NCBI GenBank assembly: GCA_045540975.1
Contig: JAZQIE010000072.1
Span: forward strand, 6,158 to 70,157
Length of the DNA stretch: 64,000 bases
Reading direction: 5' to 3'
Source of the DNA: Eubacteriales bacterium
GTDB lineage: Bacteria; Bacillota; Clostridia; Oscillospirales; JAAYXM01
Shown: positions 1 to 64,000 of the stretch, in pieces
Position numbering within the stretch: the first letter of the stretch is position 1
How the letters are laid out: each line of letters begins with the position of its first letter
The notes under the pieces: model-generated
Seen by the model: only the letters and a program-made list of their open reading frames with translations
Databases searched by the model: none
Told to the model about the DNA's origin: nothing
Position numbers and translations under genes: made by a program

Positions 1-411
1 GACCCCAAGGGCGATATCGCATCCATCCAAAACAGTCTGTACCGTCATCTTTCCGAGCGAAAAATCGCGGAATTTGAGAGCAGAAGCTGTTTAATCGGTC
101 CGCATCGGGATGATTTGGATTGCTCCATCTCGGGAAAATCCGTCCGCCAATTCGCATCCCAAGGGCAAACCCGTACCGCAGTGCTTTCGTTAAAGCTTGC
201 CGAGCGCAATCTCTTTTTTGAGGCAACAAGAGAATATCCCATTCTTCTGCTTGACGATGTACTCAGCGAATTGGATGCCGCGCGGCAAAACTTTGTCTTA
301 AATCAAATCACAAACGGACAGGTATTTATCACAAGCTGTGATGAATCCACCGCCGGAATTTCAAAAACCGGCCGTCTTTTTACCATGAATCAAGGAATTT
401 TATCCGAATAG
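1..411 (+). CDS. recF: DNA replication/repair protein RecF, C-terminal part (5' end outside window)
   Basis: Frame 1 is open from base 1. The translation ...CLIGPHRDDLDCSISGKSVRQFASQGQTRTAVLSLKLAE...ILLLDDVLSELD carries the RecF GPHRDD and LLLDD/SELD signature blocks. Position upstream of gyrB fits. Confidence 0.9.
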   Translation, partial: DPKGDIASIQNSLYRHLSERKIAEFESRSCLIGPHRDDLDCSISGKSVRQFASQGQTRTAVLSLKLAERNLFFEATREYPILLLDDVLSELDAARQNFVLNQITNGQVFITSCDESTAGISKTGRLFTMNQGILSE

Positions 412-421
412 AGGTGTTTTT

Positions 422-2634
<2,213 letters not shown>

Positions 2635-2661
2635 TTTGCGTGATTGAGAGGAAACAAGCAG

Positions 2662-5166
2662 ATGGCGAAGAATAAAAAATACGAAGATTCCCATTTCGAG
2701 GAATATTTCGATACCCAAACCATTGTCGATATCGACATTGAACAAAGAATGCGCGAGGCATTCATTGACTATGCAATGAGTGTCATCATTTCCCGTGCGC
2801 TTCCCGACGTGCGTGACGGCTTAAAGCCTGTCCACCGCCGCATCCTCTATTCCATGTTTGAGGAGCATTTGACGGTTGACAAGCCCTTCTTCAAATCCGC
2901 AACCACGGTCGGTAACGTCATCGGTCGTTACCATCCGCACGGTGATGCTTCGGTTTACGATGCAATGGTCCGTTTGGCGCAGGATTTCTCCATGCGCTAT
3001 CCCTTGGTGGACGGCCACGGTAACTTCGGTTCGGTCGACGGTGACCCCCCTGCGGCATACCGTTATACCGAGGCGAGAATGAGCAAACTCGCAAACCTTC
3101 TCCTTGAAAATATTGAAAAAAATACGGTTGATTTTGCGCCCAACTTCGATGAAAAGCGCAAAGAACCGGTTGTTCTCCCCACCCGTGTTCCCACCCTGCT
3201 CATCAACGGCAGTTCGGGTATCGCGGTCGGTATGGCGACCAATATCCCGCCGCATAACCTCACCGAGGTGCTTGACGGTGTCATTGCTCAAATCGACAAT
3301 CCGGATATCACCGTGGAAGAACTCATGGAGTACATTCAGGGTCCGGATTTCCCGACCAAAGCCTCCATTGTGGGCAAAAGCGGAATCCGTGCGGCGTATC
3401 AAACAGGCCGCGGAAAAATCATCATCCGTGCAAAAGCGGAAATCGAAGAGCATAAAGACGGCACCTCCTCCATCATCGTGACCGAGCTTCCGTATCAGGT
3501 CAACAAAAAGGTGTTGGTGGAATCCATTGCGGAAATGGTCAAGGAAAAGAGAATCGAAGGTCTGTCAGACATTGATGACCATTCCTCCGACCGTGTTGGC
3601 ATCCGTCTTGAAATCTTCTTAAAACGTGAAGCAAATCCGCAGGTGGTACTCAACCAACTCTTCAAATTCACCCGCTTGCAGGACAGCTTCTCCATCAATA
3701 TGCTTGCAATCGTGGACGGAAAGCCCAAGACCATGGGGCTTAAAGAAGTGATTGCGCACTTCATCACCTTCCAGGAAGAGGTTGTCACTCGCCGCACCAA
3801 ATACGATTTGGAAAAGGCAGAGGCGAGAATGCATATTTTGGAAGGGCTGAGAATCGCGCTTGCGAATATCGACGAGGTCATCCATATCATCCGCAATTCG
3901 TATGACGATGCAAAAGAACGTCTCATGGAGCGCTTTAACATGAGCGAAATTCAGGCGCAGAGTGTTCTCGATATGCGCCTTGCACAGCTGCAGCGCTTAA
4001 ACGGCGAGAAAATCGAGCAGGAGTACAACGAACTCCTTGCAAAATGCGAGGAATACCGCGCACTTCTTGCCGACCGCACAAAACTCATGGCACTCATTAA
4101 GGACGAACTCACCGAAATTCGCGACAAATACGGCGATGAAAGACTCACCGAGATTGTCCCGTTTGACGGTCAGATCGATATTGAAGACGAAGACCTCATC
4201 CCGGTCGAGGAATGTGCATATACCTTGACCCATTACGGCTATATCAAGCGCCTGCCGTCCAATACCTACCGTGCGCAGCGCCGCGGCGGTAAGGGGATTT
4301 CGGGCATGAAGACCCGTGAAGAGGACTTCGCGGAAACCTTGTTTATCGCATCCTCGCACGATCATATCCTGTTCTTTACCAATCAGGGACGGATGTACCG
4401 TGTGAAAGGCTATATGATTCCCGAGAGTAGCCGCACCGCAAAGGGCATGAATGTGGTCAACCTCCTTCCGCTCGAAGAGGGCGAGAAGGTTGCCGCAATG
4501 ATTCCGATTGCGCAGTTTGAAGAAGGAAAATTCCTCATCATGGCAACCCGCAGCGGGATTGTCAAGAGAATCGACCTCGACAAACTCGATACCGCGAGAA
4601 AAACCGGTATCCGTGCGCTCACCATCAATGAGGATGACGAACTCATCAAGGTCATGCTCACCGACGGCAGCAAGGAAGTCATGCTTGCCACCCGTGAGGG
4701 TAAGGCAATCCGCTTCTCCGAGACCGATGTCCGCTCCACCGGACGTACCGCGGCAGGTGTTTCGGGCATTGATTTGGCGGATGGCGACTATGTGGTCGGC
4801 GCGGAAGTGGTCGAAGCGGGCAAAGACCTCTTGACTGTGACCGAAAACGGCTTCGGTAAGCGTACTCCGGTTGAGGAATACCGTTTGCAGAACCGCTACG
4901 GTAAGGGTATCACCAACTACAACCTGTCCGACAAGACCGGCAAGGTCGCGGGCATTCAGCTGGTGGACGATGACTGCGACGTCATGATGATTTCCGATGA
5001 CGGCATCATCATCCGTATGGCGGCAGACAGCATTGCCCGTTACGGACGTGTCACCAAGGGCGTCATTTTGATGCGCCTCTCCGAGGATGTCCATGTCATC
5101 TCGGTCGCCTGCACCGAAAAAGAGCAGGAAGAAGAAGCCGAAGTGACGAATGAATTGCAGGATTAG
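2662..5166 (+). CDS. gyrA: DNA gyrase subunit A
   Basis: [26 protein letters not shown], the QRDR block [17 protein letters not shown] and the active-site region [10 protein letters not shown] are present, followed by C-terminal beta-pinwheel repeats. Confidence 0.97.
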
Positions 5167-5176
5167 AGGAAATCCT

Positions 5177-5620
5177 ATGAAAAAACACGTTACTTTGTAC
5201 ACCGACGGCGCGTGCTCGGGAAATCCCGGGCCGGGCGGTTGGGGTGCGATTTTGGTCTACCGCGAAACCGAGCGTGAGCTTTCGGGCGGCGAGGAGATGA
5301 CCACAAACAACCGCATGGAGCTTCTTGCGGTCATTGAAGGTCTCTCCCGCTTAAAAGAGCCGTGCCGTGTCACGGTATACAGTGACAGCCGCTATCTGGT
5401 GGATGCCATCAGCCAAGGCTGGGCAGTGCGCTGGAAGCAAAACGGCTGGATGCGCAACAAAAAAGACCGTGCGCTCAATCCGGATTTGTGGGAGCGCCTG
5501 CTCGAACTTCTCACCACCCACGAATGCGAATTTGTTTGGGTCAAGGGCCATGCGGAAAACCCGTATAACAACCGTTGCGACCGCCTTGCGGTGGCGGAAA
5601 GCCAAAAATTTTTAAAATAA
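5177..5620 (+). CDS. rnhA: Ribonuclease HI
   Basis: [20 protein letters not shown]...[14 protein letters not shown]...VYSDSRYL...[18 protein letters not shown] is the classic RNase H fold motif series. Confidence 0.9.
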
Positions 5621-5675
5621 GTCTTGCAAACCGGCGTGCAAGCGTGTATTGTCATTAGGAAAGGAAGAACAAAGC

Positions 5676-6863
5676 ATGCCAAAACTCGTTTATGCAGACA
5701 ATGCGGCAACCGCGCGTGTCCTGCCGCAGGTCTTGGAGGCCATGCTCCCGTATTTCGGAGAGGAGTATGCAAATCCGTCCAGTCTGTATCCCTTCGCATA
5801 CAAAGCAAAAAATGCGGTGGAAGCCGCCCGTGAAAAGGTAGCCGACCTTCTGGGTGCAACCGCGCGTGAAATTTATTTCACCAGCTGCGGCTCGGAAGCG
5901 GATAACTGGGCAATCAAAGGCGCGGTGCTCGCCTCCAAAAAGGAAAAGAAGCACATCATCACCTCCGCAATCGAGCATCATGCGGTGCTGCACACCTGCC
6001 AATATCTGGAGAAGAAGGGTGTGGAGGTTACTTATCTCGGCGTGAATGAGGAAGGTCTCATCTCGCTTGACGAACTCAAAGCCGCCATCCGTCCCGAAAC
6101 CGTTCTGATTTCGGTGATGTTTGCAAATAACGAAATCGGCTCCATCCAGCCGATTCGGGAAATCGGCGCCATCGCGCGTGAAAACAACATCCTGTTCCAT
6201 ACCGATGCGGTGCAAGCGGCAGGGCATATCCCGATTGACGTTTCCGAAATGAATATCGACCTGCTTGCCCTCTCGGGTCACAAATTCGGCGCACCCAAAG
6301 GCATCGGCGCAATGTACATCCGCAAGGGTGTGCTCATCGACCCGCTCATCCACGGCGGCGGTCACGAGCGCGGTCGTCGTGCGGGCACCGAAAATGTCCC
6401 CTATGCGGTGGGTCTCGGCGTTGCGGCGGAAATTGCCAAAAAACAGATGCCGAGCGAAATGGAGCGCCTCTCCAAGCTGCGCGACCGCTTGATTGAAGGC
6501 GCGCTCAAGCTCCCGTATACCTTCCTGACCGGGCCCAAGGAAAACCGTCTTCCGGGTCTTGCAAGCTTCTGCATCGAAGGGATTGAGGGCGAAGCGCTGC
6601 TGCTGAATCTATTCAATGCGGGCGTGTGTGCATCCTCGGGATCTGCGTGCTCCTCGGGTGATTTAGACCCGTCGCACGTGCTTCTTGCAATCGGGCTTCC
6701 GCACCATGTTGCGCACGGCTCACTCCGTCTCTCGCTCGGTGAAGTAAATACCGAGGAAGACGTTGACCATATCTTGGAGGCTCTGCCCCAAGTCGTTTCC
6801 AAACTTCGCAGTATGTCGCCGGTTTGGGATAACGGAAAACCCATGTGGCATATCGAAGATTAA
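5676..6863 (+). CDS. nifS: Cysteine desulfurase (NifS/IscS class)
   Basis: [26 protein letters not shown] (PLP lysine) and the active-site loop SSGSACSSG are present. The gene lies directly upstream of a NifU/IscU scaffold gene. Confidence 0.9.
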
Positions 6864-6876
6864 GGAGGAAACCAAA

Positions 6877-7317
6877 ATGTACAGCGATAAAGTATTGGAC
6901 CATTTCTCAAACCCGAGAAATGTCGGTGAATTGGAAGATGCAAATGCGGTCGGCACCGTGGGAAACCCCAAGTGTGGCGACATTATGAAAATGTACCTCA
7001 AAATCGAGGACGGCGTCATCGTAGATGCGAAGTTTAAAACCTTCGGCTGCGGTGCTGCGGTCGCAACCTCGAGCATGGCGACCGAGCTGGTCAAGGGCAA
7101 GCGCGTGGAAGATGCGCTCAAACTCACCAACCAGGCGGTGGTCGATGCGCTTGACGGTCTGCCCCCCGCAAAAATCCATTGCTCGGTCCTCGCGGAAGAA
7201 GCAATCAAAACCGCGATTGCGGATTATTATAAGAGTCAGGGCATTGACCCGACTCCCATTATCGGGTGCTCGGGAGACTGCGCGCATTGCTGCGGTCACG
7301 ACCATCACGAAGAATAA
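6877..7317 (+). CDS. nifU: Fe-S cluster scaffold NifU/IscU-like, with a Cys/His-rich C-terminal tail
   Basis: YSDKVLDHFSNPRNVGELE...GNPKCGDIMKMYL...FKTFGCGAAVATSS...PPAKIHCSVLAEEA is present. The tail GCSGDCAHCCGHDHHEE is an unusual extension. AAGGAGG precedes the ATG at 6877. Confidence 0.9.
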   Translation: MYSDKVLDHFSNPRNVGELEDANAVGTVGNPKCGDIMKMYLKIEDGVIVDAKFKTFGCGAAVATSSMATELVKGKRVEDALKLTNQAVVDALDGLPPAKIHCSVLAEEAIKTAIADYYKSQGIDPTPIIGCSGDCAHCCGHDHHEE

Positions 7318-7325
7318 ATACAGGA

Positions 7326-7365
7326 AAAACGGCGGAATTTCAGATAAAATTTCGCCGTTTTTTTG
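7326..7365 (+). terminator. Rho-independent terminator after nifU
   Basis: A 12-bp stem (7329-7340 with 7347-7358, ACGGCGGAATTT/AAATTTCGCCGT) is followed by a T-run. Confidence 0.8.
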
Positions 7366-7381
7366 AAAAAATGGAGGAAAA

Positions 7382-8749
7382 ATGAGAGAAAAATTTTCGT
7401 CCCGTCTGGGATTTTTGCTGATTACCGCAGGCTGCGCCATCGGGCTTGGAAATGTGTGGAGATTCCCGTACATCATCGGTCGTTACGGCGGCGGCACCGT
7501 GCTTTTGGTGTATCTGGTTTTTCTTGCGGTCATCGGGATTCCGCTTGCCACCATGGAGCTTGCGGTGGGGCGCGCGAGTAAGCAGTCGGTCGCCACATCC
7601 TTCAAAACCTTAGAGCCAAAGGGCACCAAGTGGCACATCCAAAGCATCCTTGCGGTCGCGGGAAACTACTTGCTCATGATGTTTTATACCACGGTTTCGG
7701 GCTGGGTGCTCGCGTATCTTTGGAAAACCGCAACCGGCGCGTTTTCGGGTCTTTCCCCCGAGGGTGTGGGTGCGGCATTCACCGCCTTGCAGGGAAATAC
7801 GTGGGAGATGCTCTTCTGGATGCTGCTCTCGGTCGCAATCGGGCTTCTCGTCTGTGTGCTGGGGTTAAACCGCGGCGTGGAAGGGATTACCAAAATCATG
7901 ATGGTGGCGCTCTTTGTCCTCCTCATTGTGCTTGGGATTCATTGTGCGCGCCTTCCGGGTGCAATCGAAGGGCTCAAATTCTATCTCCTGCCCAGTAAAG
8001 AGCGTTTCTTGGCGCATGGCTTTGGTGAAACCCTCTTTGCCGCAATGGGGCAGGCGCTGTTTACCCTCTCCATCGGCATCGGCTCGATTTCGATTTTCGG
8101 CAGTTACATCGGAAAAGAAAAACGCCTGCTCGGTGAGGCGGTCCGAATCACCGCGCTGGACACCTTGGTCGCACTGCTTTCGGGTGTCATCGTATTCTCC
8201 GCCTGCGCCTCCTTCGGGGTGGACCAAACCCAAGGCCCGGGGCTGATTTTCGTTACCCTTCCGAATGTCTTCAACCAAATGGCGGGCGGCCGTATTTGGG
8301 GAATTTTGTTCTTCCTCTGCATGAGCTTTGCCGCGCTTTCCACCGTGATTGCGGTGTTTGAAAACATTGTGAGCTTCGCGGTGGATTTGTGGGGCTGGAC
8401 AAGAAAAAAAGCGGTCGCGCTCAATGCGATTTTGCTCCCCGTACTCTCGATTCCGTGTGTGCTGGGATTTACCGTACTCAAAGGATTCCGGCCGCTTGGC
8501 GCGGGTACCAACATCATGGATTTGGAGGACTTTTTGGTCTCCAATAACCTGCTCATCTTGGGCTGTCTGGTGTTTTTGCTCTTCTGCGTGTGTAAACGCG
8601 GATGGGGATACAAGGCGTTTTTGGAGGAGGCAAACACGGGTGAAGGCATGAAATTCCCGAAATGGGCGTACTTTTACCTCAAATATATCCTCCCCGTCTT
8701 CTTACTCTTCGTCTTCGTGATGGGGTATTATAATCTGTTCTTCAAATAA
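7382..8749 (+). CDS. Sodium-dependent neurotransmitter:sodium symporter (SNF) family transporter
   Basis: FLLITAGCAIGLGNVWRFPYIIGRYGGG is the SNF signature. The protein is a multi-pass hydrophobic 455 aa. Confidence 0.85.
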   Translation: MREKFSSRLGFLLITAGCAIGLGNVWRFPYIIGRYGGGTVLLVYLVFLAVIGIPLATMELAVGRASKQSVATSFKTLEPKGTKWHIQSILAVAGNYLLMMFYTTVSGWVLAYLWKTATGAFSGLSPEGVGAAFTALQGNTWEMLFWMLLSVAIGLLVCVLGLNRGVEGITKIMMVALFVLLIVLGIHCARLPGAIEGLKFYLLPSKERFLAHGFGETLFAAMGQALFTLSIGIGSISIFGSYIGKEKRLLGEAVRITALDTLVALLSGVIVFSACASFGVDQTQGPGLIFVTLPNVFNQMAGGRIWGILFFLCMSFAALSTVIAVFENIVSFAVDLWGWTRKKAVALNAILLPVLSIPCVLGFTVLKGFRPLGAGTNIMDLEDFLVSNNLLILGCLVFLLFCVCKRGWGYKAFLEEANTGEGMKFPKWAYFYLKYILPVFLLFVFVMGYYNLFFK

Positions 8750-8751
8750 AT

Positions 8752-8783
8752 AAAAAAGAGCCGTCGTGTGACGGCTCTTTTTT
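8752..8783. terminator. Bidirectional terminator between convergent genes
   Basis: AAAAAAGAGCCGTC-gtgt-GACGGCTCTTTTTT has an A-run and a T-run flanking a 9-bp stem. Confidence 0.85.
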
Positions 8784-9604
8784 CATGGGCGGGGATCCTC
8801 ACGGTCAAATTCCAGAGTGGCGTGGGGGATGCCGAGGGAGTTGAGTGCTTCGCGCAGGGGTTGTTTCAACGCGGGGTCTGCGACCACGTGCATGGTGGCG
8901 GTATGGGTGTTCCCGTCCAGACTCCAGACATGGATGTGTCGGACATCGTGTACCCCGTCGATATCGCATAGTGTCGCGCGGATGTGTGCGGGGTCAAGCC
9001 CTTCGGGTACCGCTTGCAGAAAGATGCGAAACAGAGAATTGAGGAGCTTTGCCGCATGAATCAGGATGACCGCGGCGGTGAGAATCGAGAGGATGGGGTC
9101 GAGGATTGCGAAGTCGGTAAAGCGCATGACGATTGCACCGATGAGCACCACAACCCAGCCCAACGCATCCTCCCAAAGGTGCAGATTCACCGCTTTTTGA
9201 CTCAGCGATGTCCCTTTTTGGGTGAAAAATACCGCGGCGGAATTGATGATTACACCGACGATTGCAAAGAGAATCATGCCGTCATAGTGAATCGGGATGG
9301 GGTGGAGGATGCGAAGAATCGCGTGATACAACACACCCAACGAGCCCAAAATCAAAATCACGGTTGTGAGGACCCCGCCGAGCAGGGAAAATCGGGCATA
9401 TCCGTAAGTATAGCGCCCATCGGGTGCGCGGTGGCTTTTTCGCTCAAAGAGATAGGAAAAACAGATGCTGACCGCGTCTCCGAAATCGTGGACCGCATCG
9501 GAAAGAAGTGCGATGCTTCCGATGAAAAGTCCGCCCACCAACTCAAAAACAGAGAACGCGAGATTTAAAAGAAAAGCGACAAAAATATTTCGTTCGGTCT
9601 GCAT
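8783..9604 (-). CDS. Cation diffusion facilitator (CzcD/ZitB-like) metal efflux protein
   Basis: LNLAFSVFELVGGLFIGSIALLSDAVHDFGD and the C-terminal block VHDVRHIHVWSL are present. I prefer the internal ATG at 9604 (MQTERNIF), which has an upstream GGAGG, over the longer ORF start at 9775. Confidence 0.85.
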   Translation of the reverse strand: MQTERNIFVAFLLNLAFSVFELVGGLFIGSIALLSDAVHDFGDAVSICFSYLFERKSHRAPDGRYTYGYARFSLLGGVLTTVILILGSLGVLYHAILRILHPIPIHYDGMILFAIVGVIINSAAVFFTQKGTSLSQKAVNLHLWEDALGWVVVLIGAIVMRFTDFAILDPILSILTAAVILIHAAKLLNSLFRIFLQAVPEGLDPAHIRATLCDIDGVHDVRHIHVWSLDGNTHTATMHVVADPALKQPLREALNSLGIPHATLEFDREDPRP

Positions 9605-9681
9605 AAAGAACCTCCTGTGTTTGCTATTACCACGATATGAAAAAAACACAAAATTGTGCATGGAAAAAACCGTCAAAACAC

Positions 9682-9710
9682 TTGACATTGACACCGATTT
9701 ATAGTAAACT
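9682..9710 (+). promoter_or_regulatory. Candidate sigma-A promoter for the M23 peptidase gene
   Basis: TTGACA (9682-9687), a 17-nt spacer and TAAACT (9705-9710). An inverted repeat GTAACA-agtt-TGTTAC follows at 9711-9726. Confidence 0.45.
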
Positions 9711-9754
9711 GTAACAAGTTTGTTACCGAATGTAACCGAAAGGAGGGAGAACGC

Positions 9755-11380
9755 GTGTCGAGAAAATCCAAGCACGATGAAACATCGGTCGGACTGGAAT
9801 ATGTTGCTCGGGAAGAACGGGGCGCTGCGCCGTCGTTTGGGGCGAAACTGTGGGAATGCTTTGCGCGCAAGAGCTATCAGGTTTCCGCTCGTCTGCTCGC
9901 ACTCAGCAGAGTGTGTAAGAAGCGCGTTCTGATTCCTTGTGCATTATATACCCTTGCGCTTGCGGATGTTGTATCCAAGGGCGCGCAGTGGCTGTGGTTT
10001 CACACCGTCTGCACCGCACACGATGTGCATGTTTCTCTGTCGCGCCTGAAGGCAAACCGCATCACCGCGGCGTGCATGATGGCATCGCTCACCTTTGCGG
10101 TGATTTCCAGCACCTTCTTCGGACTTGGCTTCTCGCTGAGTGTCAACGGCGAAGAGGTCGGATATATCATGAACGCGGAGGATTTGAGCCTCGCGGTCAA
10201 GAATGTGGAAACACAGGTCAGTGCGGCGTTGGGGCATCCTTACGGACTCAAGCCGAACACCAAACTCACCTTCGGTCTGGTTGAGCGCGACCGTGTGCTG
10301 ACCGCCGAGGATGTGGAAAAGAAACTGGTGGATGCGGTCAGCGATATTTCCGAGATGTATGTCCTCACCGTGGACGGCGAGGTAATCGGCGCAAGCTATA
10401 ATCCGGGAATGCTGCAGCGGATTTTGGACGGATTTTATACGGTCTCCGATCGCGATACCGTGCTTTCCTCCTCGTTTAGCCGCAATGTCAAGATTGAAAA
10501 GACGGTTGCGGAGACCTCGCTTTTGAAATCGGATACCGAGATTTTGGAAACTCTTTCCGCAAACATCACGGAAGACCGTTATTATACCATCCGTCGCGGT
10601 GATACCTGGGATGCAATCGCGCAGGAACACGGAATGTCCTCCGCGCAGCTCAAGGAGATGAATCCGAGCGTTTCTCTCCGCCGCGGCAACAAGCTTTTGG
10701 TTGCAAAAGCGATTCCGTATCTCACGGTGGAACGTGTGGTGCAGGAAACCACGGTGGAATCCGTTGCATACAAGACGGTGGAAACAAAAACCGACTCGCT
10801 TTATGTGGGAACACGCCGTGTCAAGACCAAAGGTGTGCGCGGCAATGCCCGTGTGACCAAGAAAAACACCTTTGAAAACGGTGAGTTGGTCGCGTCCGAG
10901 CAAATCTCCTATGAAGTTTTAAAGCAGCCGACAGACGAAGAAATTCAAGTCGGTACAAAGCCGCTTCCCTCTGTGCGCGGAATCAGCGCATCGGGTGACG
11001 GTCTTGCGACCGGAAGCATGATTCGTCCGGTCAGCGGTGCGATTGTTTACTCGGATTACGGGTACCGCAAGAGCGGGTTCCATTCGGGTATCGACTTTGC
11101 CACCACGGCGGGGACTCCGGTCCGCGCGGCGGACGGCGGCACGGTCACCTTCGCAGGCTGGAAGGGTGACTTCGGAAACTTGGTCATCATCAGCCATGGC
11201 AACGGACTTTCCACATACTATGCGCACAACGCGAAACTTACGGTCCGTGTGGGACAAAAGGTCTCTCGCGGTCAGCAGATTGCATCGGTGGGCAGTACCG
11301 GTCGCAGCACCGGTCCGCATTGCCACTTTGAAGTGCGTGTGGGCGGTAAAACCGTCAACCCGTGGCGGTATATTTCTTAA
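9755..11380 (+). CDS. Membrane-anchored peptidoglycan hydrolase: LysM + G5 + M23 peptidase domains
   Basis: The LysM domain is YYTIRRGDTWDAIAQEHGMSSAQLKEMNP. The G5-like domain is VETKTDSLYVGTRRVKTKGVRGNARV...IQVGTKP. The M23 core is GFHSGIDFATTAGTPVRAADGGTV...YAHN...GSTGRSTGPHCHFEV. The start is GTG. Confidence 0.85.
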   Translation: MSRKSKHDETSVGLEYVAREERGAAPSFGAKLWECFARKSYQVSARLLALSRVCKKRVLIPCALYTLALADVVSKGAQWLWFHTVCTAHDVHVSLSRLKANRITAACMMASLTFAVISSTFFGLGFSLSVNGEEVGYIMNAEDLSLAVKNVETQVSAALGHPYGLKPNTKLTFGLVERDRVLTAEDVEKKLVDAVSDISEMYVLTVDGEVIGASYNPGMLQRILDGFYTVSDRDTVLSSSFSRNVKIEKTVAETSLLKSDTEILETLSANITEDRYYTIRRGDTWDAIAQEHGMSSAQLKEMNPSVSLRRGNKLLVAKAIPYLTVERVVQETTVESVAYKTVETKTDSLYVGTRRVKTKGVRGNARVTKKNTFENGELVASEQISYEVLKQPTDEEIQVGTKPLPSVRGISASGDGLATGSMIRPVSGAIVYSDYGYRKSGFHSGIDFATTAGTPVRAADGGTVTFAGWKGDFGNLVIISHGNGLSTYYAHNAKLTVRVGQKVSRGQQIASVGSTGRSTGPHCHFEVRVGGKTVNPWRYIS

Positions 11381-11386
11381 AAACCG

Positions 11387-11420
11387 CGGCGGCAAACATT
11401 GTGTTTGCCGCCGATTTGTT
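11387..11420 (+). terminator. Terminator after the M23 peptidase gene
   Basis: A 12-bp stem CGGCGGCAAACA/TGTTTGCCGCCG is followed by ATTTGTT. Confidence 0.7.
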
Positions 11421-11451
11421 GTATAATGAATGCAGAAGGAGGTGAGGGGAC

Positions 11452-12285
11452 ATGAAACACGCGGTCAAGCGTTGTGCGGTCATCAATGATTTATCCGGCT
11501 TTGGGAGATGTTCTCTCACAGTCGCAATCCCCATTTTAAGCGCGCTTGGGATTCAGGCGTGCCCGCTTCCCACCGCGATTTTGTCCAACCACACGGGTTG
11601 GGACGAGTATTACTTCGAGGATTTTACCGACCGTATGCGCGATTACGCATCGTATTGGGAGAAGCTTGGCTTGGAATTCGATTCGATTTATACCGGATTT
11701 TTGGGCAGCGAACAGCAGGTCGAAGCGATTTTGGAGTTTGTCGAGAAATTCCAAAAGCCCGAGACCCTCTTGTTTGTCGACCCTGCCATGGCAGACCACG
11801 GCGAGTTTTACTCCACCTGCACCAAAGAACTCTGCGATAAAATGCGTGAGTTGGTGCGCCATGCGGATATCATCACCCCGAATCTGACCGAGGCGTGTTT
11901 ACTCTGCGAGGTGCCGTATCTGGGCAATGCCGACCGTGTCTCTTATGAAGAGGTTTACGCGCTTGGCGAAAAGCTTGCGGATATGGGACCCAAGCAGGTC
12001 ATCATCACGGGTGTCAAATGCGGGGATTTGGTGGCAAATGTGGTCATTGACCGTTTGCGCGGTGCGCGATTTGTCATTGAAAGTCCGCACATCTCCTGCG
12101 AATACTGCGGGACGGGGGATACCTTCGCATCCGTGCTGTGCGGGTATTTAACCCTCGGGATGAATTCCCACGAAGCACTCACCAAAACCTCGAAATTTGT
12201 TGCGAAAACCATCGAGTTTTCCTTCGAACACGGGGTGCCGCCGCTGGAAGGCGTGGCATTTGAGCCGTTTTTACAAGAATTATAA
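11452..12285 (+). CDS. pdxK: Pyridoxal/pyridoxamine kinase
   Basis: INDLSGFGRCSLTVAIPILSALGIQACPLPTAILSNHTG..., FLGSEQQ, DPAMADHG and the C-terminal GTGDTFAS ribokinase-family anion hole are present. Confidence 0.85.
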   Translation: MKHAVKRCAVINDLSGFGRCSLTVAIPILSALGIQACPLPTAILSNHTGWDEYYFEDFTDRMRDYASYWEKLGLEFDSIYTGFLGSEQQVEAILEFVEKFQKPETLLFVDPAMADHGEFYSTCTKELCDKMRELVRHADIITPNLTEACLLCEVPYLGNADRVSYEEVYALGEKLADMGPKQVIITGVKCGDLVANVVIDRLRGARFVIESPHISCEYCGTGDTFASVLCGYLTLGMNSHEALTKTSKFVAKTIEFSFEHGVPPLEGVAFEPFLQEL

Positions 12286-12286
12286 G

Positions 12287-12318
12287 AAAAGAGTGGTGAA
12301 TGTTTCACCACTCTTTTT
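12287..12318. terminator. Bidirectional terminator (pdxK / YkgJ-like gene)
   Basis: AAAAGAGTGGTGAA-tgt-TTCACCACTCTTTTT. It overlaps the last codons of the minus-strand gene. Confidence 0.85.
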
Positions 12319-12790
12319 CTGTAAAGCGTTTGTAGCCGTCCAGCATTTCGGAATAGCGCGTGAGCATTTCGGAGATTTCGGGGGCTTGCATGAGTGCGGC
12401 AAACGCGGTTTTGACCGCGCTTAAAAATTCCGCTTGAACAAACGCGATTGCATCCTCGTCAAGAAGGGGACAGATGTATTTTGCGCGCGGGTCGGGGATG
12501 ACGGTGAGCGTTCCGTCTTTTAAATACGGCGCAAACGGATAAATGCGGCAGGAGAGGGGTCTGCGATTGCGCGCACAAGTACCGTCGCAGGTGAAAAAGC
12601 CCACTTGCATCCCGTTCATCTCACGGGTTTCACAGGAAATCCCCAAAAACTCCGCCTCACCCGGAAATAAAATCATGCCGTGGTCTTTGTCCCCGTGACA
12701 GCATTTATTGCCGCAAAGAAGACCGCAATCCGCGGCAATGGGGGTTACGTTTGACAAAGCGGCATACGCCTCTGTGTAAAGCTTTCTCAT
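12305..12790 (-). CDS. YkgJ/UPF0153-type cysteine-cluster (zinc/iron-chelating) protein
   Basis: A 161-aa protein with a CGLLCGNKCC (CxxCxxCC) motif plus further Cys pairs (FFTCDGTC). Confidence 0.55.
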   Translation of the reverse strand: MRKLYTEAYAALSNVTPIAADCGLLCGNKCCHGDKDHGMILFPGEAEFLGISCETREMNGMQVGFFTCDGTCARNRRPLSCRIYPFAPYLKDGTLTVIPDPRAKYICPLLDEDAIAFVQAEFLSAVKTAFAALMQAPEISEMLTRYSEMLDGYKRFTEKEW

Positions 12791-12799
12791 AGAATCACC

Positions 12800-13591
12800 T
12801 TATGCGACCAAGAATTTGTATTTGATTACGCTGTAAAGCGGAACGAACGGAATCATGATAGGGGTGCGGGATTTGTAGGCAATGTATTCCGGATTCTCGC
12901 CGTAGTTTTTGTCTTGGCGGAGCTCCAAACGTCGCGCACCGCTGAACATGACATAGACAATGCCGAGGTATCCGAGAAGTGCAAAGACCCATTGCACCAC
13001 ACCTGCGAGGACATTCACCGCGGAGAGCAAAACCCCGGTCCAGAAAATCAGCTCGCCCAGGTAATTCGGGCAACGCACGATGCGGAAGAGACCCGTGTCG
13101 CAAAAACGGGTGGGATGCTGTTTCTTTGCGCGGCTTTTTTGAATGTCGGAGACCGATTCGAAGAGAATGCCGAAGAGCATGACCGCGGCACCCACATAGC
13201 ACCAAGCATCACTTCCGCCTGCGTTTTCCAAACGGAAGTAAACGGGCAGGACCTGAAGGACATACAATGCGGCGCAGGTCACCCAAATCGCACATTTGAC
13301 CCCGAATTTCATGGTGCTTCCGTCTTTGATTTCGGTTTTCATGGTGCGGTTGTAAGACGCGCTTTTACGCTCGCGGAGGAGCAAAAATCCGCCAAGGCGC
13401 ATCCCGTAAACAAAGAGAAGCGCGCAGGTGAGCAGTGTCCCAAGGCTGAGGGAGTCACGGTACAACACCGCAAGCAACACCCCAAGCCCCGCGATGGAAA
13501 ATCCGTAGCCGAGCGAGATGAAATACACGTATTTGTAAAATCCGATGCTGCTGATGAGAAGCGCGGCAAGGGCGAGATACATCCAATTCAT
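12800..13591 (-). CDS. DUF1295 / steroid-5-alpha-reductase-ICMT-like membrane protein
   Basis: A multi-pass membrane protein with GLFRIVRCPNYLGELIFWTG (the xHPNYxGE-type motif of this superfamily). The start is placed at ATG 13591, after GGAGGTG. Confidence 0.6.
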   Translation of the reverse strand: MNWMYLALAALLISSIGFYKYVYFISLGYGFSIAGLGVLLAVLYRDSLSLGTLLTCALLFVYGMRLGGFLLLRERKSASYNRTMKTEIKDGSTMKFGVKCAIWVTCAALYVLQVLPVYFRLENAGGSDAWCYVGAAVMLFGILFESVSDIQKSRAKKQHPTRFCDTGLFRIVRCPNYLGELIFWTGVLLSAVNVLAGVVQWVFALLGYLGIVYVMFSGARRLELRQDKNYGENPEYIAYKSRTPIMIPFVPLYSVIKYKFLVA

Positions 13592-13659
13592 AAAAAACAC
13601 CTCCGTGTAAAATGATAGTACCATTTTACACGAAACAGAAGTGTTTTTCAAGGAAAGGC

Positions 13660-13688
13660 TTGACGAAGTTTTTTTGATGAGATAAACT
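13660..13688 (+). promoter_or_regulatory. Candidate sigma-A promoter for nagA
   Basis: TTGACG (13660-13665), a 17-nt spacer and TAAACT (13683-13688). Confidence 0.5.
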
Positions 13689-13719
13689 AAAAACACAACA
13701 GAAGCGGGAGGAAGCCCCA

Positions 13720-14784
13720 ATGATTATTTGTAATGCGAAACTTCACGGCGGTTTGAAGAATGTTGAACTCTCGGACGGAAAAATCGTAAAAATTTCCGAG
13801 AATACGGGAAAAGGCGATCTGGATGCAAAGGGGATGTGTGTCATCCCGGGGCTGATCGACATTCACACCCACGGTTACGGCGGAATCGACTGCGACGGGG
13901 ATTGGGAAGCGCTCAGCCGTGCGTATGCGGCGGCAGGCACCACCTCATTTTTGGCAACCGCGGGCACGATTCCGATGGAAAAAATGCGCGAATATAACGA
14001 CCGCCCGCGTACCGTGAGCGGGGCAAATATCCTCGGAATGCACTACGAGGGTCCGTATATCAACCTTGCACGCAAGGGCGGGATGGATGAACGCTATGCG
14101 CTTGACCCGATAGCGGAGGACTTCCTGGTGCTGAACAACGCGAAGGTGGTATCTGTTGCACCGGAACTTCCGGGGGCAATGGAATTTATCCGCAAAGTGA
14201 GTCAGGCCGGGGTGCACATCGCGCTCGGTCATACAACTGCGGATTACAAGATCGCATTGGAGGCGTTCCAAAACGGGGCACAAGGTCTCACCCATATGTT
14301 CAACGCGATGCCGGGGATGCTTCACCGTGACCCCGGTCCCATCGGCGCTGCGCTCATGAGCGGGAATTATGTCCAGCTTATCTGCGACGGATTCCATGTT
14401 TCCCCGCCGGTGATTTATGCGGCGTTTAAGATGTTTGGGGACAAGGTGGTCATGATCTCGGATTCGGTTCAGCACGGCGGTCTGCCCGATGGCGTGTATC
14501 CGCCCACAGACGGCGTCCGCCCGATTGTGGTCAAAAACAAAACCGTCATGACCGAGGACGGTACCATTGCGGGCAGTTACAAATGCCTGCTTGACGGTAT
14601 TAAGGTCTGCGTGGAGGTGGGTGTCCCGTTTGATGTTGCGGTGGATGCCGCAACCCGTGTCCCGGCAGAACTTCTCGGTGTCAACAAAGGCAGAGTCAAA
14701 GCAGGCTTTGACGCCGACCTCCTCATCGTGGATGACGAGATCAATTTGAAACACGTGATTTTGCGTGGGGAATTGTTTGAGTAA
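13720..14784 (+). CDS. nagA: N-acetylglucosamine-6-phosphate deacetylase-like amidohydrolase
   Basis: PGLIDIHTHGYGGID, HYEGPYIN, ALGHTTADY and LTHMFNAM follow the NagA motif order. Confidence 0.8.
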   Translation: MIICNAKLHGGLKNVELSDGKIVKISENTGKGDLDAKGMCVIPGLIDIHTHGYGGIDCDGDWEALSRAYAAAGTTSFLATAGTIPMEKMREYNDRPRTVSGANILGMHYEGPYINLARKGGMDERYALDPIAEDFLVLNNAKVVSVAPELPGAMEFIRKVSQAGVHIALGHTTADYKIALEAFQNGAQGLTHMFNAMPGMLHRDPGPIGAALMSGNYVQLICDGFHVSPPVIYAAFKMFGDKVVMISDSVQHGGLPDGVYPPTDGVRPIVVKNKTVMTEDGTIAGSYKCLLDGIKVCVEVGVPFDVAVDAATRVPAELLGVNKGRVKAGFDADLLIVDDEINLKHVILRGELFE

Positions 14785-14794
14785 AAAGATATTA

Positions 14795-14830
14795 AGCCGA
14801 AAAGACAAAAGGTTGTCTTTTCGGCTTTTT
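14795..14830 (+). terminator. Terminator after nagA
   Basis: AGCCGAAAAGACAA-aagg-TTGTCTTTTCGGCT is followed by TTTT. Confidence 0.85.
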
Positions 14831-14871
14831 CGATAGTCGGGGAAGGTGAGATATCAACTGCGTTTGTGTGA

Positions 14872-15018
14872 GATGATGTTATGCTTTGCATAATGATGTT
14901 GCTCCTATCGTCGCAATGATGCGATGTTTGCCATGAAATGTGGCGAAGCCACACATCATTTGCGAAGCAAACAGCATCAGGCACAGCCGTCATCATTTGC
15001 CAACGGCAAACATCATTG
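14872..15018. repeat. Block of short hairpins flanked by CATCAT/ATGATG motifs (unclassified)
   Basis: The units are GATGATG-TTATGC-ttt-GCATAA-TGATG (14872-14898), TGTGGC-gaa-GCCACA (14939-14953), CATCAT-TTGC-gaa-GCAA-ACAGCATCA (14954-14979) and CATCAT-TTGCC-aac-GGCAA-ACATCAT (14991-15016). Left-half motifs are reverse complements of right-half motifs. Confidence 0.5.
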
Positions 15019-15050
15019 AAAAAAGCACTTGCTTTCGCAAGTGCTTTTTT
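15019..15050. terminator. Bidirectional terminator (3' of tRNA-Arg on the minus strand; also closes the repeat block on the plus strand)
   Basis: AAAAAAGCACTTGC-tttc-GCAAGTGCTTTTTT, an 8-bp GC-rich stem with a symmetric A6/T6. Confidence 0.85.
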
Positions 15051-15051
15051 C

Positions 15052-15126
15052 TGGCACCCCCTGCGGGAATCGAACCCACAACGGCCCCTTAGGAGGGGGC
15101 TGTTATATCCATTTAACTAAGGAGGC
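15052..15126 (-). tRNA. tRNA-Arg (anticodon CCU), CCA encoded
   Basis: The reverse complement GCCTCCT-TA-GTTA-AATGGATA-TAAC-A-GCCCC-CTCCTAA-GGGGC-CGTT-GTGGG-TTCGATT-CCCGC-AGGGGGT-G-CCA folds as a 75-nt cloverleaf. The anticodon loop C-U-CCU-A-A and the T-loop TTCGATT are present. Confidence 0.9.
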
Positions 15127-15144
15127 ACGGATGGACTTGGTACC

Positions 15145-15173
15145 ATTTTACAACAAAATGAAAAATAAATCAA
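15145..15173 (-). promoter_or_regulatory. Candidate promoter of tRNA-Arg
   Basis: On the minus strand: TTGATT (15173-15168), a 17-nt spacer and TAAAAT (15150-15145), about 18 nt upstream of the mature 5' end. Confidence 0.55.
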
Positions 15174-15262
15174 AAATTTTTTGGATTTTATAGAAAAGTG
15201 ACTGAAAATTTGGTATGATATAAAAGTGAAAGAATTGCCCGAATGAAATGGAGGGACCCAAG

Positions 15263-15577
15263 ATGAGTGAAAAGTTTTCCTTTACCGTTGCAGGCGCGGA
15301 GTATACCCTGCGCGCAGACCGTGAGGCGGAGTACATCAAAACCGTTGCGGCGCATTTGGATGCAAAGGTTTGCGGCTTTTTGCAAAACCCGAACATGACC
15401 TTGGGAGAGGCCGCCATTTTGGCAGGGATGGATTTGGGGGACGAGTACTATCAGGTGCTGGAAACCAACGAGACCCTGCGCGGACAAATCAAAGAACAGT
15501 TGGAAGAAATTGCCCGCCTGACCGCGGAAAATACAAGCCTTGCCCGTGAACTTGCGCGGCTCAAGGAACAAGGATAG
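15263..15577 (+). CDS. zapA: Cell division protein ZapA
   Basis: A roughly 104-aa protein, FSFTVAGAEYTLRADREAEYIKTVAAHLDAKV, followed by a C-terminal coiled coil (LRGQIKEQLEEIARLTAENTSLARELARLKE). GGAGGG precedes the ATG at 15263. Confidence 0.8.
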   Translation: MSEKFSFTVAGAEYTLRADREAEYIKTVAAHLDAKVCGFLQNPNMTLGEAAILAGMDLGDEYYQVLETNETLRGQIKEQLEEIARLTAENTSLARELARLKEQG

Positions 15578-15588
15578 GAAGATAGATT

Positions 15589-17685
15589 ATGAAAACCCCG
15601 GAACTTCTGGCACCTGCCGGATCGTTTGAGGCGGTCATCGCCGCGGTCCAAAACGGTGCGAATGCGGTTTATCTGGGGAGTGGGGATTTTAACGCGCGCA
15701 GAAACGCGAAGAATTTCACCGATGAGGAGCTTTTGCAGGCGGTGGAATACTGCCGCGCGCGCGGTGTGAAGGTACACGTCACGCTGAATACGTTGGTGAC
15801 CGACCGTGAACTCGGTGAGGTGTCCAAGGTTGTGGAAAAAATCAACCGCTTCGGCGTGGATGCAATCATCGTTGCGGACCTCGGCATTGCCCGTATGATT
15901 CGTCAGATGGTGCCCGACCTTCCCATTCACGCATCCACTCAGATGACCGTTCACAATTTAGACGGTGTGCTTTGCGCGGCGGAGCACGGGTTTTCCCGTG
16001 TGGTGCTTTCGCGCGAGCTTTCCCGCGAAGAAATTCGCTATATTTGTATGAAAAGCCCGATTGAGATTGAGGTGTTTGCCCATGGCGCGCTTTGTATGTG
16101 CTATTCCGGGCAATGCTATTTCTCGGGCGTGGTGGGGCAGAGAAGCGGCAACCGCGGACTTTGCGCACAGCCGTGCAGACTGTCGTACCGCTTAAATGAC
16201 CGCACGGGTGACAAACCCCTTCTCAGCCTCAAGGACCTTTGCATGGCAGAGCATTTGCAGGAGCTTTGCGAGATGGGTGTTGCGAGCATCAAAATCGAGG
16301 GACGGATGAAGCGCCCCGAGTATGTTGCCGCGGTCATCCGCACCTATGCAAACTTACTCTCCGAACACCGCAAGCCCGAACGCGAGGAGCTTGAAATGCT
16401 CGAGCGCGTGTTCTCACGTCAAGGCTTTACCGACGGGTATTACACGAATCGGGTGGACCGCAAGATGTTCGGCACGCGTGTGGAGGAGAATCCGAACGAA
16501 TCGCAGGCGCTATACAAAGAACTGCGCAAGACCTATCAGGGCGAGCGCCCCACTCTTGGCATCCGTTTTTACTGTGTGGTGTGCAAGGGGCATCCCGCTC
16601 TGCTTGCCGCAGAGGATACCGACGGTTTCCGTCATGTGGTGAAGGGGCCGATCCCGGAGGATGCGCAGGTGAAGAGCCTGGACGCTGCCACTATCCGCGA
16701 GCAGCTGCGGAAAACCGGCGGCACTCCGTACGGTTATATCAACGCGAAAATCAAGGTGGATGACGGCCTTGCATTGCCGCTTTCCGCACTCAACGCGATG
16801 CGCCGCGAGTGTATTGAAGAACTCGCGCGCCAGCGCATGAATCCGCCGCGCCGCCCGTGTGAGGCATTTCAGCCCGGGGTACGGCTGCTCAACGAATCGC
16901 ACCAAATCGGATACACGGTATCGGTTTTACACGCAAAGCAGGTGAGTGAGGAGCTCTTAAAGCTGAATCCTGCGATGCTCATTGTTCCGCTCTCCGAAAT
17001 GGTACAAGTTTCCGACAAGCTTGCAAACTGGAGCGCGTATACCACCCTTTGTGTGGCGCTTCCGCGCATCATCCGTGACAAGGAGAAGGCGGAAATCACC
17101 GCGCAGCTGGATTTGGTGCATCAAAAAGGCGTGCGCCATGCTCTGGTGGGCAACATCGGGCATATCGCGATGGCAAAAGAGCGCGGATTTACCCTGCACG
17201 GGGATTTCGGGTTGAATGTATTCAACTCGCAGACCGTAAAAGAGCTTCGTCAGGACGGCTTTGAAACCCTCACCCTTTCGCCCGAACTCACACTCGCGCA
17301 GATTCGGGATATTTCCAAGGGGATTCCGTGTGAATTGCTTGTTTACGGCAGACTTCCGCTCATGTTACTGGAGCATTGTGTGGTCAAGAATACCACGGGA
17401 AACTGTGTGTGCAACAGCCCCCAGCATTTGACCGACCGCACAGGTGCGGCATTCCCGATTGTACGGGACGGCGCATCCCATCGCAATGTGATTTTGAATG
17501 CACAAAAGCTGTTCCTTGCAGATAAAAAGCGCGACTATTCCGCAATCGGAATTGCGACCGCGCGGATTATGTTCACCACCGAGCATCCCACCGAATGTGT
17601 CACGGTGCTCGAGCGGTATCTCGGCAAAAATGATTTTAAGCCGCCCAACTTCACACGCGGCTTGTATTATCGAGGTGTGGAATAA
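15589..17685 (+). CDS. Peptidase U32 family protein, long form (collagenase-like / TrhP-RlhA-type radical hydroxylase family)
   Basis: The N-terminus is PELLAPAGSFEAVIAAVQNGANAVYLG. The conserved Cys block is EVFAHGALCMCYSGQCYFS...GNRGLCAQPCR. The protein is 698 aa with a C-terminal extension. Confidence 0.85.
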   Translation: MKTPELLAPAGSFEAVIAAVQNGANAVYLGSGDFNARRNAKNFTDEELLQAVEYCRARGVKVHVTLNTLVTDRELGEVSKVVEKINRFGVDAIIVADLGIARMIRQMVPDLPIHASTQMTVHNLDGVLCAAEHGFSRVVLSRELSREEIRYICMKSPIEIEVFAHGALCMCYSGQCYFSGVVGQRSGNRGLCAQPCRLSYRLNDRTGDKPLLSLKDLCMAEHLQELCEMGVASIKIEGRMKRPEYVAAVIRTYANLLSEHRKPEREELEMLERVFSRQGFTDGYYTNRVDRKMFGTRVEENPNESQALYKELRKTYQGERPTLGIRFYCVVCKGHPALLAAEDTDGFRHVVKGPIPEDAQVKSLDAATIREQLRKTGGTPYGYINAKIKVDDGLALPLSALNAMRRECIEELARQRMNPPRRPCEAFQPGVRLLNESHQIGYTVSVLHAKQVSEELLKLNPAMLIVPLSEMVQVSDKLANWSAYTTLCVALPRIIRDKEKAEITAQLDLVHQKGVRHALVGNIGHIAMAKERGFTLHGDFGLNVFNSQTVKELRQDGFETLTLSPELTLAQIRDISKGIPCELLVYGRLPLMLLEHCVVKNTTGNCVCNSPQHLTDRTGAAFPIVRDGASHRNVILNAQKLFLADKKRDYSAIGIATARIMFTTEHPTECVTVLERYLGKNDFKPPNFTRGLYYRGVE

Positions 17686-18137
17686 TGAAACTCAAAGTAC
17701 GCGCGGTATCGGAAAAAATCGGGAGCGAGATTCCGCTTCCCGCATATGCGACCGAAGGGTCGGCAGGACTGGATTTGCGCGCGTGCATAGACGGTGCGGT
17801 CACCCTCCCTACGGGCGGACGTGCGCTGATTCCGACCGGAATTGCGATTGAGCTTCCGAGCGCGGAGACGGTTGCACTCGTCTTTGCGCGGAGCGGTCTC
17901 GCAATCAAGCACGGGCTTGCGCTTTCAAACGGCGTGGGTGTGATTGACAGCGACTACCGCGGCGAAATCAAGGTGGGGCTTATCAACCAAGGCGAGGAAG
18001 ACTTTACGGTCGAACCCGGTGAGAGAATCGCGCAGATGGTCATTATGCCGATTCTGCAGCCGGAAATCGAATTGGCAGAGTCTCTCTCGGATACCGACCG
18101 CGGTGCGGGCGGCTTCGGGTCGACCGGCACCAAGTAA
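17685..18137 (+). CDS. dut: dUTP diphosphatase
   Basis: PAYATEGSAGLDLRA, ARSGLAIKHG, GVIDSDYRGEI and the C-terminal RGAGGFGSTG are present. The ATG overlaps the upstream stop (TAATG). Confidence 0.95.
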   Translation: MKLKVRAVSEKIGSEIPLPAYATEGSAGLDLRACIDGAVTLPTGGRALIPTGIAIELPSAETVALVFARSGLAIKHGLALSNGVGVIDSDYRGEIKVGLINQGEEDFTVEPGERIAQMVIMPILQPEIELAESLSDTDRGAGGFGSTGTK

Positions 18138-18147
18138 GGAGATTTTT

Positions 18148-18717
18148 ATGGCAAAAGTGATCTTGGCATCCCAATCCCCACGCAGAAAAGAACTGTTGGG
18201 ACGCGTATTTGAATCGTTTGAGATCATTCCGTCGGGTGTGGAGGAGACTGCGGACGCCTCCTCGCCCTCCGAGTATGTGATGTCGCTTGCACGTGCAAAG
18301 GCGCAGGATGTGGCTTTCAGCGTGGATTCCGATACATTGGTCATCGGGTCGGACACGGTTGTGGTGCTCGACGGCAGGATTTTGGAGAAGCCAACCGACG
18401 AGGAGGATGCATTTCGGATGCTCTCCGCCATGTCGGGACGAATGCATGAGGTGTACACGGGTCTTGCGCTGTGTAAGGACGGCAAGACGGTGACCGATTT
18501 TGAAGTGACCAAGGTTTGGTTTCGCAGCCTCGGTGCGGATGCAATCCGCCGCTATATTGCATCGGGGGAGCCGATGGACAAGGCAGGGGCGTACGGCATC
18601 CAGCAAAAAGGCGCGCTTTTGGTCAAGGGCATTGAGGGGGACTACTTCAACGTGGTGGGACTCCCGCTCTGCAAGTTGTGTGAATTGTTGGAAGATTTGG
18701 GGTACACCACCCTTTGA
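18148..18717 (+). CDS. maf: Maf-like nucleoside triphosphate pyrophosphatase (septum formation protein)
   Basis: ILASQSPRRKELL, VIGSDTVVVLDGRILEKP, DKAGAYGIQ and GDYFNVVGLP are present. The start is at internal ATG 18148, after AAGGAG. Confidence 0.9.
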   Translation: MAKVILASQSPRRKELLGRVFESFEIIPSGVEETADASSPSEYVMSLARAKAQDVAFSVDSDTLVIGSDTVVVLDGRILEKPTDEEDAFRMLSAMSGRMHEVYTGLALCKDGKTVTDFEVTKVWFRSLGADAIRRYIASGEPMDKAGAYGIQQKGALLVKGIEGDYFNVVGLPLCKLCELLEDLGYTTL

Positions 18718-18731
18718 TGAGGTGAACGGAT

Positions 18732-19571
18732 TTGAGAGATATCTTTGAAAAGAAATGGGTCGCGATTTTTCTTGCCGCGGTGTTTCTGTGTCTGGTCATG
18801 GTGATTTGGTCGGCACTTTCACCCAGCCACGCGTCCCCGATTTCCAATCTTGTGAATATTCTGATTACTCCGATTCAGGACGGTGTGACTTGGGTGACAA
18901 ACGGTGCGAAATCCGTGGTGGATCACTATACCGCATACGATGAATTGGAAGCGGAGAATCAAAAGCTCCGCAAAGAGTTGGCGGACACACGCGGTGCACT
19001 CCGCGATGCCGACCATGCGATTTTGGAGAATGAGCAGTTACGTGCCGCACTCGGCATGAAAGAGAAAAACCGCTCGTTTGTGATGGAGCCTGCGGAAATC
19101 ATTGCCCGCAGCAACGAGACCTGGTCGCGCACCTTCACCATCGACAAGGGCACACTTTCGGGTGTGCAGATTGACAACTGTGTGGTCACGGTGGACGGTT
19201 TGGTGGGGTATGTGAGCGAGGTTGGGACCAACTGGGCAATGGTCACCACCATTGTGGACCCCTCGTCGCAGATTTCCGCCATCGCATCCCGTACCCGTGA
19301 GGTGGCAACCGCGGAAGGCAGCTTTGAACTCATGGGAGACAATCAGTTAAAACTCACGTATCTGGACAAAGAAACCAAGCTGGTGCAAGGGGATGCCGTG
19401 GAAACCTCGGGGTACGGCGGCATCTTCCCGAAGGGCTTGGTCATCGGCTCGGCATCCGAGGTCAGGCTTGAGACCCACGGCGCCTCCAAATACGCGATTA
19501 TCACACCTGCGGTGGATTTCCGCACCGTTACTCAGGTGTTGGTCATCAAATCCTTTGAAATGACGGAGTAA
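18732..19571 (+). CDS. mreC: Rod shape-determining protein MreC
   Basis: An N-terminal TM segment, a coiled coil (YDELEAENQKLRKELAD), then a beta-rich C-terminus with GLVGYVSEV and SGYGGIFPKGLVIG. The start is TTG. Confidence 0.85.
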   Translation: MRDIFEKKWVAIFLAAVFLCLVMVIWSALSPSHASPISNLVNILITPIQDGVTWVTNGAKSVVDHYTAYDELEAENQKLRKELADTRGALRDADHAILENEQLRAALGMKEKNRSFVMEPAEIIARSNETWSRTFTIDKGTLSGVQIDNCVVTVDGLVGYVSEVGTNWAMVTTIVDPSSQISAIASRTREVATAEGSFELMGDNQLKLTYLDKETKLVQGDAVETSGYGGIFPKGLVIGSASEVRLETHGASKYAIITPAVDFRTVTQVLVIKSFEMTE

Positions 19572-19575
19572 GAAA

Positions 19576-20100
19576 ATGGACAGCAGTAAACGTGCTTTTT
19601 ACAAATGGATTTCATATGGCATCCTCATCGCTGCGGTTATGATCGTAGAGAGTACTTTACTGTGCCGTCTTTCGGTTTTCTCCGCCACTCCGTCGCTGAT
19701 TCCGTATCTGGTTGCGGTCATCGCGATGCGTGAGGGCATCTCGGGTGCGGCAGGCATCGGACTCATGGCAGGCATCATCACCGATGCAATGGTCCCGTCT
19801 GTGACCGGTTTTTACACAATCACCTTTGTCATCTGCGGTATTGCGGTGGGGATTTTGTGCCGTGTGCTGTTTCAAAAGCACTATCCCGCCTCGCTGTTGT
19901 ATTGGCTGATTTGTCTGCTTATTAAGAATGTTGCATATTACGTGGTGGTATTTGTGCTGTGGGGCAGACCCATCGGCACCGAACTTTTTTGGCGCTGGGG
20001 CGGAGAAGTGCTTGCCACCTTGCTGTTTACCCCGCTTTTGTATTGGGCAGTTTGGAACATCAGCCGCAGATATCTGCGTGAGGAAGAGAGTGGCGTATGA
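19576..20100 (+). CDS. mreD: Rod shape-determining protein MreD
   Basis: A 174-aa multi-pass membrane protein directly after mreC. It overlaps PBP2 by 4 nt. Confidence 0.75.
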   Translation: MDSSKRAFYKWISYGILIAAVMIVESTLLCRLSVFSATPSLIPYLVAVIAMREGISGAAGIGLMAGIITDAMVPSVTGFYTITFVICGIAVGILCRVLFQKHYPASLLYWLICLLIKNVAYYVVVFVLWGRPIGTELFWRWGGEVLATLLFTPLLYWAVWNISRRYLREEESGV

Positions 20101-22166
20101 ATAAAGACACATTACAGCATCGCTCGGTCTTTCTGGTAATTTTGCTTGTGATACTGATGATTGTGGGCATTGGACGACTTTACAACCTGCAAATCGTAAA
20201 AGGTGAGGAGTATCTCCGTCAATCCGAGAGCAAGCTCACTCGCTCGGTCACATTGGAAGCGCCGCGCGGCGAGATTTTGGACCGCAACGGACAAACCATG
20301 GTCACCAACCGCACCTGCTTCATGGTGGAGTTTGACGCGGTGTCTTGGCGCAAGGTGGAAGACCGCGCCAATCTGATTTGGAAACTCATCGCGCTGTGCG
20401 ATGCAAACGGTCAGGAGCACCGCGATTCCCTGCCCGTTTCCGAAACACAGCCGTTTTCGTATACCTATGTCCCCGAAATGGGCTCCGAGCAGGAAGCCGA
20501 TATGGTGGCATACCTGAAAAAACGCGACTATCCGCTCAATTTACCTGCGAGCGAATTTATCGACCGCATGGCAGAGCGGTATGAAATCCCCGACACATAT
20601 ACCCCCGAGCAGAAACGTGCCATTGTGGGCGTGCGCTATGAGATGGAGATTCGTCAATTCTCCACCACACTCCCGTTTGTGTTTGCCGAGGATATCGAGG
20701 TTGCGCTTGCAACCAAGATTCAGGAGCAAAACCGACTGTTTTCCTGCGTGAATATCACGGTCAAACCCCAACGTGAGTATCAAACCAAAACCGCGGCACA
20801 CATTTTGGGGCGCGTGGGCAATATCTACGCGGAGGAATATCCCAAGCTCAAGGACAAAGGCTACCGCAGAAACGATGAAATCGGAAAAGACGGCATGGAG
20901 CGGTATCTGGAGGATTGGCTGCGCGGAATGGACGGGCTTCAGACCATTGAAACCACCACCGCGGGTAAAATCACCAACATGGTGAGTGAGGTTGCGCCCG
21001 TGCCGGGCAAGGAATGTACCCTCACCATCGACTCCGCGGTGCAAAAAGCGGCGGAGGATGCACTTGCATATATCATCCCCAAACTGCGCCGCGAGGGTCT
21101 TACCAACTCGCGCTGGGGCGGGAACAATGCAAAGGGCGGCGCGGTGGTCGCGATTGATGTGAAAACCGGCGGCATCCTTGCGATGGCATCCAACCCCACA
21201 TATGACCTCACCGAGTTTAACAAGAATTACAACGCGATGCTCAAAGACCCCTTAAAGCCCATGCTCAACCGTGCAATTTCCGGTCATTATCCTCCGGGCT
21301 CGACCTTTAAGATGGTCACATCTCTCGCCGCCTTGGATGCAGGCGTTATCACCCCGAATTCCACCGTGGTGGACGAGGGTATTTACACCTATTACAAAGG
21401 CTATCAGCCGCGCTGCGATATTTTCAAAACCTACGGCAAGACCCACGGCAGTGTGAATGTCAGCGGGGCAATCAAGGTCTCCTGCAACTACTTCTTCTAC
21501 GATGTGGGCAGACGGACAGGCATCAGCAAAATTGAGGAAACCGCAAAGAAATTCGGCTTTGGCAGTACCACGGGCATTGAACTCCCGGGCGAGCTGAAGG
21601 GTCAGATTGCGGGGTACGAAACCCGTGAAAAAGCGGGCGGAATCTGGTATGACGGCGATACGCTGAGCGCATCCATCGGTCAGTCGGACACGCTGGTCAC
21701 ACCGCTCCAGCTTGCAAACTACACCGCAATGCTCGCAACCCGCGGGACACAGTATGTGCCGCATCTTGTAAAGCGTGTCCGCGATCCCGAGACCAATGAG
21801 ATTCTGTTTAGCGAGACACCCACCGTACTCAACCAAGCGGAGTATGACGATAAGTATTGGAACGCGGTCTTAAACGGAATGTACCGCGCGGCGCATGAGC
21901 CCGACGGCACCGCATATGCGATGTTCAAGGAATATCCCATCAAAGTGGGCGCAAAAACAGGCTCGGCGCAGGCACCCGGCGGGTCGCACGCGCTGTTTGT
22001 CGCATTCGCACCGTTTGACGATCCCGAAATCGCGGTTGCGGTCGTGGTGGAAAACGGCGGTCAGGGCAGCCGCATCACCGAGGTGGCAAAGCGCGTATTT
22101 GACGCGTATTTCTTCGACACCTCCAATCAGAATCTCTCGCAAACCGAGAACAACTTGGTACAGTAA
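20097..22166 (+). CDS. mrdA: Penicillin-binding protein 2 (elongation transpeptidase)
   Basis: An N-terminal TM segment, RGEILDRNG, the transpeptidase SxxK (PPGSTFKMVT), SxN (KVSCNY) and KTG (GAKTGSAQ) motifs are present. Confidence 0.9.
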   Translation: MNKDTLQHRSVFLVILLVILMIVGIGRLYNLQIVKGEEYLRQSESKLTRSVTLEAPRGEILDRNGQTMVTNRTCFMVEFDAVSWRKVEDRANLIWKLIALCDANGQEHRDSLPVSETQPFSYTYVPEMGSEQEADMVAYLKKRDYPLNLPASEFIDRMAERYEIPDTYTPEQKRAIVGVRYEMEIRQFSTTLPFVFAEDIEVALATKIQEQNRLFSCVNITVKPQREYQTKTAAHILGRVGNIYAEEYPKLKDKGYRRNDEIGKDGMERYLEDWLRGMDGLQTIETTTAGKITNMVSEVAPVPGKECTLTIDSAVQKAAEDALAYIIPKLRREGLTNSRWGGNNAKGGAVVAIDVKTGGILAMASNPTYDLTEFNKNYNAMLKDPLKPMLNRAISGHYPPGSTFKMVTSLAALDAGVITPNSTVVDEGIYTYYKGYQPRCDIFKTYGKTHGSVNVSGAIKVSCNYFFYDVGRRTGISKIEETAKKFGFGSTTGIELPGELKGQIAGYETREKAGGIWYDGDTLSASIGQSDTLVTPLQLANYTAMLATRGTQYVPHLVKRVRDPETNEILFSETPTVLNQAEYDDKYWNAVLNGMYRAAHEPDGTAYAMFKEYPIKVGAKTGSAQAPGGSHALFVAFAPFDDPEIAVAVVVENGGQGSRITEVAKRVFDAYFFDTSNQNLSQTENNLVQ

Positions 22167-22179
22167 AGGGGGAAACACT

Positions 22180-22917
22180 GTGGCAGAAATTATTTGTATC
22201 GCATCCGGTAAGGGCGGTACGGGGAAAACCTCGCTCTCCGCGGGGCTCTCGTGCAGTCTTGCAAGGATGGGACGTTCGGTCCTGGTTGTGGACATGGACA
22301 TCGGACTTCGGAATCTGGATTTGGTGCTTGGCATCACCGAGCACGCGCTTTTTGATTTTACCGATGTGCTGTTCGGCCGTGCAACCCTCAAGGAAGCCGC
22401 GACTCCGCACCCCGATGTACCCGGACTCTCCTTCCTTGCCGCACCGCTCGGCATTCCCGAGGAGGAAATCACGGTGGAGGCATTCTCTGCCTTTGCGGAA
22501 GAGGCAAAGGGGATGTTTGATATTTGCATTTTAGACTGTCCCGCAGGGATTGGAAACGGCTTTTCTCATGCGGCAAGTGTGGCGGACCGTGCAATTGTGG
22601 TGGCAACACCCGACCAAACCAGCCTGCGTGACGCACAGATGACACGGTTTGCACTGATGGAGCAGGGGGTGGAGGAAATCCACCTTGCGGTCAACCGCAT
22701 TTCGCGGTTTGTGTCCGCGCTGTCGCTGGATGAGATCATCGACCGTACCGGGATTGCACTTATCGGTGCGGTGCCCGAGGATCGGGTTGTGATTGCATCG
22801 GCAAACAAAGGCGAGCTTGTGGTGAACAAGCCGCGGTCACGCGCGGCAAAGGCATATGCCAATATTGCACAACGGCTTACGGGAGTGAGCGTTCCGCTCT
22901 TGCGACAAGTCAGATAG
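22180..22917 (+). CDS. minD: Septum site-determining ATPase MinD (short C-terminus)
   Basis: The deviant Walker [25 protein letters not shown] (as in E. coli and B. subtilis MinD) and ILDCPAGI are present. The GTG start at 22180 follows AAGGGGGAAAC. The protein ends ...[16 protein letters not shown]. Confidence 0.85.
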
Positions 22918-22931
22918 AAAGGGGATTGTTC

Positions 22932-23336
22932 GTGAATATTGCACTCATTGCACATGACAAAAAGAAAGAATTGATGGTGCAGTTTTGCATCGCGTATTTC
23001 GGGATTCTGTCCAAGCACAATCTGTGCGGAACGGGTACCACCGCGAAACTGGTCAGCGAGGCGACCGGTCTGGACGTCAAGCGCTTCCTTTCGGGTCCGC
23101 AGGGCGGCGACCAGCAAATCGGCGCGCGTATCGCGTATAACGAGATTGACTTGGTGCTGTTTTTCCGCGATCCCATCTCACCCGTGCTGCATGAAAACGA
23201 CATGATGAGCATTCTGCGGCTGTGCGATGTACATAACGTCCCGATTGCCACCAATGTTGCAACCGCGGAGGTCCTGGTTCTGGGGCTGGAGAGCGGTGCA
23301 CTTGCATGGCGCGATATTGTAAATCCGAAGAAGTAG
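22932..23336 (+). CDS. mgsA: Methylglyoxal synthase
   Basis: [38 protein letters not shown] and LVLFFRDP are present. I prefer the GTG at 22932 over the TTG at 22926. Confidence 0.92.
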
Positions 23337-23339
23337 GAA

Positions 23340-23368
23340 TTGACAGTTTGGCCTTATCGTGATATGAT
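23340..23368 (+). promoter_or_regulatory. Near-consensus sigma-A promoter for the Ldh_2 gene
   Basis: TTGACA (23340-23345), a 17-nt spacer and TATGAT (23363-23368). Confidence 0.65.
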
Positions 23369-23399
23369 TTTATAAGAATTTAGAAAGGGGTTACATCCT

Positions 23400-24494
23400 A
23401 TGGCATACTATAAATTACCTGAAAAAGCAACCAGAAAATTCGTTGAAGACCTGTACGTGGGCTACGGCTTCACCGCTCAGCAGGCAAAGGACATCGCAGA
23501 CGTTCTGCTCATGGCTGACCTGTACGGCATCGAGTCCCACGGTATTCAGCGCTTGATCCGTTATCATGACGGCATTCAGGAAGGTCTCATCGTTCCGAAG
23601 GCAGAGCCGGTCATCACCCATGAAACCAAGCTCTCCGCTGTCATCGATGCAAAGATGGCAATGGGTCAGGTGGTTTCCAAGATGGCAATGCAGATGGCAA
23701 TCGACAAGGCAAAGGAGCATGGCTTCGGTGCTGTCGTTGTCAACCATTCCAACCACTACGGTATCGCGGGTTACTACACCCGTATGGCGGTTGAGCAGGA
23801 CATGATGGGCTTCTGCTTCACCAACACCGAGGCAATCGCAATCCCGACCAACGGCAAGAATGCAATGCTGGGTACCAACCCGATCGCATTCGGTATGCCG
23901 GCGGATCCCACCCCGTTCCTCTACGACGTGGCAACCACCGTTGTTCCGCGCGGTAAGTTGGAGGTTTACAACAAGAAGGGCGCTCCGCTGCCCATGGGTT
24001 GGGTGGTTGACGCAAACGGTCTCGATACCACCAACGCCGGCGAAGTCATCCAGAACATCATCAACAAAGCAGGCGGCGGCATCCTGCCGATCGGCGGCTC
24101 CTCTGAACTGACCGGTTCCCACAAGGGCTACGGTCTGGGCGCAATCGTTGAAATCCTCACCGCAATCATGGCGGGCGGCGTGACCTCCAACCATGTTTCC
24201 CACTGCGGTAACGGTGATACCTCCGAAGCATTCTGGGCAATCGACTACGGTATGTTCGGTGATAAGGCGACCATGCGCAAGAACTGCTCTGTCCTCCTCG
24301 AAGAGCTGCGCAACAGCGCAAAGGCAGAGGGTCAGACCCGTATCTACACCCACGGTGAAAAGGAACTCGAGTCCACTCAGGAAAAACTGAGAGACGGTCT
24401 GCCGGCAAACGAAAAGACCATCGGCGAAATGCAGAAAATCGGCGCAACCGTCGGTATCAACTTCGAAGACTACTTCGGCAAAGTCATCGACTAA
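23400..24494 (+). CDS. Ldh_2 family oxidoreductase (malate/L-lactate/sulfolactate-dehydrogenase type 2 family)
   Basis: VLLMADLYGIESHGIQRLIRY, NHSNHYGIAGYY, AMLGTNPIAFGMP and GSHKGYGLG are family blocks. The substrate is not inferable. Confidence 0.8.
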   Translation: MAYYKLPEKATRKFVEDLYVGYGFTAQQAKDIADVLLMADLYGIESHGIQRLIRYHDGIQEGLIVPKAEPVITHETKLSAVIDAKMAMGQVVSKMAMQMAIDKAKEHGFGAVVVNHSNHYGIAGYYTRMAVEQDMMGFCFTNTEAIAIPTNGKNAMLGTNPIAFGMPADPTPFLYDVATTVVPRGKLEVYNKKGAPLPMGWVVDANGLDTTNAGEVIQNIINKAGGGILPIGGSSELTGSHKGYGLGAIVEILTAIMAGGVTSNHVSHCGNGDTSEAFWAIDYGMFGDKATMRKNCSVLLEELRNSAKAEGQTRIYTHGEKELESTQEKLRDGLPANEKTIGEMQKIGATVGINFEDYFGKVID

Positions 24495-24505
24495 TCAAGA
24501 AAACG

Positions 24506-24536
24506 AAAATCCCGAGTCATATGACTCGGGATTTTT
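24506..24536. terminator. Bidirectional terminator
   Basis: A perfect palindrome AAAATCCCGAGTCAT/ATGACTCGGGATTTT lies between convergent genes. Confidence 0.85.
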
Positions 24537-24537
24537 C

Positions 24538-25437
24538 TTACTTATTGAGGAGTTTGAGTGCGTTTTCGCGGCAGACCTTGTTGTAAGCCGCCTGCGAGAT
24601 TTTTCCGGATTCCACCGCATCGTCGAGGAAGAAGGAAAGCTTGAAATCGCCTTCCATCTGGTCGGGATGGCAAATGTCGGTGCCGAAATAGAGGCGATCC
24701 TGGAATTCTTCGATGAACTTGTAGCCAAACTCGGGGTCGCGCATGATGGCGTTTCCGCCGCTGCCTGCGGACATATCGCTGTGCAGATTCGGATACTTGC
24801 GCATGAGCTCGACCACACGTCCGCCCGGAATGACCGGACCTGTGGGATAACCGTCACGGACTTCCGCGGTGCAGTCGCCGCTGATTTCCGCCCAGTATTT
24901 TTGGCTGTGACCGATGAAGATGAGATTCGGGAACTCCTTGAGGGATTTTTCCAGTCTCGGAAGACCCAAATCGTCCACCAAGCCGTAGTCACGGCCTTTG
25001 TTTCCGATGTGGAACAGAATCGGCATCTCGCACTTTTCCGCGTGGCGGAAGAGATTCCAGACCAGCGGCTCGTCAAAGTACAGATTCGCGGTGAGTTCAC
25101 CGATGCCGCGTGCACCGTGTTCCTTGTACCACTCGAGCATGGGGGTAAAGTCCGCATCCACATCGTTGATGATGTTTCTCGGGTCAACGTTGCAGAACCA
25201 CGCGAGACGGTCGGGGTAGAGTGCGGTGAGTTCCATCGCTTCCTCGTTGGTCATGGTGTGGCAGCCCCATTCGGGAGAGATGAACGGGAGCTGAACACCC
25301 AGTTCAATCCCCTGCAGGTCGAAGAATCGGAACATTTCCTCGGGGGTGAGGAAATCACCGAGCTTCGCGGAATAAAAACGCGGAGTCCCCTTTTTCATGA
25401 CCACATGGGTATGAATGTCGATTTTTTTAACTAACAT
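24538..25437 (-). CDS. Amidohydrolase-2 (COG2159-like TIM-barrel metal hydrolase/decarboxylase) paralogue 1
   Basis: MLVKKIDIHTHV (HxH metal site), FHIGN, GHSQKYWAEIS and DRLYFGTD are present. It is one of three tandem paralogues. Confidence 0.75.
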   Translation of the reverse strand: MLVKKIDIHTHVVMKKGTPRFYSAKLGDFLTPEEMFRFFDLQGIELGVQLPFISPEWGCHTMTNEEAMELTALYPDRLAWFCNVDPRNIINDVDADFTPMLEWYKEHGARGIGELTANLYFDEPLVWNLFRHAEKCEMPILFHIGNKGRDYGLVDDLGLPRLEKSLKEFPNLIFIGHSQKYWAEISGDCTAEVRDGYPTGPVIPGGRVVELMRKYPNLHSDMSAGSGGNAIMRDPEFGYKFIEEFQDRLYFGTDICHPDQMEGDFKLSFFLDDAVESGKISQAAYNKVCRENALKLLNK

Positions 25438-25450
25438 GATACATTCTCCT

Positions 25451-26353
25451 TTATTTGTAAAACTCGCCGTTTAAGAGACGGAGTGCATTCTCGCGGCAGA
25501 TTTTGTTGTATGCGGTTTGGGAAATTTTGCCCGATTCCACCGCATCATCGAGGTAAGCCGAGAGGTGGAATTCGTTTCTCGGGTCACACACGTCGGTGCC
25601 GAAATAGAGGCGGTCGCTAAATTCCTCAAGGAAGGCATAGCCAAATTCGGGGTCGCGCATAATCGCGTTTTCCGCGCTGCCCGCCGAGAGGTCGCCGTGG
25701 AGATTCGGGTATTTGCGCATGAGCTCGACCACACGTCCGCCCGGGGTGACCGGACCCGTGGGGTAGCCGTCGCGCCCTTTTTCATCACAATCCCCGCTGA
25801 TTTCCGCCCAGAATTTCTGGCTGTGGCCGAGGAAAATGAGATTCGGGAATTCTTTGAGGGTCTTCTCCAGCCGCGGAAGACCGAGTTCGTCAATCAGACC
25901 GTAGTCCGAGCCGTTATTTCCGATATGGAAGGTGACGGGCATTTGGCATTTCTCCGCATGGCAGAAGAGATTCCAAACGCGCGGGTCGTCGAAATACATA
26001 TTTGCGAGCATTTCACCGATGCCCTTTGCGCCAAACGCCTTGAAGCTGTTTAAGATGGGGGTGAAATCCGTTTCTTCGTTGTTCTGACCGAAGCGCGGGT
26101 CAATACAGCAAAACCACTCGAACAAATCGGGATACTGACGTACCATTTCATAGGACTCTTCGTTGGTGATTTGGTGGAGTCCTGCCTCGGGCTTGACCAC
26201 GGGCAGCTGTACACCTTTTTCAATGCCCATTTTGTCGTACATCTTACGAAGTTCGTCCGGAGTGGGGAACTCGTAGAAGGTGGGGTCTAAGCGGTATTGC
26301 AGACATTTGTGCAGGCACGCGTGAACATGGATGTCGATTTTTTTGACTAACAT
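25451..26353 (-). CDS. Amidohydrolase-2 paralogue 2
   Basis: MLVKKIDIHVHA..., the same conserved blocks as paralogue 1, and a 13-nt gap to the neighbour. Confidence 0.75.
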   Translation of the reverse strand: MLVKKIDIHVHACLHKCLQYRLDPTFYEFPTPDELRKMYDKMGIEKGVQLPVVKPEAGLHQITNEESYEMVRQYPDLFEWFCCIDPRFGQNNEETDFTPILNSFKAFGAKGIGEMLANMYFDDPRVWNLFCHAEKCQMPVTFHIGNNGSDYGLIDELGLPRLEKTLKEFPNLIFLGHSQKFWAEISGDCDEKGRDGYPTGPVTPGGRVVELMRKYPNLHGDLSAGSAENAIMRDPEFGYAFLEEFSDRLYFGTDVCDPRNEFHLSAYLDDAVESGKISQTAYNKICRENALRLLNGEFYK

Positions 26354-26365
26354 AGCGGATTCTCC

Positions 26366-27262
26366 TTATTTGTAACGCTCGCGGTTTAAGAGTTTGAGCG
26401 CATTTTCGCGCGAGATTTTGCGGTATGCATCCTCGGAAAGCCTGCCTGAGAGCACCAACTCGTCGAGGTACTTGGAGAGCGGGAATTCATTGTGCGGCGA
26501 GCAAATATCCGTGCCGAAATAGAGGCGGTCACGAAACTCCTCCATAAACGCGATGCCGAATTCGGGGTCGCGCATGATGGCGTTTCCGCCGCTGCCTGCC
26601 GAGAGGTCGCCGTGGTGATTCGGGTATTTGCGCATGAGTTCCACCACACGGCCCGGGGTGACAGGCCCTTCGGGATAGCCGTTGCGGAGTTCTTCGGTGC
26701 AGTCGGCGCTGATTTCCGCCCAGAACTTCTGGGAGTGGCCGAGGAAGATGAGATTCGGGAATTCTTTTAAGGTCTTTTCAAGTCTTGGGAGTCCGAGTTC
26801 ATCGACAAGTCCGTAATCGCCGCCCATGTTTCCGATGTGGAAGGTGACAGGCATTTGGCATTTCTCCGCATGGCGGAAGAGATTCCACGCACGCGGGTCG
26901 TCAAAGTAAATATTCGAGCAAATCTCACCGATGCCCTTTGCACCGAAGGATTTGTAATACTCAATCATGGGTGTGAAGTCGGAGGTCTCGTCATTCTTCA
27001 TCCAGCGCGGGTCAATGTTGCAAAACCAGTCAAGCGTCTCGGGATAATCACGGACAAGCTCCATGATTTCTTCATTGGTGACCGAGCGGTAAGCGCACTC
27101 ACTTCCGATGCTGGGGAGTACCACACCTTTTTCAATGCCCCACGCGTTGTATTTGACGCGAAGCTCTTCCGGAGAGGCATAAGAGGAATTGTCGCTGTGG
27201 ATACGCGGGAAGCCTTTGGTACGGGCGGTGTGAACATGGATATCAATTTTTTTTACAAGCAT
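26366..27262 (-). CDS. Amidohydrolase-2 paralogue 3
   Basis: The start is taken at internal ATG 27262 (MLVKKIDIHVHT), 8 nt after GGAG, so that it aligns with the paralogues. The longer ORF to 27418 would run across the divergent gene. Confidence 0.75.
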   Translation of the reverse strand: MLVKKIDIHVHTARTKGFPRIHSDNSSYASPEELRVKYNAWGIEKGVVLPSIGSECAYRSVTNEEIMELVRDYPETLDWFCNIDPRWMKNDETSDFTPMIEYYKSFGAKGIGEICSNIYFDDPRAWNLFRHAEKCQMPVTFHIGNMGGDYGLVDELGLPRLEKTLKEFPNLIFLGHSQKFWAEISADCTEELRNGYPEGPVTPGRVVELMRKYPNHHGDLSAGSGGNAIMRDPEFGIAFMEEFRDRLYFGTDICSPHNEFPLSKYLDELVLSGRLSEDAYRKISRENALKLLNRERYK

Positions 27263-27281
27263 AGCCAAGACTCCTTTTTTG

Positions 27282-27313
27282 TGGTACAATGAAGTTACGG
27301 GGTCATTGTAGCA
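27282..27313. promoter_or_regulatory. Pair of overlapping opposite-strand extended -10 promoters inside an 8-bp inverted repeat
   Basis: On the plus strand TGgTACAAT (27282-27290). On the minus strand TGcTACAAT (27313-27305). TACAATGA (27285-27292) and TCATTGTA (27303-27310) form a perfect inverted repeat. Confidence 0.5.
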
Positions 27314-27350
27314 CAGAATCCCGCTAAAAGCAAGGAAAAGGGGAAAGAAA

Positions 27351-27923
27351 ATGAGCCATAAATTTTTTGCATTTTTATACCGCATGAAGCACATCGAACG
27401 CTGGTCGCTCATGCGCAATACCCAAAAGGAAAATATCGCGGAGCATTCGTATTATGTCGCGGTTTTGGCGCATACCTTGGGTGTCATCCGCCGCGATGTG
27501 TTTGGGGTGGCGTGCAGCCCCGAGCAGTATGCCCTCGCCTCGCTGTATCACGACATTTCCGAGATTTTGACCGGGGATATGCCCACCCCGATTAAGTATT
27601 TTAACCCTGCCATCCGCGATGCGTATCACCAAGTGGAGAAGATTTCCAATGAGAAACTCATGTCGCACCTTCCGGATGAGATGCGACCCGAGTGGGAAGG
27701 TCTTCTGGAAACCGAGGGGGATGTCAAGACGGTGGTACACGCGGCGGATAAGCTCTCCGCATACTTAAAATGCGTGGAGGAGGTTTTCTCGGGCAACCGC
27801 GAATTTGAGTGCGCGAAAGACCAGACCGAGGCGGCACTCCGCGATTTGCATATGCCCGAGGTGGATTACTTCCTGCGCGAGTTTGCACCCGCACTCGAAC
27901 TCACGCTGGACGAAATGGAATAG
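27351..27923 (+). CDS. HD-domain 5'-deoxynucleotidase (YfbR-like)
   Basis: FLYRMKHIERWSLMRNTQKENIAEHSYYVAVLAH, LYHDISEILTGDMPTP and the DKLSAYLKC blocks of the YfbR family are present. Confidence 0.8.
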   Translation: MSHKFFAFLYRMKHIERWSLMRNTQKENIAEHSYYVAVLAHTLGVIRRDVFGVACSPEQYALASLYHDISEILTGDMPTPIKYFNPAIRDAYHQVEKISNEKLMSHLPDEMRPEWEGLLETEGDVKTVVHAADKLSAYLKCVEEVFSGNREFECAKDQTEAALRDLHMPEVDYFLREFAPALELTLDEME

Positions 27924-27926
27924 GCG

Positions 27927-27952
27927 AAAGGACGGCAACGCCGTCCTTTTTT
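27927..27952 (+). terminator. Terminator after the HD-domain gene
   Basis: AAAGGACGGC-aac-GCCGTCCTTTTTT. Confidence 0.85.
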
Positions 27953-28012
27953 CTTGCAGAAACGCGCGGTTTTTGGTATGATACAAATAACGATACTTTT
28001 TTTGGTGATGAT

Positions 28013-28972
28013 ATGATGAATCAAGCATTGCTCGACCGCCTTGCGGTCATCACGGAGGAGGAAGAAGCCATCCTCTCGGGCCGCGCGCAAATCAAACGCG
28101 AACTTTATATGCAGGGCGAGAAAGACACGGTGAGTGCGAAAAAACTGCTGGATGCGGGAAAACTCATCGACTACCGTCCGCACACCCGATTCATTCGTTT
28201 TCCCGCGCACACACACGATTATGTGGAAGTGATTTATATGTGCCGCGGGGAAACCGTTCACGCGGTCAACGATACCCAAATCACACTCAAGCAAGGGGAA
28301 CTTTTGTTTCTCAATCAGCACGCGGTCCATGCGGTGGAACGCGCGGAGGAATGGGATATTGCGGTCAATTTCATTGTGCTGCCCACGTTTTTTGCGCAAT
28401 CACTTGCCGCGTTGGGGGAAGCGGAAACCCCGCTGCGCCGCTTTTTGCTGGATGCACTTTGCGGACAGACCGACGGCCCCGATTACCTGCATTTTCGCGT
28501 GAGCGAGGTGGTTCCCATCCAAAATCTGCTGGAAAACCTGCTCTTTGCACTGTTGGAGGAGTCGCCCGTGCGCCGTGCGACCGCGCAGATGACCATGACC
28601 CTTCTCTTTCTGCAGCTTTTGGGACAAACCGACCGACTGGAAACCGAGACCCGCGCGCAAGCGGTTTTGGTGCAGGTGCTTTCCTACATTGAGGAGCATT
28701 ATGCAACGGGAAGTCTTGGCGAGGCGGCACGGCTGCTGCATTATGATTTTTACTGGCTCTCGCGCGAGATCAAGCGCCTGACCGGGAAGACCTATACCGA
28801 ACTGGTGCAGGACAAACGGCTTGCGCAGGCGTGCTTTTTGCTCCGTACCACAAACCGAAATGTGGATGAAATCGCCCGTGCGGTGGGGTATGAGAATATG
28901 GGATATTTCCATCGCATTTTCCGCGGCGCATTCGGGGTGTCACCGCGAGAATACCGATTGCAAATCAGGTAA
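28013..28972 (+). CDS. AraC family transcriptional regulator (cupin + HTH), upstream of rhaBAD
   Basis: An N-terminal cupin-like region (FPAHTHDYVEVIYMCRGE) and a C-terminal AraC HTH (VDEIARAVGYENMGYFHRIFRGAFGVSPREYR) are present. The start is at ATG 28013. Confidence 0.85.
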   Translation: MMNQALLDRLAVITEEEEAILSGRAQIKRELYMQGEKDTVSAKKLLDAGKLIDYRPHTRFIRFPAHTHDYVEVIYMCRGETVHAVNDTQITLKQGELLFLNQHAVHAVERAEEWDIAVNFIVLPTFFAQSLAALGEAETPLRRFLLDALCGQTDGPDYLHFRVSEVVPIQNLLENLLFALLEESPVRRATAQMTMTLLFLQLLGQTDRLETETRAQAVLVQVLSYIEEHYATGSLGEAARLLHYDFYWLSREIKRLTGKTYTELVQDKRLAQACFLLRTTNRNVDEIARAVGYENMGYFHRIFRGAFGVSPREYRLQIR

Positions 28973-29034
28973 CTTTTTCAGTTAAATCAGGACCTCCCGA
29001 AACCGTGTGAAATGCGGTAAACTAAACCTCGGAG

Positions 29035-30315
29035 GTGAGTGCTTTGCGCACATATCTTGCAATTGATATCGGCGCGTCCTCGGGTCGGCACATTGTTGGC
29101 TGGCGTGAGGACGGAGAATTGAAAACCCGCGAGGTCTATCGCTTCGAAAACGGAGTGGAGGAGCAGGGCGGACATTTGGTGTGGAATCTCGCACGCTTGG
29201 TGCGAGAGGTGAAGGCGGGCATTGATGCCGCGCTTTTGCAATACCCAAAAATCGAGAGCCTTGCGATTGATACCTGGGGTGTGGATTATGTCCTGCTGCG
29301 CGGCGAAGAGGCGGTAAGCCCGATGTTTGCCTACCGCGATGCGCGTACCGAGGCGGTCATCGAAGAGGTCCACAGCATTGTTCCGTTTTCCGAATTGTAC
29401 CGAAAAACAGGCTGTCAATTCCAGCCGTTTAACAGTATCTATCAGATTTACGATGACTTGCGCCGCGGCAGACTCGAGGGGGTCACCGACCTTCTCATGC
29501 TGCCCGAGTATTTGATTTACGCGCTCTGCGGCGGTATGGCGCGTGAGTACACCAATGCGACCACCACAGGTCTGGTCAATGCGAAAAGCGGTGAATTTGA
29601 CCGCGAGATTATCGATGCATTGGGTCTTCCGCCGCATCTTTTCCCGTCTCTCAGTAAGCCGGGTACGGTGGTGGGCGAGTACAAGGGCATCCGCTGTGTG
29701 CTTTGCGCCACCCATGATACCGCGTCCGCGGTGGAGGGGATTCCGATGGAAGGAAACGCCCCGTATATCTCGTCGGGCACATGGAGTCTCTTGGGAGTCA
29801 AGACCCCGCACGCGATTTGTGATGAAGCATCCCGATGTGTGAATTACTCCAACGAGGGCGGTGTGGGCTACAACCGTTACCAGAAAAACATCATGGGGAT
29901 GTGGGTGGTAAACGAACTGCGCCGTGAGATTTGTCCCAAGGTGCTGTTTGACGAGTTGGTCGGACTTGCAAAATGCAGTACGTTTGACCGTGTTGTGGAT
30001 GTAAACGACGCCGCATTTTTGGCGCCGAAGAGCATGAAAGAAGCGTATGACACCGCATTGGGTACGCCGTGTAATACGGTGGGAGATTATTTCCGCTGTG
30101 CTTACCGCTCACTCGCGGTGAGTTATCAAACCGCGCTCGAGGAATTGGAGCGCAACACCGCGACCCGCTACGATACGCTGTATGTGGTGGGCGGCGGTGC
30201 GAAAAACGAATACCTCAACGAACTCACCCGTGCGGAAACGGGAAAACGTGTCATCGCGCTTCCCATTGAAGCAACCGCACTCGGAAATCTCAAGATACAA
30301 ATGGAGGTCGACTGA
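29035..30315 (+). CDS. rhaB: Rhamnulokinase
   Basis: YLAIDIGASSGRHIVG, LAIDTWGVDYVLL, CATHDTASAV and VVGGGAKNEYLN (FGGY kinase) are present. An in-frame TTG at 29044, 8 nt after GGAGG, is a plausible alternative start. Confidence 0.85.
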   Translation: MSALRTYLAIDIGASSGRHIVGWREDGELKTREVYRFENGVEEQGGHLVWNLARLVREVKAGIDAALLQYPKIESLAIDTWGVDYVLLRGEEAVSPMFAYRDARTEAVIEEVHSIVPFSELYRKTGCQFQPFNSIYQIYDDLRRGRLEGVTDLLMLPEYLIYALCGGMAREYTNATTTGLVNAKSGEFDREIIDALGLPPHLFPSLSKPGTVVGEYKGIRCVLCATHDTASAVEGIPMEGNAPYISSGTWSLLGVKTPHAICDEASRCVNYSNEGGVGYNRYQKNIMGMWVVNELRREICPKVLFDELVGLAKCSTFDRVVDVNDAAFLAPKSMKEAYDTALGTPCNTVGDYFRCAYRSLAVSYQTALEELERNTATRYDTLYVVGGGAKNEYLNELTRAETGKRVIALPIEATALGNLKIQMEVD

Positions 30316-31565
30316 TGAGTTACTTAGATGCAAAAGCGAAATACGCCGCATACGGTGTGGATACCGATGCCGCAATCGAGACCTTGAAAACCGTGCCGCT
30401 CGCCCTGCATTGCTGGCAGGGGGATGATGTGCGCGGCTTTGACACCGACCCGACCAAGCCTCTCACGGGCGGGATTCAGACCACGGGCAACTACCCGGGG
30501 CGTGCGCGCACACCCGAAGAGCTGATGGCGGATATTGACCGAGTCATCGCGCTGGTGCCCGGGCAGGTCAAACTCAACCTGCACGCGAGCTACGCGATTT
30601 TCGACGAGGAAAACGGCGGTTGGGTGGACCGCGACAAATTAGAGCCCAAGCACTTCAAAAAATGGGTGGAATTTTGCAAAGCGCGTGGGTTGGGGTGCGA
30701 TTTTAACCCCACCTTCTTCTCCCATCCCAAGTGCGACCCGCTCACCTTATCAAGCCCCAACGAGGAGACGCGTAAATTCTGGGTGGATCACGGCAAAGCG
30801 TGTGTCCGCATCTCGCAGTATTTGGCGGAGGAGTTGGGTCAGCCGTGTGTCATGAATATTTGGATCGGAGACGGCTTTAAGGACATCCCTGCCGACCGCT
30901 TGGGTCCGAGAATGCGCTGCAAACAGTCGTTTGACGAAATCCTCTCCGAGCCGTTTGACCCGAAACTGGTCTATCCGTGCGCGGAATCCAAGGTATTCGG
31001 CATCGGTGTGGAGAGTTATACGGTGACAAGCGCGGAATGGTGCGTGAAATACGCGGCATCCCGTCCCGACTGCATCACACTTATGGACAACGGGCATTAC
31101 CATCCCACCGAGGTGGTGTCCGACAAGCTCTCCGCGGTGCTGGCGTACGACGAAAAGGTCGCGCTCCACATCACACGCGGCGTGCGTTGGGACAGCGACC
31201 ATGTGGTGCTGTTTGACGATGAGACCCGTGAGCTTTGCAAGGAAGTTGTCCGCTGCGGCATTGACCGCGTCTTTTTGGCGCTGGATTTCTTTGACGCCTC
31301 CATCAACCGTATCTCGGCATGGGTCAACGGCTTCCGCAACGTGCAAAAGGCGCTCTTGTATGCCCTCCTTGAGCCGAAGGAGGAACTCAAAGCCTTGCAG
31401 GATGAAGGCAATTTCACCAAGCTTATGGTACGTCTGGAAGAAGAAAAAACCATGCCCTTCGGCACGGTTTGGGAGGAATACTGCCGCCGCTGCGGTGCAC
31501 CCGCAGACGGGGAGTGGTATTCGGATGTGGAAGCCTACGAAGAAGTGTTGAGAAAGAGAGGTTAG
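30315..31565 (+). CDS. rhaA: L-rhamnose isomerase
   Basis: AKAKYAAYGVDTDAAIETLKTVPLALHCWQGDDVRGF, LNLHASYA, MDNGHYHPTE and RWDSDHVV are present. Confidence 0.92.
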   Translation: MSYLDAKAKYAAYGVDTDAAIETLKTVPLALHCWQGDDVRGFDTDPTKPLTGGIQTTGNYPGRARTPEELMADIDRVIALVPGQVKLNLHASYAIFDEENGGWVDRDKLEPKHFKKWVEFCKARGLGCDFNPTFFSHPKCDPLTLSSPNEETRKFWVDHGKACVRISQYLAEELGQPCVMNIWIGDGFKDIPADRLGPRMRCKQSFDEILSEPFDPKLVYPCAESKVFGIGVESYTVTSAEWCVKYAASRPDCITLMDNGHYHPTEVVSDKLSAVLAYDEKVALHITRGVRWDSDHVVLFDDETRELCKEVVRCGIDRVFLALDFFDASINRISAWVNGFRNVQKALLYALLEPKEELKALQDEGNFTKLMVRLEEEKTMPFGTVWEEYCRRCGAPADGEWYSDVEAYEEVLRKRG

Positions 31566-31569
31566 GCGT

Positions 31570-32385
31570 ATGAAGGATATTTTAACCGCACCGTTTCTCA
31601 CCGAGATGATGCGCACCACCGCAAATATGTACCGCTTGGGGTGGGATGAGAGAAACGGCGGCAACATCAGTTATCGCTTGAAGGAAGAGGAAGTTGCGGA
31701 GTACTTGGATGTGCAGGCTGTTTTGCGCACCATTCCGCTCGGATTTGATGCGTCCCCGGTTTCGGGCGCGTACTTTTTGGTCACGGGCACGGGGAAATAC
31801 TTCAAAAACGTGGAGTTTGACCCGTCGGGGAATTTGGGGCTTGTCCGCATTTCCGCAGACGGGAAAAATGCGGAATTGTTGTGGGGCTTCTCCGACGGCG
31901 GAAAATTCACATCCGAGTTTCCCGCGCATCTCATGAGCCACATCGAGCGGCTTCGGGTCGACCCCGAAAACCGCGTTGTGATGCACACACACCCCACCTA
32001 TACCCTTGCAATGAATTACATCCACGAGCTCGACGAAAAGAAATTCACCCACACCTTGTGGGAGATGTGCACCGAGTGTATCGTGGTCTTCCCGGACGGT
32101 GTGGGTGTGCTTCCGTGGATGCTTTGCGGCACCAATGAAATCGGGGAAGCGACCGCGAAAAAGATGCGCGAATTCCGTGTGGTTGTTTGGGGGATGCACG
32201 GAATCTACGGCGCGGGAAAGTCCATGGACGAGGCGTTCGGACTCATCGAAACCGTGGAAAAAGCCGCGCAAATCTATGTCCTCACCGCACATATGCCGCG
32301 TATCAACACCATCCGCGACGAAGAACTCAAAACCCTTGCGGAGGCCTTCGGCGTTACCTATCGGAAGGATTTTCTGAATCTGTAA
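31570..32385 (+). CDS. rhaD: Rhamnulose-1-phosphate aldolase
   Basis: MYRLGWDERNGGNISYRL, VMHTHPT and VVWGMHGIYGAG (class II aldolase) are present. Confidence 0.9.
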   Translation: MKDILTAPFLTEMMRTTANMYRLGWDERNGGNISYRLKEEEVAEYLDVQAVLRTIPLGFDASPVSGAYFLVTGTGKYFKNVEFDPSGNLGLVRISADGKNAELLWGFSDGGKFTSEFPAHLMSHIERLRVDPENRVVMHTHPTYTLAMNYIHELDEKKFTHTLWEMCTECIVVFPDGVGVLPWMLCGTNEIGEATAKKMREFRVVVWGMHGIYGAGKSMDEAFGLIETVEKAAQIYVLTAHMPRINTIRDEELKTLAEAFGVTYRKDFLNL

Positions 32386-33145
32386 GCCTGCGCCAGGCAC
32401 CCGGGGTCGTTCCCGTCACCGTCTTGAATTGGCGGATGAAATGATACTGGTCGTGATAACCGAGCGCCTCAGCCACCGCAACCACCGAGAGGGAATCGTC
32501 GGAGAGTAAGAGGGATTTTGCATATCCCACACGCGCTTCGATGAGGTCCTGCATGGGTGAGGTGCCGAATGTGGATTTATAAACTGCGTGAAACCGCGAA
32601 GGGGAGAGCGATGCAAGCTCCGCCATTTTCTCCACCGTCCAATTCCATTCCGGACGGGAGAGAACAGCCTTTCGTACATCGCGCAGTTTTTTTCTGCCCT
32701 GTGTCACGGGTAAAGACTCTTTTTTGAGCGCGCGAGAGAATTTGATGAGAAACTCCTCCACATACCCTGCCATCAGCTCGGTCTTATGCGGTCGGTCGGA
32801 AAAGTATTCCATCTCGATTGCGGAGAAAATTCTGGAAATGAATTCGGGGTTTTCGGGGTACAGCAGGCAGTTGCACGGGATTTCGTATCGGTCAAGGAGT
32901 GGTGCAAGCGCGTGGTCGGTATGCATCCAGTTGTGGACAACATCCTGCGAGGAGCGAAACCATTGCGGTACCGTGGGCTCGTAGAAGATGCAGGCACCGG
33001 GGCGCGCGTGGACGGTCTCAGCCCCGAATTTGAACTCGGCGGAATCGAAAAAATGCAAAAAGGTATAATACGCAAGCCCGCTCGGACGAGAGATGAAAAA
33101 CCCCGCCTTTTCGGGCCAATCGTGGCGCACACTGTGAATTTGCAT
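32354..33145 (-). CDS. AraC family transcriptional regulator (RhaS/RhaR-like architecture)
   Basis: An N-terminal cupin and a C-terminal AraC HTH (VVAVAEALGYHDQYHFIRQFKTVTGTTPGAWR) are present. The 3' end overlaps the 3' end of rhaD by 32 nt, convergently. Confidence 0.85.
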   Translation of the reverse strand: MQIHSVRHDWPEKAGFFISRPSGLAYYTFLHFFDSAEFKFGAETVHARPGACIFYEPTVPQWFRSSQDVVHNWMHTDHALAPLLDRYEIPCNCLLYPENPEFISRIFSAIEMEYFSDRPHKTELMAGYVEEFLIKFSRALKKESLPVTQGRKKLRDVRKAVLSRPEWNWTVEKMAELASLSPSRFHAVYKSTFGTSPMQDLIEARVGYAKSLLLSDDSLSVVAVAEALGYHDQYHFIRQFKTVTGTTPGAWRRLTDSENPSDR

Positions 33146-33261
33146 GAAATCACCTCGTTTGTATTGTAATGCGAACAGTAGGATATGTCAATTATAAAAG
33201 AAAAAACGGCATTTATTTTCAATGCTCCTGCGGTTACAATGAAGAAAAGGAGTGATACAAA

Positions 33262-34959
33262 ATGCAAATTCCGAGACCCGAACATCCGCGCCCACAGTTT
33301 GAGCGCGAGAATTGGATGAACTTAAACGGAACCTGGCAGTTTGAAATCGACAACGGCAGAAGCGGTGAGGAACGGAAGTTAAACATGGTGGGAACTCCGC
33401 TTGCCGCCTCGATTGTGGTGCCGTTTTGTCCGGAAAGCAAACTCTCGGGAATCGGGCATACCGACTTTATCAGCGGTGTCTGGTACAAGCGCACCGTAAC
33501 CGTGCCGAAGCACACGGGCCGTGTCTTTTTGCATTTCGGTGCGGTGGATTACCACACCAAGGCATTTGTAAACGGTGTTCCCGTGGGCGAACACGTGGGC
33601 GGTTATGTGTCCTTCCGATTTGACATTACCGACGCGCTTGTGTGCGGTAAAAACGAGATTACGGTCTACGCGGAGGACGATACCCGCGACCCGATGATTC
33701 CGTCGGGCAAGCAATCCTCCCGCTATGAATCCTACGGCTGTTTTTACACCCGTACCACCGGGATTTGGCAAACCGTGTGGATGGAATTTGTCCCCGAAAC
33801 CCGCATTGAGCGCGTGGAATATTACCCGAATGTTGCGGACGGCAGCGTGACCGTGCGCGCATTTCTGTACGGGGAGGGCGACCTCTCCTGCGAGATTTCC
33901 TATGAAGGGAAAGAGGTGGGATGTCACGAGATGAAATGTGCGGTGGGCGTTGTGTCCTTTACCGTGCCGCTTTCAGAGACCCATCTTTGGGAAGTGGGGC
34001 ATGGGCGACTTTACGATGTGAAATTCACCTTTGGGGAAGACACGGTCAAGAGTTATTTCGGACTTCGCGAAGTGCGAATGGACGGATACAAATTCCTCTT
34101 AAACGGCAAATCCGTGTTCCAGCGTCTGGTACTCGACCAAGGCTTCTATCCGGAGGGGATTTATACCGCGCCGACCGATGCTGACCTCCGCCGCGACATT
34201 GAACTCTCGCTTGCGGTTGGCTTTAACGGTGCGCGGCTTCATGAGAAGGTCTTTGAAGAGCGATTCTTGTACCACGCCGATCGTATGGGATATTTGGTGT
34301 GGGGTGAGTATCCCGACTGGGGGCTTGACCACAGCAGTTTGGAGAATGTCTACGTGCTGCTTCCCGAGTGGATGGCGGAAATCGAGCGGGATTTCAACCA
34401 TCCTGCAATCATCGGCTGGTGTCCGCGCAACGAAACCTGGGACTACCACGGCAGGCCGCAGTTGGGGCATAGCATCGCGCTTGTTTATGATGTGACCAAG
34501 GCGGTCGACCCCACCCGTCCGTGTATCGATACAAGCGGCAACTACCATGTCAAAACCGATATTTTCTGTGTGCATGACTATGACCAGAACCCGACCACCT
34601 TCAAGGAGCACTACGATAAGCTCATGACAGACGGCGAGCTCTTCAACAACTTCCCCGCACGTCAGACCTACAACGGCGAGGCGACCTTCCTGAGCGAATA
34701 CGGCGGAATCGCGTGGAATTTAAATGAAAGCGGTTGGGGATACGGCGAAGGTCCGAAGACACTTGAGGAATTCTACGAGCGGTTTGCGGGGCTGACCGAT
34801 GTGCTGCTCGACAATCATCGGATGTTTGGCTTGTGCTACACCCAACTCACCGATGTGGAGCAGGAGCAAAACGGTCTTTACACGTATGACCGCAGACCCA
34901 AGTTTGACTGTGCGCGCCTGCACGCGGTCATGAGCCGCAAAGCCGCAATTGAAGACTAA
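33262..34959 (+). CDS. Glycoside hydrolase family 2 protein (565 aa)
   Basis: RPEHPRPQFERENWMNLNGTWQFE, AFVNGVPVGEHVGGYVSFRFDIT, GFNGARLHEKV and WCPRNE (acid/base NE) are typical of the GH2 sugar-binding, Ig and TIM layout. Confidence 0.8.
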   Translation: MQIPRPEHPRPQFERENWMNLNGTWQFEIDNGRSGEERKLNMVGTPLAASIVVPFCPESKLSGIGHTDFISGVWYKRTVTVPKHTGRVFLHFGAVDYHTKAFVNGVPVGEHVGGYVSFRFDITDALVCGKNEITVYAEDDTRDPMIPSGKQSSRYESYGCFYTRTTGIWQTVWMEFVPETRIERVEYYPNVADGSVTVRAFLYGEGDLSCEISYEGKEVGCHEMKCAVGVVSFTVPLSETHLWEVGHGRLYDVKFTFGEDTVKSYFGLREVRMDGYKFLLNGKSVFQRLVLDQGFYPEGIYTAPTDADLRRDIELSLAVGFNGARLHEKVFEERFLYHADRMGYLVWGEYPDWGLDHSSLENVYVLLPEWMAEIERDFNHPAIIGWCPRNETWDYHGRPQLGHSIALVYDVTKAVDPTRPCIDTSGNYHVKTDIFCVHDYDQNPTTFKEHYDKLMTDGELFNNFPARQTYNGEATFLSEYGGIAWNLNESGWGYGEGPKTLEEFYERFAGLTDVLLDNHRMFGLCYTQLTDVEQEQNGLYTYDRRPKFDCARLHAVMSRKAAIED

Positions 34960-35003
34960 AAAAACACTCGACTAAGGCCAACCGCCTTAGTCGAGTGTTT
35001 TTT
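34958..35003. terminator. Bidirectional terminator
   Basis: A stem of at least 14 bp, CACTCGACTAAGGC-caacc-GCCTTAGTCGAGTG, is flanked by A7 and T6. Confidence 0.9.
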
Positions 35004-35793
35004 CTTGTACAATCTCTTTTTTCTTCCACAACTCTCTCATCGCAAACGGGATGAAGAGGATTAAAAATCCGAGGGTGAGAGATTCAAGCGGAGAAAGGTC
35101 AAAAATCGCGTTTGTTTTTGGGAAGACCAGTGCAAGTCCGTGTCCCAAAAGTTCACACATCGAGAAGAACACGGAGAGCGCGCCGCTCAAGGTGGCAAGA
35201 CGGAGCTTGTTTTTCCCGAAGATGCAGCCTGTGAGCGCGTAGAAGAAGAGCACCGCGCAAACCACCGCAAAGAGCAGATAGGAATAATCGAGCAGGATGG
35301 GGTCCGCCACACGGTCACGGTAAATTAGAATCAGTGTGTAGGAAATCCAAAGCGCGGGTGCGACCGCAAAGACCGCGTAAGTTCCGCCGCTTGACGGCGC
35401 AAATCCGTTTTTGCAAAGTCCCAAAACCGCGATTGCCGCATAAAGCGAGAAGAGCGCCTGAATCAGATTGGTCATGGAGAATTCCCGCATGACCCCGTAA
35501 TACACCTGAAAGCCCGCCGAAGCAACCAGAATGAGGGCACACAGAATGCCGACAAACGGAAGGAGTGAGGCGGTGGGGCGTTCCTCCTTCGCATCGCGGA
35601 TGAAAAACGCGAGTACGGAAAGCAGCAAAAAGGTCACACCGCTTAAGATCATCAGTGCGGGGGTGGCGGCGAGGTCGCCGACATACAGCCCGGTCTTCGG
35701 GTCAAACGAGTAGGCAAGTTCGGTTGCGCGCATAAGTGCGGCGCACAGACCCAAAAACAGCGGCAGCAGGACAAACGAAAGAGTTCGTTTCAT
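34987..35793 (-). CDS. Hypothetical multi-pass membrane protein
   Basis: A 268-aa protein starting at ATG 35793 (MKRTLSFVLLPLFLGLCAAL), with about 7 hydrophobic segments. I recognise no family. Confidence 0.55.
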   Translation of the reverse strand: MKRTLSFVLLPLFLGLCAALMRATELAYSFDPKTGLYVGDLAATPALMILSGVTFLLLSVLAFFIRDAKEERPTASLLPFVGILCALILVASAGFQVYYGVMREFSMTNLIQALFSLYAAIAVLGLCKNGFAPSSGGTYAVFAVAPALWISYTLILIYRDRVADPILLDYSYLLFAVVCAVLFFYALTGCIFGKNKLRLATLSGALSVFFSMCELLGHGLALVFPKTNAIFDLSPLESLTLGFLILFIPFAMRELWKKKEIVQEKTLD

Positions 35794-35806
35794 GGAAAAC
35801 ACTCCT

Positions 35807-37174
35807 TTAAGCGCGCTCGGAGAGCGGAATATACTCGCTGACCGGAGAGAGCGACTTGTATGCGGGACGGATGATACGTCCGCCGGTGGTGGCTTCTTCG
35901 ATACGGTGTGCACACCAGCCGACCATACGTGCAATCGCAAAAATCGGAGTGTAGAGATCTTTCGGAATGTTGAGCATCTCGTAAATCAAACCCGAGTACA
36001 AATCCACATTCGCGCAGAGCGGCTTGTCGCTGCCCTTTTCCTCTAAGAATACCTTGGGGGTCAGGCGCTCAACCGATTCGATGAGCTCGAAACGGTCGAT
36101 AAAGCCGGTCTTTTTGGCGAGGTTGCGCGCATAATCCTTGAGGAGTACCGCACGCGGGTCGGAGAGGGTGTAAATCGCGTGACCCATGCCGTAAATCTTA
36201 CCGCTTTGGTCACCCACCTCGCGACGGAGGATGCGGCGCAGGTAATTTGCGACCTGCTCATCATCCTTCCAGTCGGAAACATTCGCCTCAATATCCGCAA
36301 GCATATTGCAAACGCGCAGGTTTGCACCGCCGTGGAGCGGGCCTTTGAGCGAGCCGAGTGCCGCGCCGATTGCGGAATAGGTATCGGTGCCGGACGAGGA
36401 GAGCACACGGCAGGAGAATGCCGAGTTGTTTCCGCCGCCGTGCTCTGCGTGCAGAATCAGGCAGAGGTCGAGCAGTCTCGCTTCCTCCTGGGTATATTTT
36501 TTATCCTTGCGGATGCAATAGAGCAGGGTTTCCGCGGTGGAGAGACCTGCGGGCGGAATGTGCAGGTACATACTCTTGTTTTCGAAATAATGGCGTTTGA
36601 CCTGATACGCCTGCGCCGCGATAATCGGCATCTGCGCAATGAGAGCGATGGACTGGCGGAGCATATTCTCCAAAGAGCAATCGTCCGGGTCATCGTCATA
36701 CGAGTACATGACAAGGACAGAGCGCGCCAACTTATTCATGATATTCGAAGAGGGCGCCTTGATAATCATATCCTCGGTGAAATTTTTGGGCAACTCGCGG
36801 TGCTCATGCAGCAGATTCTGGAAGATTTCCAGCTGCTCACGGGTGGGAAGCTGACCGAAGAGGATGAGGTACGCGGCTTCTTCATAACCGAAGCGTTCAT
36901 CCTCCAAAACACCGTGCACCAAGTCCTTTACGTTGATTCCGCGGTAGAAAAGCTCGCCCTCCAACGGATGGCGCTCGTTATCAATCATGGTATAACCGCG
37001 CACGTTACCGATTTGGGTCAGACCGCAAAGGACACCTGTGCCGTCCGCGTTGCGCAGACCGCGGCAAACGCGCAGGCGCGAGTACGCCTCGGTCGGGATG
37101 TGGTTATGTTTTTTGAATTCGTCGCATAAACTGGCAATAACCAAGTTTGACTTTGCAGCATTGAGTTCAGACAT
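35807..37174 (-). CDS. Citrate synthase
   Basis: GLRNADGTGVLCGLTQI, LILHAEHGGGNNSAF, GPLHGGAN, IYGMGHAIY and the PIFAIARMVGWCAH blocks are present. Confidence 0.9.
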   Translation of the reverse strand: MSELNAAKSNLVIASLCDEFKKHNHIPTEAYSRLRVCRGLRNADGTGVLCGLTQIGNVRGYTMIDNERHPLEGELFYRGINVKDLVHGVLEDERFGYEEAAYLILFGQLPTREQLEIFQNLLHEHRELPKNFTEDMIIKAPSSNIMNKLARSVLVMYSYDDDPDDCSLENMLRQSIALIAQMPIIAAQAYQVKRHYFENKSMYLHIPPAGLSTAETLLYCIRKDKKYTQEEARLLDLCLILHAEHGGGNNSAFSCRVLSSSGTDTYSAIGAALGSLKGPLHGGANLRVCNMLADIEANVSDWKDDEQVANYLRRILRREVGDQSGKIYGMGHAIYTLSDPRAVLLKDYARNLAKKTGFIDRFELIESVERLTPKVFLEEKGSDKPLCANVDLYSGLIYEMLNIPKDLYTPIFAIARMVGWCAHRIEEATTGGRIIRPAYKSLSPVSEYIPLSERA

Positions 37175-37259
37175 GCTGTAGTCCTCCTTGTATGGGATAG
37201 TTAGTTCTATTCTACCTCATTTTCGCAAAATAGTCAAATCTTAGAACGAAGGTGTTACA

Positions 37260-38228
37260 ATGAAACGTTTTTTTCTTCTTTGCGGCGTGCTTTGGTGTGC
37301 GGTTTTCCTCCTCCCTCTCTTCACTCCGCACGACGGGGAGACCCTGCTTTCCGCACCGATTGAGGAGGCGGAGGTGGATCGGGAAACCGAAATCACACTC
37401 CTAACCGACGGTGCGGTGGTGACCTTGCCGCTGGACGAATATCTCGCGGGTGTGGTCGCGGCGGAAATGCCTGCCCTGTTCCCCGAAGAAGCACTCAAAG
37501 CACAGGCGGTTGCGGCGCGGACATATACCATGAAGCGCGCGAGCGAAACCCCGGATTCCTCCCACAAAGGTGCAATGGTGTGTGATGACCCCAACCATTG
37601 CAAGGCGTACAATCCGATTTCCCAATTCGTTGCGAATTGGGGGGCGAGCGGAGGCGATTACGAGGAAAAAATCAAAGCCGCGGTGGAGGAAACCGACGGC
37701 GAGATTCTGCTCTATGAAGGCGCACCGATCAGCGCGGTGTTCCATTCCTCCTCCGCGAAAAGAACCGAGGCGGCGGCAGACGTGTGGGGGCGCGATGTCC
37801 CGTATCTGCAAAGTGTGGAGAGTGTGGGGGATGCGGAAGCGCCAAACTACGAGAGTACGGTGGCGGTCCCGATTGAAACCTTCAAGCAAACCGTCCGCGC
37901 TACATACAGCGGTGCGGATTTCACCGCGCATCCGCTGTTTGGGGATGCGGTGCGAAGTGATGCGGGCGGCGTGAAGACCATCCCGGTGGGGGGTGTGAAT
38001 ATTACAGGGCGCGAGCTTCGGGTATTGTTTGGACTCCGCTCCGCGAATTTCACGGTCACACAAGAGGGAGAGGATGTGGTATTCCGCACGGTGGGGTACG
38101 GTCACGGTGTGGGGATGAGCCAATACGGTGCGCGCGGTCTCGCGCTGCAGGGGATGGAGTACCGCGAGATTCTCGCGCACTATTACAGCGGCACACAGCT
38201 TGGAAAAATCGAAAAAAAAGAAGCATGA
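37260..38228 (+). CDS. spoIID: Stage II sporulation protein D (lytic transglycosylase)
   Basis: An N-terminal signal/anchor, LDEYLAGVVAAEMPALFPEEALKAQAVAARTY, VFHSSSAKRTE and GYGHGVGMSQYGA are present. Confidence 0.88.
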   Translation: MKRFFLLCGVLWCAVFLLPLFTPHDGETLLSAPIEEAEVDRETEITLLTDGAVVTLPLDEYLAGVVAAEMPALFPEEALKAQAVAARTYTMKRASETPDSSHKGAMVCDDPNHCKAYNPISQFVANWGASGGDYEEKIKAAVEETDGEILLYEGAPISAVFHSSSAKRTEAAADVWGRDVPYLQSVESVGDAEAPNYESTVAVPIETFKQTVRATYSGADFTAHPLFGDAVRSDAGGVKTIPVGGVNITGRELRVLFGLRSANFTVTQEGEDVVFRTVGYGHGVGMSQYGARGLALQGMEYREILAHYYSGTQLGKIEKKEA

Positions 38229-38250
38229 GAAATTCTCATGCTTCTTTATT
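38212..38250. terminator. Bidirectional terminator (spoIID / rpsR)
   Basis: GAAGCATGAGA-aat-TCTCATGCTTC with A-rich and T-rich flanks. The spoIID stop codon lies inside the stem. Confidence 0.8.
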
Positions 38251-38255
38251 CTGCA

Positions 38256-38483
38256 TTAGTCGGTAACGTACGGGAGCAGAGCGATGTGACGTGCACGCTT
38301 GATAGCGATGGTCAACTGACGCTGATGCTCAGCACAAACACCGGTCATTCTGCGCGGCAGGATCTTGGAACGATCGGAAAGATAACGGCGCAGCTTTGCG
38401 GTATCCTTATAATCGATCTGGCCAACCTTATCAACGCAGAAAGAGCAAACCTTTTTGCGCTTACGAGCTCTATTACGATCCAT
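38256..38483 (-). CDS. rpsR: 30S ribosomal protein S18
   Basis: [63 protein letters not shown]. Confidence 0.97.
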
Positions 38484-38511
38484 TACGGAATCCTCCTTTT
38501 ATAAGATAGGG

Positions 38512-38976
38512 TTAGAACGGCAGGTCTTCGTCCCCATCCAGCAGCTCTTCAAACTGAGAAGCGGCAGGAGCGGGAGCGGTACGCGGAGCGGTCGGCGCCG
38601 CGGTGCCGTAACCAAAGTTGTCCGCAGCGGGAGCACCGCCTGCGGAATCGCGCTTCGACTCTGCGAAGAAGCACTCATCGGCAACCACTTCGTAAGTGGT
38701 ACGGTTGTTGCCGTCTTTGTCGGTCCAACTACGCACCTGAATGCGGCCGGAAACCACAACCAACTGACCCTTGCGGAACCACTTGGATACAAACTCTGCG
38801 GTGTTGCGCCATGCAACGATGTTGATGAAATCAACCGTCTGCTGGCCTTCCGCAGCGTTTTTGGAGTACCCACGGTCAACCGCGAGCGAGAAGGTTGCGA
38901 CCGGGACATTGGACTGTGTGTGACGAAGTTCGGGGTCACGGGTGAGGCGACCCATCAGGATTGCTTTGTTCAACAT
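38512..38976 (-). CDS. ssb: Single-stranded DNA-binding protein
   Basis: MLNKAILMGRLTRDPELRHT...ATFSLAV and an acidic tail ending DEDLPF. Confidence 0.97.
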   Translation of the reverse strand: MLNKAILMGRLTRDPELRHTQSNVPVATFSLAVDRGYSKNAAEGQQTVDFINIVAWRNTAEFVSKWFRKGQLVVVSGRIQVRSWTDKDGNNRTTYEVVADECFFAESKRDSAGGAPAADNFGYGTAAPTAPRTAPAPAASQFEELLDGDEDLPF

Positions 38977-38988
38977 GAAAAGCCCTCC

Positions 38989-39291
38989 TTACTTGACATC
39001 GTCCTGGCAGACGATGATGGAACGCATAACGCCTTCCGTGATCTTGTAAACGCGGTCGAGTTCAGCCGGGAATGCCGGGCTGCCTTCAAACTCGATGAAG
39101 ACGTAGTAGCCTTCCGGTTTGTCGTTGATCGCGTATGCGAGACGGCGCTTACCCCACTCATCGATGTTGGTGAGGGTTGCGTTTGCCTCAACCAGAGCCT
39201 TGAACTTTGCAACAAGTTCAGCAATGGCAGTTTCTCCCAGATCAAGGTCCAGGATCATGATGGTCTCGTACTTTGCAGTGATTTTTGCCAT
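38989..39291 (-). CDS. rpsF: 30S ribosomal protein S6
   Basis: YETIMILD...WGKRRLAYAINDKPEGYYVFIEF. Confidence 0.95.
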   Translation of the reverse strand: MAKITAKYETIMILDLDLGETAIAELVAKFKALVEANATLTNIDEWGKRRLAYAINDKPEGYYVFIEFEGSPAFPAELDRVYKITEGVMRSIIVCQDDVK

Positions 39292-39352
39292 TTGTTACAC
39301 CTCCTTTTGGACGTTTGGCCCCCACGACGTGGGAGCAAGGATACAAAGTTAT

Positions 39353-39380
39353 ATTATATTGATTTTTATAAAAAAGTCAA
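39353..39380 (-). promoter_or_regulatory. Strong sigma-A promoter of the rpsF-ssb-rpsR operon
   Basis: On the minus strand: TTGACT (39380-39375), a 16-nt spacer and TATAAT (39358-39353). The roughly 55-nt leader contains a CCCAC-gtc-GTGGG hairpin. Confidence 0.7.
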
Positions 39381-39397
39381 GAGTTTTTTATAAAAAG

Positions 39398-39425
39398 TTG
39401 ACTTATTCGGATTTTGTGATAAACT
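39398..39425 (+). promoter_or_regulatory. Sigma-A promoter (extended -10) for queT-galU
   Basis: TTGACT (39398-39403), a 16-nt spacer, TGa and TAAACT (39417-39425). Confidence 0.6.
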
Positions 39426-39455
39426 AAAAAGAAAAAACATGTTTGGAGGAAAACC

Positions 39456-39950
39456 ATGATGAAAACCTCTCGCCTTGCAAAAGCAGGGATGATTGCCGCG
39501 GTGTACGTGGTGTTAAATCTCCTGCTCCCGTTTGGATTCGGACCCATTCAATTCCGCCTGTCCGAAGCACTCTGCCTGCTGCCCATCCTCTTTCCCGAGT
39601 CGGTCTGGGGTCTTTTTGTGGGCTGTGCGGTCGCAAACCTGCTCGGTCTCGGAATGGGACTCACCACCCCGTGGGATGTGCTTTTGGGGTCGCTTGCAAC
39701 CCTGCTTGCCGCGCTGTGGACGAGAAAAATCCGCTCGGATGCATTGGCGCCAATTCCTGCAATTATACTCAATGCACTCATTGTCGGCTCCATGCTCACC
39801 GCAGTGCTCACGCCCGATGCACCGTCTATGTGGTTTTACCATGTCGCAACCGTGGGCGCAAGCGAGACCCTCGTATTGTATGTATTCGGACTTCCTCTTT
39901 TGAAACTGCTTCGGCGGTTGGAGGAGAAAAAGGAGAGTGGAACAAAATGA
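39456..39950 (+). CDS. queT: QueT family queuosine-precursor transporter
   Basis: LAKAGMIAAVYVVLNLLLPFGFGPIQFRLSEALCLLP is the QueT hallmark. The protein is 164 aa and multi-pass. Confidence 0.8.
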   Translation: MMKTSRLAKAGMIAAVYVVLNLLLPFGFGPIQFRLSEALCLLPILFPESVWGLFVGCAVANLLGLGMGLTTPWDVLLGSLATLLAALWTRKIRSDALAPIPAIILNALIVGSMLTAVLTPDAPSMWFYHVATVGASETLVLYVFGLPLLKLLRRLEEKKESGTK

Positions 39951-40804
39951 AGGTAAAAAAAGCGGTAATTCCGGCCGCAGGCTTCGGCACCCGTATGCTT
40001 CCCGCAACCAAATCCATCCCGAAAGAGATGCTTCCGCTTGCGGATAAGCCGAGCATCCATTACATTGTGGAGGAAGCGGCTGCCTCGGGTATCGAAGAAA
40101 TTCTCATCATCATAAGCCGCGGAAAAGAAGCGGTTTGCGATTATTTTGACTACACACCCGAGCTCGAGGAAAAACTCATAAAAAGCGGCAGAGAAGCGGA
40201 TGCAAAGGCGCTTCGCTCCATTGCGGATATGGCGGAGATTTCCTTTGTCCGTCAAAAAGAGCAGCGCGGCTTGGGCCATGCGGTCGCGCAGGCAAAAGCC
40301 TTTGTCGGAAACGAGCCGTTTGCCCTGCTCCTCGGTGACGATGTCATGCAAGGCACGCCTCCCGTCACACGTCAGCTCCTCGACGTGTTTGAGGAGTACG
40401 GCGCACCCGTGGTGGGTGTTGCGGAGGTGTCGGATGCGGAAATTCACCGCTACTGCTCGCTGGGTGTCACACCTGTCTCCGAGCGGTTGATGGAAGTGCA
40501 CAAGCTTGTGGAAAAGCCCACACCCGATAAGGTCCTTTCCAACTATGCGATTTTGGGCCGCTATGTGCTCACACCGAATATTTTCCCGATTTTGGAGCAA
40601 CTGCCCGCGGGTTACGGCGGTGAGATTCAACTCACAGACGGGCTTGACCGTCTGTGCAGAGAGACCAAAATGTTCGCCCTTGCCTATCAGGGGGAGCGGT
40701 ATGATACGGGAAGTCTTCGCGGCTATTTGGAAGCGCAAGTCAAACTCGCGCTCCGCCACCCCGAGGTGGGAGATTGGTTTTCCGACTTCCTCAAAACAGT
40801 ATAA
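39947..40804 (+). CDS. galU: UTP-glucose-1-phosphate uridylyltransferase
   Basis: KAVIPAAGFGTRMLPATKSIPKEMLPLADKPSIHYIVEEA, EQRGLGHAV and LLGDDV are present. The ATG overlaps the queT stop (ATGA). Confidence 0.93.
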   Translation: MKVKKAVIPAAGFGTRMLPATKSIPKEMLPLADKPSIHYIVEEAAASGIEEILIIISRGKEAVCDYFDYTPELEEKLIKSGREADAKALRSIADMAEISFVRQKEQRGLGHAVAQAKAFVGNEPFALLLGDDVMQGTPPVTRQLLDVFEEYGAPVVGVAEVSDAEIHRYCSLGVTPVSERLMEVHKLVEKPTPDKVLSNYAILGRYVLTPNIFPILEQLPAGYGGEIQLTDGLDRLCRETKMFALAYQGERYDTGSLRGYLEAQVKLALRHPEVGDWFSDFLKTV

Positions 40805-40839
40805 AAAAACTCCCGAAACAGTTTGTTTCGGGAGTTTTT
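40804..40839. terminator. Bidirectional terminator (galU / SLH gene)
   Basis: AAAAACTCCCGAAACA-gtt-TGTTTCGGGAGTTTTT. Confidence 0.9.
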
Positions 40840-40848
40840 GCGTTTGGT

Positions 40849-43800
40849 TTAGCCTTCCTTTGCCGCAACATGGATTTTCAAGATGTAAGTTCTTGTTGCG
40901 CCGCTTTCGGAACGAACGACCACGGAAACCGAGGTAACCGATTCCTTTTTCTCGTCGTAGGAGACCGGGATGTGGCTTGAGGTCGCACCGTTGGATACCA
41001 TGAAATTCTTTACCGTGATGGTGACACGGGAATCCTTGGCAACCGGGGTGACCGTGATGTGGTCGGTGTAGCCGATGTAGAGGTCATAAACGTCTTGATC
41101 CGGTAAGAGTTCAACCGGATACTGGCCGTCATCCGGCACGTTGACCGTCAGGGATTCCAATGCGGTTTCGGTAGAGGTGCGATCGGTGGTAAAGGTGATG
41201 TCGCGCGTGGTGGAATTTCCGCTGGCATCCACAAAGGTTGCGGAAACAATGTAGTCGGTGCCCTCAGCGAGGTTTCTCAACGGAATCGACTTGGTGCCCG
41301 CCTTGTTGGGGATGAAGCCGGAAAGCGCGGTCTTTGCGGTGCTGTCGCCCGCCTTCTTGTAGGAGATGGAGAGCGTACCGACCGTACTGTAAGCCGCCTC
41401 AACGGTTGCGCTGTCTTTGGTGATATCGGTTGCAATCAAATCAAACGAGAGGGTTGAGGTGGAGAAGGCAAGCATCTTCTCGGCTGAGGTACGTCCCGCG
41501 GCATCCTTCACGGTTGCAATCGCGGTGTAATCGGTTCTCGGTGCAAGACCGGTAAAGGTCATGGAGGTTTGTCTGCCCGCGGTGACCGCAACCGTCTGAC
41601 TCAACGGGGTCTGCCCCGGTGCGGAGAGCTTGACGGTGATGTTGCCGGTGACATTGGCGGTTGCGTACAAATCCACGGTAGAGGTGGATGCACTTCCCAC
41701 AGACAGGGCGCTGACACGCGGTGTGCCGTCTGTGACACGGAAGTATGAGGTGGTCTGCGGGATTGCTTTGTTGGTCGCATACTGCAGCGCATAACTCTCA
41801 ATGCGCAGGTAGTATGTGGTGTTGGCGTCGAGTTCTTCATCCGGCAGGATGGTCACGGTGCGCTTGTCCGAGCTGATATCTGCGGAGAAGGTCACCAGTG
41901 TGCCGGAAGAACTGCCGCGGCGCAGGGTAATCACATCGGATTCCAGATAACGCGCATCCACGGTACCGCCGCCGTAACGGTATACCGCATTGTCGAAGGA
42001 AATGGTCAATGCAGGATTTACGGGAACGTCTTCTGCTCCGTTTTCCGGCTCAAAGCGGATGTCCGAACCTGTGATAGAGGCGCCGGTGGAGAAGCGTGCA
42101 ACATAGCGCGGATTGGTGTGTCCGTCTTTGTCGGACAAGGTATCGCGCGGGATAATGACATAGTAGGTGGTGTCGCTCTTGAGCCGTTCGGACGGGGTGA
42201 TGGAGAAAATATCCTTATCGTAGTTGAGCGAGACCGAGAACGGAACCAAAGGACCGGTTGCACTGTTCTCGCGCAGTTCAAGGCAGCTGTTTTCCACATA
42301 AGAGGAGCTGAGGGTTGAACCGGTGGTGCGGAAGAGGGTGTCCTTAAAGGTGAGACGGATGACGATTTTCTCGCTGACATTGGTCTTTCCGTCCGCAGGA
42401 CTCATGGTCGGAATGAGGGAGGACATATCGTAACTGCCCTCATTTTCCTCGTCATCGGTGGTGAAAATCGAGTACATCCGTGCGTTACTTTCGCCGTCTT
42501 CGTTGTAGACGGTATCCGAAACGAAAACAATGTAGTAACGGGTGTCGGGTTCTAAATATTCATCCGGAGAGATGGTGATGACACTCTTGTTCGAATTAAG
42601 GGTTGCGGTAAACGGAACCGCGTATCCGGTCAAGCTTCCTTCACGAAGCTCCACCGCGGTGTTTTCGATGTAATCGGTGGTGAGTGCCGCGCAAGCCGCG
42701 GAACGGAAGACCGTATCTTCAAAGGTCAGACGGATGGTGGGCTCGAGGGAGATGCCGATCGCACCGTTTCTCGGATAGAAGGAAGGCGTGAGCGAAGCGG
42801 TGGGCTCGTCTTCCTCGTAGTTGTTGTCGTTGTTATTGTTGTTATTATCGTCCTCGTCATCGTTTGAGCCGCCGCCAACCACCGAGATGGGACGGTTTTC
42901 GTAGGTCACGTTTCCGCCGCTTTCATATGCGGTCTGAATCGAGCCGTTTCCTGTGAAGTCCGCGCTTGCCTTGATGTACGCGGTTTTGATGGAAACGCCG
43001 TCAGCCAGCGAAATCGAGGAATCCTTTGCCGCGCTTTCCAAATCGAAACGGTCAATGGTGCCTGCCTGCAGCATCAGGGTCACACGGTCGGAAACCGTAA
43101 ACTGCGAGATGGTGCCGCCGGTCGCTTTGATGACCGTGCTTTCGGAAAGGGTGACCGATTTGAAGCTGCCGAGCAAACGTACCGTATCGCTTGCGAGACC
43201 GGTACCGTTCATCTCAACCGTGTCAAAGCCTGCACCCGAGAGGGTGACACCGTTTTTCACGACGGTCTTGGTCACGTAAGAGGTGCCCGAGAGGGAAACC
43301 TTTGCTTCACCGGACACGGAGGATGCCACCAGATTGTTGACACCGGTATTTTTGAGGTTGACGGTGGAATCCAAACCGCCGCTTGCGGTCAAAGTACCGA
43401 GGATACGGCAGGAGTTGAAGGAAATCGCACCGTTTGCAACCGCTTCGGTGATGGTGACATTGTTCGGATAAATGGTGTTGTAATAAGAAGAGTCAACCAC
43501 CGAGAAGGATTGGCTGGAGGATGCGATGATTTCGTTTTTGAGCACTTCATAGAGAATCTTTGCGGCTTCCGCGCGGGTGAGTGCCGCTTTCGGGCGGAAG
43601 TTGTTGTTTTTATCACCCAGCATATAGGTCTTTGCCGCCATCTTTGCGACAGAAGCACCTGCCCAGGGGTCGATGGTGGCGCTGTCTTGAAACGCGGTAG
43701 TTCCCGCAACCTCAGGCTCGGTCACAATACGGGCGAGCATCACCGCCGCTTCCTGACGGGTGATGTTGCGATTTGCACCGAAGGTGTTGTCCGCATAGCC

Positions 43801-44133
43801 GGAGATATAGCCTGCGGAAACCGCCTTGCGGACCTCGTTGTAGAACCAGTCGCTCGACTTTATGTCGCTAAACGAAACGGTTGCGGAATGATTGATGCCG
43901 AGCGCGGTGTTCACCATCTTGGAGAACTCCGCACGGGTCACCGTTTTATTGGGAAGGAAGGTACCGTCGGTGTACCCCGAGATATAGCCTGCGGTGACAC
44001 CATAATTGATATACTCCTCTGCCCAATGCCCTTTGATATCGGAAAGGCTTGCGGCAGATACGGCAGGAAGCATGCTGATGACCAGCACGAGTGCCAAAAG
44101 AAATGCGGATACACGGATTCTGTTTTTCTGCAT
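40849..44133 (-). CDS. Large cell-surface protein: signal peptide, 3 SLH domains, beta-rich region, Asn/Asp linker, 3 Ig-like (SbsA/Big_5-type) repeats, 2 Fn3-like modules, C-terminal cadherin-like beta-sandwich
   Basis: The signal peptide is MQKNRIRVSAFLLALVLVISMLPAVSA. There are three FSDIK/FQD...W....V..........G....F.P....TR.E SLH units (aa 28-200). Three repeats of about 115 aa share L(T/R)(F/I)xF(E/K/D)(D/N)x(V/L)(F/Y)R...TxYY(I/V/L) (aa 445-803). Confidence 0.85.
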   Translation of the reverse strand: MQKNRIRVSAFLLALVLVISMLPAVSAASLSDIKGHWAEEYINYGVTAGYISGYTDGTFLPNKTVTRAEFSKMVNTALGINHSATVSFSDIKSSDWFYNEVRKAVSAGYISGYADNTFGANRNITRQEAAVMLARIVTEPEVAGTTAFQDSATIDPWAGASVAKMAAKTYMLGDKNNNFRPKAALTRAEAAKILYEVLKNEIIASSSQSFSVVDSSYYNTIYPNNVTITEAVANGAISFNSCRILGTLTASGGLDSTVNLKNTGVNNLVASSVSGEAKVSLSGTSYVTKTVVKNGVTLSGAGFDTVEMNGTGLASDTVRLLGSFKSVTLSESTVIKATGGTISQFTVSDRVTLMLQAGTIDRFDLESAAKDSSISLADGVSIKTAYIKASADFTGNGSIQTAYESGGNVTYENRPISVVGGGSNDDEDDNNNNNNDNNYEEDEPTASLTPSFYPRNGAIGISLEPTIRLTFEDTVFRSAACAALTTDYIENTAVELREGSLTGYAVPFTATLNSNKSVITISPDEYLEPDTRYYIVFVSDTVYNEDGESNARMYSIFTTDDEENEGSYDMSSLIPTMSPADGKTNVSEKIVIRLTFKDTLFRTTGSTLSSSYVENSCLELRENSATGPLVPFSVSLNYDKDIFSITPSERLKSDTTYYVIIPRDTLSDKDGHTNPRYVARFSTGASITGSDIRFEPENGAEDVPVNPALTISFDNAVYRYGGGTVDARYLESDVITLRRGSSSGTLVTFSADISSDKRTVTILPDEELDANTTYYLRIESYALQYATNKAIPQTTSYFRVTDGTPRVSALSVGSASTSTVDLYATANVTGNITVKLSAPGQTPLSQTVAVTAGRQTSMTFTGLAPRTDYTAIATVKDAAGRTSAEKMLAFSTSTLSFDLIATDITKDSATVEAAYSTVGTLSISYKKAGDSTAKTALSGFIPNKAGTKSIPLRNLAEGTDYIVSATFVDASGNSTTRDITFTTDRTSTETALESLTVNVPDDGQYPVELLPDQDVYDLYIGYTDHITVTPVAKDSRVTITVKNFMVSNGATSSHIPVSYDEKKESVTSVSVVVRSESGATRTYILKIHVAAKEG

Positions 44134-44272
44134 CTTAAATACCTCACTTCTCGTTGCGTTAGATTTTGGGTAAAAACCTTTTCTTTATTTTACACCAATC
44201 TTGGGAAGACGGCAATGTTTTTTGTGAAAAATGCCCGATTTTTTTATTGGAAAAAATCGGAAGAGAAAAAAC

Positions 44273-44301
44273 TTGCCGCGAATTCGGTTTTGCGGTATCA
44301 T
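44273..44301 (+). promoter_or_regulatory. Candidate promoter for the DUF4430 gene
   Basis: TTGCCG (44273-44278), a 17-nt spacer and TATCAT (44296-44301). Confidence 0.45.
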
Positions 44302-44318
44302 AAAATAGAAAGGAGCGA

Positions 44319-44735
44319 ATGAAAATGAAACGTGTTTTGGCACTTGTATTTCTGCTTGTTTTATGCGGCTGTGCCGCCAAAAATTACGATGCGGCTTGCA
44401 GCATCACGGTCTCCGCGCATACCGAAAGCCTGCCCGCCGCGTGCATGGAGTTACTCCCAGAGGGCGGGATTCTGTTTTCGGAGAGCGTAGCCTTTGAAAC
44501 GGGCGAGGATTTGCTCACCGTCATGCTTCGCGCCATGCGTGAGGAGAAGATTCCGCTTGTGTTTGAGGGCGGATACATCAAGAGCATCGGCGGTCTCGCC
44601 CCGGGCGATGCGGGGCCCATGTCGGGCTGGATGTTTGCGGTAAACGGCAAAATGCCCATGGAAGGCTGCGATGAAATCATCTTAAAAGACGGCGACACGG
44701 TGGAATGGACTTACGTCACCGAATGGACCGAATGA
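44319..44735 (+). CDS. DUF4430 (transcobalamin-like fold) lipoprotein
   Basis: The lipobox is LLVLCGC. The C-terminal block GWMFAVNGKMPMEGCDEIILKDGDTVEWTY is typical of DUF4430. The ATG at 44325 is better spaced from AAAGGAG and may be the true start. Confidence 0.7.
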   Translation: MKMKRVLALVFLLVLCGCAAKNYDAACSITVSAHTESLPAACMELLPEGGILFSESVAFETGEDLLTVMLRAMREEKIPLVFEGGYIKSIGGLAPGDAGPMSGWMFAVNGKMPMEGCDEIILKDGDTVEWTYVTEWTE

Positions 44736-44775
44736 AAAAACACCGCCTGAGTCAACCGACTCGGGCGGTGTTTTT
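44735..44775. terminator. Bidirectional terminator
   Basis: CACCGCCTGAGTC-aacc-GACTCGGGCGGTG is flanked by A6 and T5. Confidence 0.9.
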
Positions 44776-47541
44776 CTATGCGTATGTCTTTACAATGTTG
44801 AGCAGCATTCTGTCCGCAAAGGGATGTGTCCCAAGTGCCTCGTCGATGCGGAAGGAGTTGAGCACATATCGGCGGTTTCCGCGCCCGTATTCCCCAAACG
44901 CAAGCCCGGGGGTGGTGAAGCCGGTATCCACGCGGATGCCTGCACAAACCGAACGGTCGGGCTTTTTGATATCGCAGAAAATCACACGCGGGCAGAGAAT
45001 CCCGAGCTTGTCCGACTCGATAAGTCCCGCGCGGTTGATGTGTTCAAACACGGGATGCGGTCGGTTTAGATAATCGTGATGATAGATGCTGCCCACCGAA
45101 CGGCGGACATATGCCTCTTCCCCTGCAATGCGCTTTAAAAACGCCTCGTGTTCTTTGAAATATTCCGCATCAAGGAACACCGCGGTCCCACCTGCGGAAA
45201 CAAATGCTTCGATGAGCACCTCGTCCGCCCCTCTGCCGCAAAGCACAAGGGATTCTTTGGAGTTTGCCGTAAGCGGAGAGACCGTCACCCCGTGTTCGGT
45301 GAGGAAACGGCATACCGCGTCCGACACATCGCACACTGCAACCCTTGCCGCGAGCATGTCGTCTGTTGAATGAACGGTGAATTTCAAATCCCCGTCGTAT
45401 GCGACATTGCCGCTGAGGAGCCGTACCGAGAATACATACTCGCCTGCGGGGAGGGTAAGGGTCTCGTTGAGTGCGGGATGCGCGAGCGGAGGAAGACCCC
45501 CATACCCGTGTGCGGGATAATCGACTGTAAAATCCTTTTTCCAAACACAGCCGTATTCCCCCATGACATACGCCTGCGCCCAATAAACGCCGGGTGCGAG
45601 CACATCCTCGTTGCAAAGCACGGCGGAGAGTTCAAAGGGGGTTTCGGCATACACCGTGCGGTCAGAACTGAACAATGCCCACCGCAACGGCTCGTGCCCC
45701 TGCTGGATGGCATAGGCAAGGGATTCTTTGATGACCCCGTTGCCCTGCAAAATCCCCTCGTGGCTTGCGCCGAAGCTGGTAAATCCCAATCCGTTGATTT
45801 TGGGGTTCGAGCGGAATATGTTATAAAGATGCGTGCGCTGAATACCGTTGAGTTTTTCTGTCGCACGGCTCAGGTCACAGGCAAGGGGGCACACCTCGCG
45901 CAAATCATAGAAATCGAGGAATTCCTCCACCTCGTCCCAAAGCTTCTTGGCAACCGAGAGCGGCTGAACATCGCAGAGGGCTTTGCCCTCGTTTTTCAAA
46001 TACTGCCCCATCACGTCAAATTGCGATCCGATGCCGAATTCACTCACAAATACGGGTGCGGTGTCGCGCCCGATCTTGCGAAGATAGTCACGAAACCACG
46101 GTTCAATCGGGACGGGGAGGTAGATATGAACGTCACCCATTGCGGGGTCCTGATACCCGTCCATATCCCGCGGATGCTCGCGGTTGGGGAAGTCCAAAAC
46201 CCCTTCTGCGCCCAAAAACGTGTCCCACTCAACAGATCCCGGGTTGGACGCGCTGCCAAGGGAAATATCCCGATCCCAGCGCCCGCTGTGGAGCAAAAAC
46301 AACGCGTCCGGTGCAAGCGCGCGCAGTTTCGGAAGCGCCTCGGAGTAGCAGGAAAAAACCTCGGGCCGATTTTCCAGTTCATTGACCAGATAATACGCCG
46401 CAACACACGGATGATTGCGGTGCTTTCGGATGATATTCTCGTTGCAGTCTTCAATTTGCTTGCGGGTGTTTTCGTGTAAAAACATCCCCCAGCCCGTTGC
46501 CCCTGCATCCAAAACCAAAAGCCCAATCTCGTCGCAGATTCCGAAGAGTTCTTCGGGGAACTCGCGCGTGATGGTGCGGATGGCGTTAAATCCCAGCGCC
46601 TTCATAGCAATGGCGCTTGATGCGGACGGGTTGGTGTGCGCGCCTTTGAGCAGAATCCGCTTTCCGTTTAAGAAAAAGAATCCGTCTTTGATGCGGAAAT
46701 CCTTGAATCCGAAATTTGTTGTGAGGTGTGCGGCGTTGTCTACACACACCGTAGCGAGATACAAAAACGGTGCATCGAGTTCCCATAACTGCCGGTTTTC
46801 GACCCCACCGTCAAGGACAAACTCGGACGTTCCCGACGGAATGTCAAACAAGCCGCGGAGCTGCCCCACCTCGGCACCGCCCTTTTTTGCGGAAATCAGC
46901 ACGGAGATTTCCTTGGTGCAGGGCGCACCGTCGTTTTTCACGGTCACCGTGACCGAAACCTTACCGCTGTCCGCAAAAGGACGTACATAGACCTCCTCCG
47001 CGCGCACTTCGGGTACCGCGCGCAGACGCACGTTGCCCAAGATTCCGCCGACACATTCCAGACAAGTCGCCTCGTCTGCGCCGAACATGAAGCCCTGAAT
47101 CGATGCAAAGCAACCGTTGGGGATTTTCCAAAGCTCGATTCCCTCAATCGGCTCACCGTTCTGACGCGGCTCAAAGCATTGTACGACCAAGCGGTTTTCA
47201 CCGTTTGGTCGGTATGCTTCCGTGGCGTCGAAATAAAAACTCTGCTCGTGTTGGGCGTGCTCACCGAGAAAAACACCGTTGAGCCATGCACGGCACAGAT
47301 ATGCCACGCGCTCAAATTCCACCAGCACGCGCTCGCCCGTATCTGCGGCAAGCGTTCCGTCAAACACTTTGGAATACCATACAAACCCGTGATACCCGGG
47401 GAATACAGTGGCATAGATAGAATCGAGCATCCAGGAGTGATGGTTGGGAATGTGGTCAAAAATCTCGATTTCCGCCTCTGCCGTATGCGGTGTCTTTGCG
47501 AGCTTCCAAGTGCCGCAAAGTGAAAGCATTTTGTTCTTCAT
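44776..47541 (-). CDS. Glycoside hydrolase family 2 protein (921 aa)
   Basis: An N-terminal GH2 sugar-binding pattern (LCGTWKL...VFPGYHGFVWYSKVF...AWLNGVFLGEH) and a TIM region (GFNAIRT...HPCVAAYYLVNE) are present. Specificity is unknown. Confidence 0.75.
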   Translation of the reverse strand: MKNKMLSLCGTWKLAKTPHTAEAEIEIFDHIPNHHSWMLDSIYATVFPGYHGFVWYSKVFDGTLAADTGERVLVEFERVAYLCRAWLNGVFLGEHAQHEQSFYFDATEAYRPNGENRLVVQCFEPRQNGEPIEGIELWKIPNGCFASIQGFMFGADEATCLECVGGILGNVRLRAVPEVRAEEVYVRPFADSGKVSVTVTVKNDGAPCTKEISVLISAKKGGAEVGQLRGLFDIPSGTSEFVLDGGVENRQLWELDAPFLYLATVCVDNAAHLTTNFGFKDFRIKDGFFFLNGKRILLKGAHTNPSASSAIAMKALGFNAIRTITREFPEELFGICDEIGLLVLDAGATGWGMFLHENTRKQIEDCNENIIRKHRNHPCVAAYYLVNELENRPEVFSCYSEALPKLRALAPDALFLLHSGRWDRDISLGSASNPGSVEWDTFLGAEGVLDFPNREHPRDMDGYQDPAMGDVHIYLPVPIEPWFRDYLRKIGRDTAPVFVSEFGIGSQFDVMGQYLKNEGKALCDVQPLSVAKKLWDEVEEFLDFYDLREVCPLACDLSRATEKLNGIQRTHLYNIFRSNPKINGLGFTSFGASHEGILQGNGVIKESLAYAIQQGHEPLRWALFSSDRTVYAETPFELSAVLCNEDVLAPGVYWAQAYVMGEYGCVWKKDFTVDYPAHGYGGLPPLAHPALNETLTLPAGEYVFSVRLLSGNVAYDGDLKFTVHSTDDMLAARVAVCDVSDAVCRFLTEHGVTVSPLTANSKESLVLCGRGADEVLIEAFVSAGGTAVFLDAEYFKEHEAFLKRIAGEEAYVRRSVGSIYHHDYLNRPHPVFEHINRAGLIESDKLGILCPRVIFCDIKKPDRSVCAGIRVDTGFTTPGLAFGEYGRGNRRYVLNSFRIDEALGTHPFADRMLLNIVKTYA

Positions 47542-47557
47542 CGGAGTTCCTCCTTTG

Positions 47558-48448
47558 TTAAAACGGATTACAAAGTAAAATCACAGAGACCACGCCGATT
47601 GCGAGTCCAAGCCATTGCCGCTTGCACAACCGCTCGCGGAAGATTGTGGTCGCCGCCAAGGTGGTGAGCATGAGTCCGCCGCCGTTTACCACGGGGAACA
47701 TAACCGAACTGTCCAGCACCCCGGATAAAAACAGATTCAGTTGATTATTCACGGCGGTGCCGATGCCGCATATGAGCATAATGCCAAGCGGCATCAACCG
47801 ATAAAGATTCGCTCGCTTGTCCGTATCCTCCGCTTTTCGGCTTTTTACGGTAAGCAAAAGGGAGCATACCGCACATACCGCGAGTGCCACGATGAGAAAT
47901 TCGTTAAGCTCGGTTTTGTAGCGCGTGCTTTGGTGGAATTTCTGCAAAACCCCAATCAGACCCGTCATCAAGAATAAGATTCCGCAATAAAGCATCCAAC
48001 GCAGGTTGGTCTTGCTCCCGTCTTTTTGCAGGTTGGAGGACAGCACAATGCAAAGAAGCATCAGCACGATACCGACCGCCTGCACCCACGAAATCACTTC
48101 TCCCCAGATGACCGCGCCCGACAAGGTGGGGATGATGGTGGAGAGGGAAGCGAGCACCGCGGTGTATGACCACGGCCCGATTTCCATGGCTTTTGCGGAG
48201 AAAATCCGCTGAATCGCGGTAATCATGCCGAATGCGAGCCCGAGCCATAAAGTAAACGGGGAAATGTGAAAGCTTCTGTTATAGAGAAGGAGCGCGACGA
48301 CCGCAACAGCAGCGGAAACCGTGTTGTAAAAATGCATGTGATAGGGGGTTTTCATATACGAGGAAATAAAATGCTTCGACCCGATTCCGCTGATGAGCGC
48401 AACGCTCATGGAGATTGCAAGCAAAATGTAAGGATTCATATCACTCAC
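47558..48448 (-). CDS. DMT-superfamily (EamA/RhaT/GlcU-like) 10-TM permease, probable sugar uptake component of the GH2 operon
   Basis: A 296-aa protein made of two five-helix halves, 16 nt upstream of the GH2 gene on the same strand. The family call rests on topology and length only. Confidence 0.55.
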   Translation of the reverse strand: MSDMNPYILLAISMSVALISGIGSKHFISSYMKTPYHMHFYNTVSAAVAVVALLLYNRSFHISPFTLWLGLAFGMITAIQRIFSAKAMEIGPWSYTAVLASLSTIIPTLSGAVIWGEVISWVQAVGIVLMLLCIVLSSNLQKDGSKTNLRWMLYCGILFLMTGLIGVLQKFHQSTRYKTELNEFLIVALAVCAVCSLLLTVKSRKAEDTDKRANLYRLMPLGIMLICGIGTAVNNQLNLFLSGVLDSSVMFPVVNGGGLMLTTLAATTIFRERLCKRQWLGLAIGVVSVILLCNPF

Positions 48449-48458
48449 TCTTTCGTCG

Positions 48459-48510
48459 TTGATTCTAACTCGATTATATGCTATAATCGATTCTAATCAT
48501 AGAATCAATA
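48459..48510. promoter_or_regulatory. Back-to-back divergent promoters embedded in nested palindromes
   Basis: On the plus strand: TTGATT (48459-48464), 17 nt, TATAAT (48482-48487). On the minus strand: TATAAT (48478-48473) with ATGATT 16 nt upstream. The inverted repeats are CGATTATA-tgc-TATAATCG and TTGATTCTA...TAGAATCAA. Confidence 0.6.
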
Positions 48511-48556
48511 CGACAAAAAACAGAATATTTGAGTCATTTACGGAGGAGGTGTTTTG

Positions 48557-49381
48557 ATGGAAGAGATTGTGCTTTCTCACTCCGCTGTCGGTGTAGACGG
48601 CATTCGCTATCGGCTGAGCCATTCGGATGAATATTACGAGCACAACGCGGCAAAGAGCGTGGATTCGCACATCCACAGCTGTACCGAGTTGTATTTGAAT
48701 CTTTCCGGGGACGTGTCGTTTTTGGTGAAAAACGCGGTCTATCCCATCCGCCGCGGAGATCTTGTAATCAGCCGCGCAAGTGAACTGCACCATTGTATGT
48801 ATCACTCCTCCTGTATCCACGAGCATTTCTGTCTGTGGATTGAGGAGCGCGCGGACGGGCTGCTTTCGTTCTTGGATTCCGAGGAGAGACACCATGTGCG
48901 CCTTTCACCGCGTGTGGCGGAGGAGTTGATTGCGCTGTTTTGCGCGGCACACACCGCCATGGTGCAAAACGATGCGATGGCGGCAAGCACGTACCTGATG
49001 CGGATACTGCTGATGCTTCGGGATAACCGTACACAGCCGTGTGAGAAGTGTGAGGAGACTCTGCCGCGGGACGTACAGCAGGTTGTGGACTACATCAATC
49101 TCAAATACGGCGAGATTACAAACATTCGCCGTGTGGCAGAGAAATTTTTCATCAGCCCGTCCACACTCAACCGCAGGTTTGCAAAGCACTTGCATCTCTC
49201 ACCCAAGGAGTATCTGGAATCCGTCAAACTTTCCAATGCCAAACGAATGCTGGACGAGGGGAAGAGTGTGACTCGCGTCTGTTTTCTGTGCGGATATGCG
49301 GATTCCTCGCATTTCATCCGCAATTTCAAAAAGAAATTCCATATCACACCGCATCAATATAAAGCGAGGGGTGGATCCTAA
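48557..49381 (+). CDS. AraC family transcriptional regulator
   Basis: A cupin-like N-terminus (HIHSCTELYLNLSGDVSF) and an AraC HTH (VTRVCFLCGYADSSHFIRNFKKKFHITPHQY) are present. The ATG at 48557 is 7 nt after GGAGGAGG. Confidence 0.85.
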   Translation: MEEIVLSHSAVGVDGIRYRLSHSDEYYEHNAAKSVDSHIHSCTELYLNLSGDVSFLVKNAVYPIRRGDLVISRASELHHCMYHSSCIHEHFCLWIEERADGLLSFLDSEERHHVRLSPRVAEELIALFCAAHTAMVQNDAMAASTYLMRILLMLRDNRTQPCEKCEETLPRDVQQVVDYINLKYGEITNIRRVAEKFFISPSTLNRRFAKHLHLSPKEYLESVKLSNAKRMLDEGKSVTRVCFLCGYADSSHFIRNFKKKFHITPHQYKARGGS

Positions 49382-49878
49382 TCGGACCCACCCCATGTTC
49401 TTGCTCCCAAAATGTGGAGATAGCGCATATCCGCCGCGTTGTAGGAATCCAGTCTGCGCAGGAAGGAATCCGCCGAGTGGGACGCGATGTAAATCCTTCC
49501 GCGCCGAAGCGCAACCACCACCAAGGTGTGATACAGCCGACCCGAGTCATCCGCAAGCTGGACAATGTCCCCCGGAAGAAGGGCTTCGCGCTCAACCTCT
49601 TCGGCAAACGGCCCAACCCCTGTGTTGGAAAGGAGAAAATCGGATAAAAACCGCGCCCCCGTCCAGGAGGGTGAGCGCTGATTGATGTCGATGTAATACC
49701 AGCCGAAGGTGGGTGTGAAATTCATCACGCCGCATCCTGCGTAAATGCATTGTGAGGCAAAATTCGTGCAATCTCCGCCCAAATCATCGAAATTATAATA
49801 GCGCGGATTGCGGGCGTATGCCCATTTTCGCGCGTAAAACACCGCGGCTTCGCGGTCATAGGGAAGTTCTGTCGTCAT
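49378..49878 (-). CDS. Putative amidase-domain protein (PF12671-like, NlpC/P60-related Cys hydrolase)
   Basis: YDREAAVFYARKWAYARNPRYYNFDDLGGDCTNFASQCIYAGCGVM matches the putative amidase domain pattern. The stop codon overlaps the convergent AraC stop (CTAA). Confidence 0.7.
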   Translation of the reverse strand: MTTELPYDREAAVFYARKWAYARNPRYYNFDDLGGDCTNFASQCIYAGCGVMNFTPTFGWYYIDINQRSPSWTGARFLSDFLLSNTGVGPFAEEVEREALLPGDIVQLADDSGRLYHTLVVVALRRGRIYIASHSADSFLRRLDSYNAADMRYLHILGARTWGGSD

Positions 49879-49921
49879 AAAAAATCACTCCGATGTAATC
49901 TATGCGATTCATCGGAGTGAT
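49879..49921 (-). terminator. Terminator of the CDF gene whose 3' arm carries the Shine-Dalgarno sequence of the next gene
   Basis: On the minus strand: ATCACTCCGATG, a 14-nt loop, CATCGGAGTGAT, TTTTTT, then ATG (49878). The perfect 12-bp stem spans 49884-49895 and 49910-49921. Confidence 0.8.
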
Positions 49922-49928
49922 GTTCTTT

Positions 49929-51095
49929 TTACGTATACGAACGGTCAATGGTGATGACCGCAAAGCAGTTGGGGTCGTCCTCGTGAATCGCGGCTTCCAG
50001 ACGTGCTTTGATTTCCGCGGTACTTGTCTTGCAGGTGTACGGCACCACAAGGTCAAAAATCACGTTGGTATGAGTGGGCCCCGCAACAACGCGGAAATCG
50101 TGGAGGGTGAGTCCTTCGTCAAAATCCGCCACCAAAAGTGCGACCTTGGTGCGAAGTGCGTTTGTGAGCGCATCGTCGGTCACAATCGGGTCCATGTGAA
50201 TGGTCGCCTCACAGCCAAGGGTGTCGGCAAGGGTGCGCTCCACATTGTCCACCGCATCGTGCACCAGCGAAATATCGCGGTTTGCAAGCACCTCCGCGTG
50301 CAATGAGACCATCAGCCGCCCGGGTCCGTAATCGTGTACGATCAAATCATGAATGCCCACAATCTCCTCGTTTTCCAGCACAAGCGCGGTGATGCGCTCC
50401 ACCAGCTTCGGGTCGGGTGCTTGTCCCAAAAGGGGAGAAACCGTTTCCTTTGCGGCGCTTATGCCCGCGTAGAAAATAAAGAGCGAAACCAAAACACCGA
50501 AGTACCCGTCAAGCTGCAGAGTTGTTTTCTGCGCAATCAACACCGAAAGCAGAACGACAAACGTTGCCGCGGCATCGCTTAAACTGTCGGTACCCGTGGC
50601 GCGCATGGCGGCGGAGTCGATTTTCCGACCCACCGCACGGTTGTAGAAAAACATATAGAGCTTTACCGCAATCGAGCAGACGAGAATCACAAGCGCAAGC
50701 GGATGGAATACAAGCGGCTCGGGGTTTGCGATTTTCCCAATCGAGGTTTTGAGAAGCTCAAAGCCCATGAGCAAAATCACCATTGCCACCGCAAGACCCG
50801 CGAGGTATTCAATCCTGCCGTGTCCGAAGGGATGGTCGGGGTCGGGCTTCTGCCCCGCAAGGCGGAAGCCGATGAGGGTAATCACCGAAGACCCTGCATC
50901 GGACAGGTTGTTAAACGCATCCGCGGTCATTGCAATCGACCCGGAAATCGTGCCTGCAAAAAACTTTGCGGCAAAGAGCAGTAAGTTTAGCACAATGCCC
51001 AAGATACCGCACAGTGTCCCATATGCGCGGCGTACCGCGGGCTGTTCGGTTTGTTCGCGATTTTTAATGAAGAATCTTGAAAGTAATGTAATCAT
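49929..51095 (-). CDS. Cation diffusion facilitator family transporter (FieF/MamB-like, long form)
   Basis: GILGIVLNLLLFAAKFFAGTISGSIAMTADAFNNLSDAGSS, PDPDHPFGHGRIEY and the C-terminal cytoplasmic domain are present. The start is uncertain (ATG 51095 after GGAG, ATG 51107 or GTG 51128). Confidence 0.85.
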   Translation of the reverse strand: MITLLSRFFIKNREQTEQPAVRRAYGTLCGILGIVLNLLLFAAKFFAGTISGSIAMTADAFNNLSDAGSSVITLIGFRLAGQKPDPDHPFGHGRIEYLAGLAVAMVILLMGFELLKTSIGKIANPEPLVFHPLALVILVCSIAVKLYMFFYNRAVGRKIDSAAMRATGTDSLSDAAATFVVLLSVLIAQKTTLQLDGYFGVLVSLFIFYAGISAAKETVSPLLGQAPDPKLVERITALVLENEEIVGIHDLIVHDYGPGRLMVSLHAEVLANRDISLVHDAVDNVERTLADTLGCEATIHMDPIVTDDALTNALRTKVALLVADFDEGLTLHDFRVVAGPTHTNVIFDLVVPYTCKTSTAEIKARLEAAIHEDDPNCFAVITIDRSYT

Positions 51096-51237
51096 AAAAA
51101 TCTCCATTCCGCCGCCATACGTCGGCACAAGCAGGAATTAAATCTCTCTATCCGTATGGTAAGGAATGATAAGAGATTTTTGCGCCCATGTGCGTTTTTG
51201 ACAAAGTCGAAAAAACGCACGGGCAATCAAATCCGCC

Positions 51238-51276
51238 GGAGGGATAATGGGAAAGGAACTTTCCCATTATCCCTCC
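51238..51276 (-). terminator. Perfect 18-bp stem-loop immediately after the antiporter stop codon
   Basis: GGAGGGATAATGGGAAAG-gaa-CTTTCCCATTATCCCTCC. The downstream U-tract is weak (GGCGGAUUUGAUU), so terminator function is assumed. Confidence 0.6.
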
Positions 51277-52871
51277 TATTCCGGACGGTTGATGAGGAGC
51301 AAATCACCCGGATGCAGTCGGGTATCGCCGTTGGGAATAATCATTCGCTCTCCGCGTTTGATCAAAATCACCAACGCCTTTTTGTCCTTGACCGACTCGC
51401 GCAAGGGTTTTCCCGCATACGGACTGTCTTCGGTGATGAGTTTTTCCGAGAGATTGACCCCGTCCGGCTTCTCGCACGGATGCGCACCCAAAACCAACGT
51501 ATCCCCGGCTTTCAGACGGGTATTGCCTTTCGGGACAAGGTTTTTTTCGTCACGCCGCAAGAAGACCAAAAGGGTCTCGGGCGGCAAAACCAAATCCTTG
51601 ATTTGCATGTCGCACCACGGATGGGTCTCGCGGATAAATAACTGAATGAAATGCACGGGACTCTCGCCCGTATACCCGGAAAAGGTCTTCATCACGTCCT
51701 CTTTCGCATCCAGAATATTCAGCCTCTTGCAAAGCGGCGCAAGCAGACTCCCTTGCAGCAGGATGGAGAACAGGACAATGAAAAACACGGTGTGGAAAAT
51801 ATCATAATTCGGGCTTGCAAGCAGGGTTGCGGAAATCGCAAAAACGATGGATGCCGCACCGCGGAAGCCTGCCCAACTCACCGCAAGTATTTGCGAAAAC
51901 TTCGCTTTGAGCGGGCTTAAGAGGAGAAACACCGCCAAGGGCCGTGCCACAACGGTGAGAAACAGCGCAACCAAAAATGCGGGGAGTGCGACCGCGCCCA
52001 GTTTAGACGGGAAGGCGAGAAGCCCCAGCATAAAGAACAAAAACATCTGGGTCAGCGTGGTGACCCCGTCAAAAAACGGCACCAGCCTCCGCTTGAACGG
52101 CAGGTTGGTATTTCCCAGAACAATGCCCACAATGTACGCGCTGAGATACCCGTTTCCGCCGACCGCGGACGGGATGAGATAGGAGAGCAGCGCAATCGCG
52201 GTCACACACACGATTTCCATTCCCGACGAGGAAATCCGAACCGACCGCAGAATCTTCACCGCCGCCCATGCAATCAAAGCGCCGAGCAGGAGTCCGTAGA
52301 CCACCTGCGCAAAAATCAGATACGCGATGCCGTGTTGACTTGTGGTATTGGTCATCAGCGAGAGAACAATTACGGTGAGCATATAGGAAATCGGGTCGTT
52401 GCTGCCGCTTTCCACCTCTAAAAGCGAGGCGGTGTTGTATTTGAGATTGAGGCGTTTGGAACGCAAAATCGAGAACACACTCGCTGCATCGGTCGAGGAG
52501 ATGACCGCGCCGAGCAGGAAGGATTCGAGCCATTCCATTCCGAGTGCGAAGTGGCAGAAAACACCGACCAACCCCGCGGTCAGGACAACACCGAGGGTCG
52601 AGAGCAGAATGGATTTTCCCACAACAGGCCGTGCCGCATCCCAATTCGTGCCGAAGCCGCCGTCGAAGATAATGAAAATCAGCGCGACAGAGCAAAGCTG
52701 CTCGGCAAATGTGAAATTGTCGAACGGGATTTTGACCACACCGTCTGTCCCGAAAAACATCCCGAGCAGGATAAACGCCAAAAGCGCGGGGACACCGATG
52801 CGGTCGGAGAATTTATAAAGCGCAACACACGCGATCATAATGACAGACGCCAAAAACAAATAGGGGAGCAT
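51276..52871 (-). CDS. K+/H+ (cation:proton) antiporter, NhaP2/CPA1 type, with C-terminal TrkA-C (RCK_C) domains
   Basis: A membrane domain of about 12 TM segments (GVPALLAFILLGMFFGTDG) is followed by two RCK_C-like segments (IKDLVLPPETLLVFLRRDEKNLVPKGNTRLKAGDTLVL; ALVILIKRGERMIIPNGDTRLHPGDLLLI). The start is at ATG 52871. Confidence 0.85.
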   Translation of the reverse strand: MLPYLFLASVIMIACVALYKFSDRIGVPALLAFILLGMFFGTDGVVKIPFDNFTFAEQLCSVALIFIIFDGGFGTNWDAARPVVGKSILLSTLGVVLTAGLVGVFCHFALGMEWLESFLLGAVISSTDAASVFSILRSKRLNLKYNTASLLEVESGSNDPISYMLTVIVLSLMTNTTSQHGIAYLIFAQVVYGLLLGALIAWAAVKILRSVRISSSGMEIVCVTAIALLSYLIPSAVGGNGYLSAYIVGIVLGNTNLPFKRRLVPFFDGVTTLTQMFLFFMLGLLAFPSKLGAVALPAFLVALFLTVVARPLAVFLLLSPLKAKFSQILAVSWAGFRGAASIVFAISATLLASPNYDIFHTVFFIVLFSILLQGSLLAPLCKRLNILDAKEDVMKTFSGYTGESPVHFIQLFIRETHPWCDMQIKDLVLPPETLLVFLRRDEKNLVPKGNTRLKAGDTLVLGAHPCEKPDGVNLSEKLITEDSPYAGKPLRESVKDKKALVILIKRGERMIIPNGDTRLHPGDLLLINRPE

Positions 52872-52946
52872 ACAAAACCTCCGTTTCTCAGGTAAAAACA
52901 GTGTATCACAAATTATGAAAAAAGTCACGGAAAAGAACAAAAGTAG

Positions 52947-52975
52947 TTGACAAATACTGCGTGCGGTGGTATGAT
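52947..52975 (+). promoter_or_regulatory. Consensus-like sigma-A promoter driving the glycine riboswitch and agcS
   Basis: TTGACA (52947-52952), a 17-nt spacer and TATGAT (52970-52975). Confidence 0.7.
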
Positions 52976-52990
52976 GAGAAAAAATTTCCG

Positions 52991-53110
52991 TTGAAGCCTT
53001 CGGGATCGTCTCGAAACCGAAGGGGAAGGAAGCTCTGGAGAATCCCGATGAAAAGCGGGTGCCGAAGGTGCAAGGCGCAAGCCGAATCTCTCAGGCAAAA
53101 GGACAGAGCA
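52991..53110 (+). promoter_or_regulatory. Glycine riboswitch (one complete aptamer preceded by a truncated aptamer-like stem)
   Basis: 53033-53108 reads CTCTGGAGAATCCCG...CGGGTGCCGAAGGTGCAAGGCGCAAGCCGAATCTCTCAGGCAAAAGGACAGAG. This matches the conserved glycine-aptamer core (CUCUGGAGA / GCCGAAGGnGCAA / CUCUCAGGCAAAAGGACAGAG). The upstream segment CGGGATCGTCTCGAAACCGAAGGGGAAGG resembles only half an aptamer. Confidence 0.8.
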
Positions 53111-53151
53111 GATAGCCCAAAATTTTGGGTTGTTTGTATTGTTTTTCCGGA

Positions 53152-53186
53152 GCTGCCGATTCCAAAACGGGATCGGCAGTTTTTTA
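53152..53186 (+). terminator. Riboswitch expression-platform terminator
   Basis: GCTGCCGAT-tccaaaacggg-ATCGGCAG followed by TTTTTT, 30 nt upstream of the agcS ATG. Confidence 0.8.
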
Positions 53187-53216
53187 TTCCAAAAAAACAG
53201 GAGGAAACAAAAAACA

Positions 53217-54605
53217 ATGGACGCATTACTCAAACTCGTACAAACCGTCAATCTCTATCTCTCGGACTACATCCTCATCGCCTTGCTGGTGGGCTGCGGA
53301 CTGTATTTCTCAATCCGCACCCGTTTTGTCCAGCTTCGCTGCTTCGGGGAGGGCTGGAAGCGGATGTTTTCCGGCTTCAGCCTCTCAGGCGGCAAGAACA
53401 AGAGCGGTATGAGCTCGTTCCAGGCGCTTGCCACCGCAATCGCGGCGCAGGTAGGCACCGGTAACATCGTGGGTGCCTGCGGCGCAATCCTCATCGGCGG
53501 TCCGGGTGCGATTTTCTGGATGTGGATTATCGCATTCTTCGGCATGGCAACCGTCTACGCGGAAGCGGTCCTCGCGCAAAAGACCCGCACTGTGGACGAA
53601 GACGGTACCGTGCGCGGCGGTCCGGTCTACTACATCAAAACCGCCTTCAAAGGGAAATTCGGCACCTTCCTCGCAGGCTTCTTCTCGGTCGCAATCATCC
53701 TTGCGCTCGGATTCATGGGCGCAATGGTGCAGTCCAACTCCATCGGTGAGGCGTGCATGAACGCCTTCGGTATCCCGACCTGGGTAACGGGTCTTATCAT
53801 CGCGGCGCTCTCCGCATTCATCTTCATCGGCGGTGTTTCGCGCATCGCATCGGTCACCGAAAAGCTTGTCCCGGTCATGGCAATTTTGTATTTCATCGGC
53901 GGTATCGTGGTGCTTGTTGCCCGTATTGAGTACATCCCGGAAACCGTCGGTATGATTTTCAAATACGCCTTCATGCCGAATGCCATCATCGGCGGCAGTA
54001 TCGGATTTGCAATCAAAACCGCAATCAGTCAGGGCGCAAAGCGCGGACTCTTCTCCAACGAAGCGGGTATGGGCTCCACTCCGCACGCCCATGCAATGGC
54101 AAACGTGAAAGATCCGCATGAGCAGGGTGTTGTCGCAATGATCGGTGTCTTCATCGACACCTTCATCGTGCTCACCGTCACCGCACTTGTGGTCATCTCC
54201 ACTCTGTATGCGGGCGGCGGTCCGCTTGCAAGCGGAGCCGCGGTCGGTATTGAGAAAACCAACATGGCGCAGCTTGCCTTCTCCTCGGTCTTCGGCGAGG
54301 GTCTCGGCAGTGCATTCGTCGCAATCTGTCTTCTGTTCTTCGCATTTTCCACCATCATCAGTTGGAATCTGTTCGGTCGTATCAACATGACCTATCTGTT
54401 CGGCAAGAAATCGGGCCTTATTTACTCGATTGTCGCAATCGTGTTCATCTTCCTCGGCTCGCTCCTCTCCAATGATTTGGTGTGGGAACTCACCGATATG
54501 TTCAACCAGCTCATGGTCATCCCGAACGTCCTCGCCCTCTTTGCTCTGGGCGGTATGGTCGCCGCGGTCGCCAAAAATCGCAAGAAGAACAATCCGCTCG
54601 AATAA
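53217..54605 (+). CDS. agcS: Alanine/glycine:cation symporter (AGCS family)
   Basis: FVQLRCFGE, SSFQALATAIAAQVGTGNIVG, GAIFWMWI and FSNEAGMGSTPHAHA are present. The start is at ATG 53217, after AGGAGGAAAC. Confidence 0.9.
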   Translation: MDALLKLVQTVNLYLSDYILIALLVGCGLYFSIRTRFVQLRCFGEGWKRMFSGFSLSGGKNKSGMSSFQALATAIAAQVGTGNIVGACGAILIGGPGAIFWMWIIAFFGMATVYAEAVLAQKTRTVDEDGTVRGGPVYYIKTAFKGKFGTFLAGFFSVAIILALGFMGAMVQSNSIGEACMNAFGIPTWVTGLIIAALSAFIFIGGVSRIASVTEKLVPVMAILYFIGGIVVLVARIEYIPETVGMIFKYAFMPNAIIGGSIGFAIKTAISQGAKRGLFSNEAGMGSTPHAHAMANVKDPHEQGVVAMIGVFIDTFIVLTVTALVVISTLYAGGGPLASGAAVGIEKTNMAQLAFSSVFGEGLGSAFVAICLLFFAFSTIISWNLFGRINMTYLFGKKSGLIYSIVAIVFIFLGSLLSNDLVWELTDMFNQLMVIPNVLALFALGGMVAAVAKNRKKNNPLE

Positions 54606-54608
54606 CAC

Positions 54609-54650
54609 GAAAGGACCTCAAATTTTGAGGTCCTTTCTTCTTGCTTTTTC
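54609..54650 (+). terminator. Terminator after agcS
   Basis: The palindrome GAAAGGACCTCAAAA/TTTTGAGGTCCTTTC is followed by a T-rich run. Confidence 0.85.
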
Positions 54651-54701
54651 GGGCGGAATGGAGTACAATAGAAGGGTATTTGAATTTTGGGAGGGAATAC
54701 C

Positions 54702-56183
54702 ATGAAAATCGGATTCGATAACGAAATGTACTTTGCGCTTCAAACCAAGAGAATTCGCGAGCGTGTGGATTCGTTTGGCGGCAAGCTCTATTTGGAGTTC
54801 GGCGGCAAGCTGTTTGACGATTTTCATGCATCCCGTGTCCTCCCCGGCTTCCAGCCGGACAGCAAAATGCAAATGCTGCTCAAAATGAAGGACGAAGCGG
54901 AGATTGTCATTACAATCAATGCCAACGACATTGAGAAAAACAAAGTCCGCGGCGACCTCGGTATCACCTATGACCAGGACGTCATGCGCCTCATCGATGC
55001 CTTCGGTGAATACGGTCTCTATGTGGGCAGCGTGGTGCTCACCCGATTCGCGGGGCAGCCCTCCGCCGAAAAATTCGAGCGCAACCTCCAAAGTTTCGGC
55101 ATCAAAACCTATCGTCACTATTCCATTCCCGAATACCCCACCAATATCCCGCTCATCGTGAGTGAGCAGGGCTTCGGGAAAAATGATTATATCAAAACCG
55201 AGCGCCCCATCGTGGTCATCACCGCACCGGGTCCGGGCAGCGGCAAGATGGCAACCTGCTTAAGCCAGCTCTATCATGAGCATGAGCGCGGTGTGAAGGC
55301 GGGGTATGCAAAATTCGAAACCTTCCCGATTTGGAATCTGCCCTTAAAACACCCGGTCAACCTCGCGTATGAGGCGGCAACCATCGACCTTGATGACCTC
55401 AATATGATTGACCCCTTCCATTTGGAGGCGCACGGGGAAACCACCGTCAACTACAACCGTGACGTGGAAATTTTCCCGGTTTTGGAAGCGATTTTCCGCC
55501 GTATCAACGGGGAATGCTGCTATAAAAGTCCGACCGACATGGGCGTCAACATGGCGGGCTATGCCATCATTGACGACGATGTCTGCTGCGAAGCCTCCAA
55601 GCAGGAAATCATCCGCCGTTTCTATGAAACCCAGTGTGCGGTGCGCAAGGGCAATTCCGAGCAATCCAAGGTGCATAAACTGGAGATGCTCATGAGCTCG
55701 CTCAATTTGGATTGCTCCGCGCGCAAAACCGTCCCTGCGGCACTCACCGCCGCCGCGGTCACGGGCGGACCTGCCGCCGCAATCGAGCTTGGTGACGGTA
55801 CCGTGCTCACAGGCAAAACCTCGGACCTTTTGGGTGCAACCAGCGCGGCGCTTCTCAATGCGCTGAAATATCTTGCGGGGATTGACGATTCGGTCGACCT
55901 TGTAAGTCCCACCGCGCTTGCCCCGATTCAAGACCTCAAAACCAAGCATCTGGGCAACCACAATCCGCGCCTGCATACCGATGAAGTGCTCATCGCACTC
56001 GCCATCAGCGCGGTCACAAGCGAAAACGCGAAGAAGGCACTCGATCAGCTGGATCACTTGGCAGGCTGTCAGGTTCATTCCTCGGTCATTCTGTCCACGG
56101 TGGATGAAAACGTGCTCAAAAAACTCGGTGTTCAGCTCACCTGCGAGCCGGTCTACCAAAACCGCAGACTCTATCACAAGTAA
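54702..56183 (+). CDS. DUF1846 / UPF0371 family protein (function unknown)
   Basis: KIGFDNEMYFALQTKRIRERV...KLYLEFGGKLFDDFHASRVLPGF and ITAPGPGSGKMATCLSQLYHE are present. The protein is 493 aa and the family is conserved in Firmicutes. Confidence 0.75.
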   Translation: MKIGFDNEMYFALQTKRIRERVDSFGGKLYLEFGGKLFDDFHASRVLPGFQPDSKMQMLLKMKDEAEIVITINANDIEKNKVRGDLGITYDQDVMRLIDAFGEYGLYVGSVVLTRFAGQPSAEKFERNLQSFGIKTYRHYSIPEYPTNIPLIVSEQGFGKNDYIKTERPIVVITAPGPGSGKMATCLSQLYHEHERGVKAGYAKFETFPIWNLPLKHPVNLAYEAATIDLDDLNMIDPFHLEAHGETTVNYNRDVEIFPVLEAIFRRINGECCYKSPTDMGVNMAGYAIIDDDVCCEASKQEIIRRFYETQCAVRKGNSEQSKVHKLEMLMSSLNLDCSARKTVPAALTAAAVTGGPAAAIELGDGTVLTGKTSDLLGATSAALLNALKYLAGIDDSVDLVSPTALAPIQDLKTKHLGNHNPRLHTDEVLIALAISAVTSENAKKALDQLDHLAGCQVHSSVILSTVDENVLKKLGVQLTCEPVYQNRRLYHK

Positions 56184-56192
56184 GATTGCAAC

Positions 56193-56223
56193 AAAAAAAC
56201 GCTGTGAAACACAGCGTTTTTTT
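56193..56223. terminator. Bidirectional terminator
   Basis: AAAAAAACGCTGTG-aaa-CACAGCGTTTTTTT. Confidence 0.9.
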
Positions 56224-56903
56224 CATGATTCAAACCATTTTCGCCAGGAGAAGGAATCTTCAAACACAAAGTACCGCTCAAACACGCGCGAAAACAGACC
56301 GATACAAGGCCCGTTGACCGCCGCGCAGAAAACCGTGCCGAATTTAATCCCCTCAAAATGCCCGAAGCCGAAAAACACAAACGAGAGCGCAATCGAAAAC
56401 AGACACGAGAGAAGGTCATAGGCGGTTTTGCAATAGTTGATGTTTACTCCGGTCTTCGCGGAAACCTCTTTTACAAAAAGCTCATACACCTCGGGGGAGA
56501 GATAGGTGTGAAACAAAAGTGAGATTCCGCAGGTGGCAAACAGCAGCCCCACCGTGTACAGCGCAACCTTCACGCCGATATGCACAAGCGGAATCAAGTC
56601 AATCAAGACCGTTGCGCCATCCAAAAGGAGTCCGTAAATCACCGCGGTGACAAATGACATCAGATACGAGAATTTGAATTTCCGCATCACAAGAATCAAA
56701 AAAAGAAGGAGTCCCGCCTGCACAACATATTCCGCCACCCCGAAGGTGAAAAACGGGAAGACGGGCGCGAGCTTCAAATGCAAGAGATATGCGGGCGCAA
56801 CAATCATTGAAACCCCAAAATCCGAACGCGCCATCATCGCAACCCCGACCGCGAGAATGACAAGGCCGCACGCATAGGCAAGCTCGCTGGAAAACCGTTT
56901 CAT
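56223..56903 (-). CDS. Multi-pass membrane protein (YczE/DUF6198-like), divergent from marR
   Basis: A 226-aa protein starting at ATG 56903 (MKRFSSELAYACGLVILAVGVAMMARSDFGVS). The family call is tentative. Confidence 0.5.
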   Translation of the reverse strand: MKRFSSELAYACGLVILAVGVAMMARSDFGVSMIVAPAYLLHLKLAPVFPFFTFGVAEYVVQAGLLLFLILVMRKFKFSYLMSFVTAVIYGLLLDGATVLIDLIPLVHIGVKVALYTVGLLFATCGISLLFHTYLSPEVYELFVKEVSAKTGVNINYCKTAYDLLSCLFSIALSFVFFGFGHFEGIKFGTVFCAAVNGPCIGLFSRVFERYFVFEDSFSWRKWFES

Positions 56904-56973
56904 AAGCCCCTCCAAAATCACAGAATCCCTATCATTATACATGGTTGCGGCAAGCCTCGTCAACCCAATAAGA

Positions 56974-57028
56974 TGTTGACAAATCAACAAATTTCTGATA
57001 GGATACAACTTGTTGACAAATCAACAAG
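56974..57028. promoter_or_regulatory. marR promoter with a duplicated 17-nt palindromic operator
   Basis: TGTTGACAAATCAACAA occurs twice (56974-56990 and 57011-57027). The second copy extends to the perfect palindrome CTTGTTGA-caaa-TCAACAAG. TTGACA (56976-56981), 17 nt and TAGGAT (56999-57004) lie between and overlap them. Confidence 0.65.
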
Positions 57029-57042
57029 TAAGGAGGCTTCTC

Positions 57043-57507
57043 ATGGTCGATCGATTTGAACGGTTTTCCGCCGCCATCACCGAAATCAATCGGTACTGGC
57101 ACAAAATTGCATCGGATGAAATGAAACGATATGGGCTCAAGGGTCCGTTTGCACTGTATCTTGTCGCGCTTTATCGCAACCCGACGGGGCTGACCGCAAC
57201 ACAACTGTGCGAAGCGTGTGACCGCAATAAGGCGGATGTCTCGCGCGCGGTGCAAACCCTGGAGGAAAAGGGGCTTTTGTGCCGTGAAAAAAAGAACAAC
57301 AACGGCTACCGCGCAAAGATTCTACTCACAGACGAGGGGAAAACAGCGGCAGCGCACGTGCGCGAAGCGGCGGAAACCGCGGTGGAAATCGGCGGACACG
57401 GTCTCAGTGAAGAAGAGCGCGCAACTTTTTATCGTGCGCTGGAAGTGATTTCGGGAAACCTGCAAGGCATCAGCAAGGCGGGTCTTCCGCGTGAAGAAAG
57501 GGGATAG
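57043..57507 (+). CDS. MarR family transcriptional regulator
   Basis: A winged-HTH region LTATQLCEACDRNKADVSRAVQTLEEKGLLCRE is present. The start is at ATG 57043, after AAGGAGG. Confidence 0.85.
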   Translation: MVDRFERFSAAITEINRYWHKIASDEMKRYGLKGPFALYLVALYRNPTGLTATQLCEACDRNKADVSRAVQTLEEKGLLCREKKNNNGYRAKILLTDEGKTAAAHVREAAETAVEIGGHGLSEEERATFYRALEVISGNLQGISKAGLPREERG

Positions 57508-57509
57508 GA

Positions 57510-58352
57510 ATGATTCGAATCATCGTGGATTCCACAACCGATATGACCCCCGAGGTGCGTGAGCGCGTCACGGTCGTGCCGCTATCAATTCGGTTTGGAG
57601 AGGAGGAATACCGTGACGGGGTGAGCATTACCCGTCAGGAGTTTTATGAAAAACTGGTTGAGTGTGATGATCTTCCCACCACAAGTCAAGCAACCCCCGA
57701 GCAGTTTTTGAGCATCTTTGAGGAAACCTTGAAGGCAGAAGATGAGGCAATTGTCATCACGCTCTCCTCCAAACTTTCGGGGACATGTCAAAGCGCAAAG
57801 ATTGCGGCGGAGGAGTACGGAGGACGAGTCTCTGTGATTGACAGCGAAACCGTTACCATCGGTGCGGGAATTTTGGTTTCCCGTGCGCTGGAATTTCTGG
57901 ATGCGGGACTCACCGCAAAGGAAATCGTCGCACGCCTGGAGGAAGAAAAGCAGCACATCCGCATTGTGGCGCTGCTGGATACTCTGGAATATCTAAAACG
58001 CGGCGGCCGCATCTCCAAAACCGTTGCGTTTGCAGGCGGTATCCTTGCCATCAAGCCGGTGGTGAGCGTGGAGTCGGGCGAAATCAAACTGCTTGGAAAA
58101 GCGCGCGGCTCCAAGCAGGGCAACAACCTGCTTGCGGAGGAAATCCAAAAAAGCGGCGGTGTGGATTTCACACGTCCGCTCCTGCTCGGTTATACCGGCG
58201 TGTGTACCGAACTGCTTGAAACATATATTGCTGACAGCACCGCGCTTTGGGAAGGCAACACCGAATCCTTGCGGTATGAAATCATCGGCAGTACGGTCGG
58301 CACCCATGTGGGCCCCGGTGCAATCGCAGTCGCATTTTTCGGAAAGGAATAA
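57510..58352 (+). CDS. DegV family fatty-acid-binding protein
   Basis: IRIIVDSTTDMTPE, PTTSQATPEQF, LSSKLSGTCQSA and GTHVGPGAIAVAFF are present. Confidence 0.88.
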   Translation: MIRIIVDSTTDMTPEVRERVTVVPLSIRFGEEEYRDGVSITRQEFYEKLVECDDLPTTSQATPEQFLSIFEETLKAEDEAIVITLSSKLSGTCQSAKIAAEEYGGRVSVIDSETVTIGAGILVSRALEFLDAGLTAKEIVARLEEEKQHIRIVALLDTLEYLKRGGRISKTVAFAGGILAIKPVVSVESGEIKLLGKARGSKQGNNLLAEEIQKSGGVDFTRPLLLGYTGVCTELLETYIADSTALWEGNTESLRYEIIGSTVGTHVGPGAIAVAFFGKE

Positions 58353-58420
58353 GAACCCGACCCGTCACGCAATCAAAGATTGCGGTCGGGTACCCCGGAA
58401 CCTTGTTGTTTCACAATAAT

Positions 58421-58455
58421 AAAAGAGAGCATCCGCCTGAGGATGCTCTCTTTTT
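58421..58455. terminator. Bidirectional terminator (degV / MATE)
   Basis: AAAAGAGAGCATCC-gcctga-GGATGCTCTCTTTTT. Confidence 0.9.
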
Positions 58456-59862
58456 CTATTCAACCGATTGATCTGCAAAGGCTGCCGCATTTGCCGCGCG
58501 CTTGCGCCAAGCACCGCGGCGGAAGACAATGTAGGAAATCAGCGCGCCCATGCTCCACGAAACGAGAAGCGAGGTAAAGGGGGCCGCGGGGTGTCCGTTT
58601 ACAAAGTCGGGCGAGCGAGTGAGATATGCAAGCCCGTACGCCACCGGAATACGAAGCAGCACCGTGGTAATCAAGGTAATCCACATCGGCGTGACCGTAT
58701 CACCCGCACCGCGCATGATTCCGCCGAGTACCTGTGTCACCGCGATACAGAGATATCCGAATGCCAGAATCCGCATCATGCGTACCGCGAGGTCCATGAG
58801 CGCAGGCGTGTCGGTAAAGAGGTCAAAGAGGAAGTGCCCGAAGAAGAGCAAAATCACGGTGATGACCGCCGAAGTACCCACCGCCATGGCAAGTCCCTGT
58901 TTGAGTCCGCGGTCCACGCGGTCCATACGGTTTGCACCCACGTTCTGACCCGTGTACACACTCATTGCCTGCCCGAAGGTCATATTCGGCATCATTGCAA
59001 AGCCGTCCACACGCATAATCATCACGTTGCACGCCATGACCATCTCACCCATACTGTTGGTGAGCGACTGTACCACCAGCATCGCGATTGACATAATGCC
59101 CTGGGTGAGTCCCGAGGGAATGCCCAGATTGATGATGCGCATGGTGATGTCTTTTTGCAGACGGAGATTGGGCCAAGTCATATCAAACACATCGCGCATT
59201 TTAAGGAGCTTGATAAAGCACAAAATCGCGGAGATAAACTGCGCAATAATGGTTGCAAGCGCAACACCCGGAACACCCATGCCAAATCCCGCGACAAACC
59301 AAACGTCGAGTACAATGTTCAACACGGTCGCAACCAAAAGGAAGGCAAGCGCGGAGAACGAGTCACCCATACCGCGCAGAATTCCCGAGAGAATATTATA
59401 GAAGGTGAAGCCTGCCGCACCGAGGAAGAAAACAATCAGATACTCGGCGCACCAGTCGATGATGGAAGCGGGCGTGCCGAGTAAGTTCAGCAGCGGCCGT
59501 GCCAAAAGTGTTCCCACCACCATGACAAAAATCGATGCAATCGCGGAAAGGGTGATGCAGTTTCCGATTGAGCGGGAGAGACCGTCGCGGTTTTCCGCAC
59601 CATAGTACTGGGAAATCACAATCCCCGCACCCGTCGAAAGCCCGACAAACAGGGCAAGCAGAAGGTTGATAATCGGCATCGAGGTACCAACCGCGGCAAG
59701 CGCGTTGTCGCCCACATATTTTCCGACCACAATCGAGTCCACCGTGTTGTACAGTTGCTGTGCGAGGTTTCCGATGAGCATTGGCACGGCAAATTCCGCA
59801 ATCCGTTTCCATGGCGCGCCTTCTGTCATATCGCGCGCCGAAAAAAGTTCTTTCAGTCGCAT
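58456..59862 (-). CDS. MATE family efflux transporter
   Basis: A 468-aa, 12-TM protein. The N-terminus is PWKRIAEFAVPMLIGNLAQQLYNTVDSIVVGKYVG. Confidence 0.88.
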   Translation of the reverse strand: MRLKELFSARDMTEGAPWKRIAEFAVPMLIGNLAQQLYNTVDSIVVGKYVGDNALAAVGTSMPIINLLLALFVGLSTGAGIVISQYYGAENRDGLSRSIGNCITLSAIASIFVMVVGTLLARPLLNLLGTPASIIDWCAEYLIVFFLGAAGFTFYNILSGILRGMGDSFSALAFLLVATVLNIVLDVWFVAGFGMGVPGVALATIIAQFISAILCFIKLLKMRDVFDMTWPNLRLQKDITMRIINLGIPSGLTQGIMSIAMLVVQSLTNSMGEMVMACNVMIMRVDGFAMMPNMTFGQAMSVYTGQNVGANRMDRVDRGLKQGLAMAVGTSAVITVILLFFGHFLFDLFTDTPALMDLAVRMMRILAFGYLCIAVTQVLGGIMRGAGDTVTPMWITLITTVLLRIPVAYGLAYLTRSPDFVNGHPAAPFTSLLVSWSMGALISYIVFRRGAWRKRAANAAAFADQSVE

Positions 59863-59925
59863 AAAAGTCTCCTTCGTTTTTGGAATATCTTTTTAATTAT
59901 AACACAGATTGTTTCAAAACGGAAC

Positions 59926-59952
59926 ACCTCAAATGTTCTTTTGCATATCCTA
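59926..59952 (+). promoter_or_regulatory. Possible sigma-K-type (late mother-cell) promoter
   Basis: AC (59926-59927), 16 nt, then CATAtccTA (59944-59952). This fits the B. subtilis sigma-K consensus AC-N16/17-CATAnnnTA. It lies 43 nt upstream of the DUF11 ATG. The motif is short and degenerate. Confidence 0.3.
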
Positions 59953-59994
59953 TACCGAGGGGAATACCTCATCACTTTTTTTGGAGGGACAAGA

Positions 59995-60846
59995 ATGGCG
60001 ACTTTTGTAAACTATGCCACTCTTTCTTATGACGGCGGCAGCACTGTGTCCAATACGGTCACGGGCGAAATTTTAGACACCCTTGCGGTGACCAAAACCG
60101 CGGTCATTGACGAGTACACCCAAGACGGCAGTGTCACCTATGTGGTGACCTTGGTTAACAGCGGCACCGCGCCGCTTACCAATCTCACCCTGACCGATGA
60201 CCTCGGCGGTTATCCGTTTGATGCATCGACCGTATATCCGCTTGCACTCATTCCGAATTCGGTGCGCTACTACGTTGGCGGCGTACTGCAGCCCGACCCC
60301 ACCGTGGTGGCGGGGCCGCCGATGACCGTGACGGGCATCAGCGTTCCTGCGGGCGGCAATGCAACCTTAATTTATCAAACCGACGTGACCGCGTTTGCAC
60401 CTGTGCAGAGTGCATCCGAAATTACAAACACGGTCTCGGTCACGGGCGGAGGACTCGCAGATGCGGTCACCGCATCCGAAACCGTCACCGCGCGTGAAGG
60501 CACCGCACTCACCATTACCAAAACCCTTTCTCCGTCGGTGGTCTCCGCAAACGGGGAAATCACGTATACCTTCGTGATTGAAAACACGGGCAATACCCCT
60601 GCGGATGCAACCGACAATTTGGTGGTCACCGACGTGTTCGACCCGATTCTGTCCAACCTCACCGTTACCTACAACGGCGGCGTATGGACTTTGGGTACCG
60701 ACTACACCTACGATGCGGCAACCGGCACCTTTACCACCACAGCCGGGCAGATTACCGTACCTGCCGCAACCTACACCCAAAACGCGGACGGAAGCTACAC
60801 CACCGCGCCCGGTATTGCGGTCATCACGGTCACAGGCACCGTATAA
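59995..60846 (+). CDS. DUF11 ('conserved repeat domain') protein, two beta-sandwich repeats, no signal peptide
   Basis: The two DUF11-like units are LAVTKTAVIDEYTQDGSVTYVVTLVNSGTAPLTNLTLTDDLG and LTITKTLSPSVVSANGEITYTFVIENTGNTPADATDNLVVTDVFD. The N-terminus MATFVNYATLSYDGG is not hydrophobic. GGAGGG lies 7 nt before the ATG. Confidence 0.7.
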   Translation: MATFVNYATLSYDGGSTVSNTVTGEILDTLAVTKTAVIDEYTQDGSVTYVVTLVNSGTAPLTNLTLTDDLGGYPFDASTVYPLALIPNSVRYYVGGVLQPDPTVVAGPPMTVTGISVPAGGNATLIYQTDVTAFAPVQSASEITNTVSVTGGGLADAVTASETVTAREGTALTITKTLSPSVVSANGEITYTFVIENTGNTPADATDNLVVTDVFDPILSNLTVTYNGGVWTLGTDYTYDAATGTFTTTAGQITVPAATYTQNADGSYTTAPGIAVITVTGTV

Positions 60847-60902
60847 CAAGCGCTCTTGTTTTCTTTGGCGGGGGATGTTATACTCAATAAGAGGTGAAAC
60901 AA

Positions 60903-61829
60903 ATGAATTTTGTAAAATCCGCGATTTTCGGACACGCCGTGGCAGATGCCCTCGGTGTACCTGCCGAGTTCAAAACCCGCGAGGAGTTAAAGCGAAACCC
61001 GATTACCGATATGGTGGGATATGGGGCATACCCGGTGCCGAAAGGCTCATGGTCGGACGATGCCACCATGATGCTCTGCACCTTGAAAAGCCTTGCGGTG
61101 CATGGCGAGGTTGTTTTGGAGGATATCATGTCGCGCTTTGTCCGTTGGGTGGGGGAAGGATATATGACCCCACACGGCGAGCTTTTTGATATCGGCCGCA
61201 CCTGCCTTGTCGCCATCCGCAGATTTGCAAGCGGCTATTCCGTCAAAGAATGCGGTTGTGACGGGCATTTCGATAACGGAAACGGCTCGCTCATGCGCAT
61301 CATCCCCATCTCGCTCTATCACCATATCAAAGGAATCTCGGGCGAGGCTGCAATCGATGAGATTTTCGCGGTGAGTGCGCTCACCCATGCCCATGAGCGC
61401 GCTTGTGTTGCTTGTGGGATTTACGATACCGTCTTGCGCGAGCTCATCGCCGCCCCGTGCCGTGAGTCTGTTTTCTCCGGACTCAAAAAAGCAGAAGCGC
61501 GGTTTGAAGGCTTTTCCGAGCTTGACACCTACCATCGCATTTTTGCGGAAGCCTTTGCGGAAACCGCGGAGGAGGAAATCAACAGCAGCGGATATGTGGT
61601 GGATACCTTGGAAGCCGCGCTTTGGTGCCTTCTCACCACCGAGAATTACCGCGACTGTGTGCTCAAAGCGGTAAACTTAGGCCGCGATACCGATACCACC
61701 GCCGCGGTTGCGGGCGGTCTTGCGGGCGTGCTGTACGGCTTTGATGCCATCCCGCGCGAGTGGGTAGAAGCCCTTGCTAAGACCGACGAAATCTCTGCCA
61801 TGTGCGGCGCTTTCGTGCAAAAACTGTAA
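60903..61829 (+). CDS. ADP-ribosylglycohydrolase (ARH/DraG) family protein
   Basis: IFGHAVADALGVPAEFKTREEL, GSWSDDATMMLC, GNGSLMRI and GRDTDTTAAVAGGLAGVLYG (the di-metal-site Asp/Thr cluster) are present. Confidence 0.85.
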   Translation: MNFVKSAIFGHAVADALGVPAEFKTREELKRNPITDMVGYGAYPVPKGSWSDDATMMLCTLKSLAVHGEVVLEDIMSRFVRWVGEGYMTPHGELFDIGRTCLVAIRRFASGYSVKECGCDGHFDNGNGSLMRIIPISLYHHIKGISGEAAIDEIFAVSALTHAHERACVACGIYDTVLRELIAAPCRESVFSGLKKAEARFEGFSELDTYHRIFAEAFAETAEEEINSSGYVVDTLEAALWCLLTTENYRDCVLKAVNLGRDTDTTAAVAGGLAGVLYGFDAIPREWVEALAKTDEISAMCGAFVQKL

Positions 61830-61830
61830 A

Positions 61831-61870
61831 AAAAGAGGAGTGATTCCCGTCACTCCTCTTTGTATTTTTT
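61831..61870. terminator. Bidirectional terminator
   Basis: AAAGAGGAGTGA-ttcccg-TCACTCCTCTTT followed by a T-run. It overlaps the last codons of the convergent AraC gene. Confidence 0.85.
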
Positions 61871-62641
61871 TCGGAACTCGGATGGGGTACATCCGTTTAA
61901 CCGCTTAAACGTGCGGCTGAAATTACTGCTGTCGGAAAAACCGCACGCCTCCACAATCTGCCCCACCGCAAACTCGCTTTCCGCCAGCATCTGCTTGGCA
62001 TTCGCCATACGGCAGGATTGCAGATATTCCATCACCGAAACCCCGGTCGCCGCTTGAAACCGATGGGAAAGCGCGGAGATGCTGATGTTATACTCCCTTG
62101 CCAGGTCTGAGAGCGAAAACCCTTCGTTGTAGCGGGTTTCAAACTGCCGCTTGATGTCAGACACCAACTCATCGTGCAGACGGTCAAACCGCAAATCTGT
62201 GCAGCGGTAAATGGTAATCAAAAGCTGCTTGAACAGAAGAAGCTCCATCTCGTCTGCAAGTGCGCACGTGCTTTCGTGCTCGTGAATTAAATGCGAAAAC
62301 AAAACCGCAAGCGCATCTGTGTCTTGCGAAACATGAATCACGTTGCAAAACCCAATCGGGCGGTCGGTCAGCAGGGAATACACGGGATTTTTCCGACTCA
62401 CAACCGCAGGGTCAACGTGCAAAACATAGCGCTTGTATGTTTCGGATTGCACCCGAATCGAATGATTCTCATAACGGCTGAAGATGGCAATATCCCCATC
62501 TTTTGCACCAATCTCGGTGCCGTTGACACAAACGTCCACCACACCCTCGACAATCAAAACAATTTGATGACAGTCATGAAAATGCGGTGTTTTCAAAAGT
62601 TTTTCCTCGGAATAATAAGCGGTTTGTATCATCCGTTGCAT
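61850..62641 (-). CDS. AraC family transcriptional regulator
   Basis: An N-terminal cupin (HFHDCHQIVLIVEGVVDV) and an AraC HTH (VEACGFSDSSNFSRTFKRLNGCTPSEFRKKY) are present. The gene is divergent from the flavin oxidoreductase gene. Confidence 0.85.
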   Translation of the reverse strand: MQRMIQTAYYSEEKLLKTPHFHDCHQIVLIVEGVVDVCVNGTEIGAKDGDIAIFSRYENHSIRVQSETYKRYVLHVDPAVVSRKNPVYSLLTDRPIGFCNVIHVSQDTDALAVLFSHLIHEHESTCALADEMELLLFKQLLITIYRCTDLRFDRLHDELVSDIKRQFETRYNEGFSLSDLAREYNISISALSHRFQAATGVSVMEYLQSCRMANAKQMLAESEFAVGQIVEACGFSDSSNFSRTFKRLNGCTPSEFRKKYKEE

Positions 62642-62762
62642 ATTACCACCTCGGGTTTTATTATATCAAATTTTTCGAGTTTTGCAAGATTTACATAATA
62701 ATCAGCAAAAATGATATAGCATCCGCCTCACGCACCCTTTATAATGAAGGTATAAAGGAGAG

Positions 62763-64000
62763 ATGGCTATGATTCGTAAGGTTTACACCACAAAAGAAGA
62801 ATTTCACGCGCAAAATAAAGCCCTCGGCGAGAAACTGCTGTTTTCGGAGGACCTCTCGGTGCTTGCAACCCCGCTGGAGGTGGGCGGGAAACGGATTCCA
62901 AACCGCCTCGCGTGTCAAGCGATGGAGGGGTGCGACAGCGCCGCGGACGGAAGCCCCGACACCTTGACCCGTCGCCGTTACGAGCGCTTTGCAAAGGGCG
63001 GTGCGGGGCTCATTTGGTTTGAAGCCACCGCGGTGTTAAACGAGGGAAGGGCAAATCCCCGTCAGCTTTTTATCAACGAGCAAAACCTCGACCGCTTCAA
63101 AGCCCAACTGGAGGAAATCAAGGAAACCTGCCTGAAGGAAAACGGCTATGAGCCGATTGTGGTCATGCAGGTCACCCATTCGGGTCGCTATTCCAGACCC
63201 AACGGCACCCCCGAGCCGCTGATTGCCTACCATAACCCGATTTTCGAAGAGAAAGCCCCGATTTCCGACGACCGAATCGTCAGCGACGAATATTTGGACC
63301 GTGTCAAAGAAGCGCTCATCGAAGGCTGCGGTATGGCAAAGCGCGCGGGCTTTGACGGTGCGGATATCAAGTGCTGTCACCGTTATTTGAACTGCGAGTT
63401 ACTTTCCGCATACGAACGACCGGGTCGTTACGGCGGAAGTCTGGAAAACCGCTCCCGTTTCCTGCGCGAGAGCGTGCAAGGTGCCATCCAAACCTGCGGC
63501 ACCGACTTTTTGGTCTCCACGCGCATGAACGTCTATGACGGATTCCCACATCCTTACGGCTTCGGTGTACGCGCAGACGGCAGCTTGGAGTTTGACCCGA
63601 CCGAGCCTGCATGGGTCATCAAGGAGCTTTACCGCTACGGTGTGCGAATCATGAATATCAGCATGGGAAATCCCTATTTCAATCCGCACGTCTCCCGCCC
63701 GTATGCAAACAGCGGAGAGGAACTCGAGCATCCGCTTCTGGGTGTGGAACGGATTCTGGGCGGCACCGCCAAGCTCAAACAAATGGTTCCCGAAATGAAC
63801 TTGATTTGCTCGGCGCTTACCTACCTCGGCGTTGCCGCACCGCATGTGGCGGCGGCGTTGATCAAGCAAGGCGGCTGTGACATTGCAGGCTTTGGCAGAA
63901 CCGCATTTGCCTATCCGAATTTTGCAAAAGACATCCTGCAAAACGGTGCAATGGACCCGAAAAAAATCTGCATTTGCTGCTCCAAATGCACCGAGATTAT
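62763..64000 (+). CDS. NADH:flavin oxidoreductase, Old-Yellow-Enzyme-like TIM barrel (N-terminal part of an enoate/2,4-dienoyl-CoA-reductase-type enzyme; 3' end outside window)
   Basis: This ORF is absent from the track because it has no stop in the window. My own translation from ATG 62763 (after AAGGAGAG) gives MAMIRKVYTT...KRIPNRLACQAMEG...GAGLIWFEATAV...VMQVTHSGRYS...GFDGADIKCCHRYL...YGGSLENRSRFL...GFGRTAFAYPNF...ICICCSKCTEI. The last segment looks like the start of an Fe-S Cys motif. Confidence 0.8.
   Translation, partial: MAMIRKVYTTKEEFHAQNKALGEKLLFSEDLSVLATPLEVGGKRIPNRLACQAMEGCDSAADGSPDTLTRRRYERFAKGGAGLIWFEATAVLNEGRANPRQLFINEQNLDRFKAQLEEIKETCLKENGYEPIVVMQVTHSGRYSRPNGTPEPLIAYHNPIFEEKAPISDDRIVSDEYLDRVKEALIEGCGMAKRAGFDGADIKCCHRYLNCELLSAYERPGRYGGSLENRSRFLRESVQGAIQTCGTDFLVSTRMNVYDGFPHPYGFGVRADGSLEFDPTEPAWVIKELYRYGVRIMNISMGNPYFNPHVSRPYANSGEELEHPLLGVERILGGTAKLKQMVPEMNLICSALTYLGVAAPHVAAALIKQGGCDIAGFGRTAFAYPNFAKDILQNGAMDPKKICICCSKCTEI

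Follow-up and report, generated by a model that had tools for sequence, protein, structure and literature searches.

Three tandem amidohydrolase-2 paralogues of a Eubacteriales bacterium: an old, conserved triplet whose members may differ in specificity for carbohydrate-derived substrates

Organisation of the locus

The window, that is, the whole stretch of 64,000 nt of Eubacteriales bacterium DNA that was analysed, contains three co-directional genes of the Amidohydro_2 subfamily (A, B and C), each encoding about 300 amino acids (Table 1). The ORF listing agrees here with the initial annotation, including the spacers of 13 nt (C-B) and 12 nt (B-A), and the protein motifs quoted there are present in full: MLVKKIDIH(T/V)H, GLPRLEK(S/T)LKEFPNLIF(I/L)GHSQK(Y/F)WAEIS, GRVVELMRKYPN, NAIMRDPEFG, DRLYFGTD and RENAL(K/R)LLN. 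Pairwise, the three proteins are 66-68% identical. They diverge most strongly over the first ~100 residues at the N-terminus and around the stretch that follows GTD(I/V)C, in line with the earlier description of a diverged N-terminus and a second diverged segment.

Table 1. Genes and predicted signals of the triplet locus (positions counted from the first letter of the window)
Feature	Position	Strand	Remarks
Ldh_2 oxidoreductase	23400-24494	+	convergent; 377 bits
Predicted bidirectional intrinsic terminator	24505-24536	both	terminator scan and sequence
Gene C	24538-25437	-	299 aa; Amidohydro_2 subfamily member
Shine-Dalgarno AGGAG of gene C	within the 13-nt C-B spacer	-	sequence
Gene B	25451-26353	-	300 aa; Amidohydro_2 subfamily member
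Shine-Dalgarno GGAG of gene B	within the 12-nt B-A spacer	-	sequence
Gene A	26366-27262	-	298 aa; Amidohydro_2 subfamily member
Shine-Dalgarno AAGGAG of gene A	27271-27276	-	sequence
16-nt inverted repeat	27277-27292 / 27303-27318	both	88% complementary, 10-nt gap; repeat search
Predicted extended -10 element TGcTACAAT of the operon	27305-27313	-	sequence reading
Weak -35-like TTGCTT	27328-27333	-	17 nt upstream of the operon -10 element
YfbR-like HD 5'-deoxynucleotidase	27351-27923	+	divergent; PF12917 238 bits, NF003009 233.6 bits (above cutoff)

In the ORF listing gene A extends over 26366-27418 with a TTG start and a product of 350 aa. Its true start is the ATG at 27262, because AAGGAG precedes this codon by 8 nt, because the family N-terminus is matched from there, and because the 350-aa ORF would overlap the start of the divergent YfbR gene.

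Judged from the sequence, the three genes form one operon with a single predicted promoter, three putative Shine-Dalgarno sites and one predicted terminator. The operon -10 element is unchanged in a 93% relative (locus L001; other related loci are numbered likewise). The intergenic region differs from that of L001 at few positions; at coding synonymous sites the differing proportion (pS) is ~0.58. The palindromic promoter region reported previously corresponds to the inverted repeat, which bears both divergent extended -10 boxes, TGgTACAAT on the + strand for YfbR and TGcTACAAT on the - strand for the operon, and which could function as an operator. A promoter-like site also lies on the + strand at 27262-27290. 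The predicted terminator, which the operon shares with its convergent neighbour Ldh_2, has a stem of 13-14 bp, a 4-nt loop and T-runs on each strand. The idea that a leader RNA or a riboswitch precedes the operon was rejected, as Rfam gave no matches near 24.5-27.4 kb and the 5' UTR would measure just ~35-40 nt.

The profile scores of the two flanking genes match the names given to them earlier. The statement that the operon has no regulator, transporter or partner enzyme stands for the window locus and its closest relatives, where none was found, but not for the family overall, which has partners elsewhere (see below).

Family membership and predicted fold

All three proteins exceed the PF04909 gathering cutoff of 26.4 bits, albeit with weak scores (A 39.3, B 35.1 and C 35.2 bits; E 9e-10 to 2e-8), so that the proposed membership holds. 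A scan of A, B and C against NCBIfam yielded no family at E <= 0.01, and phmmer against PDB sequences yielded nothing at E <= 1 except chance myosin light chains. Among PDB sequences, the family profile reached clearly to 3irs alone (E 8e-6) and weakly to 3nur. In public databases the family proteins are named 'amidohydrolase family protein' or 'hypothetical' only. With no NCBIfam model, no PDB sequence relative and generic names, the function is still unassigned, as stated before; a literature search found no characterised family member and no GFO/DegT/Amidohydro_2 pathway. The PF04909 alignment of A and B covers the C-terminal 60% only.

The AF2 model of gene B (pLDDT 94.2, pTM 0.92) consists of eight strand-helix (beta-alpha) units. 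Foldseek searches with this model gave 115 PDB matches at E <= 1e-3, the best 50 of which all have the amidohydrolase fold; the top matches have a probability of 1.00, and the best solved neighbours are 12-19% identical in sequence. A, B and C are thus predicted to be amidohydrolase (beta/alpha)8 TIM barrels.

The best structural neighbours are three solved amidohydrolase-2 proteins, namely BB4693 of Bordetella bronchiseptica (3irs/3k4w; E 2e-11, TM 0.65/0.68 against the B model for 3irs), CAC3332 of Clostridium acetobutylicum (3cjp; TM 0.60/0.67) and 'Amidohydrolase 2' of Bifidobacterium longum subsp. infantis (6uvz; TM 0.57/0.67). They resemble the window family in being short one-domain barrels of ~250-300 aa, but differ in sharing only 14-19% identity with it, and since they have no assigned function, they allow no functional transfer.

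The subfamily to which A, B and C belong comprises ~270 clusters at 50% identity. It is almost confined to uncultured anaerobic Clostridia and Oscillospiraceae of animal guts and anaerobic digesters, where it is strongly conserved and repeatedly amplified. Rare domain fusions were considered as a functional clue and judged too sparse to use.

Predicted active site

Forty-nine positions are conserved in at least 97% of 110 family members. Gene A and gene C keep 49 of these 49 residues and gene B keeps 48 (the exception being G227A). The motif D-x-H-x-H occurs in 110 of 110 members, and H9/H11, E114, H143, H177 and D254 are 100% conserved in this set. D7-x-H9-x-H11 follows strand 1, E114 belongs to strand 4, H143 to strand 5, H177 to strand 6, D221 to strand 7 and D254 to strand 8; C82, C256, R207 and R233 are further invariants.

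The canonical metal ligands of the superfamily are H-x-H of strand 1, His of strands 5 and 6 and Asp of strand 8, with a strand-4 carboxylate if the centre is binuclear. The candidate ligands of the window family lie at the ends of DSSP strands in the AF2 model (5-10, 112-115, 140-144, 174-177 and 249-255). From sequence position and the DSSP assignment of the predicted model we infer a metal centre in A, B and C. In the HMM alignment to 3irs, E114 stands opposite a non-acidic residue. The complete invariant active-site set in each copy predicts that each is an active metalloenzyme and that the chemistry would be identical in all three.

Age of the triplet and its conservation

Synonymous differences between the paralogues are saturated (pS = 0.57-0.67). 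In 30-codon windows pS ranges from 0.39 to 0.90, and from 0.39 to 0.85 in the conserved C-terminal two-thirds. There is no low-pS window among the paralogues and therefore no sign of recent gene conversion; given the saturation, recent duplication or gene conversion was rejected as the origin of the long identical protein blocks. Comparison with the orthologues in L001 gave dN/dS ratios of 0.052 for A, 0.049 for B and 0.053 for C, at dS ~1.0-1.2.

Gene A is 91-94% identical to its orthologues in L001, L089 and L090. In the neighbour-joining tree, each of the three copies pairs with the L001 gene at the corresponding position (100% bootstrap in every case), and in 0% of the replicates do the copies from the window and L001 form a clade of their own. 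Gene C clusters, likewise with 100% bootstrap, with the gene that L010 carries as a single copy at the syntenic position. L012 pairs with copy A in only 24% of the replicates, and L008, L009 and L011 are the nearest tree relatives of copy B with a bootstrap value of only 44%; these four are single genes in unrelated contexts.

A survey of copy number among relatives found the unit of YfbR and triplet, with a constant A-B-C order, in four lineages, and copy C alone at the syntenic site in a fifth (L010). The divergent arrangement of YfbR and the array occurs also in L001, L089, L090, L091 and L010. An independent triplet lies between mreB and PPDK in L004 and L022, with two of the three L004-type copies retained in L026; this triplet and several independent tandem pairs show positional orthology across species as well. 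Taken together, the sequence comparisons indicate that the triplication is old, not strain-specific, and that its copies are separately conserved. No characterised orthologous group was matched.

The surroundings of the unit are less stable. In L090 it directly adjoins the citrate-synthase neighbour. The neighbouring rhamnose genes (AraC-rhaBAD) were rejected as functional partners, as this block has the opposite orientation in L001 and is missing in L090. A link to Ldh_2 was also set aside as weak, the gene content between Ldh_2 and the triplet varying among relatives: nothing is inserted in the window, two unknown proteins of 785 and 405 aa in L001, Flg_new_2 and TetR in L089, and an SLH protein in L010.

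Conserved in five lineages together with the palindromic promoter region, the layout of YfbR and the array might mean that the enzymes work with the divergent 5'-deoxynucleotidase on nucleotide- or nucleobase-derived substrates; iso-orotate decarboxylase, too, is a PF04909 member. We consider this very unlikely. YfbR neighbours the array in one clade only and is absent from the other ~150 loci surveyed, and the link therefore counts as one evolutionary event. Rare fusions with TadA/dCMP-deaminase-like (P0122) and Endonuclease_NS (P0215) domains, which would fit such substrates, are single clusters and possibly gene-calling artefacts, and no other nucleotide-metabolism genes recur among the loci.

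Divergence among the copies

Identity is 83-95% among members of one orthologue group and 65-72% across groups. Twenty-eight positions are fixed in a group-specific manner. Loops L1 and L2, which follow barrel strands 1 and 2 and together comprise 35 residues, account for 13 of these positions (odds ratio 9.8, P = 9e-7). The earlier claim of divergence at substrate-facing regions is thereby supported, the fixed differences clustering in these two loops and the catalytic residues being retained in all copies. The two loops, which would cover the active-site mouth, thus appear to carry the chief species-conserved differences between the copies, and A, B and C, made together, would most likely act on three different yet related substrates.

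Three copies could also simply raise the enzyme level with no functional divergence, and both the predicted co-transcription from a single promoter and the identity of the catalytic residues would agree with such a dosage effect. Dosage duplicates, however, are usually young or homogenised by gene conversion. Neither is seen in these copies, in which an amino-acid divergence of 32-34% is maintained with dN/dS ~0.05 for each copy and the group-fixed positions are concentrated in the active-site loops, so that dosage amplification is highly improbable.

A, B and C might instead assemble into a single hetero-oligomeric enzyme, like AibH1H2 of PF04909, and not work as three separate enzymes; this seems to us quite unlikely. 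The A-B-C order held in four lineages, the tight spacing, the positional orthology kept likewise by the independent triplet and the tandem pairs, and the occurrence of heteromeric AibH1H2 among the structural neighbours could be explained in this way. On the other hand, the full catalytic set is present in all copies, and no copy therefore resembles a degenerate scaffold subunit; the copy number is flexible, as seen in L010 and L026; the nearest tree relatives of A and B are single genes in unrelated contexts (at the low bootstrap values given above); and the fixed differences lie in active-site loops and are not scattered on surfaces.

Gene neighbourhoods and substrate class

As there is no partner, transporter or regulator at the window locus or at its closest relatives, the substrate class was transferred from relatives that are 52-65% identical. 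We surveyed the neighbourhoods of ~150 related loci, 80 at the species level and an independent set of 68 metagenome loci. The genes that recur beside family members encode Gfo/Idh/MocA oxidoreductases, DegT sugar aminotransferases, sugar-binding proteins (SBPs), GH3, NagA/NagB, SIS and HAD proteins. At the species level, GFO_IDH_MocA lies immediately downstream in 11-12 of the 80 loci, from at least four tree clades, and DegT is found in 5-7; AraC, true nagA, glycerate kinase, SIS protein, Cof-HAD and sugar ABC systems are further recurrent partners. The metagenome loci include DegT in seven cases, SBP in seven, a URO-D-like protein in six, GFO in four and GH3 in three. Gfo/Idh/MocA does not adjoin the genes in the window, and none of the partner Gfo/Idh/MocA oxidoreductases reached an NCBIfam equivalog cutoff. 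In L012 the gene starts 4 nt past a GH3 gene, in an operon that includes a sugar SBP and an SLH-heparinase II/III-like protein. The 25 commonest partner families of the 80 species-level loci include none of aromatic- or heterocyclic-acid catabolism, and the pattern is repeated in the 68 metagenome loci. About half of the related loci lie among unrelated housekeeping genes (mreB, PPDK, trmD, mnmE, MltG), and the carbohydrate association is therefore not universal.

Based on the family neighbourhoods and the fixed loop differences, our best reading, adopted tentatively and with somewhat less than even confidence, is that the triplet encodes three active isozymes of differing specificities for carbohydrate-derived substrates. 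They might hydrolyse an N-acyl, ester or lactone bond in a sugar or amino-sugar derivative, which is a guess from the gene association; elsewhere, the enzyme would work beside a DegT-type sugar aminotransferase and a Gfo/Idh/MocA oxidoreductase. A bolder proposal, which we regard as unlikely, is a new functional class of PF04909, in which a metal-dependent, possibly binuclear and Cys-assisted hydrolase together with DegT and Gfo/Idh/MocA would form an undescribed deacylation-transamination-reduction route salvaging unusual acetamido sugars of microbial or host glycans in uncultured gut and digester Clostridia, the triplet providing three specificities for the first step. To our knowledge, the PF04909 enzymes characterised so far comprise decarboxylases, lactonases, hydratases and oxygenases, with no N-deacylases among them, and the chemistry guessed at in our best reading would therefore be without precedent in the Pfam family.

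The operon itself is ordinary, and its interest lies in a compact, conserved and amplified family that has a generic annotation and no characterised or solved close relative. Should the sugar/amino-sugar association prove right, the family would represent an unassigned step in the catabolism of glycan-derived sugars in organisms that dominate fibre-degrading gut communities. The naturally diversified triplet would then lend itself to mapping which features of the loops following strands 1 and 2 determine specificity.

Comparison with characterised enzymes

Diet-derived phenolic acids had been suggested as substrates, with A, B and C forming a battery of non-oxidative decarboxylases or lactonases for aromatic or heterocyclic acids of the gamma-resorcylate decarboxylase (gamma-RSD), LigW, ACMSD, iso-orotate decarboxylase (IDCase) or LigI types. 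The decarboxylases (gamma-RSD, 2dvt; ACMSD, 2wm1 and 4ign; LigW, 4qs5; IDCase) share the Pfam family and the barrel with the window family, and their metal-binding strand-1 H-x-H, strand-5/6 His and strand-8 Asp have candidate counterparts in A, B and C. Gamma-RSD (2dvt/2dvu), ACMSD, LigW2, LigY and a LigI-like protein are Foldseek matches with a probability of 1.00, and one rare fusion joins a family member to a carboxylesterase/BD-FAE-like domain (P0163). The kinship, however, does not extend beyond the fold: identities are 13-17%, TM values ~0.5-0.63 (typically ~0.6) and the rmsd ~8 A against the decarboxylases, which are ~325-350 aa long with insertions missing from the window family, and phmmer found no PDB relative. 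We know of no counterpart in those decarboxylases of the invariant strand-4 Glu and the two invariant Cys of the window family. The gene context of the window family is not aromatic: across the ~150 loci its partners are the carbohydrate and amino-sugar genes listed above, which recur in the two independent locus sets. The phenolic-acid battery is thus improbable, and the analysis shifts the focus of experimental screening away from phenolic acids.

The nearest published precedent for the phenolic idea is the ellagic acid lactonase (EAL) of the gut bacterium Gordonibacter urolithinfaciens (ROT88165.1), a metal-ion-stimulated enzyme of a separate, widely distributed subclass of the amidohydrolase superfamily that acts on a diet-derived polyphenol lactone (bioRxiv 10.64898/2025.12.05.692447). 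Its key residues are H12, H185, H186, R204, R208, H287 and V316/V320, and its homologues occur in Eggerthellaceae, Acetobacterium and Actinobacteria (bioRxiv 10.64898/2025.12.05.692447). As the numbering reaches V316, EAL is longer than 316 aa. Judged by residue numbering and hosts as published, it differs from the window family in key residues, length and host range.

The cog3618 lactonases (LigI-like 4i6k, L-fucono-1,5-lactonase and the L-galactono-lactonase of Bacteroides vulgatus) have the same fold (4i6k: TM 0.60/0.66, 14% identity). They act directly after a sugar dehydrogenase, and the window family adjoins Gfo/Idh/MocA in 15-16 of ~150 loci. LigI-type lactonases are metal-independent, whereas the window family retains a candidate for every canonical metal ligand, and DegT aminotransferase, its frequent partner, does not occur in known lactonase pathways.

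The amidohydrolase-related dinuclear oxygenases (ARO) AibH1H2, PtmU3, SfbO and TruffO also have the PF04909 fold (Foldseek E 1e-6 to 3e-8). In contrast to them, the hosts of the window family are strict anaerobes as far as known. The ARO oxygenases are defined by a C-terminal D-x-P-H-x-D/E and an N-terminal D-x-H (PMC13154177). The N-terminal motif is present in the window family as D7-x-H9, but membership was rejected, since the C-terminal motif occurs in 0 of 110 members and the corresponding stretch reads GTD-I-C-x-P-x-N.

Organization of the amidohydrolase operon

The initial annotation described a tandem array of three paralogous genes; the ORF table, the sequence and the Pfam and NCBIfam assignments bore out the array, its spacers and its flanks in every detail, and all the quoted protein motifs were found in the products, here called A, B and C in the order of transcription. 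The array is flanked by the genes of a convergent Ldh_2 oxidoreductase and a divergent YfbR-type HD 5'-deoxynucleotidase. The ORF table lists gene A as a 350-aa frame with a TTG start (26366-27418), which is disfavoured because it would overlap the yfbR gene. Judging from the sequence, the true start is the ATG, since it is preceded by AAGGAG at a distance of 8 nt and opens the N-terminus MLVKKIDIH common to the whole family. The A-B and B-C spacers are 12 and 13 nt long, and both contain GGAG. These short spacers, the predicted promoter box and the terminator common to the end of gene C and the Ldh_2 gene define a clean three-gene operon.

Coordinates of features in the window and in related loci of other genomes (L numbers)
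Feature	Locus	Position	Strand	Remarks
Gene C	window	24538-25437	-	299 aa
Gene B	window	25451-26353	-	300 aa
Gene A	window	26366-27262	-	298 aa; ATG start at 27262
Extended -10 box TGcTACAAT	window	27313-27305		about 40 nt upstream of gene A; predicted, read from sequence
Bidirectional terminator	window	24505-24536		13-14 bp; 3' of gene C; predicted (terminator scan and sequence)
Inverted repeat, 16 nt	window	27277-27318		
Array/Ldh_2 junction	window	24495-24537		no insertion
Array/Ldh_2 junction	L001	11857-15594		two ORFs, 785 and 405 aa, no Pfam match
Array/Ldh_2 junction	L089	3516-6022		Flg_new_2 protein and TetR regulator
Array/Ldh_2 junction	L010	8942-10390		SLH-domain protein
Ldh_2 gene	window	23400-24494		
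Ldh_2 gene	L001	15755-16849		
AraC-rhaB-rhaA-rhaD-AraC-GH2 block	window	27809-34959		
AraC-rhaB-rhaA-rhaD-AraC-GH2 block	L001	1370-8329		inverted relative to window
PBP2 gene	window	20097-22166		
MinD/ParA-like ORF	window	21895-22917	+	
Glycine riboswitch aptamer (RF00504)	window	53025-53116	+	66.4 bits, E 1.4e-11
ORF, 491 aa	window	53130-54605		directly downstream of aptamer
tRNA-Arg (anticodon CCT)	window	15052-15126	-	ARAGORN and Rfam
nagB-nagA operon	L087	2620-13226		
BMC-domain protein gene	L047	9020-10413		
BMC-domain protein gene	L048	9012-9380		
BMC-domain protein gene	L053	9071-9439		
Tandem pair, Fur, rubrerythrin	L075	2338-3272		
Tandem pair, Fur, rubrerythrin	L080	9982-10781		

Family assignment and predicted active site

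The three proteins, 66-68% identical to each other, all pass the cutoff of PF04909, the family to which they had been assigned from the start, though weakly (35-39 bits against 26.4). No NCBIfam model for them was found in the NCBIfam scan, phmmer identified no relative among PDB sequences, and a profile of 41 family members had a sole clear PDB match, BB4693 (3irs; E 8e-6). Public records name the members 'amidohydrolase family protein' or 'hypothetical protein'. The confident AlphaFold2 model of B, computed from the family alignment (pLDDT 94.2, pTM 0.92), has eight strand-helix units, and the top of its Foldseek list against the PDB consists exclusively of amidohydrolase-fold proteins, with 3irs (TM 0.65), gamma-resorcylate decarboxylase (2dvt/2dvu), LigI-like 4i6k, CAC3332 (3cjp), ACMSD, AibH1H2, PtmU3, LigY and 6uvz as the best matches, all at 12-19% identity. 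The closest solved proteins, 3irs included, are uncharacterised themselves. Searched against 1.84 billion sequence representatives (clustering at 50% identity), the profile matched 272, 900 and 1679 clusters at E <= 1e-30, 1e-10 and 1e-3, respectively, indicating a small, well-delimited subfamily rather than the bulk of PF04909. Pfam score and fold alike place the proteins in PF04909; membership in any of the characterised subgroups (decarboxylases, cog3618 lactonases, amidohydrolase-related dinuclear oxygenases) is not demonstrable. The motif D-x-P-H-x-D/E that defines the dinuclear oxygenases (PMC13154177) occurs in 0 of 110 members, and this membership was rejected. A, B and C form a paralogue array and belong to a subfamily that is unassigned within a well-known enzyme superfamily.

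The 110 members gathered from related loci share 49 positions with a conservation of at least 97%, among them D7-x-H9-x-H11, C82, E114, H143, H177, R207, D221, S223, R233, D234, D254 and C256. In the model, H9/H11, E114, H143, H177 and D254 are at the C-terminal ends of strands 1, 4, 5, 6 and 8, the canonical metal-ligand positions of the amidohydrolase superfamily, in which binuclear centres typically have a carboxylate on strand 4. The positions of these residues suggest that A, B and C are metalloenzymes, and both metal binding and nuclearity are predicted on this basis. All 49 positions are kept in the three copies with one exception, G227A in B, and none of them looks like a dead copy.

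Age and copy number of the triplication

Synonymous sites are saturated between the paralogues (pS 0.57-0.67; 0.39-0.90 in 30-codon windows and 0.39-0.85 in the conserved C-terminal two-thirds). As pS is high throughout, the long identical protein blocks reflect purifying selection; recent duplication or gene conversion was rejected, since no window falls below 0.39. Compared with its orthologue in the goat-caecum Oscillospiraceae MAG triplet (L001/L007; 91-93% protein identity), each copy has a dN/dS ratio of 0.049-0.053 at dS of about 1.0-1.2. The yfbR-A-B-C unit is also present in two further lineages (L089; L090/L091), and L010 has a single C-type gene at the syntenic site. The bootstrapped neighbour-joining tree pairs each window copy with its positional counterpart in L001 at 100%, groups C with the L010 gene at 100%, and shows a clade of just the six window and L001 copies in 0% of replicates. 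The dN/dS and copy-number comparisons suggested in the initial annotation show that the triplication is old and not strain-specific, and that each copy is separately constrained.

A second triplet lies between mreB and PPDK in L004 and L022, with two copies retained in L026; it arose independently, as these eight copies are monophyletic at 100%. Positional orthology is likewise kept there, and several independent tandem pairs show the same pattern. Copy number per locus ranges from one to four, and several loci are present in many genomes. Repeated tandem amplification with subsequent long-term retention of the copies characterises the family. The conserved A-B-C order could be explained by three subunits of one hetero-oligomer, but this is quite unlikely given the flexible copy number and the catalytic sets intact in all copies.

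Divergence of the three copies

Among A, B and C, 90% of positions vary in the loop after strand 1 (residues 11-31; 62% differ in all three), 71% in the loop after strand 2 (residues 50-63) and 62% in the loop after strand 8 (residues 256-263); strands 4-8 and the associated helices vary little. Identity is 83-95% within the three orthologue groups (four or five species each) and 65-72% between them, and 28 positions are fixed within each group yet differ between groups. Thirteen of these fall within the first two loops, which together comprise 35 residues (odds ratio 9.8, Fisher P = 9e-7). Twelve positions differ in all three groups, nine of them in the first two loops and two more in those following strands 4 and 8. 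Loops after the barrel strands form the substrate entrance in TIM-barrel enzymes, and such clustering of fixed differences is a signature of conserved specialisation. It argues against pure dosage, that is, three copies without functional divergence, which we consider most improbable. The group-fixed differences thus favour the substrate-diversified enzyme set envisaged earlier, and A, B and C are probably three active, specialised isozymes.

Gene neighbourhoods and putative substrates

Since the window itself gives no clue to the substrate, the analysis was extended to related loci, 80 at species level from GTDB genomes and 68 usable ones from metagenomes, closely spaced same-strand neighbours being counted as partners. 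About half of the loci have unrelated housekeeping neighbours exclusively. A Gfo/Idh/MocA oxidoreductase (GFO) is found in 11-12 of the 80 loci (median gap 75 nt, at least four clades) and in four of the 68, and a DegT/DnrJ/EryC1 sugar aminotransferase in 5-7 and seven, respectively; sugar-binding proteins (SBPs), URO-D-like proteins and GH3 recur in the GTDB set and occur in seven, six and three metagenome loci. Further recurring partners are AraC regulators, ABC systems, true nagA, nagB, PRK02947-type SIS proteins, Cof-type HAD phosphatases and glycerate kinase. In L012, whose protein pairs with copy A at just 24% bootstrap, the amidohydrolase gene starts 4 nt past a GH3 gene, and the same operon encodes a sugar SBP and a heparinase II/III-like protein with an SLH anchor; L019 has GH123, DUF5107 and two SBPs. 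The L087 operon comprises nagB, an SBP, an ABC ATPase, a fused double permease, Cof-HAD, HAD_2, a SIS_2 protein, the amidohydrolase, a GFO and nagA, with a LacI regulator and a GlcNAc 2-epimerase divergent from it.

The 25 most frequent partners of the 80-locus set include no aromatic-acid catabolic family, and neither a GFO nor a DegT gene occurs in the window. The observations of the initial annotation and most of its reasoning hold, but its substrate class, phenolic acids, finds no support in the gene context, the partners being carbohydrate and amino-sugar genes. A battery of aromatic-acid decarboxylases or lactonases would be in line with the shared fold and metal ligands and with a recently reported gut amidohydrolase-type ellagic-acid lactonase (bioRxiv 10.64898/2025.12.05.692447); as A, B and C show no recognisable sequence kinship to the PF04909 decarboxylases and the gene context is contrary, we regard it as unlikely.

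We propose instead that A, B and C are independently active metalloenzymes that would perform the same chemistry on different substrates, which may be sugar-derived and, as several invariant arginines hint, perhaps anionic. The enzymes would hydrolyse an N-acyl, ester or lactone bond, and the product could feed the transaminase/oxidoreductase pair in loci where one is present. Taken as a whole, this proposal is tentative, with a chance slightly short of even; a new acetamido-sugar salvage route by amidohydrolase, DegT and GFO is improbable. Although a specialist would not be surprised by the finding, it delineates an orphan enzyme family of uncultured gut Clostridia that is both tractable and widely amplified, and it shifts the focus of an experimental screen away from phenolic acids and towards sugar derivatives.

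L087-type operons are also present in L030, L031 (with DegT added), L033, L049 and the isolate Treponema sp. OMZ 840, and resemble an unassigned amino-sugar (phosphate) pathway. A gene for a BMC-domain shell protein comes after the family gene in L047, L048 and L053; the next gene in L047 encodes a fusion of a PduV/EutP GTPase and a GNAT acetyltransferase. Downstream of tandem family pairs in L075 and L080, in the same orientation, lie genes for a Fur-family regulator and rubrerythrin, which together look like an oxidative-stress module.

In rare proteins the family domain is fused to a TadA/dCMP-deaminase-like domain (P0122, 515 aa) or a type-B carboxylesterase/BD-FAE-like domain (P0163, 731 aa), or its N-terminal half to an Endonuclease_NS domain (P0215, 348 aa); these fusions may be real or may be gene-calling or assembly artefacts. 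A nucleotide-related function exerted together with YfbR, drawn from one clade and a few such possibly artefactual fusions, is very unlikely.

Rearrangements and other features of the window

The rhamnose block beside yfbR looks like a movable insertion, because it is inverted relative to L001 and absent from L090, where the citrate-synthase neighbour abuts yfbR directly; a link of these genes to the array was rejected on the same grounds. The array/Ldh_2 junction is an insertion hot spot, and a link of Ldh_2 to the triplet is weak, since variable insertions separate them in relatives. Ldh_2 is 98.9% identical to its L001 counterpart at the protein level, clearly above the neighbouring amidohydrolases (91-93%) and YfbR (94.7%).

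Each arm of the inverted repeat upstream of gene A contains an outward-pointing extended -10 box, assigned to yfbR on one side and to the amidohydrolase operon on the other. Despite saturation of synonymous sites in L001, the repeat is almost unchanged there; the L010 version is truncated. The element may act as an operator in addition to the two promoters.

Elsewhere, the MinD/ParA-like ORF begins 270 nt within the 3' end of the PBP2 gene, and its long N-terminal extension is probably spurious, as the L001 orthologue has 248 aa. A glycine riboswitch aptamer and a tRNA-Arg gene were also identified.

Follow-up and report, generated by a model that had tools for sequence, protein, structure and literature searches.

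A leaderless, register-shifted CLIPPER/DUF11 protein of gut Clostridia: a probable spore-surface component and possibly a self-crosslinking fibre subunit

The gene near the end of the window (the whole 64-kb stretch of DNA analysed here) encodes a 283-aa protein which, judging from its sequence, looks like a tandem adhesin stalk that has been cut inside a domain and not between domains. The product probably builds a very tough structure on the spore surface, and this may be a spore fibre of a new kind that crosslinks itself. Its family is large and bears no annotation beyond “DUF11 domain-containing protein”; members are almost always of about 283 aa, and a relative is present in at least 516 GTDB species genomes. 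The family shares the same domain content, the same shift of the domain register, a set of nearly invariant residues, a leaderless start, and an upstream promoter followed by a hairpin. The gene, the elements next to it and the parts of its product are as follows.

59995..60846, + strand: coding sequence of the leaderless two-domain CLIPPER/DUF11 protein (ATG 59995, stop 60844-60846)
59983..59988, + strand: GGAGGG as ribosome-binding site, ending 6 nt short of the ATG; most related loci have a GGAG-type sequence in this position
60845..60866, + strand: weak, putative terminator-like hairpin AACAAG-CGCT-CTTGTT, then TTCTTT, read from the sequence and below the scan threshold
59995..60069, + strand: N-terminal arm (MATFVNYATLSYDGGSTVSNTVTGE, residues 1-25), related by homology to the two final strands of a CLIPPER domain; proposed donor strands
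60082..60492, + strand: domain 1, a full CLIPPER domain (residues 30-166) that has the triad K34 (60094-60096), D68 (60196-60198) and N145 (60427-60429)
60508..60843, + strand: domain 2, residues 172-283, a CLIPPER domain without the two final strands, with K176 (60520-60522) and D213 (60631-60633); proposed acceptor

The frame is a genuine coding sequence of 283 codons plus a stop, giving a protein of 28.9 kDa with a pI of 4.05. A preliminary description of this DNA, made from the letters alone, had called the product Thr/Val/Gly/Asn-rich and free of Cys, which is correct for Thr (56), Val (35), Gly (27) and the lack of Cys but not for Asn, with 14 residues only; alanine is also abundant (29). 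There are only two lysines, K34 and K176, and two is also the mode of the family. Strong hairpins follow the stop codon in many relatives, and an Rfam search of the leader and gene found no known RNA family.

The same description had seen no signal peptide, lipobox or sortase motif, and we agree: LPXTG, a lipobox and Cys are all absent, the N-terminus has no hydrophobic segment (the Kyte-Doolittle maximum over 11 residues within the first 40 is 1.2), and the first 25 residues include no basic residue. The protein thereby lacks the signal peptide and the sorting or anchor motif of a fibrillar adhesin, and a Pfam search found only CLIPPER-type domains in it. One may object that it is just a fragment of an ordinary secreted DUF11 adhesin whose true start and signal peptide were missed, as the reading frame in the window stays open upstream to TTG 59755, over 80 codons that include a hydrophobic stretch. 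This upstream stretch, however, overlaps the divergent MatE gene and houses the promoter region, the hairpin and the ribosome-binding site, and 221 of the 222 full-length relatives begin at the same Met without any extension, while in 46 of 81 loci the frame is closed by a stop no more than 20 codons before the start. Because of the shared Met and the upstream stops, a start further upstream that adds a signal peptide is excluded for the family, and we find the fragment reading barely credible.

At E<1e-30 the relatives fall into about 250 clusters (50% identity), nearly all of 280-290 aa and aligned from residue 1. The loci examined are confined to Clostridia, namely Oscillospiraceae, Acutalibacteraceae, Ruminococcaceae and Lachnospiraceae, and each locus and each assembly examined had a single copy. 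Culturable carriers include Clostridium sp. OM02-18AC, Roseburia lenta NSJ-9 and Vescimonas sanitatis MH37-1. The gene is solitary, and its surroundings vary between species: no conserved neighbouring gene was found across 83 loci, where neither a phage gene nor a sporulation gene recurs, and a search of nearby ORFs for the arm motif returned no further carrier and no anchor, tip or partner gene. An ADP-ribosylglycohydrolase gene does lie 56 nt downstream in the window, starting at 60903 as had been described, but it is not among the gene families that recur beside the gene in other loci; both this gene and the MatE gene are incidental neighbours. Some longer relatives were considered as natural fusions and set aside: P0147 and P0259 look like chimeric or mis-called ORFs, and P0182, with a low-complexity insert between its domains, is uninformative.

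The variable genomic location, together with two unannotated ‘Bacteriophage sp.’ contigs from human faeces that encode a relative of 51-61% identity, could point to a structural protein of a phage or mobile element, with Ig-like domains serving as decoration or fibre parts. These two contigs are however the only matches among 50,697 phage records, both of them short (7.6 and 9.5 kb); this scarcity and the lack of recurring phage neighbours led us to reject a phage origin as highly improbable, and the single copy per locus and assembly and a conserved promoter of host sporulation type argue against it as well.

The product had been described as consisting of two DUF11 units. Both HMMs score above their cut-offs over two stretches, DUF11/PF01345 of Pfam with 41.3 bits (cut-off 24.6) and TIGR01451 with 31 bits (cut-off 24), and DUF7507/PF24346 matches also; what these stretches represent, however, is a register-shifted pair and not two whole domains. 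CLIPPER stalks, which belong to the same domain family by HMM (PF01345; CLIPPER_2/DUF7507, PF24346) and likewise have a CnaA-like beta-sandwich, contain a Lys-Asn isopeptide with an Asp catalyst shown crystallographically in 9IFR (PMC12617251), and their Lys on the first strand, Asn on the penultimate strand and catalytic Asp match those of the 283-aa protein in position. By analogy with K715/D748/N806 of 9IFR (PMC12617251), K34, D68 and N145 of domain 1, conserved in 219, 218 and 216 of 222 relatives, would constitute an isopeptide triad and would be expected to form the bond. CLIPPER adhesins are long secreted proteins with a signal peptide, an adhesive head, a sorting or anchor signal and complete domains, whereas the 283-aa protein is leaderless, carries no sorting signal and has shifted domain boundaries.

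Domain 2 retains the Lys and the Asp (K176 in 221 and D213 in 218 of the 222) and has no conserved Asn partner: beyond residue 213 the 222 members conserve neither N nor D nor E. It stops about 4 residues before the position where the Asn is expected, and exactly the same end is found in 180 of the 222. Its Asn strand, with N6 and A8, appears to have been relocated to the N-terminus, and N6 is the only candidate Asn. The arm carries N6 (60010-60012), A8 and the invariant S19-N20, which are found in 220 (N6), 221 (A8), 221 (S19) and 222 (N20) of the 222 relatives. The spacing from Lys to Asn is 111 within domain 1, and 113 when the count runs from K176 past the C-terminus and on to N6 of the next copy. 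When the protein is compared by BLASTP with a tandem CLIPPER array (a 4208-aa protein), its sequence from residues 3-6 onward corresponds to the end of the preceding repeat and continues without interruption through K34. This comparison carries the argument for the homology of the arm; when a profile of the arm is set against one of the two final strands of domain 1, N6 also falls in register with N145 (E=0.014), over segments too short for meaningful statistics. The protein combines an incomplete acceptor fold with a terminal extension homologous to the missing strands, as donor-strand polymers do, and its linkers between domains, at 4-5 residues, do not differ from those of tandem stalk arrays, which are elongated.

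Three elements are recognised in the region before the gene.

59924..59927, + strand: sigma-K-type -35 element ACAC, its AC at N18 or N16 from CATA (cACc at 59925-59928)
59944..59952, + strand: sigma-K/sigma-E-type -10 element CATATCCTA (CATAnnnTA), ending 42 nt before the ATG
59957..59970, + strand: short hairpin GAGG-GGAAUA-CCUC, obtained by folding, lying at or just after the predicted 5′ end of the mRNA (about 59955-59960)

A sigma-70 scan of 59700-61000 confirmed that there is no good sigma-A promoter, and the AC-N16-CATA sequence proposed earlier as a sigma-K match is indeed present. It is one base short of the canonical mACm-N16-CATAnnnTA (equivalent to AC-N17), so the strict pattern has no match at this site, where the spacing is N16 or N18, and the sole strict match elsewhere in the window lies just upstream of an Amidase_6 gene. 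At the family level, the comparison of upstream sequences strongly supports the idea of a sigma-K promoter. CATAnnnT occurs in 72 of 81 proximal upstream regions of related loci as against 7-9 in controls, with the CATA mostly 49-59 nt before the start codon. The complete AC-N16-18-CATAnnnT is found in 56 of the 81, compared with none in far-upstream and reverse-complement controls and about one in shuffles; 39 loci have the canonical N17 spacing, and the family consensus is kcAC with AC-N17. When 71 loci are anchored on CATAnnnT, an A stands at -19 in 42 and a C at -18 in 53 (1.0 bit), with about 0 bits at the other upstream positions, and this AC emerges whichever anchor is used. Taken as a family, the loci display the -35 AC and the -10 CATAnnnT of sigma-K regulon promoters about 17 nt apart, at a fixed distance from the start codon in most of the 81 and amid flanks and neighbourhoods that are not conserved. 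Following the -10 element, the next 30 nt in 62 loci fold with a mean of -8.4 kcal/mol versus -3.5 in upstream and shuffled controls (p about 1e-11), while the stem sequences differ from locus to locus, and this hairpin is a probable mRNA-stabilising stem-loop.

Many Clostridia lineages of the carrier families have sporulation programmes, and “non-spore-forming” often means for gut Clostridia that spores have just not been observed. The organism of the window carries spoIID, as previously noted (SpoIID at 37260-38225, a TIGR02870 equivalog with 311 bits against a cut-off of 235), and sigK is absent from the 64-kb window. The conserved promoter, the leaderless M1 start kept throughout the family and this bona fide spoIID considerably strengthen the original suggestion of a spore-surface or appendage subunit, against which stand the non-consensus spacing in the window and the case of Vescimonas, which carries the gene and the promoter (loci L011, L017 and L041) although V. 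coprocola has been described, and the genus predicted, as non-spore-forming (PMC11334427). Together with the end of the -10 element, which is TG in 49 loci, with G the commonest last base, and TA in 18, unlike the TA of Bacillus subtilis sigma-K, and with the lack of a linked sporulation gene, Vescimonas could indicate that the protein is no spore component at all but is made under another sigma factor or in another state (stationary phase or stress, for example) and works in or on vegetative cells, perhaps as a scaffold in the cytoplasm or as a surface protein released by lysis or non-classical export. We consider this improbable given that the family motif includes both halves of the sigma-K consensus at canonical spacing, that the loci examined are restricted to Clostridia lineages, that the organism of the window has spoIID, and that a leaderless protein of isopeptide domains has no evident cytoplasmic role.

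We propose, with a confidence just short of even, that the 283-aa product is made late in the mother cell, polymerises head-to-tail as each subunit donates strands to the next, and is locked by an autocatalytic isopeptide between K176 and N6. The sigma-K-type promoter would give a stand-alone transcript late in sporulation, in the mother-cell cytoplasm, if its presumed dependence on sigma-K holds. Domain 1 would staple itself by a K34-N145 isopeptide with D68 as the catalyst, and the N-terminal arm of one subunit would enter the open domain 2 of the next by donor-strand complementation, where the acceptor K176 and the donor N6 would react autocatalytically with D213 as the catalytic Asp. The product would be an uninterrupted covalent chain of Ig-like domains, made without sortase, chaperone or export, and this chain could form a fibre or lattice on the spore surface as an appendage, exosporium or outer coat. 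We also suggest, as a tentative proposal held at somewhat below even confidence, that such a natural tag and catcher in one chain amounts to an unrecognised class of endospore fibre, spread over the at least 516 mostly uncultured gut species of the four families named above. A K176-N6 bond formed within one molecule would block polymerisation.

The AlphaFold2 monomer model has a pLDDT of 96.6 and a pTM of 0.82, and model and structural matches together point to a CnaA-like Ig sandwich. The arm is modelled with pLDDT 87-95 as four short broken strands (3-6, 9-12, 15-18 and 22-25), while the equivalent place in domain 1 holds two long strands (142-151 and 158-166); the fairly high confidence of the arm in the monomer model could mean self-complementation. 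A natural fragment without the arm reaches a higher pTM of 0.87, and the orientation of the two domains therefore appears independent of the arm. With the armless model, the best Foldseek matches are integrin alpha chains, whether bent, half-bent or open (TMq 0.44-0.50), and sortase pilins. We read the integrin match as the extended leg (calf-1/calf-2), bearing in mind that the aligned integrin domains are not reported, and on this reading the two domains would lie end to end, so that the arm would be unable to reach its own domain 2. Whole-chain matches in the PDB do not exceed TMq 0.50 for either model, a search with the family profile gave no PDB sequence at E<=0.01, and by both routes no solved filament of the leaderless 283-aa family was found in the PDB copy searched.

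The main rival to polymerisation is that the arm of this late-sporulation protein folds onto its own domain 2, which would make the protein a circular permutation and, after the K176-N6 reaction, a cyclised monomer. Doubly cross-linked and nearly free of Lys, such a monomer would withstand heat and proteases extremely well and serve as a building brick of coat, crust or exosporium, joined to its neighbours non-covalently or through other cross-links. Engineered isopeptide cyclisation with SpyTag/SpyCatcher raises thermal resilience, which we count in favour of this reading. The arm is modelled as beta-strands with the confidence given above, it is present at a high effective concentration on its own chain, no anchor or tip partner was found near the loci, and the conservation data fit complementation within the chain equally well. 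Nevertheless we judge the cyclised monomer somewhat unlikely. The short linkers are those of elongated tandem arrays, the domain orientation is rigid without the arm and the pTM falls once the arm is added, and the strands of the arm are broken, unlike the long pair of domain 1. Since bent and open integrins match alike, an end-to-end tandem is suggested here too, although the matched integrin domains are not reported, and a stable two-domain monomer alone needs no register shift. The arm-independent orientation and the extended-tandem reading are hints from the models that favour donation of the arm to a neighbouring subunit.

Precedents exist for DUF11 proteins on spores, and the statement in the preliminary description that no DUF11 protein has such a role was wrong. 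Within the appendage locus of Clostridium taeniosporum, 4 of 9 proteins carry DUF11 and the promoters are of sigma-K consensus; the major subunits are P29a/P29b (269 aa), with the related CRD1/CRD2, and the source leaves unstated which four carry DUF11 (PMC5749712). CrdA/B/C of the Bacillus cereus group are cited there as DUF11 spore proteins (PMC5749712), and a predicted F-ENA anchor of Clostridium aceticum, F-Anchor-3, has four DUF11 domains (PMC12357932). The ribbon-appendage subunits of C. taeniosporum resemble our protein in size (269 versus 283 aa), and they are structural parts of a spore appendage with very high late-sporulation expression. Their genes, however, form a 9.6-kb cluster with collagen-like glycoproteins while the 283-aa gene is alone, and C. 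taeniosporum is a low-GC Clostridium sensu stricto, unlike the organism of the window.

The endospore appendages (ENA) of Bacillus offer a second comparison. In S- and L-ENA the covalent locking is by disulfides. The ENA folds are unrelated to that of the 283-aa protein, being a jellyroll in S-/L-ENA (DUF3992), a head-neck fold in F-ENA (DUF4183) and an alpha-hairpin in A-ENA, and our Pfam search of the product gave no match to PF13799 (DUF4183) or DUF3992 at E<=0.1. The Bacillus subunits are likewise leaderless mother-cell proteins, that assemble by themselves, each engaging the following subunit with an N-terminal connector, hook or latch, and that are locked covalently (PMC12357932, PMC13111695, PMC11362473). 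A-ENA, or ‘sporesilk’, forms autocatalytic intermolecular Lys-Asn/Gln/Glu isopeptides, and a SigK site precedes a-ena by about 46 bp (PMC13111695); the lock proposed here would instead be the isopeptide native to an Ig-like domain that is split.

Head-to-tail donor-strand assembly of an incomplete beta-sandwich is also known from Sulfolobus threads (PMC9715654), Clostridium perfringens BsaA (PMC11580942), B. subtilis TasA (PMC9674648) and chaperone-usher pili, and the threads and BsaA add intermolecular isopeptides. Each of these is exported, assembles extracellularly and uses another fold, and in none is the donor strand the Asn strand of a CnaA-type isopeptide domain. Sortase pilins (BcpA, EbpB, GBS80 and RrgB) and the C-domains of Antigen I/II, which are among the top structural matches, are tandem Ig-like proteins with internal isopeptides that form covalent fibres; sortase pilins, however, require a signal peptide, LPXTG, a pilin motif and a sortase, all of which are absent here. 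In SpyTag/SpyCatcher, the reactive strand is split from an isopeptide domain, and its docking restores the fold and produces a spontaneous Lys-Asn/Asp bond between chains. Split domains of this type are laboratory constructs made from CnaB2, whereas the split proposed for the 283-aa protein would be natural and CnaA-type, with both tag and catcher on each chain, which would yield polymers.

Covalent linkage between chains without a sortase has so far been known for Ig-like domains in engineering (SpyTag/SpyCatcher), and for unrelated folds (A-ENA and archaeal threads). If the proposal is true, this would be the first case in nature of an Ig-like isopeptide domain divided between chains for sortase-independent covalent polymerisation, and a small self-ligating module free of Cys and nearly free of Lys would be useful for biomaterials. 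It is as spores that many strictly anaerobic Clostridia of the gut withstand oxygen and move from host to host, yet for the dominant Oscillospiraceae and Lachnospiraceae, most of them uncultured, the spore surface is almost uncharted. If our reading is right, the conserved promoter would be usable as a marker for late mother-cell genes in gut Clostridia, and the 283-aa family would offer a concrete and very widespread candidate for a component of their spore surface.

In the protein encoded by the gene under study, Thr, Val, Ala and Gly are abundant, Cys and His are absent, and there are only two Lys. The two DUF11 stretches claimed in the preliminary description are confirmed by HMM (PF01345, 41.3 bits against a cut-off of 24.6 in Pfam; TIGR01451 in NCBIfam), and DUF7507/PF24346 is also matched in Pfam. 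PF01345 and PF24346 were renamed CLIPPER and CLIPPER_2 in newer Pfam releases, and judging from these HMM matches the protein belongs to the CLIPPER/DUF11 family.

Features of the gene and its surroundings
59995-60846, forward strand: coding sequence, ATG at 59995, stop codon at 60844-60846; 283 aa, 28.9 kDa, pI 4.05
6 nt 5′ of the ATG, forward strand: ribosome-binding site GGAGGG
59957-59970 (region 59953-59975), forward strand: leader hairpin GAGG/CCUC, from folding
Neighbours (Pfam): divergent MatE transporter; ADP-ribosylglycohydrolase 56 nt downstream, as first described; AraC regulator

A sequence scan of the protein found no signal peptide, lipobox or LPXTG motif, which bears out the absence of an export signal reported earlier. 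Its reading frame is open upstream as far as 59755 in the window; despite this, the leaderless start is judged to be real from family comparison, because the same Met is the start in 221 of 222 full-length relatives and the 20 codons upstream of it include a stop codon in 46 of 81 loci. On the same counts we rejected a missed signal peptide added by an upstream in-frame start, a case that the preliminary description had raised.

More than 5,800 relatives were returned by a word-indexed search, and nearly all of the best 120 are exactly 283 aa long. When 50%-identity representatives were searched exhaustively, 252 clusters scored E<1e-30; nearly all measure 280-290 aa, with alignments that start at residue 1 and extend to the end. 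Relatives are encoded in at least 516 GTDB species genomes. Among the best 80, which belong to Oscillospiraceae, Acutalibacteraceae, Vescimonas, Ruminococcaceae and some Lachnospiraceae, gut or rumen metagenome-assembled genomes predominate, and a few carriers are cultured (Vescimonas sanitatis MH37-1, Roseburia lenta NSJ-9, Clostridium sp. OM02-18AC). Sources name relatives only as “DUF11 domain-containing protein” or “uncharacterized repeat protein (TIGR01451 family)”. In one relative, P0147 (703 aa), the family module runs straight into the apparent start of another protein (“MAFGGGG...”), and in another, P0259 (454 aa), an unrelated N-terminal half is fused to it; each of these ORFs seems to be either a chimera or mis-called. 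In a further relative, P0182 (352 aa), the two domains are separated by an inserted stretch of ~70 residues with abundant Ala, Gln, Gly and Met. Full-length members with 61% and 51% identity also lie on MT837146.1 and MT836612.1. These two short contigs from human faeces, labelled “Bacteriophage sp.” and unannotated, are probably pieces of bacterial DNA filed as phage by mistake; a phage origin of the gene was rejected.

No neighbour gene family recurs beyond local synteny across 83 loci, and no paralogue was found within the window; the gene stands alone.

Other features of the window
670-5166: gyrB and gyrA at the window start, an arrangement typical of origin-proximal regions
17944-22917: maf-mreC-PBP2-minD cell-shape/division cluster
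23400-24494: malate/L-sulfolactate dehydrogenase-like gene, adjoining the following trio
24538-27418, reverse strand: three genes in a row, each Amidohydro_2 (PF04909)
27809-32385: rhamnose utilisation cluster (AraC/RhaS-like regulator, rhamnulokinase, L-rhamnose isomerase, class II aldolase)
34987-35940, reverse strand, and 38455-39393, forward strand: ORFs of >300 aa flanking citrate synthase and spoIID, candidate genes with no Pfam match at E<=0.001
40849-44133, reverse strand: 1094-aa protein combining SLH domains with two Big_5 Ig-like domains; a probable S-layer or cell-wall-anchored surface protein
44776-47541, reverse strand: the next large ORF, with a weak glycoside hydrolase family 2 match

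Our promoter scan found no sigma-70-type promoter for the gene, in agreement with the earlier remark that a good sigma-A promoter is lacking. The sigma-K-like site proposed in its place exists and its motif is conserved across loci, but its spacing is AC-N16-CATA, or N18 with the adjacent AC, and a scan with the strict pattern mACm-N16-CATAnnnTA misses it. We regard the cross-species comparison of upstream regions as the decisive evidence for a putative sigma-K-type promoter. Of 81 upstream regions, 72 contain CATAnnnT (controls, 7-9), usually 49-59 nt 5′ of the start codon. When loci are anchored on this element, the only informative upstream positions are A at -19 (42/71), C at -18 (53/71, 1.0 bit) and G at -1, and the derived family consensus is kcAC-N17-gCATAnnnT(G/A). 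The sigma-E consensus has an ATA-type -35 element, and we take the family consensus to be that of sigma-K, not sigma-E. The full motif AC-N16-18-CATAnnnT is present in 56 of 81 loci, compared with none in far-upstream or reverse-complement controls and ~1 in the shuffle; the result holds with near-identical regions removed (52/74). The N17 form accounts for 39 of 81 loci against 0.4 expected.

A hairpin lies directly 3′ of the -10 element, near the expected transcript start, in nearly every one of the family loci from other species (L001-L083). Its stem sequence varies from locus to locus, and the mean folding energy after the -10 element is -8.4 kcal/mol vs -3.5 in controls (p ~1e-11); no Rfam family was found in the leader and gene region. 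The hairpin may act as a 5′-terminal stabiliser of an abundant late mRNA, or possibly as a regulator-binding site.

Just one site in the window fits the strict sigma-K consensus: AACA-N16-CATAGATTA (49878-49924, reverse strand), ~20 nt 5′ of the ATG of a 166-aa Amidase_6 (PF12671) gene (49378-49878). A perfect 11-bp inverted repeat (TCACTCCGATG / CATCGGAGTGA) flanks the -10 element of that gene and takes in its ribosome-binding site GGAGTG.

The SpoIID reported earlier for this organism passes the equivalog cut-off. A non-sporulation role for the family seems unlikely to us, and its main basis is Vescimonas, where three loci (L011, L017, L041) carry both the gene and a CATA-type promoter: V. 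coprocola was described, and Vescimonas predicted by Traitar/PhenDB, as non-spore-forming (PMC11334427). Descriptions of that kind often mean no more than that spores went unseen; in Vescimonas either sporulation is cryptic or the promoter is used differently.

Residue conservation was read first from 50 aligned diverse members and then from a 222-member alignment. In domain 1 (residues ~30-166), K34, D68 and N145 are conserved in 219, 218 and 216 of the 222. They are predicted to form a complete intramolecular isopeptide triad, because they are analogous to the K715-N806 isopeptide and its catalyst D748 in the CLIPPER crystal structure 9IFR (PMC12617251). Domain 2 (172-283) conserves K176 (221/222) and D213 (218/222), with no conserved Asn, Asp or Glu past residue 213 in the 222-member alignment. 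The chain ends ~4 residues short of the expected Asn position, exactly after the strand “LxVTGTx” in 180/222 members. The N-terminus, M-A-x-F-T-N6-x-A8-T-L-S-Y, resembles the domain 1 strand I-T-N145-T-A, and N6 (220/222) and A8 (221/222) are conserved.

The piece missing from domain 2 thus sits at the N-terminus of the same chain: the protein is an adhesin-stalk segment severed in the loop that precedes a domain's Asn strand, and not between domains. This reading rests on the mirrored strand, BLASTP and agreeing spacings. Against a 4208-aa tandem CLIPPER protein, BLASTP matches residues 3-6 onward to the end of the preceding repeat and continues unbroken through K34 and both domains, in several array registers. 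N6-K34 spans 28 residues and N145-K176 31, while K34-N145 spans 111 and the path from K176 past the C-terminus to N6 in the next copy spans 113. Profile-profile comparison also placed N6 on N145, in segments too short for statistics. The “two DUF11 units” of the preliminary description therefore hold as two HMM stretches, but their domain boundaries are register-shifted, with the Asn strand at the N-terminus.

Within this arm (residues 1-25), S19 (221/222) and N20 (222/222; window 60049-60054) are essentially invariant and are not matched in the linkers of ordinary tandem CLIPPER arrays; they could serve as a second cross-link, turn or interface. G24 (60064-60066) is listed with them among the arm residues of note.

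AlphaFold2 modelled the protein as all-beta from the 50-sequence alignment (pLDDT 96.6, pTM 0.82), the arm forming four short strands (pLDDT 87-95). P0154, a natural armless fragment, gave pLDDT 97.5 and pTM 0.87; the relative domain orientation is therefore predicted with confidence independently of the arm, whose addition lowers global confidence. Foldseek matched isopeptide-containing Antigen I/II C-domains, the sortase pilins BcpA, EbpB, GBS80 and RrgB, and integrin alpha chains (TMq <=0.46 for the full-length and <=0.50 for the armless model), and no PDB sequence matched the family profile. Integrin scores are alike for bent, half-bent and open forms, and the output does not give the aligned domains; from these similar scores we take the match to be the conformation-invariant, extended calf-1/calf-2 pair, which would place the two domains end to end. 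In such a layout the arm would leave the far end of domain 1, with its own domain 2 out of reach. This is an indirect hint against the serious rival to complementation between chains, namely complementation within one chain, giving a cyclised, doubly stapled monomer that would still be a late-sporulation structural protein; we hold it possible, if doubtful.

Going beyond the sequence features of the family, we propose that complementation occurs between chains. Sigma-K would transcribe the gene late, in the mother cell, and isopeptides K34-N145 and K176-N6 would form spontaneously, the latter between chains as the arm of subunit i+1 completes domain 2 of subunit i. The outcome would be a continuous, covalently linked tandem-CLIPPER rod in which this protein keeps no free lysine; it would be deposited on the spore, either as appendage fibres or as a lattice on its surface.

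SpyTag/SpyCatcher uses, by design, the same isopeptide chemistry in trans that we propose here. Lacking signal peptide, head and anchor, the protein is not a fibrillar adhesin. It is no member of the HMM-defined families DUF3992 and DUF4183 of Bacillus endospore appendage (ENA) fibres, and A-ENA has a different fold. It is like ENA fibres in being leaderless and in its proposed N-terminal connector and covalent lock; A-ENA has autocatalytic intermolecular isopeptides and a SigK site 46 bp upstream (PMC13111695; PMC12357932). Donor-strand filaments with isopeptides, the arrangement proposed for our protein, are found in archaeal threads and C. perfringens BsaA. The preliminary description was wrong that DUF11 proteins have no established part in spores. 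In the C. taeniosporum appendage locus, which has sigma-K consensus promoters, the major subunits P29a/P29b and the related CRD1/CRD2, DUF11 occurs in 4 of 9 proteins, and the same source cites CrdA/B/C of the B. cereus group as spore proteins with DUF11 (PMC5749712). Four DUF11 domains are also present in the predicted F-ENA anchor of C. aceticum (PMC12357932).

Spore-surface proteins that self-assemble and are locked covalently are already known, as are Ig-domain proteins with isopeptides; neither a leaderless register-shifted CLIPPER protein nor a CLIPPER-based spore fibre was found in the CLIPPER survey or in full-text literature searches. The proposed mechanism is testable with a single recombinant protein, and it concerns a very large family that has no annotation past its domain name and is carried by ecologically dominant gut bacteria.
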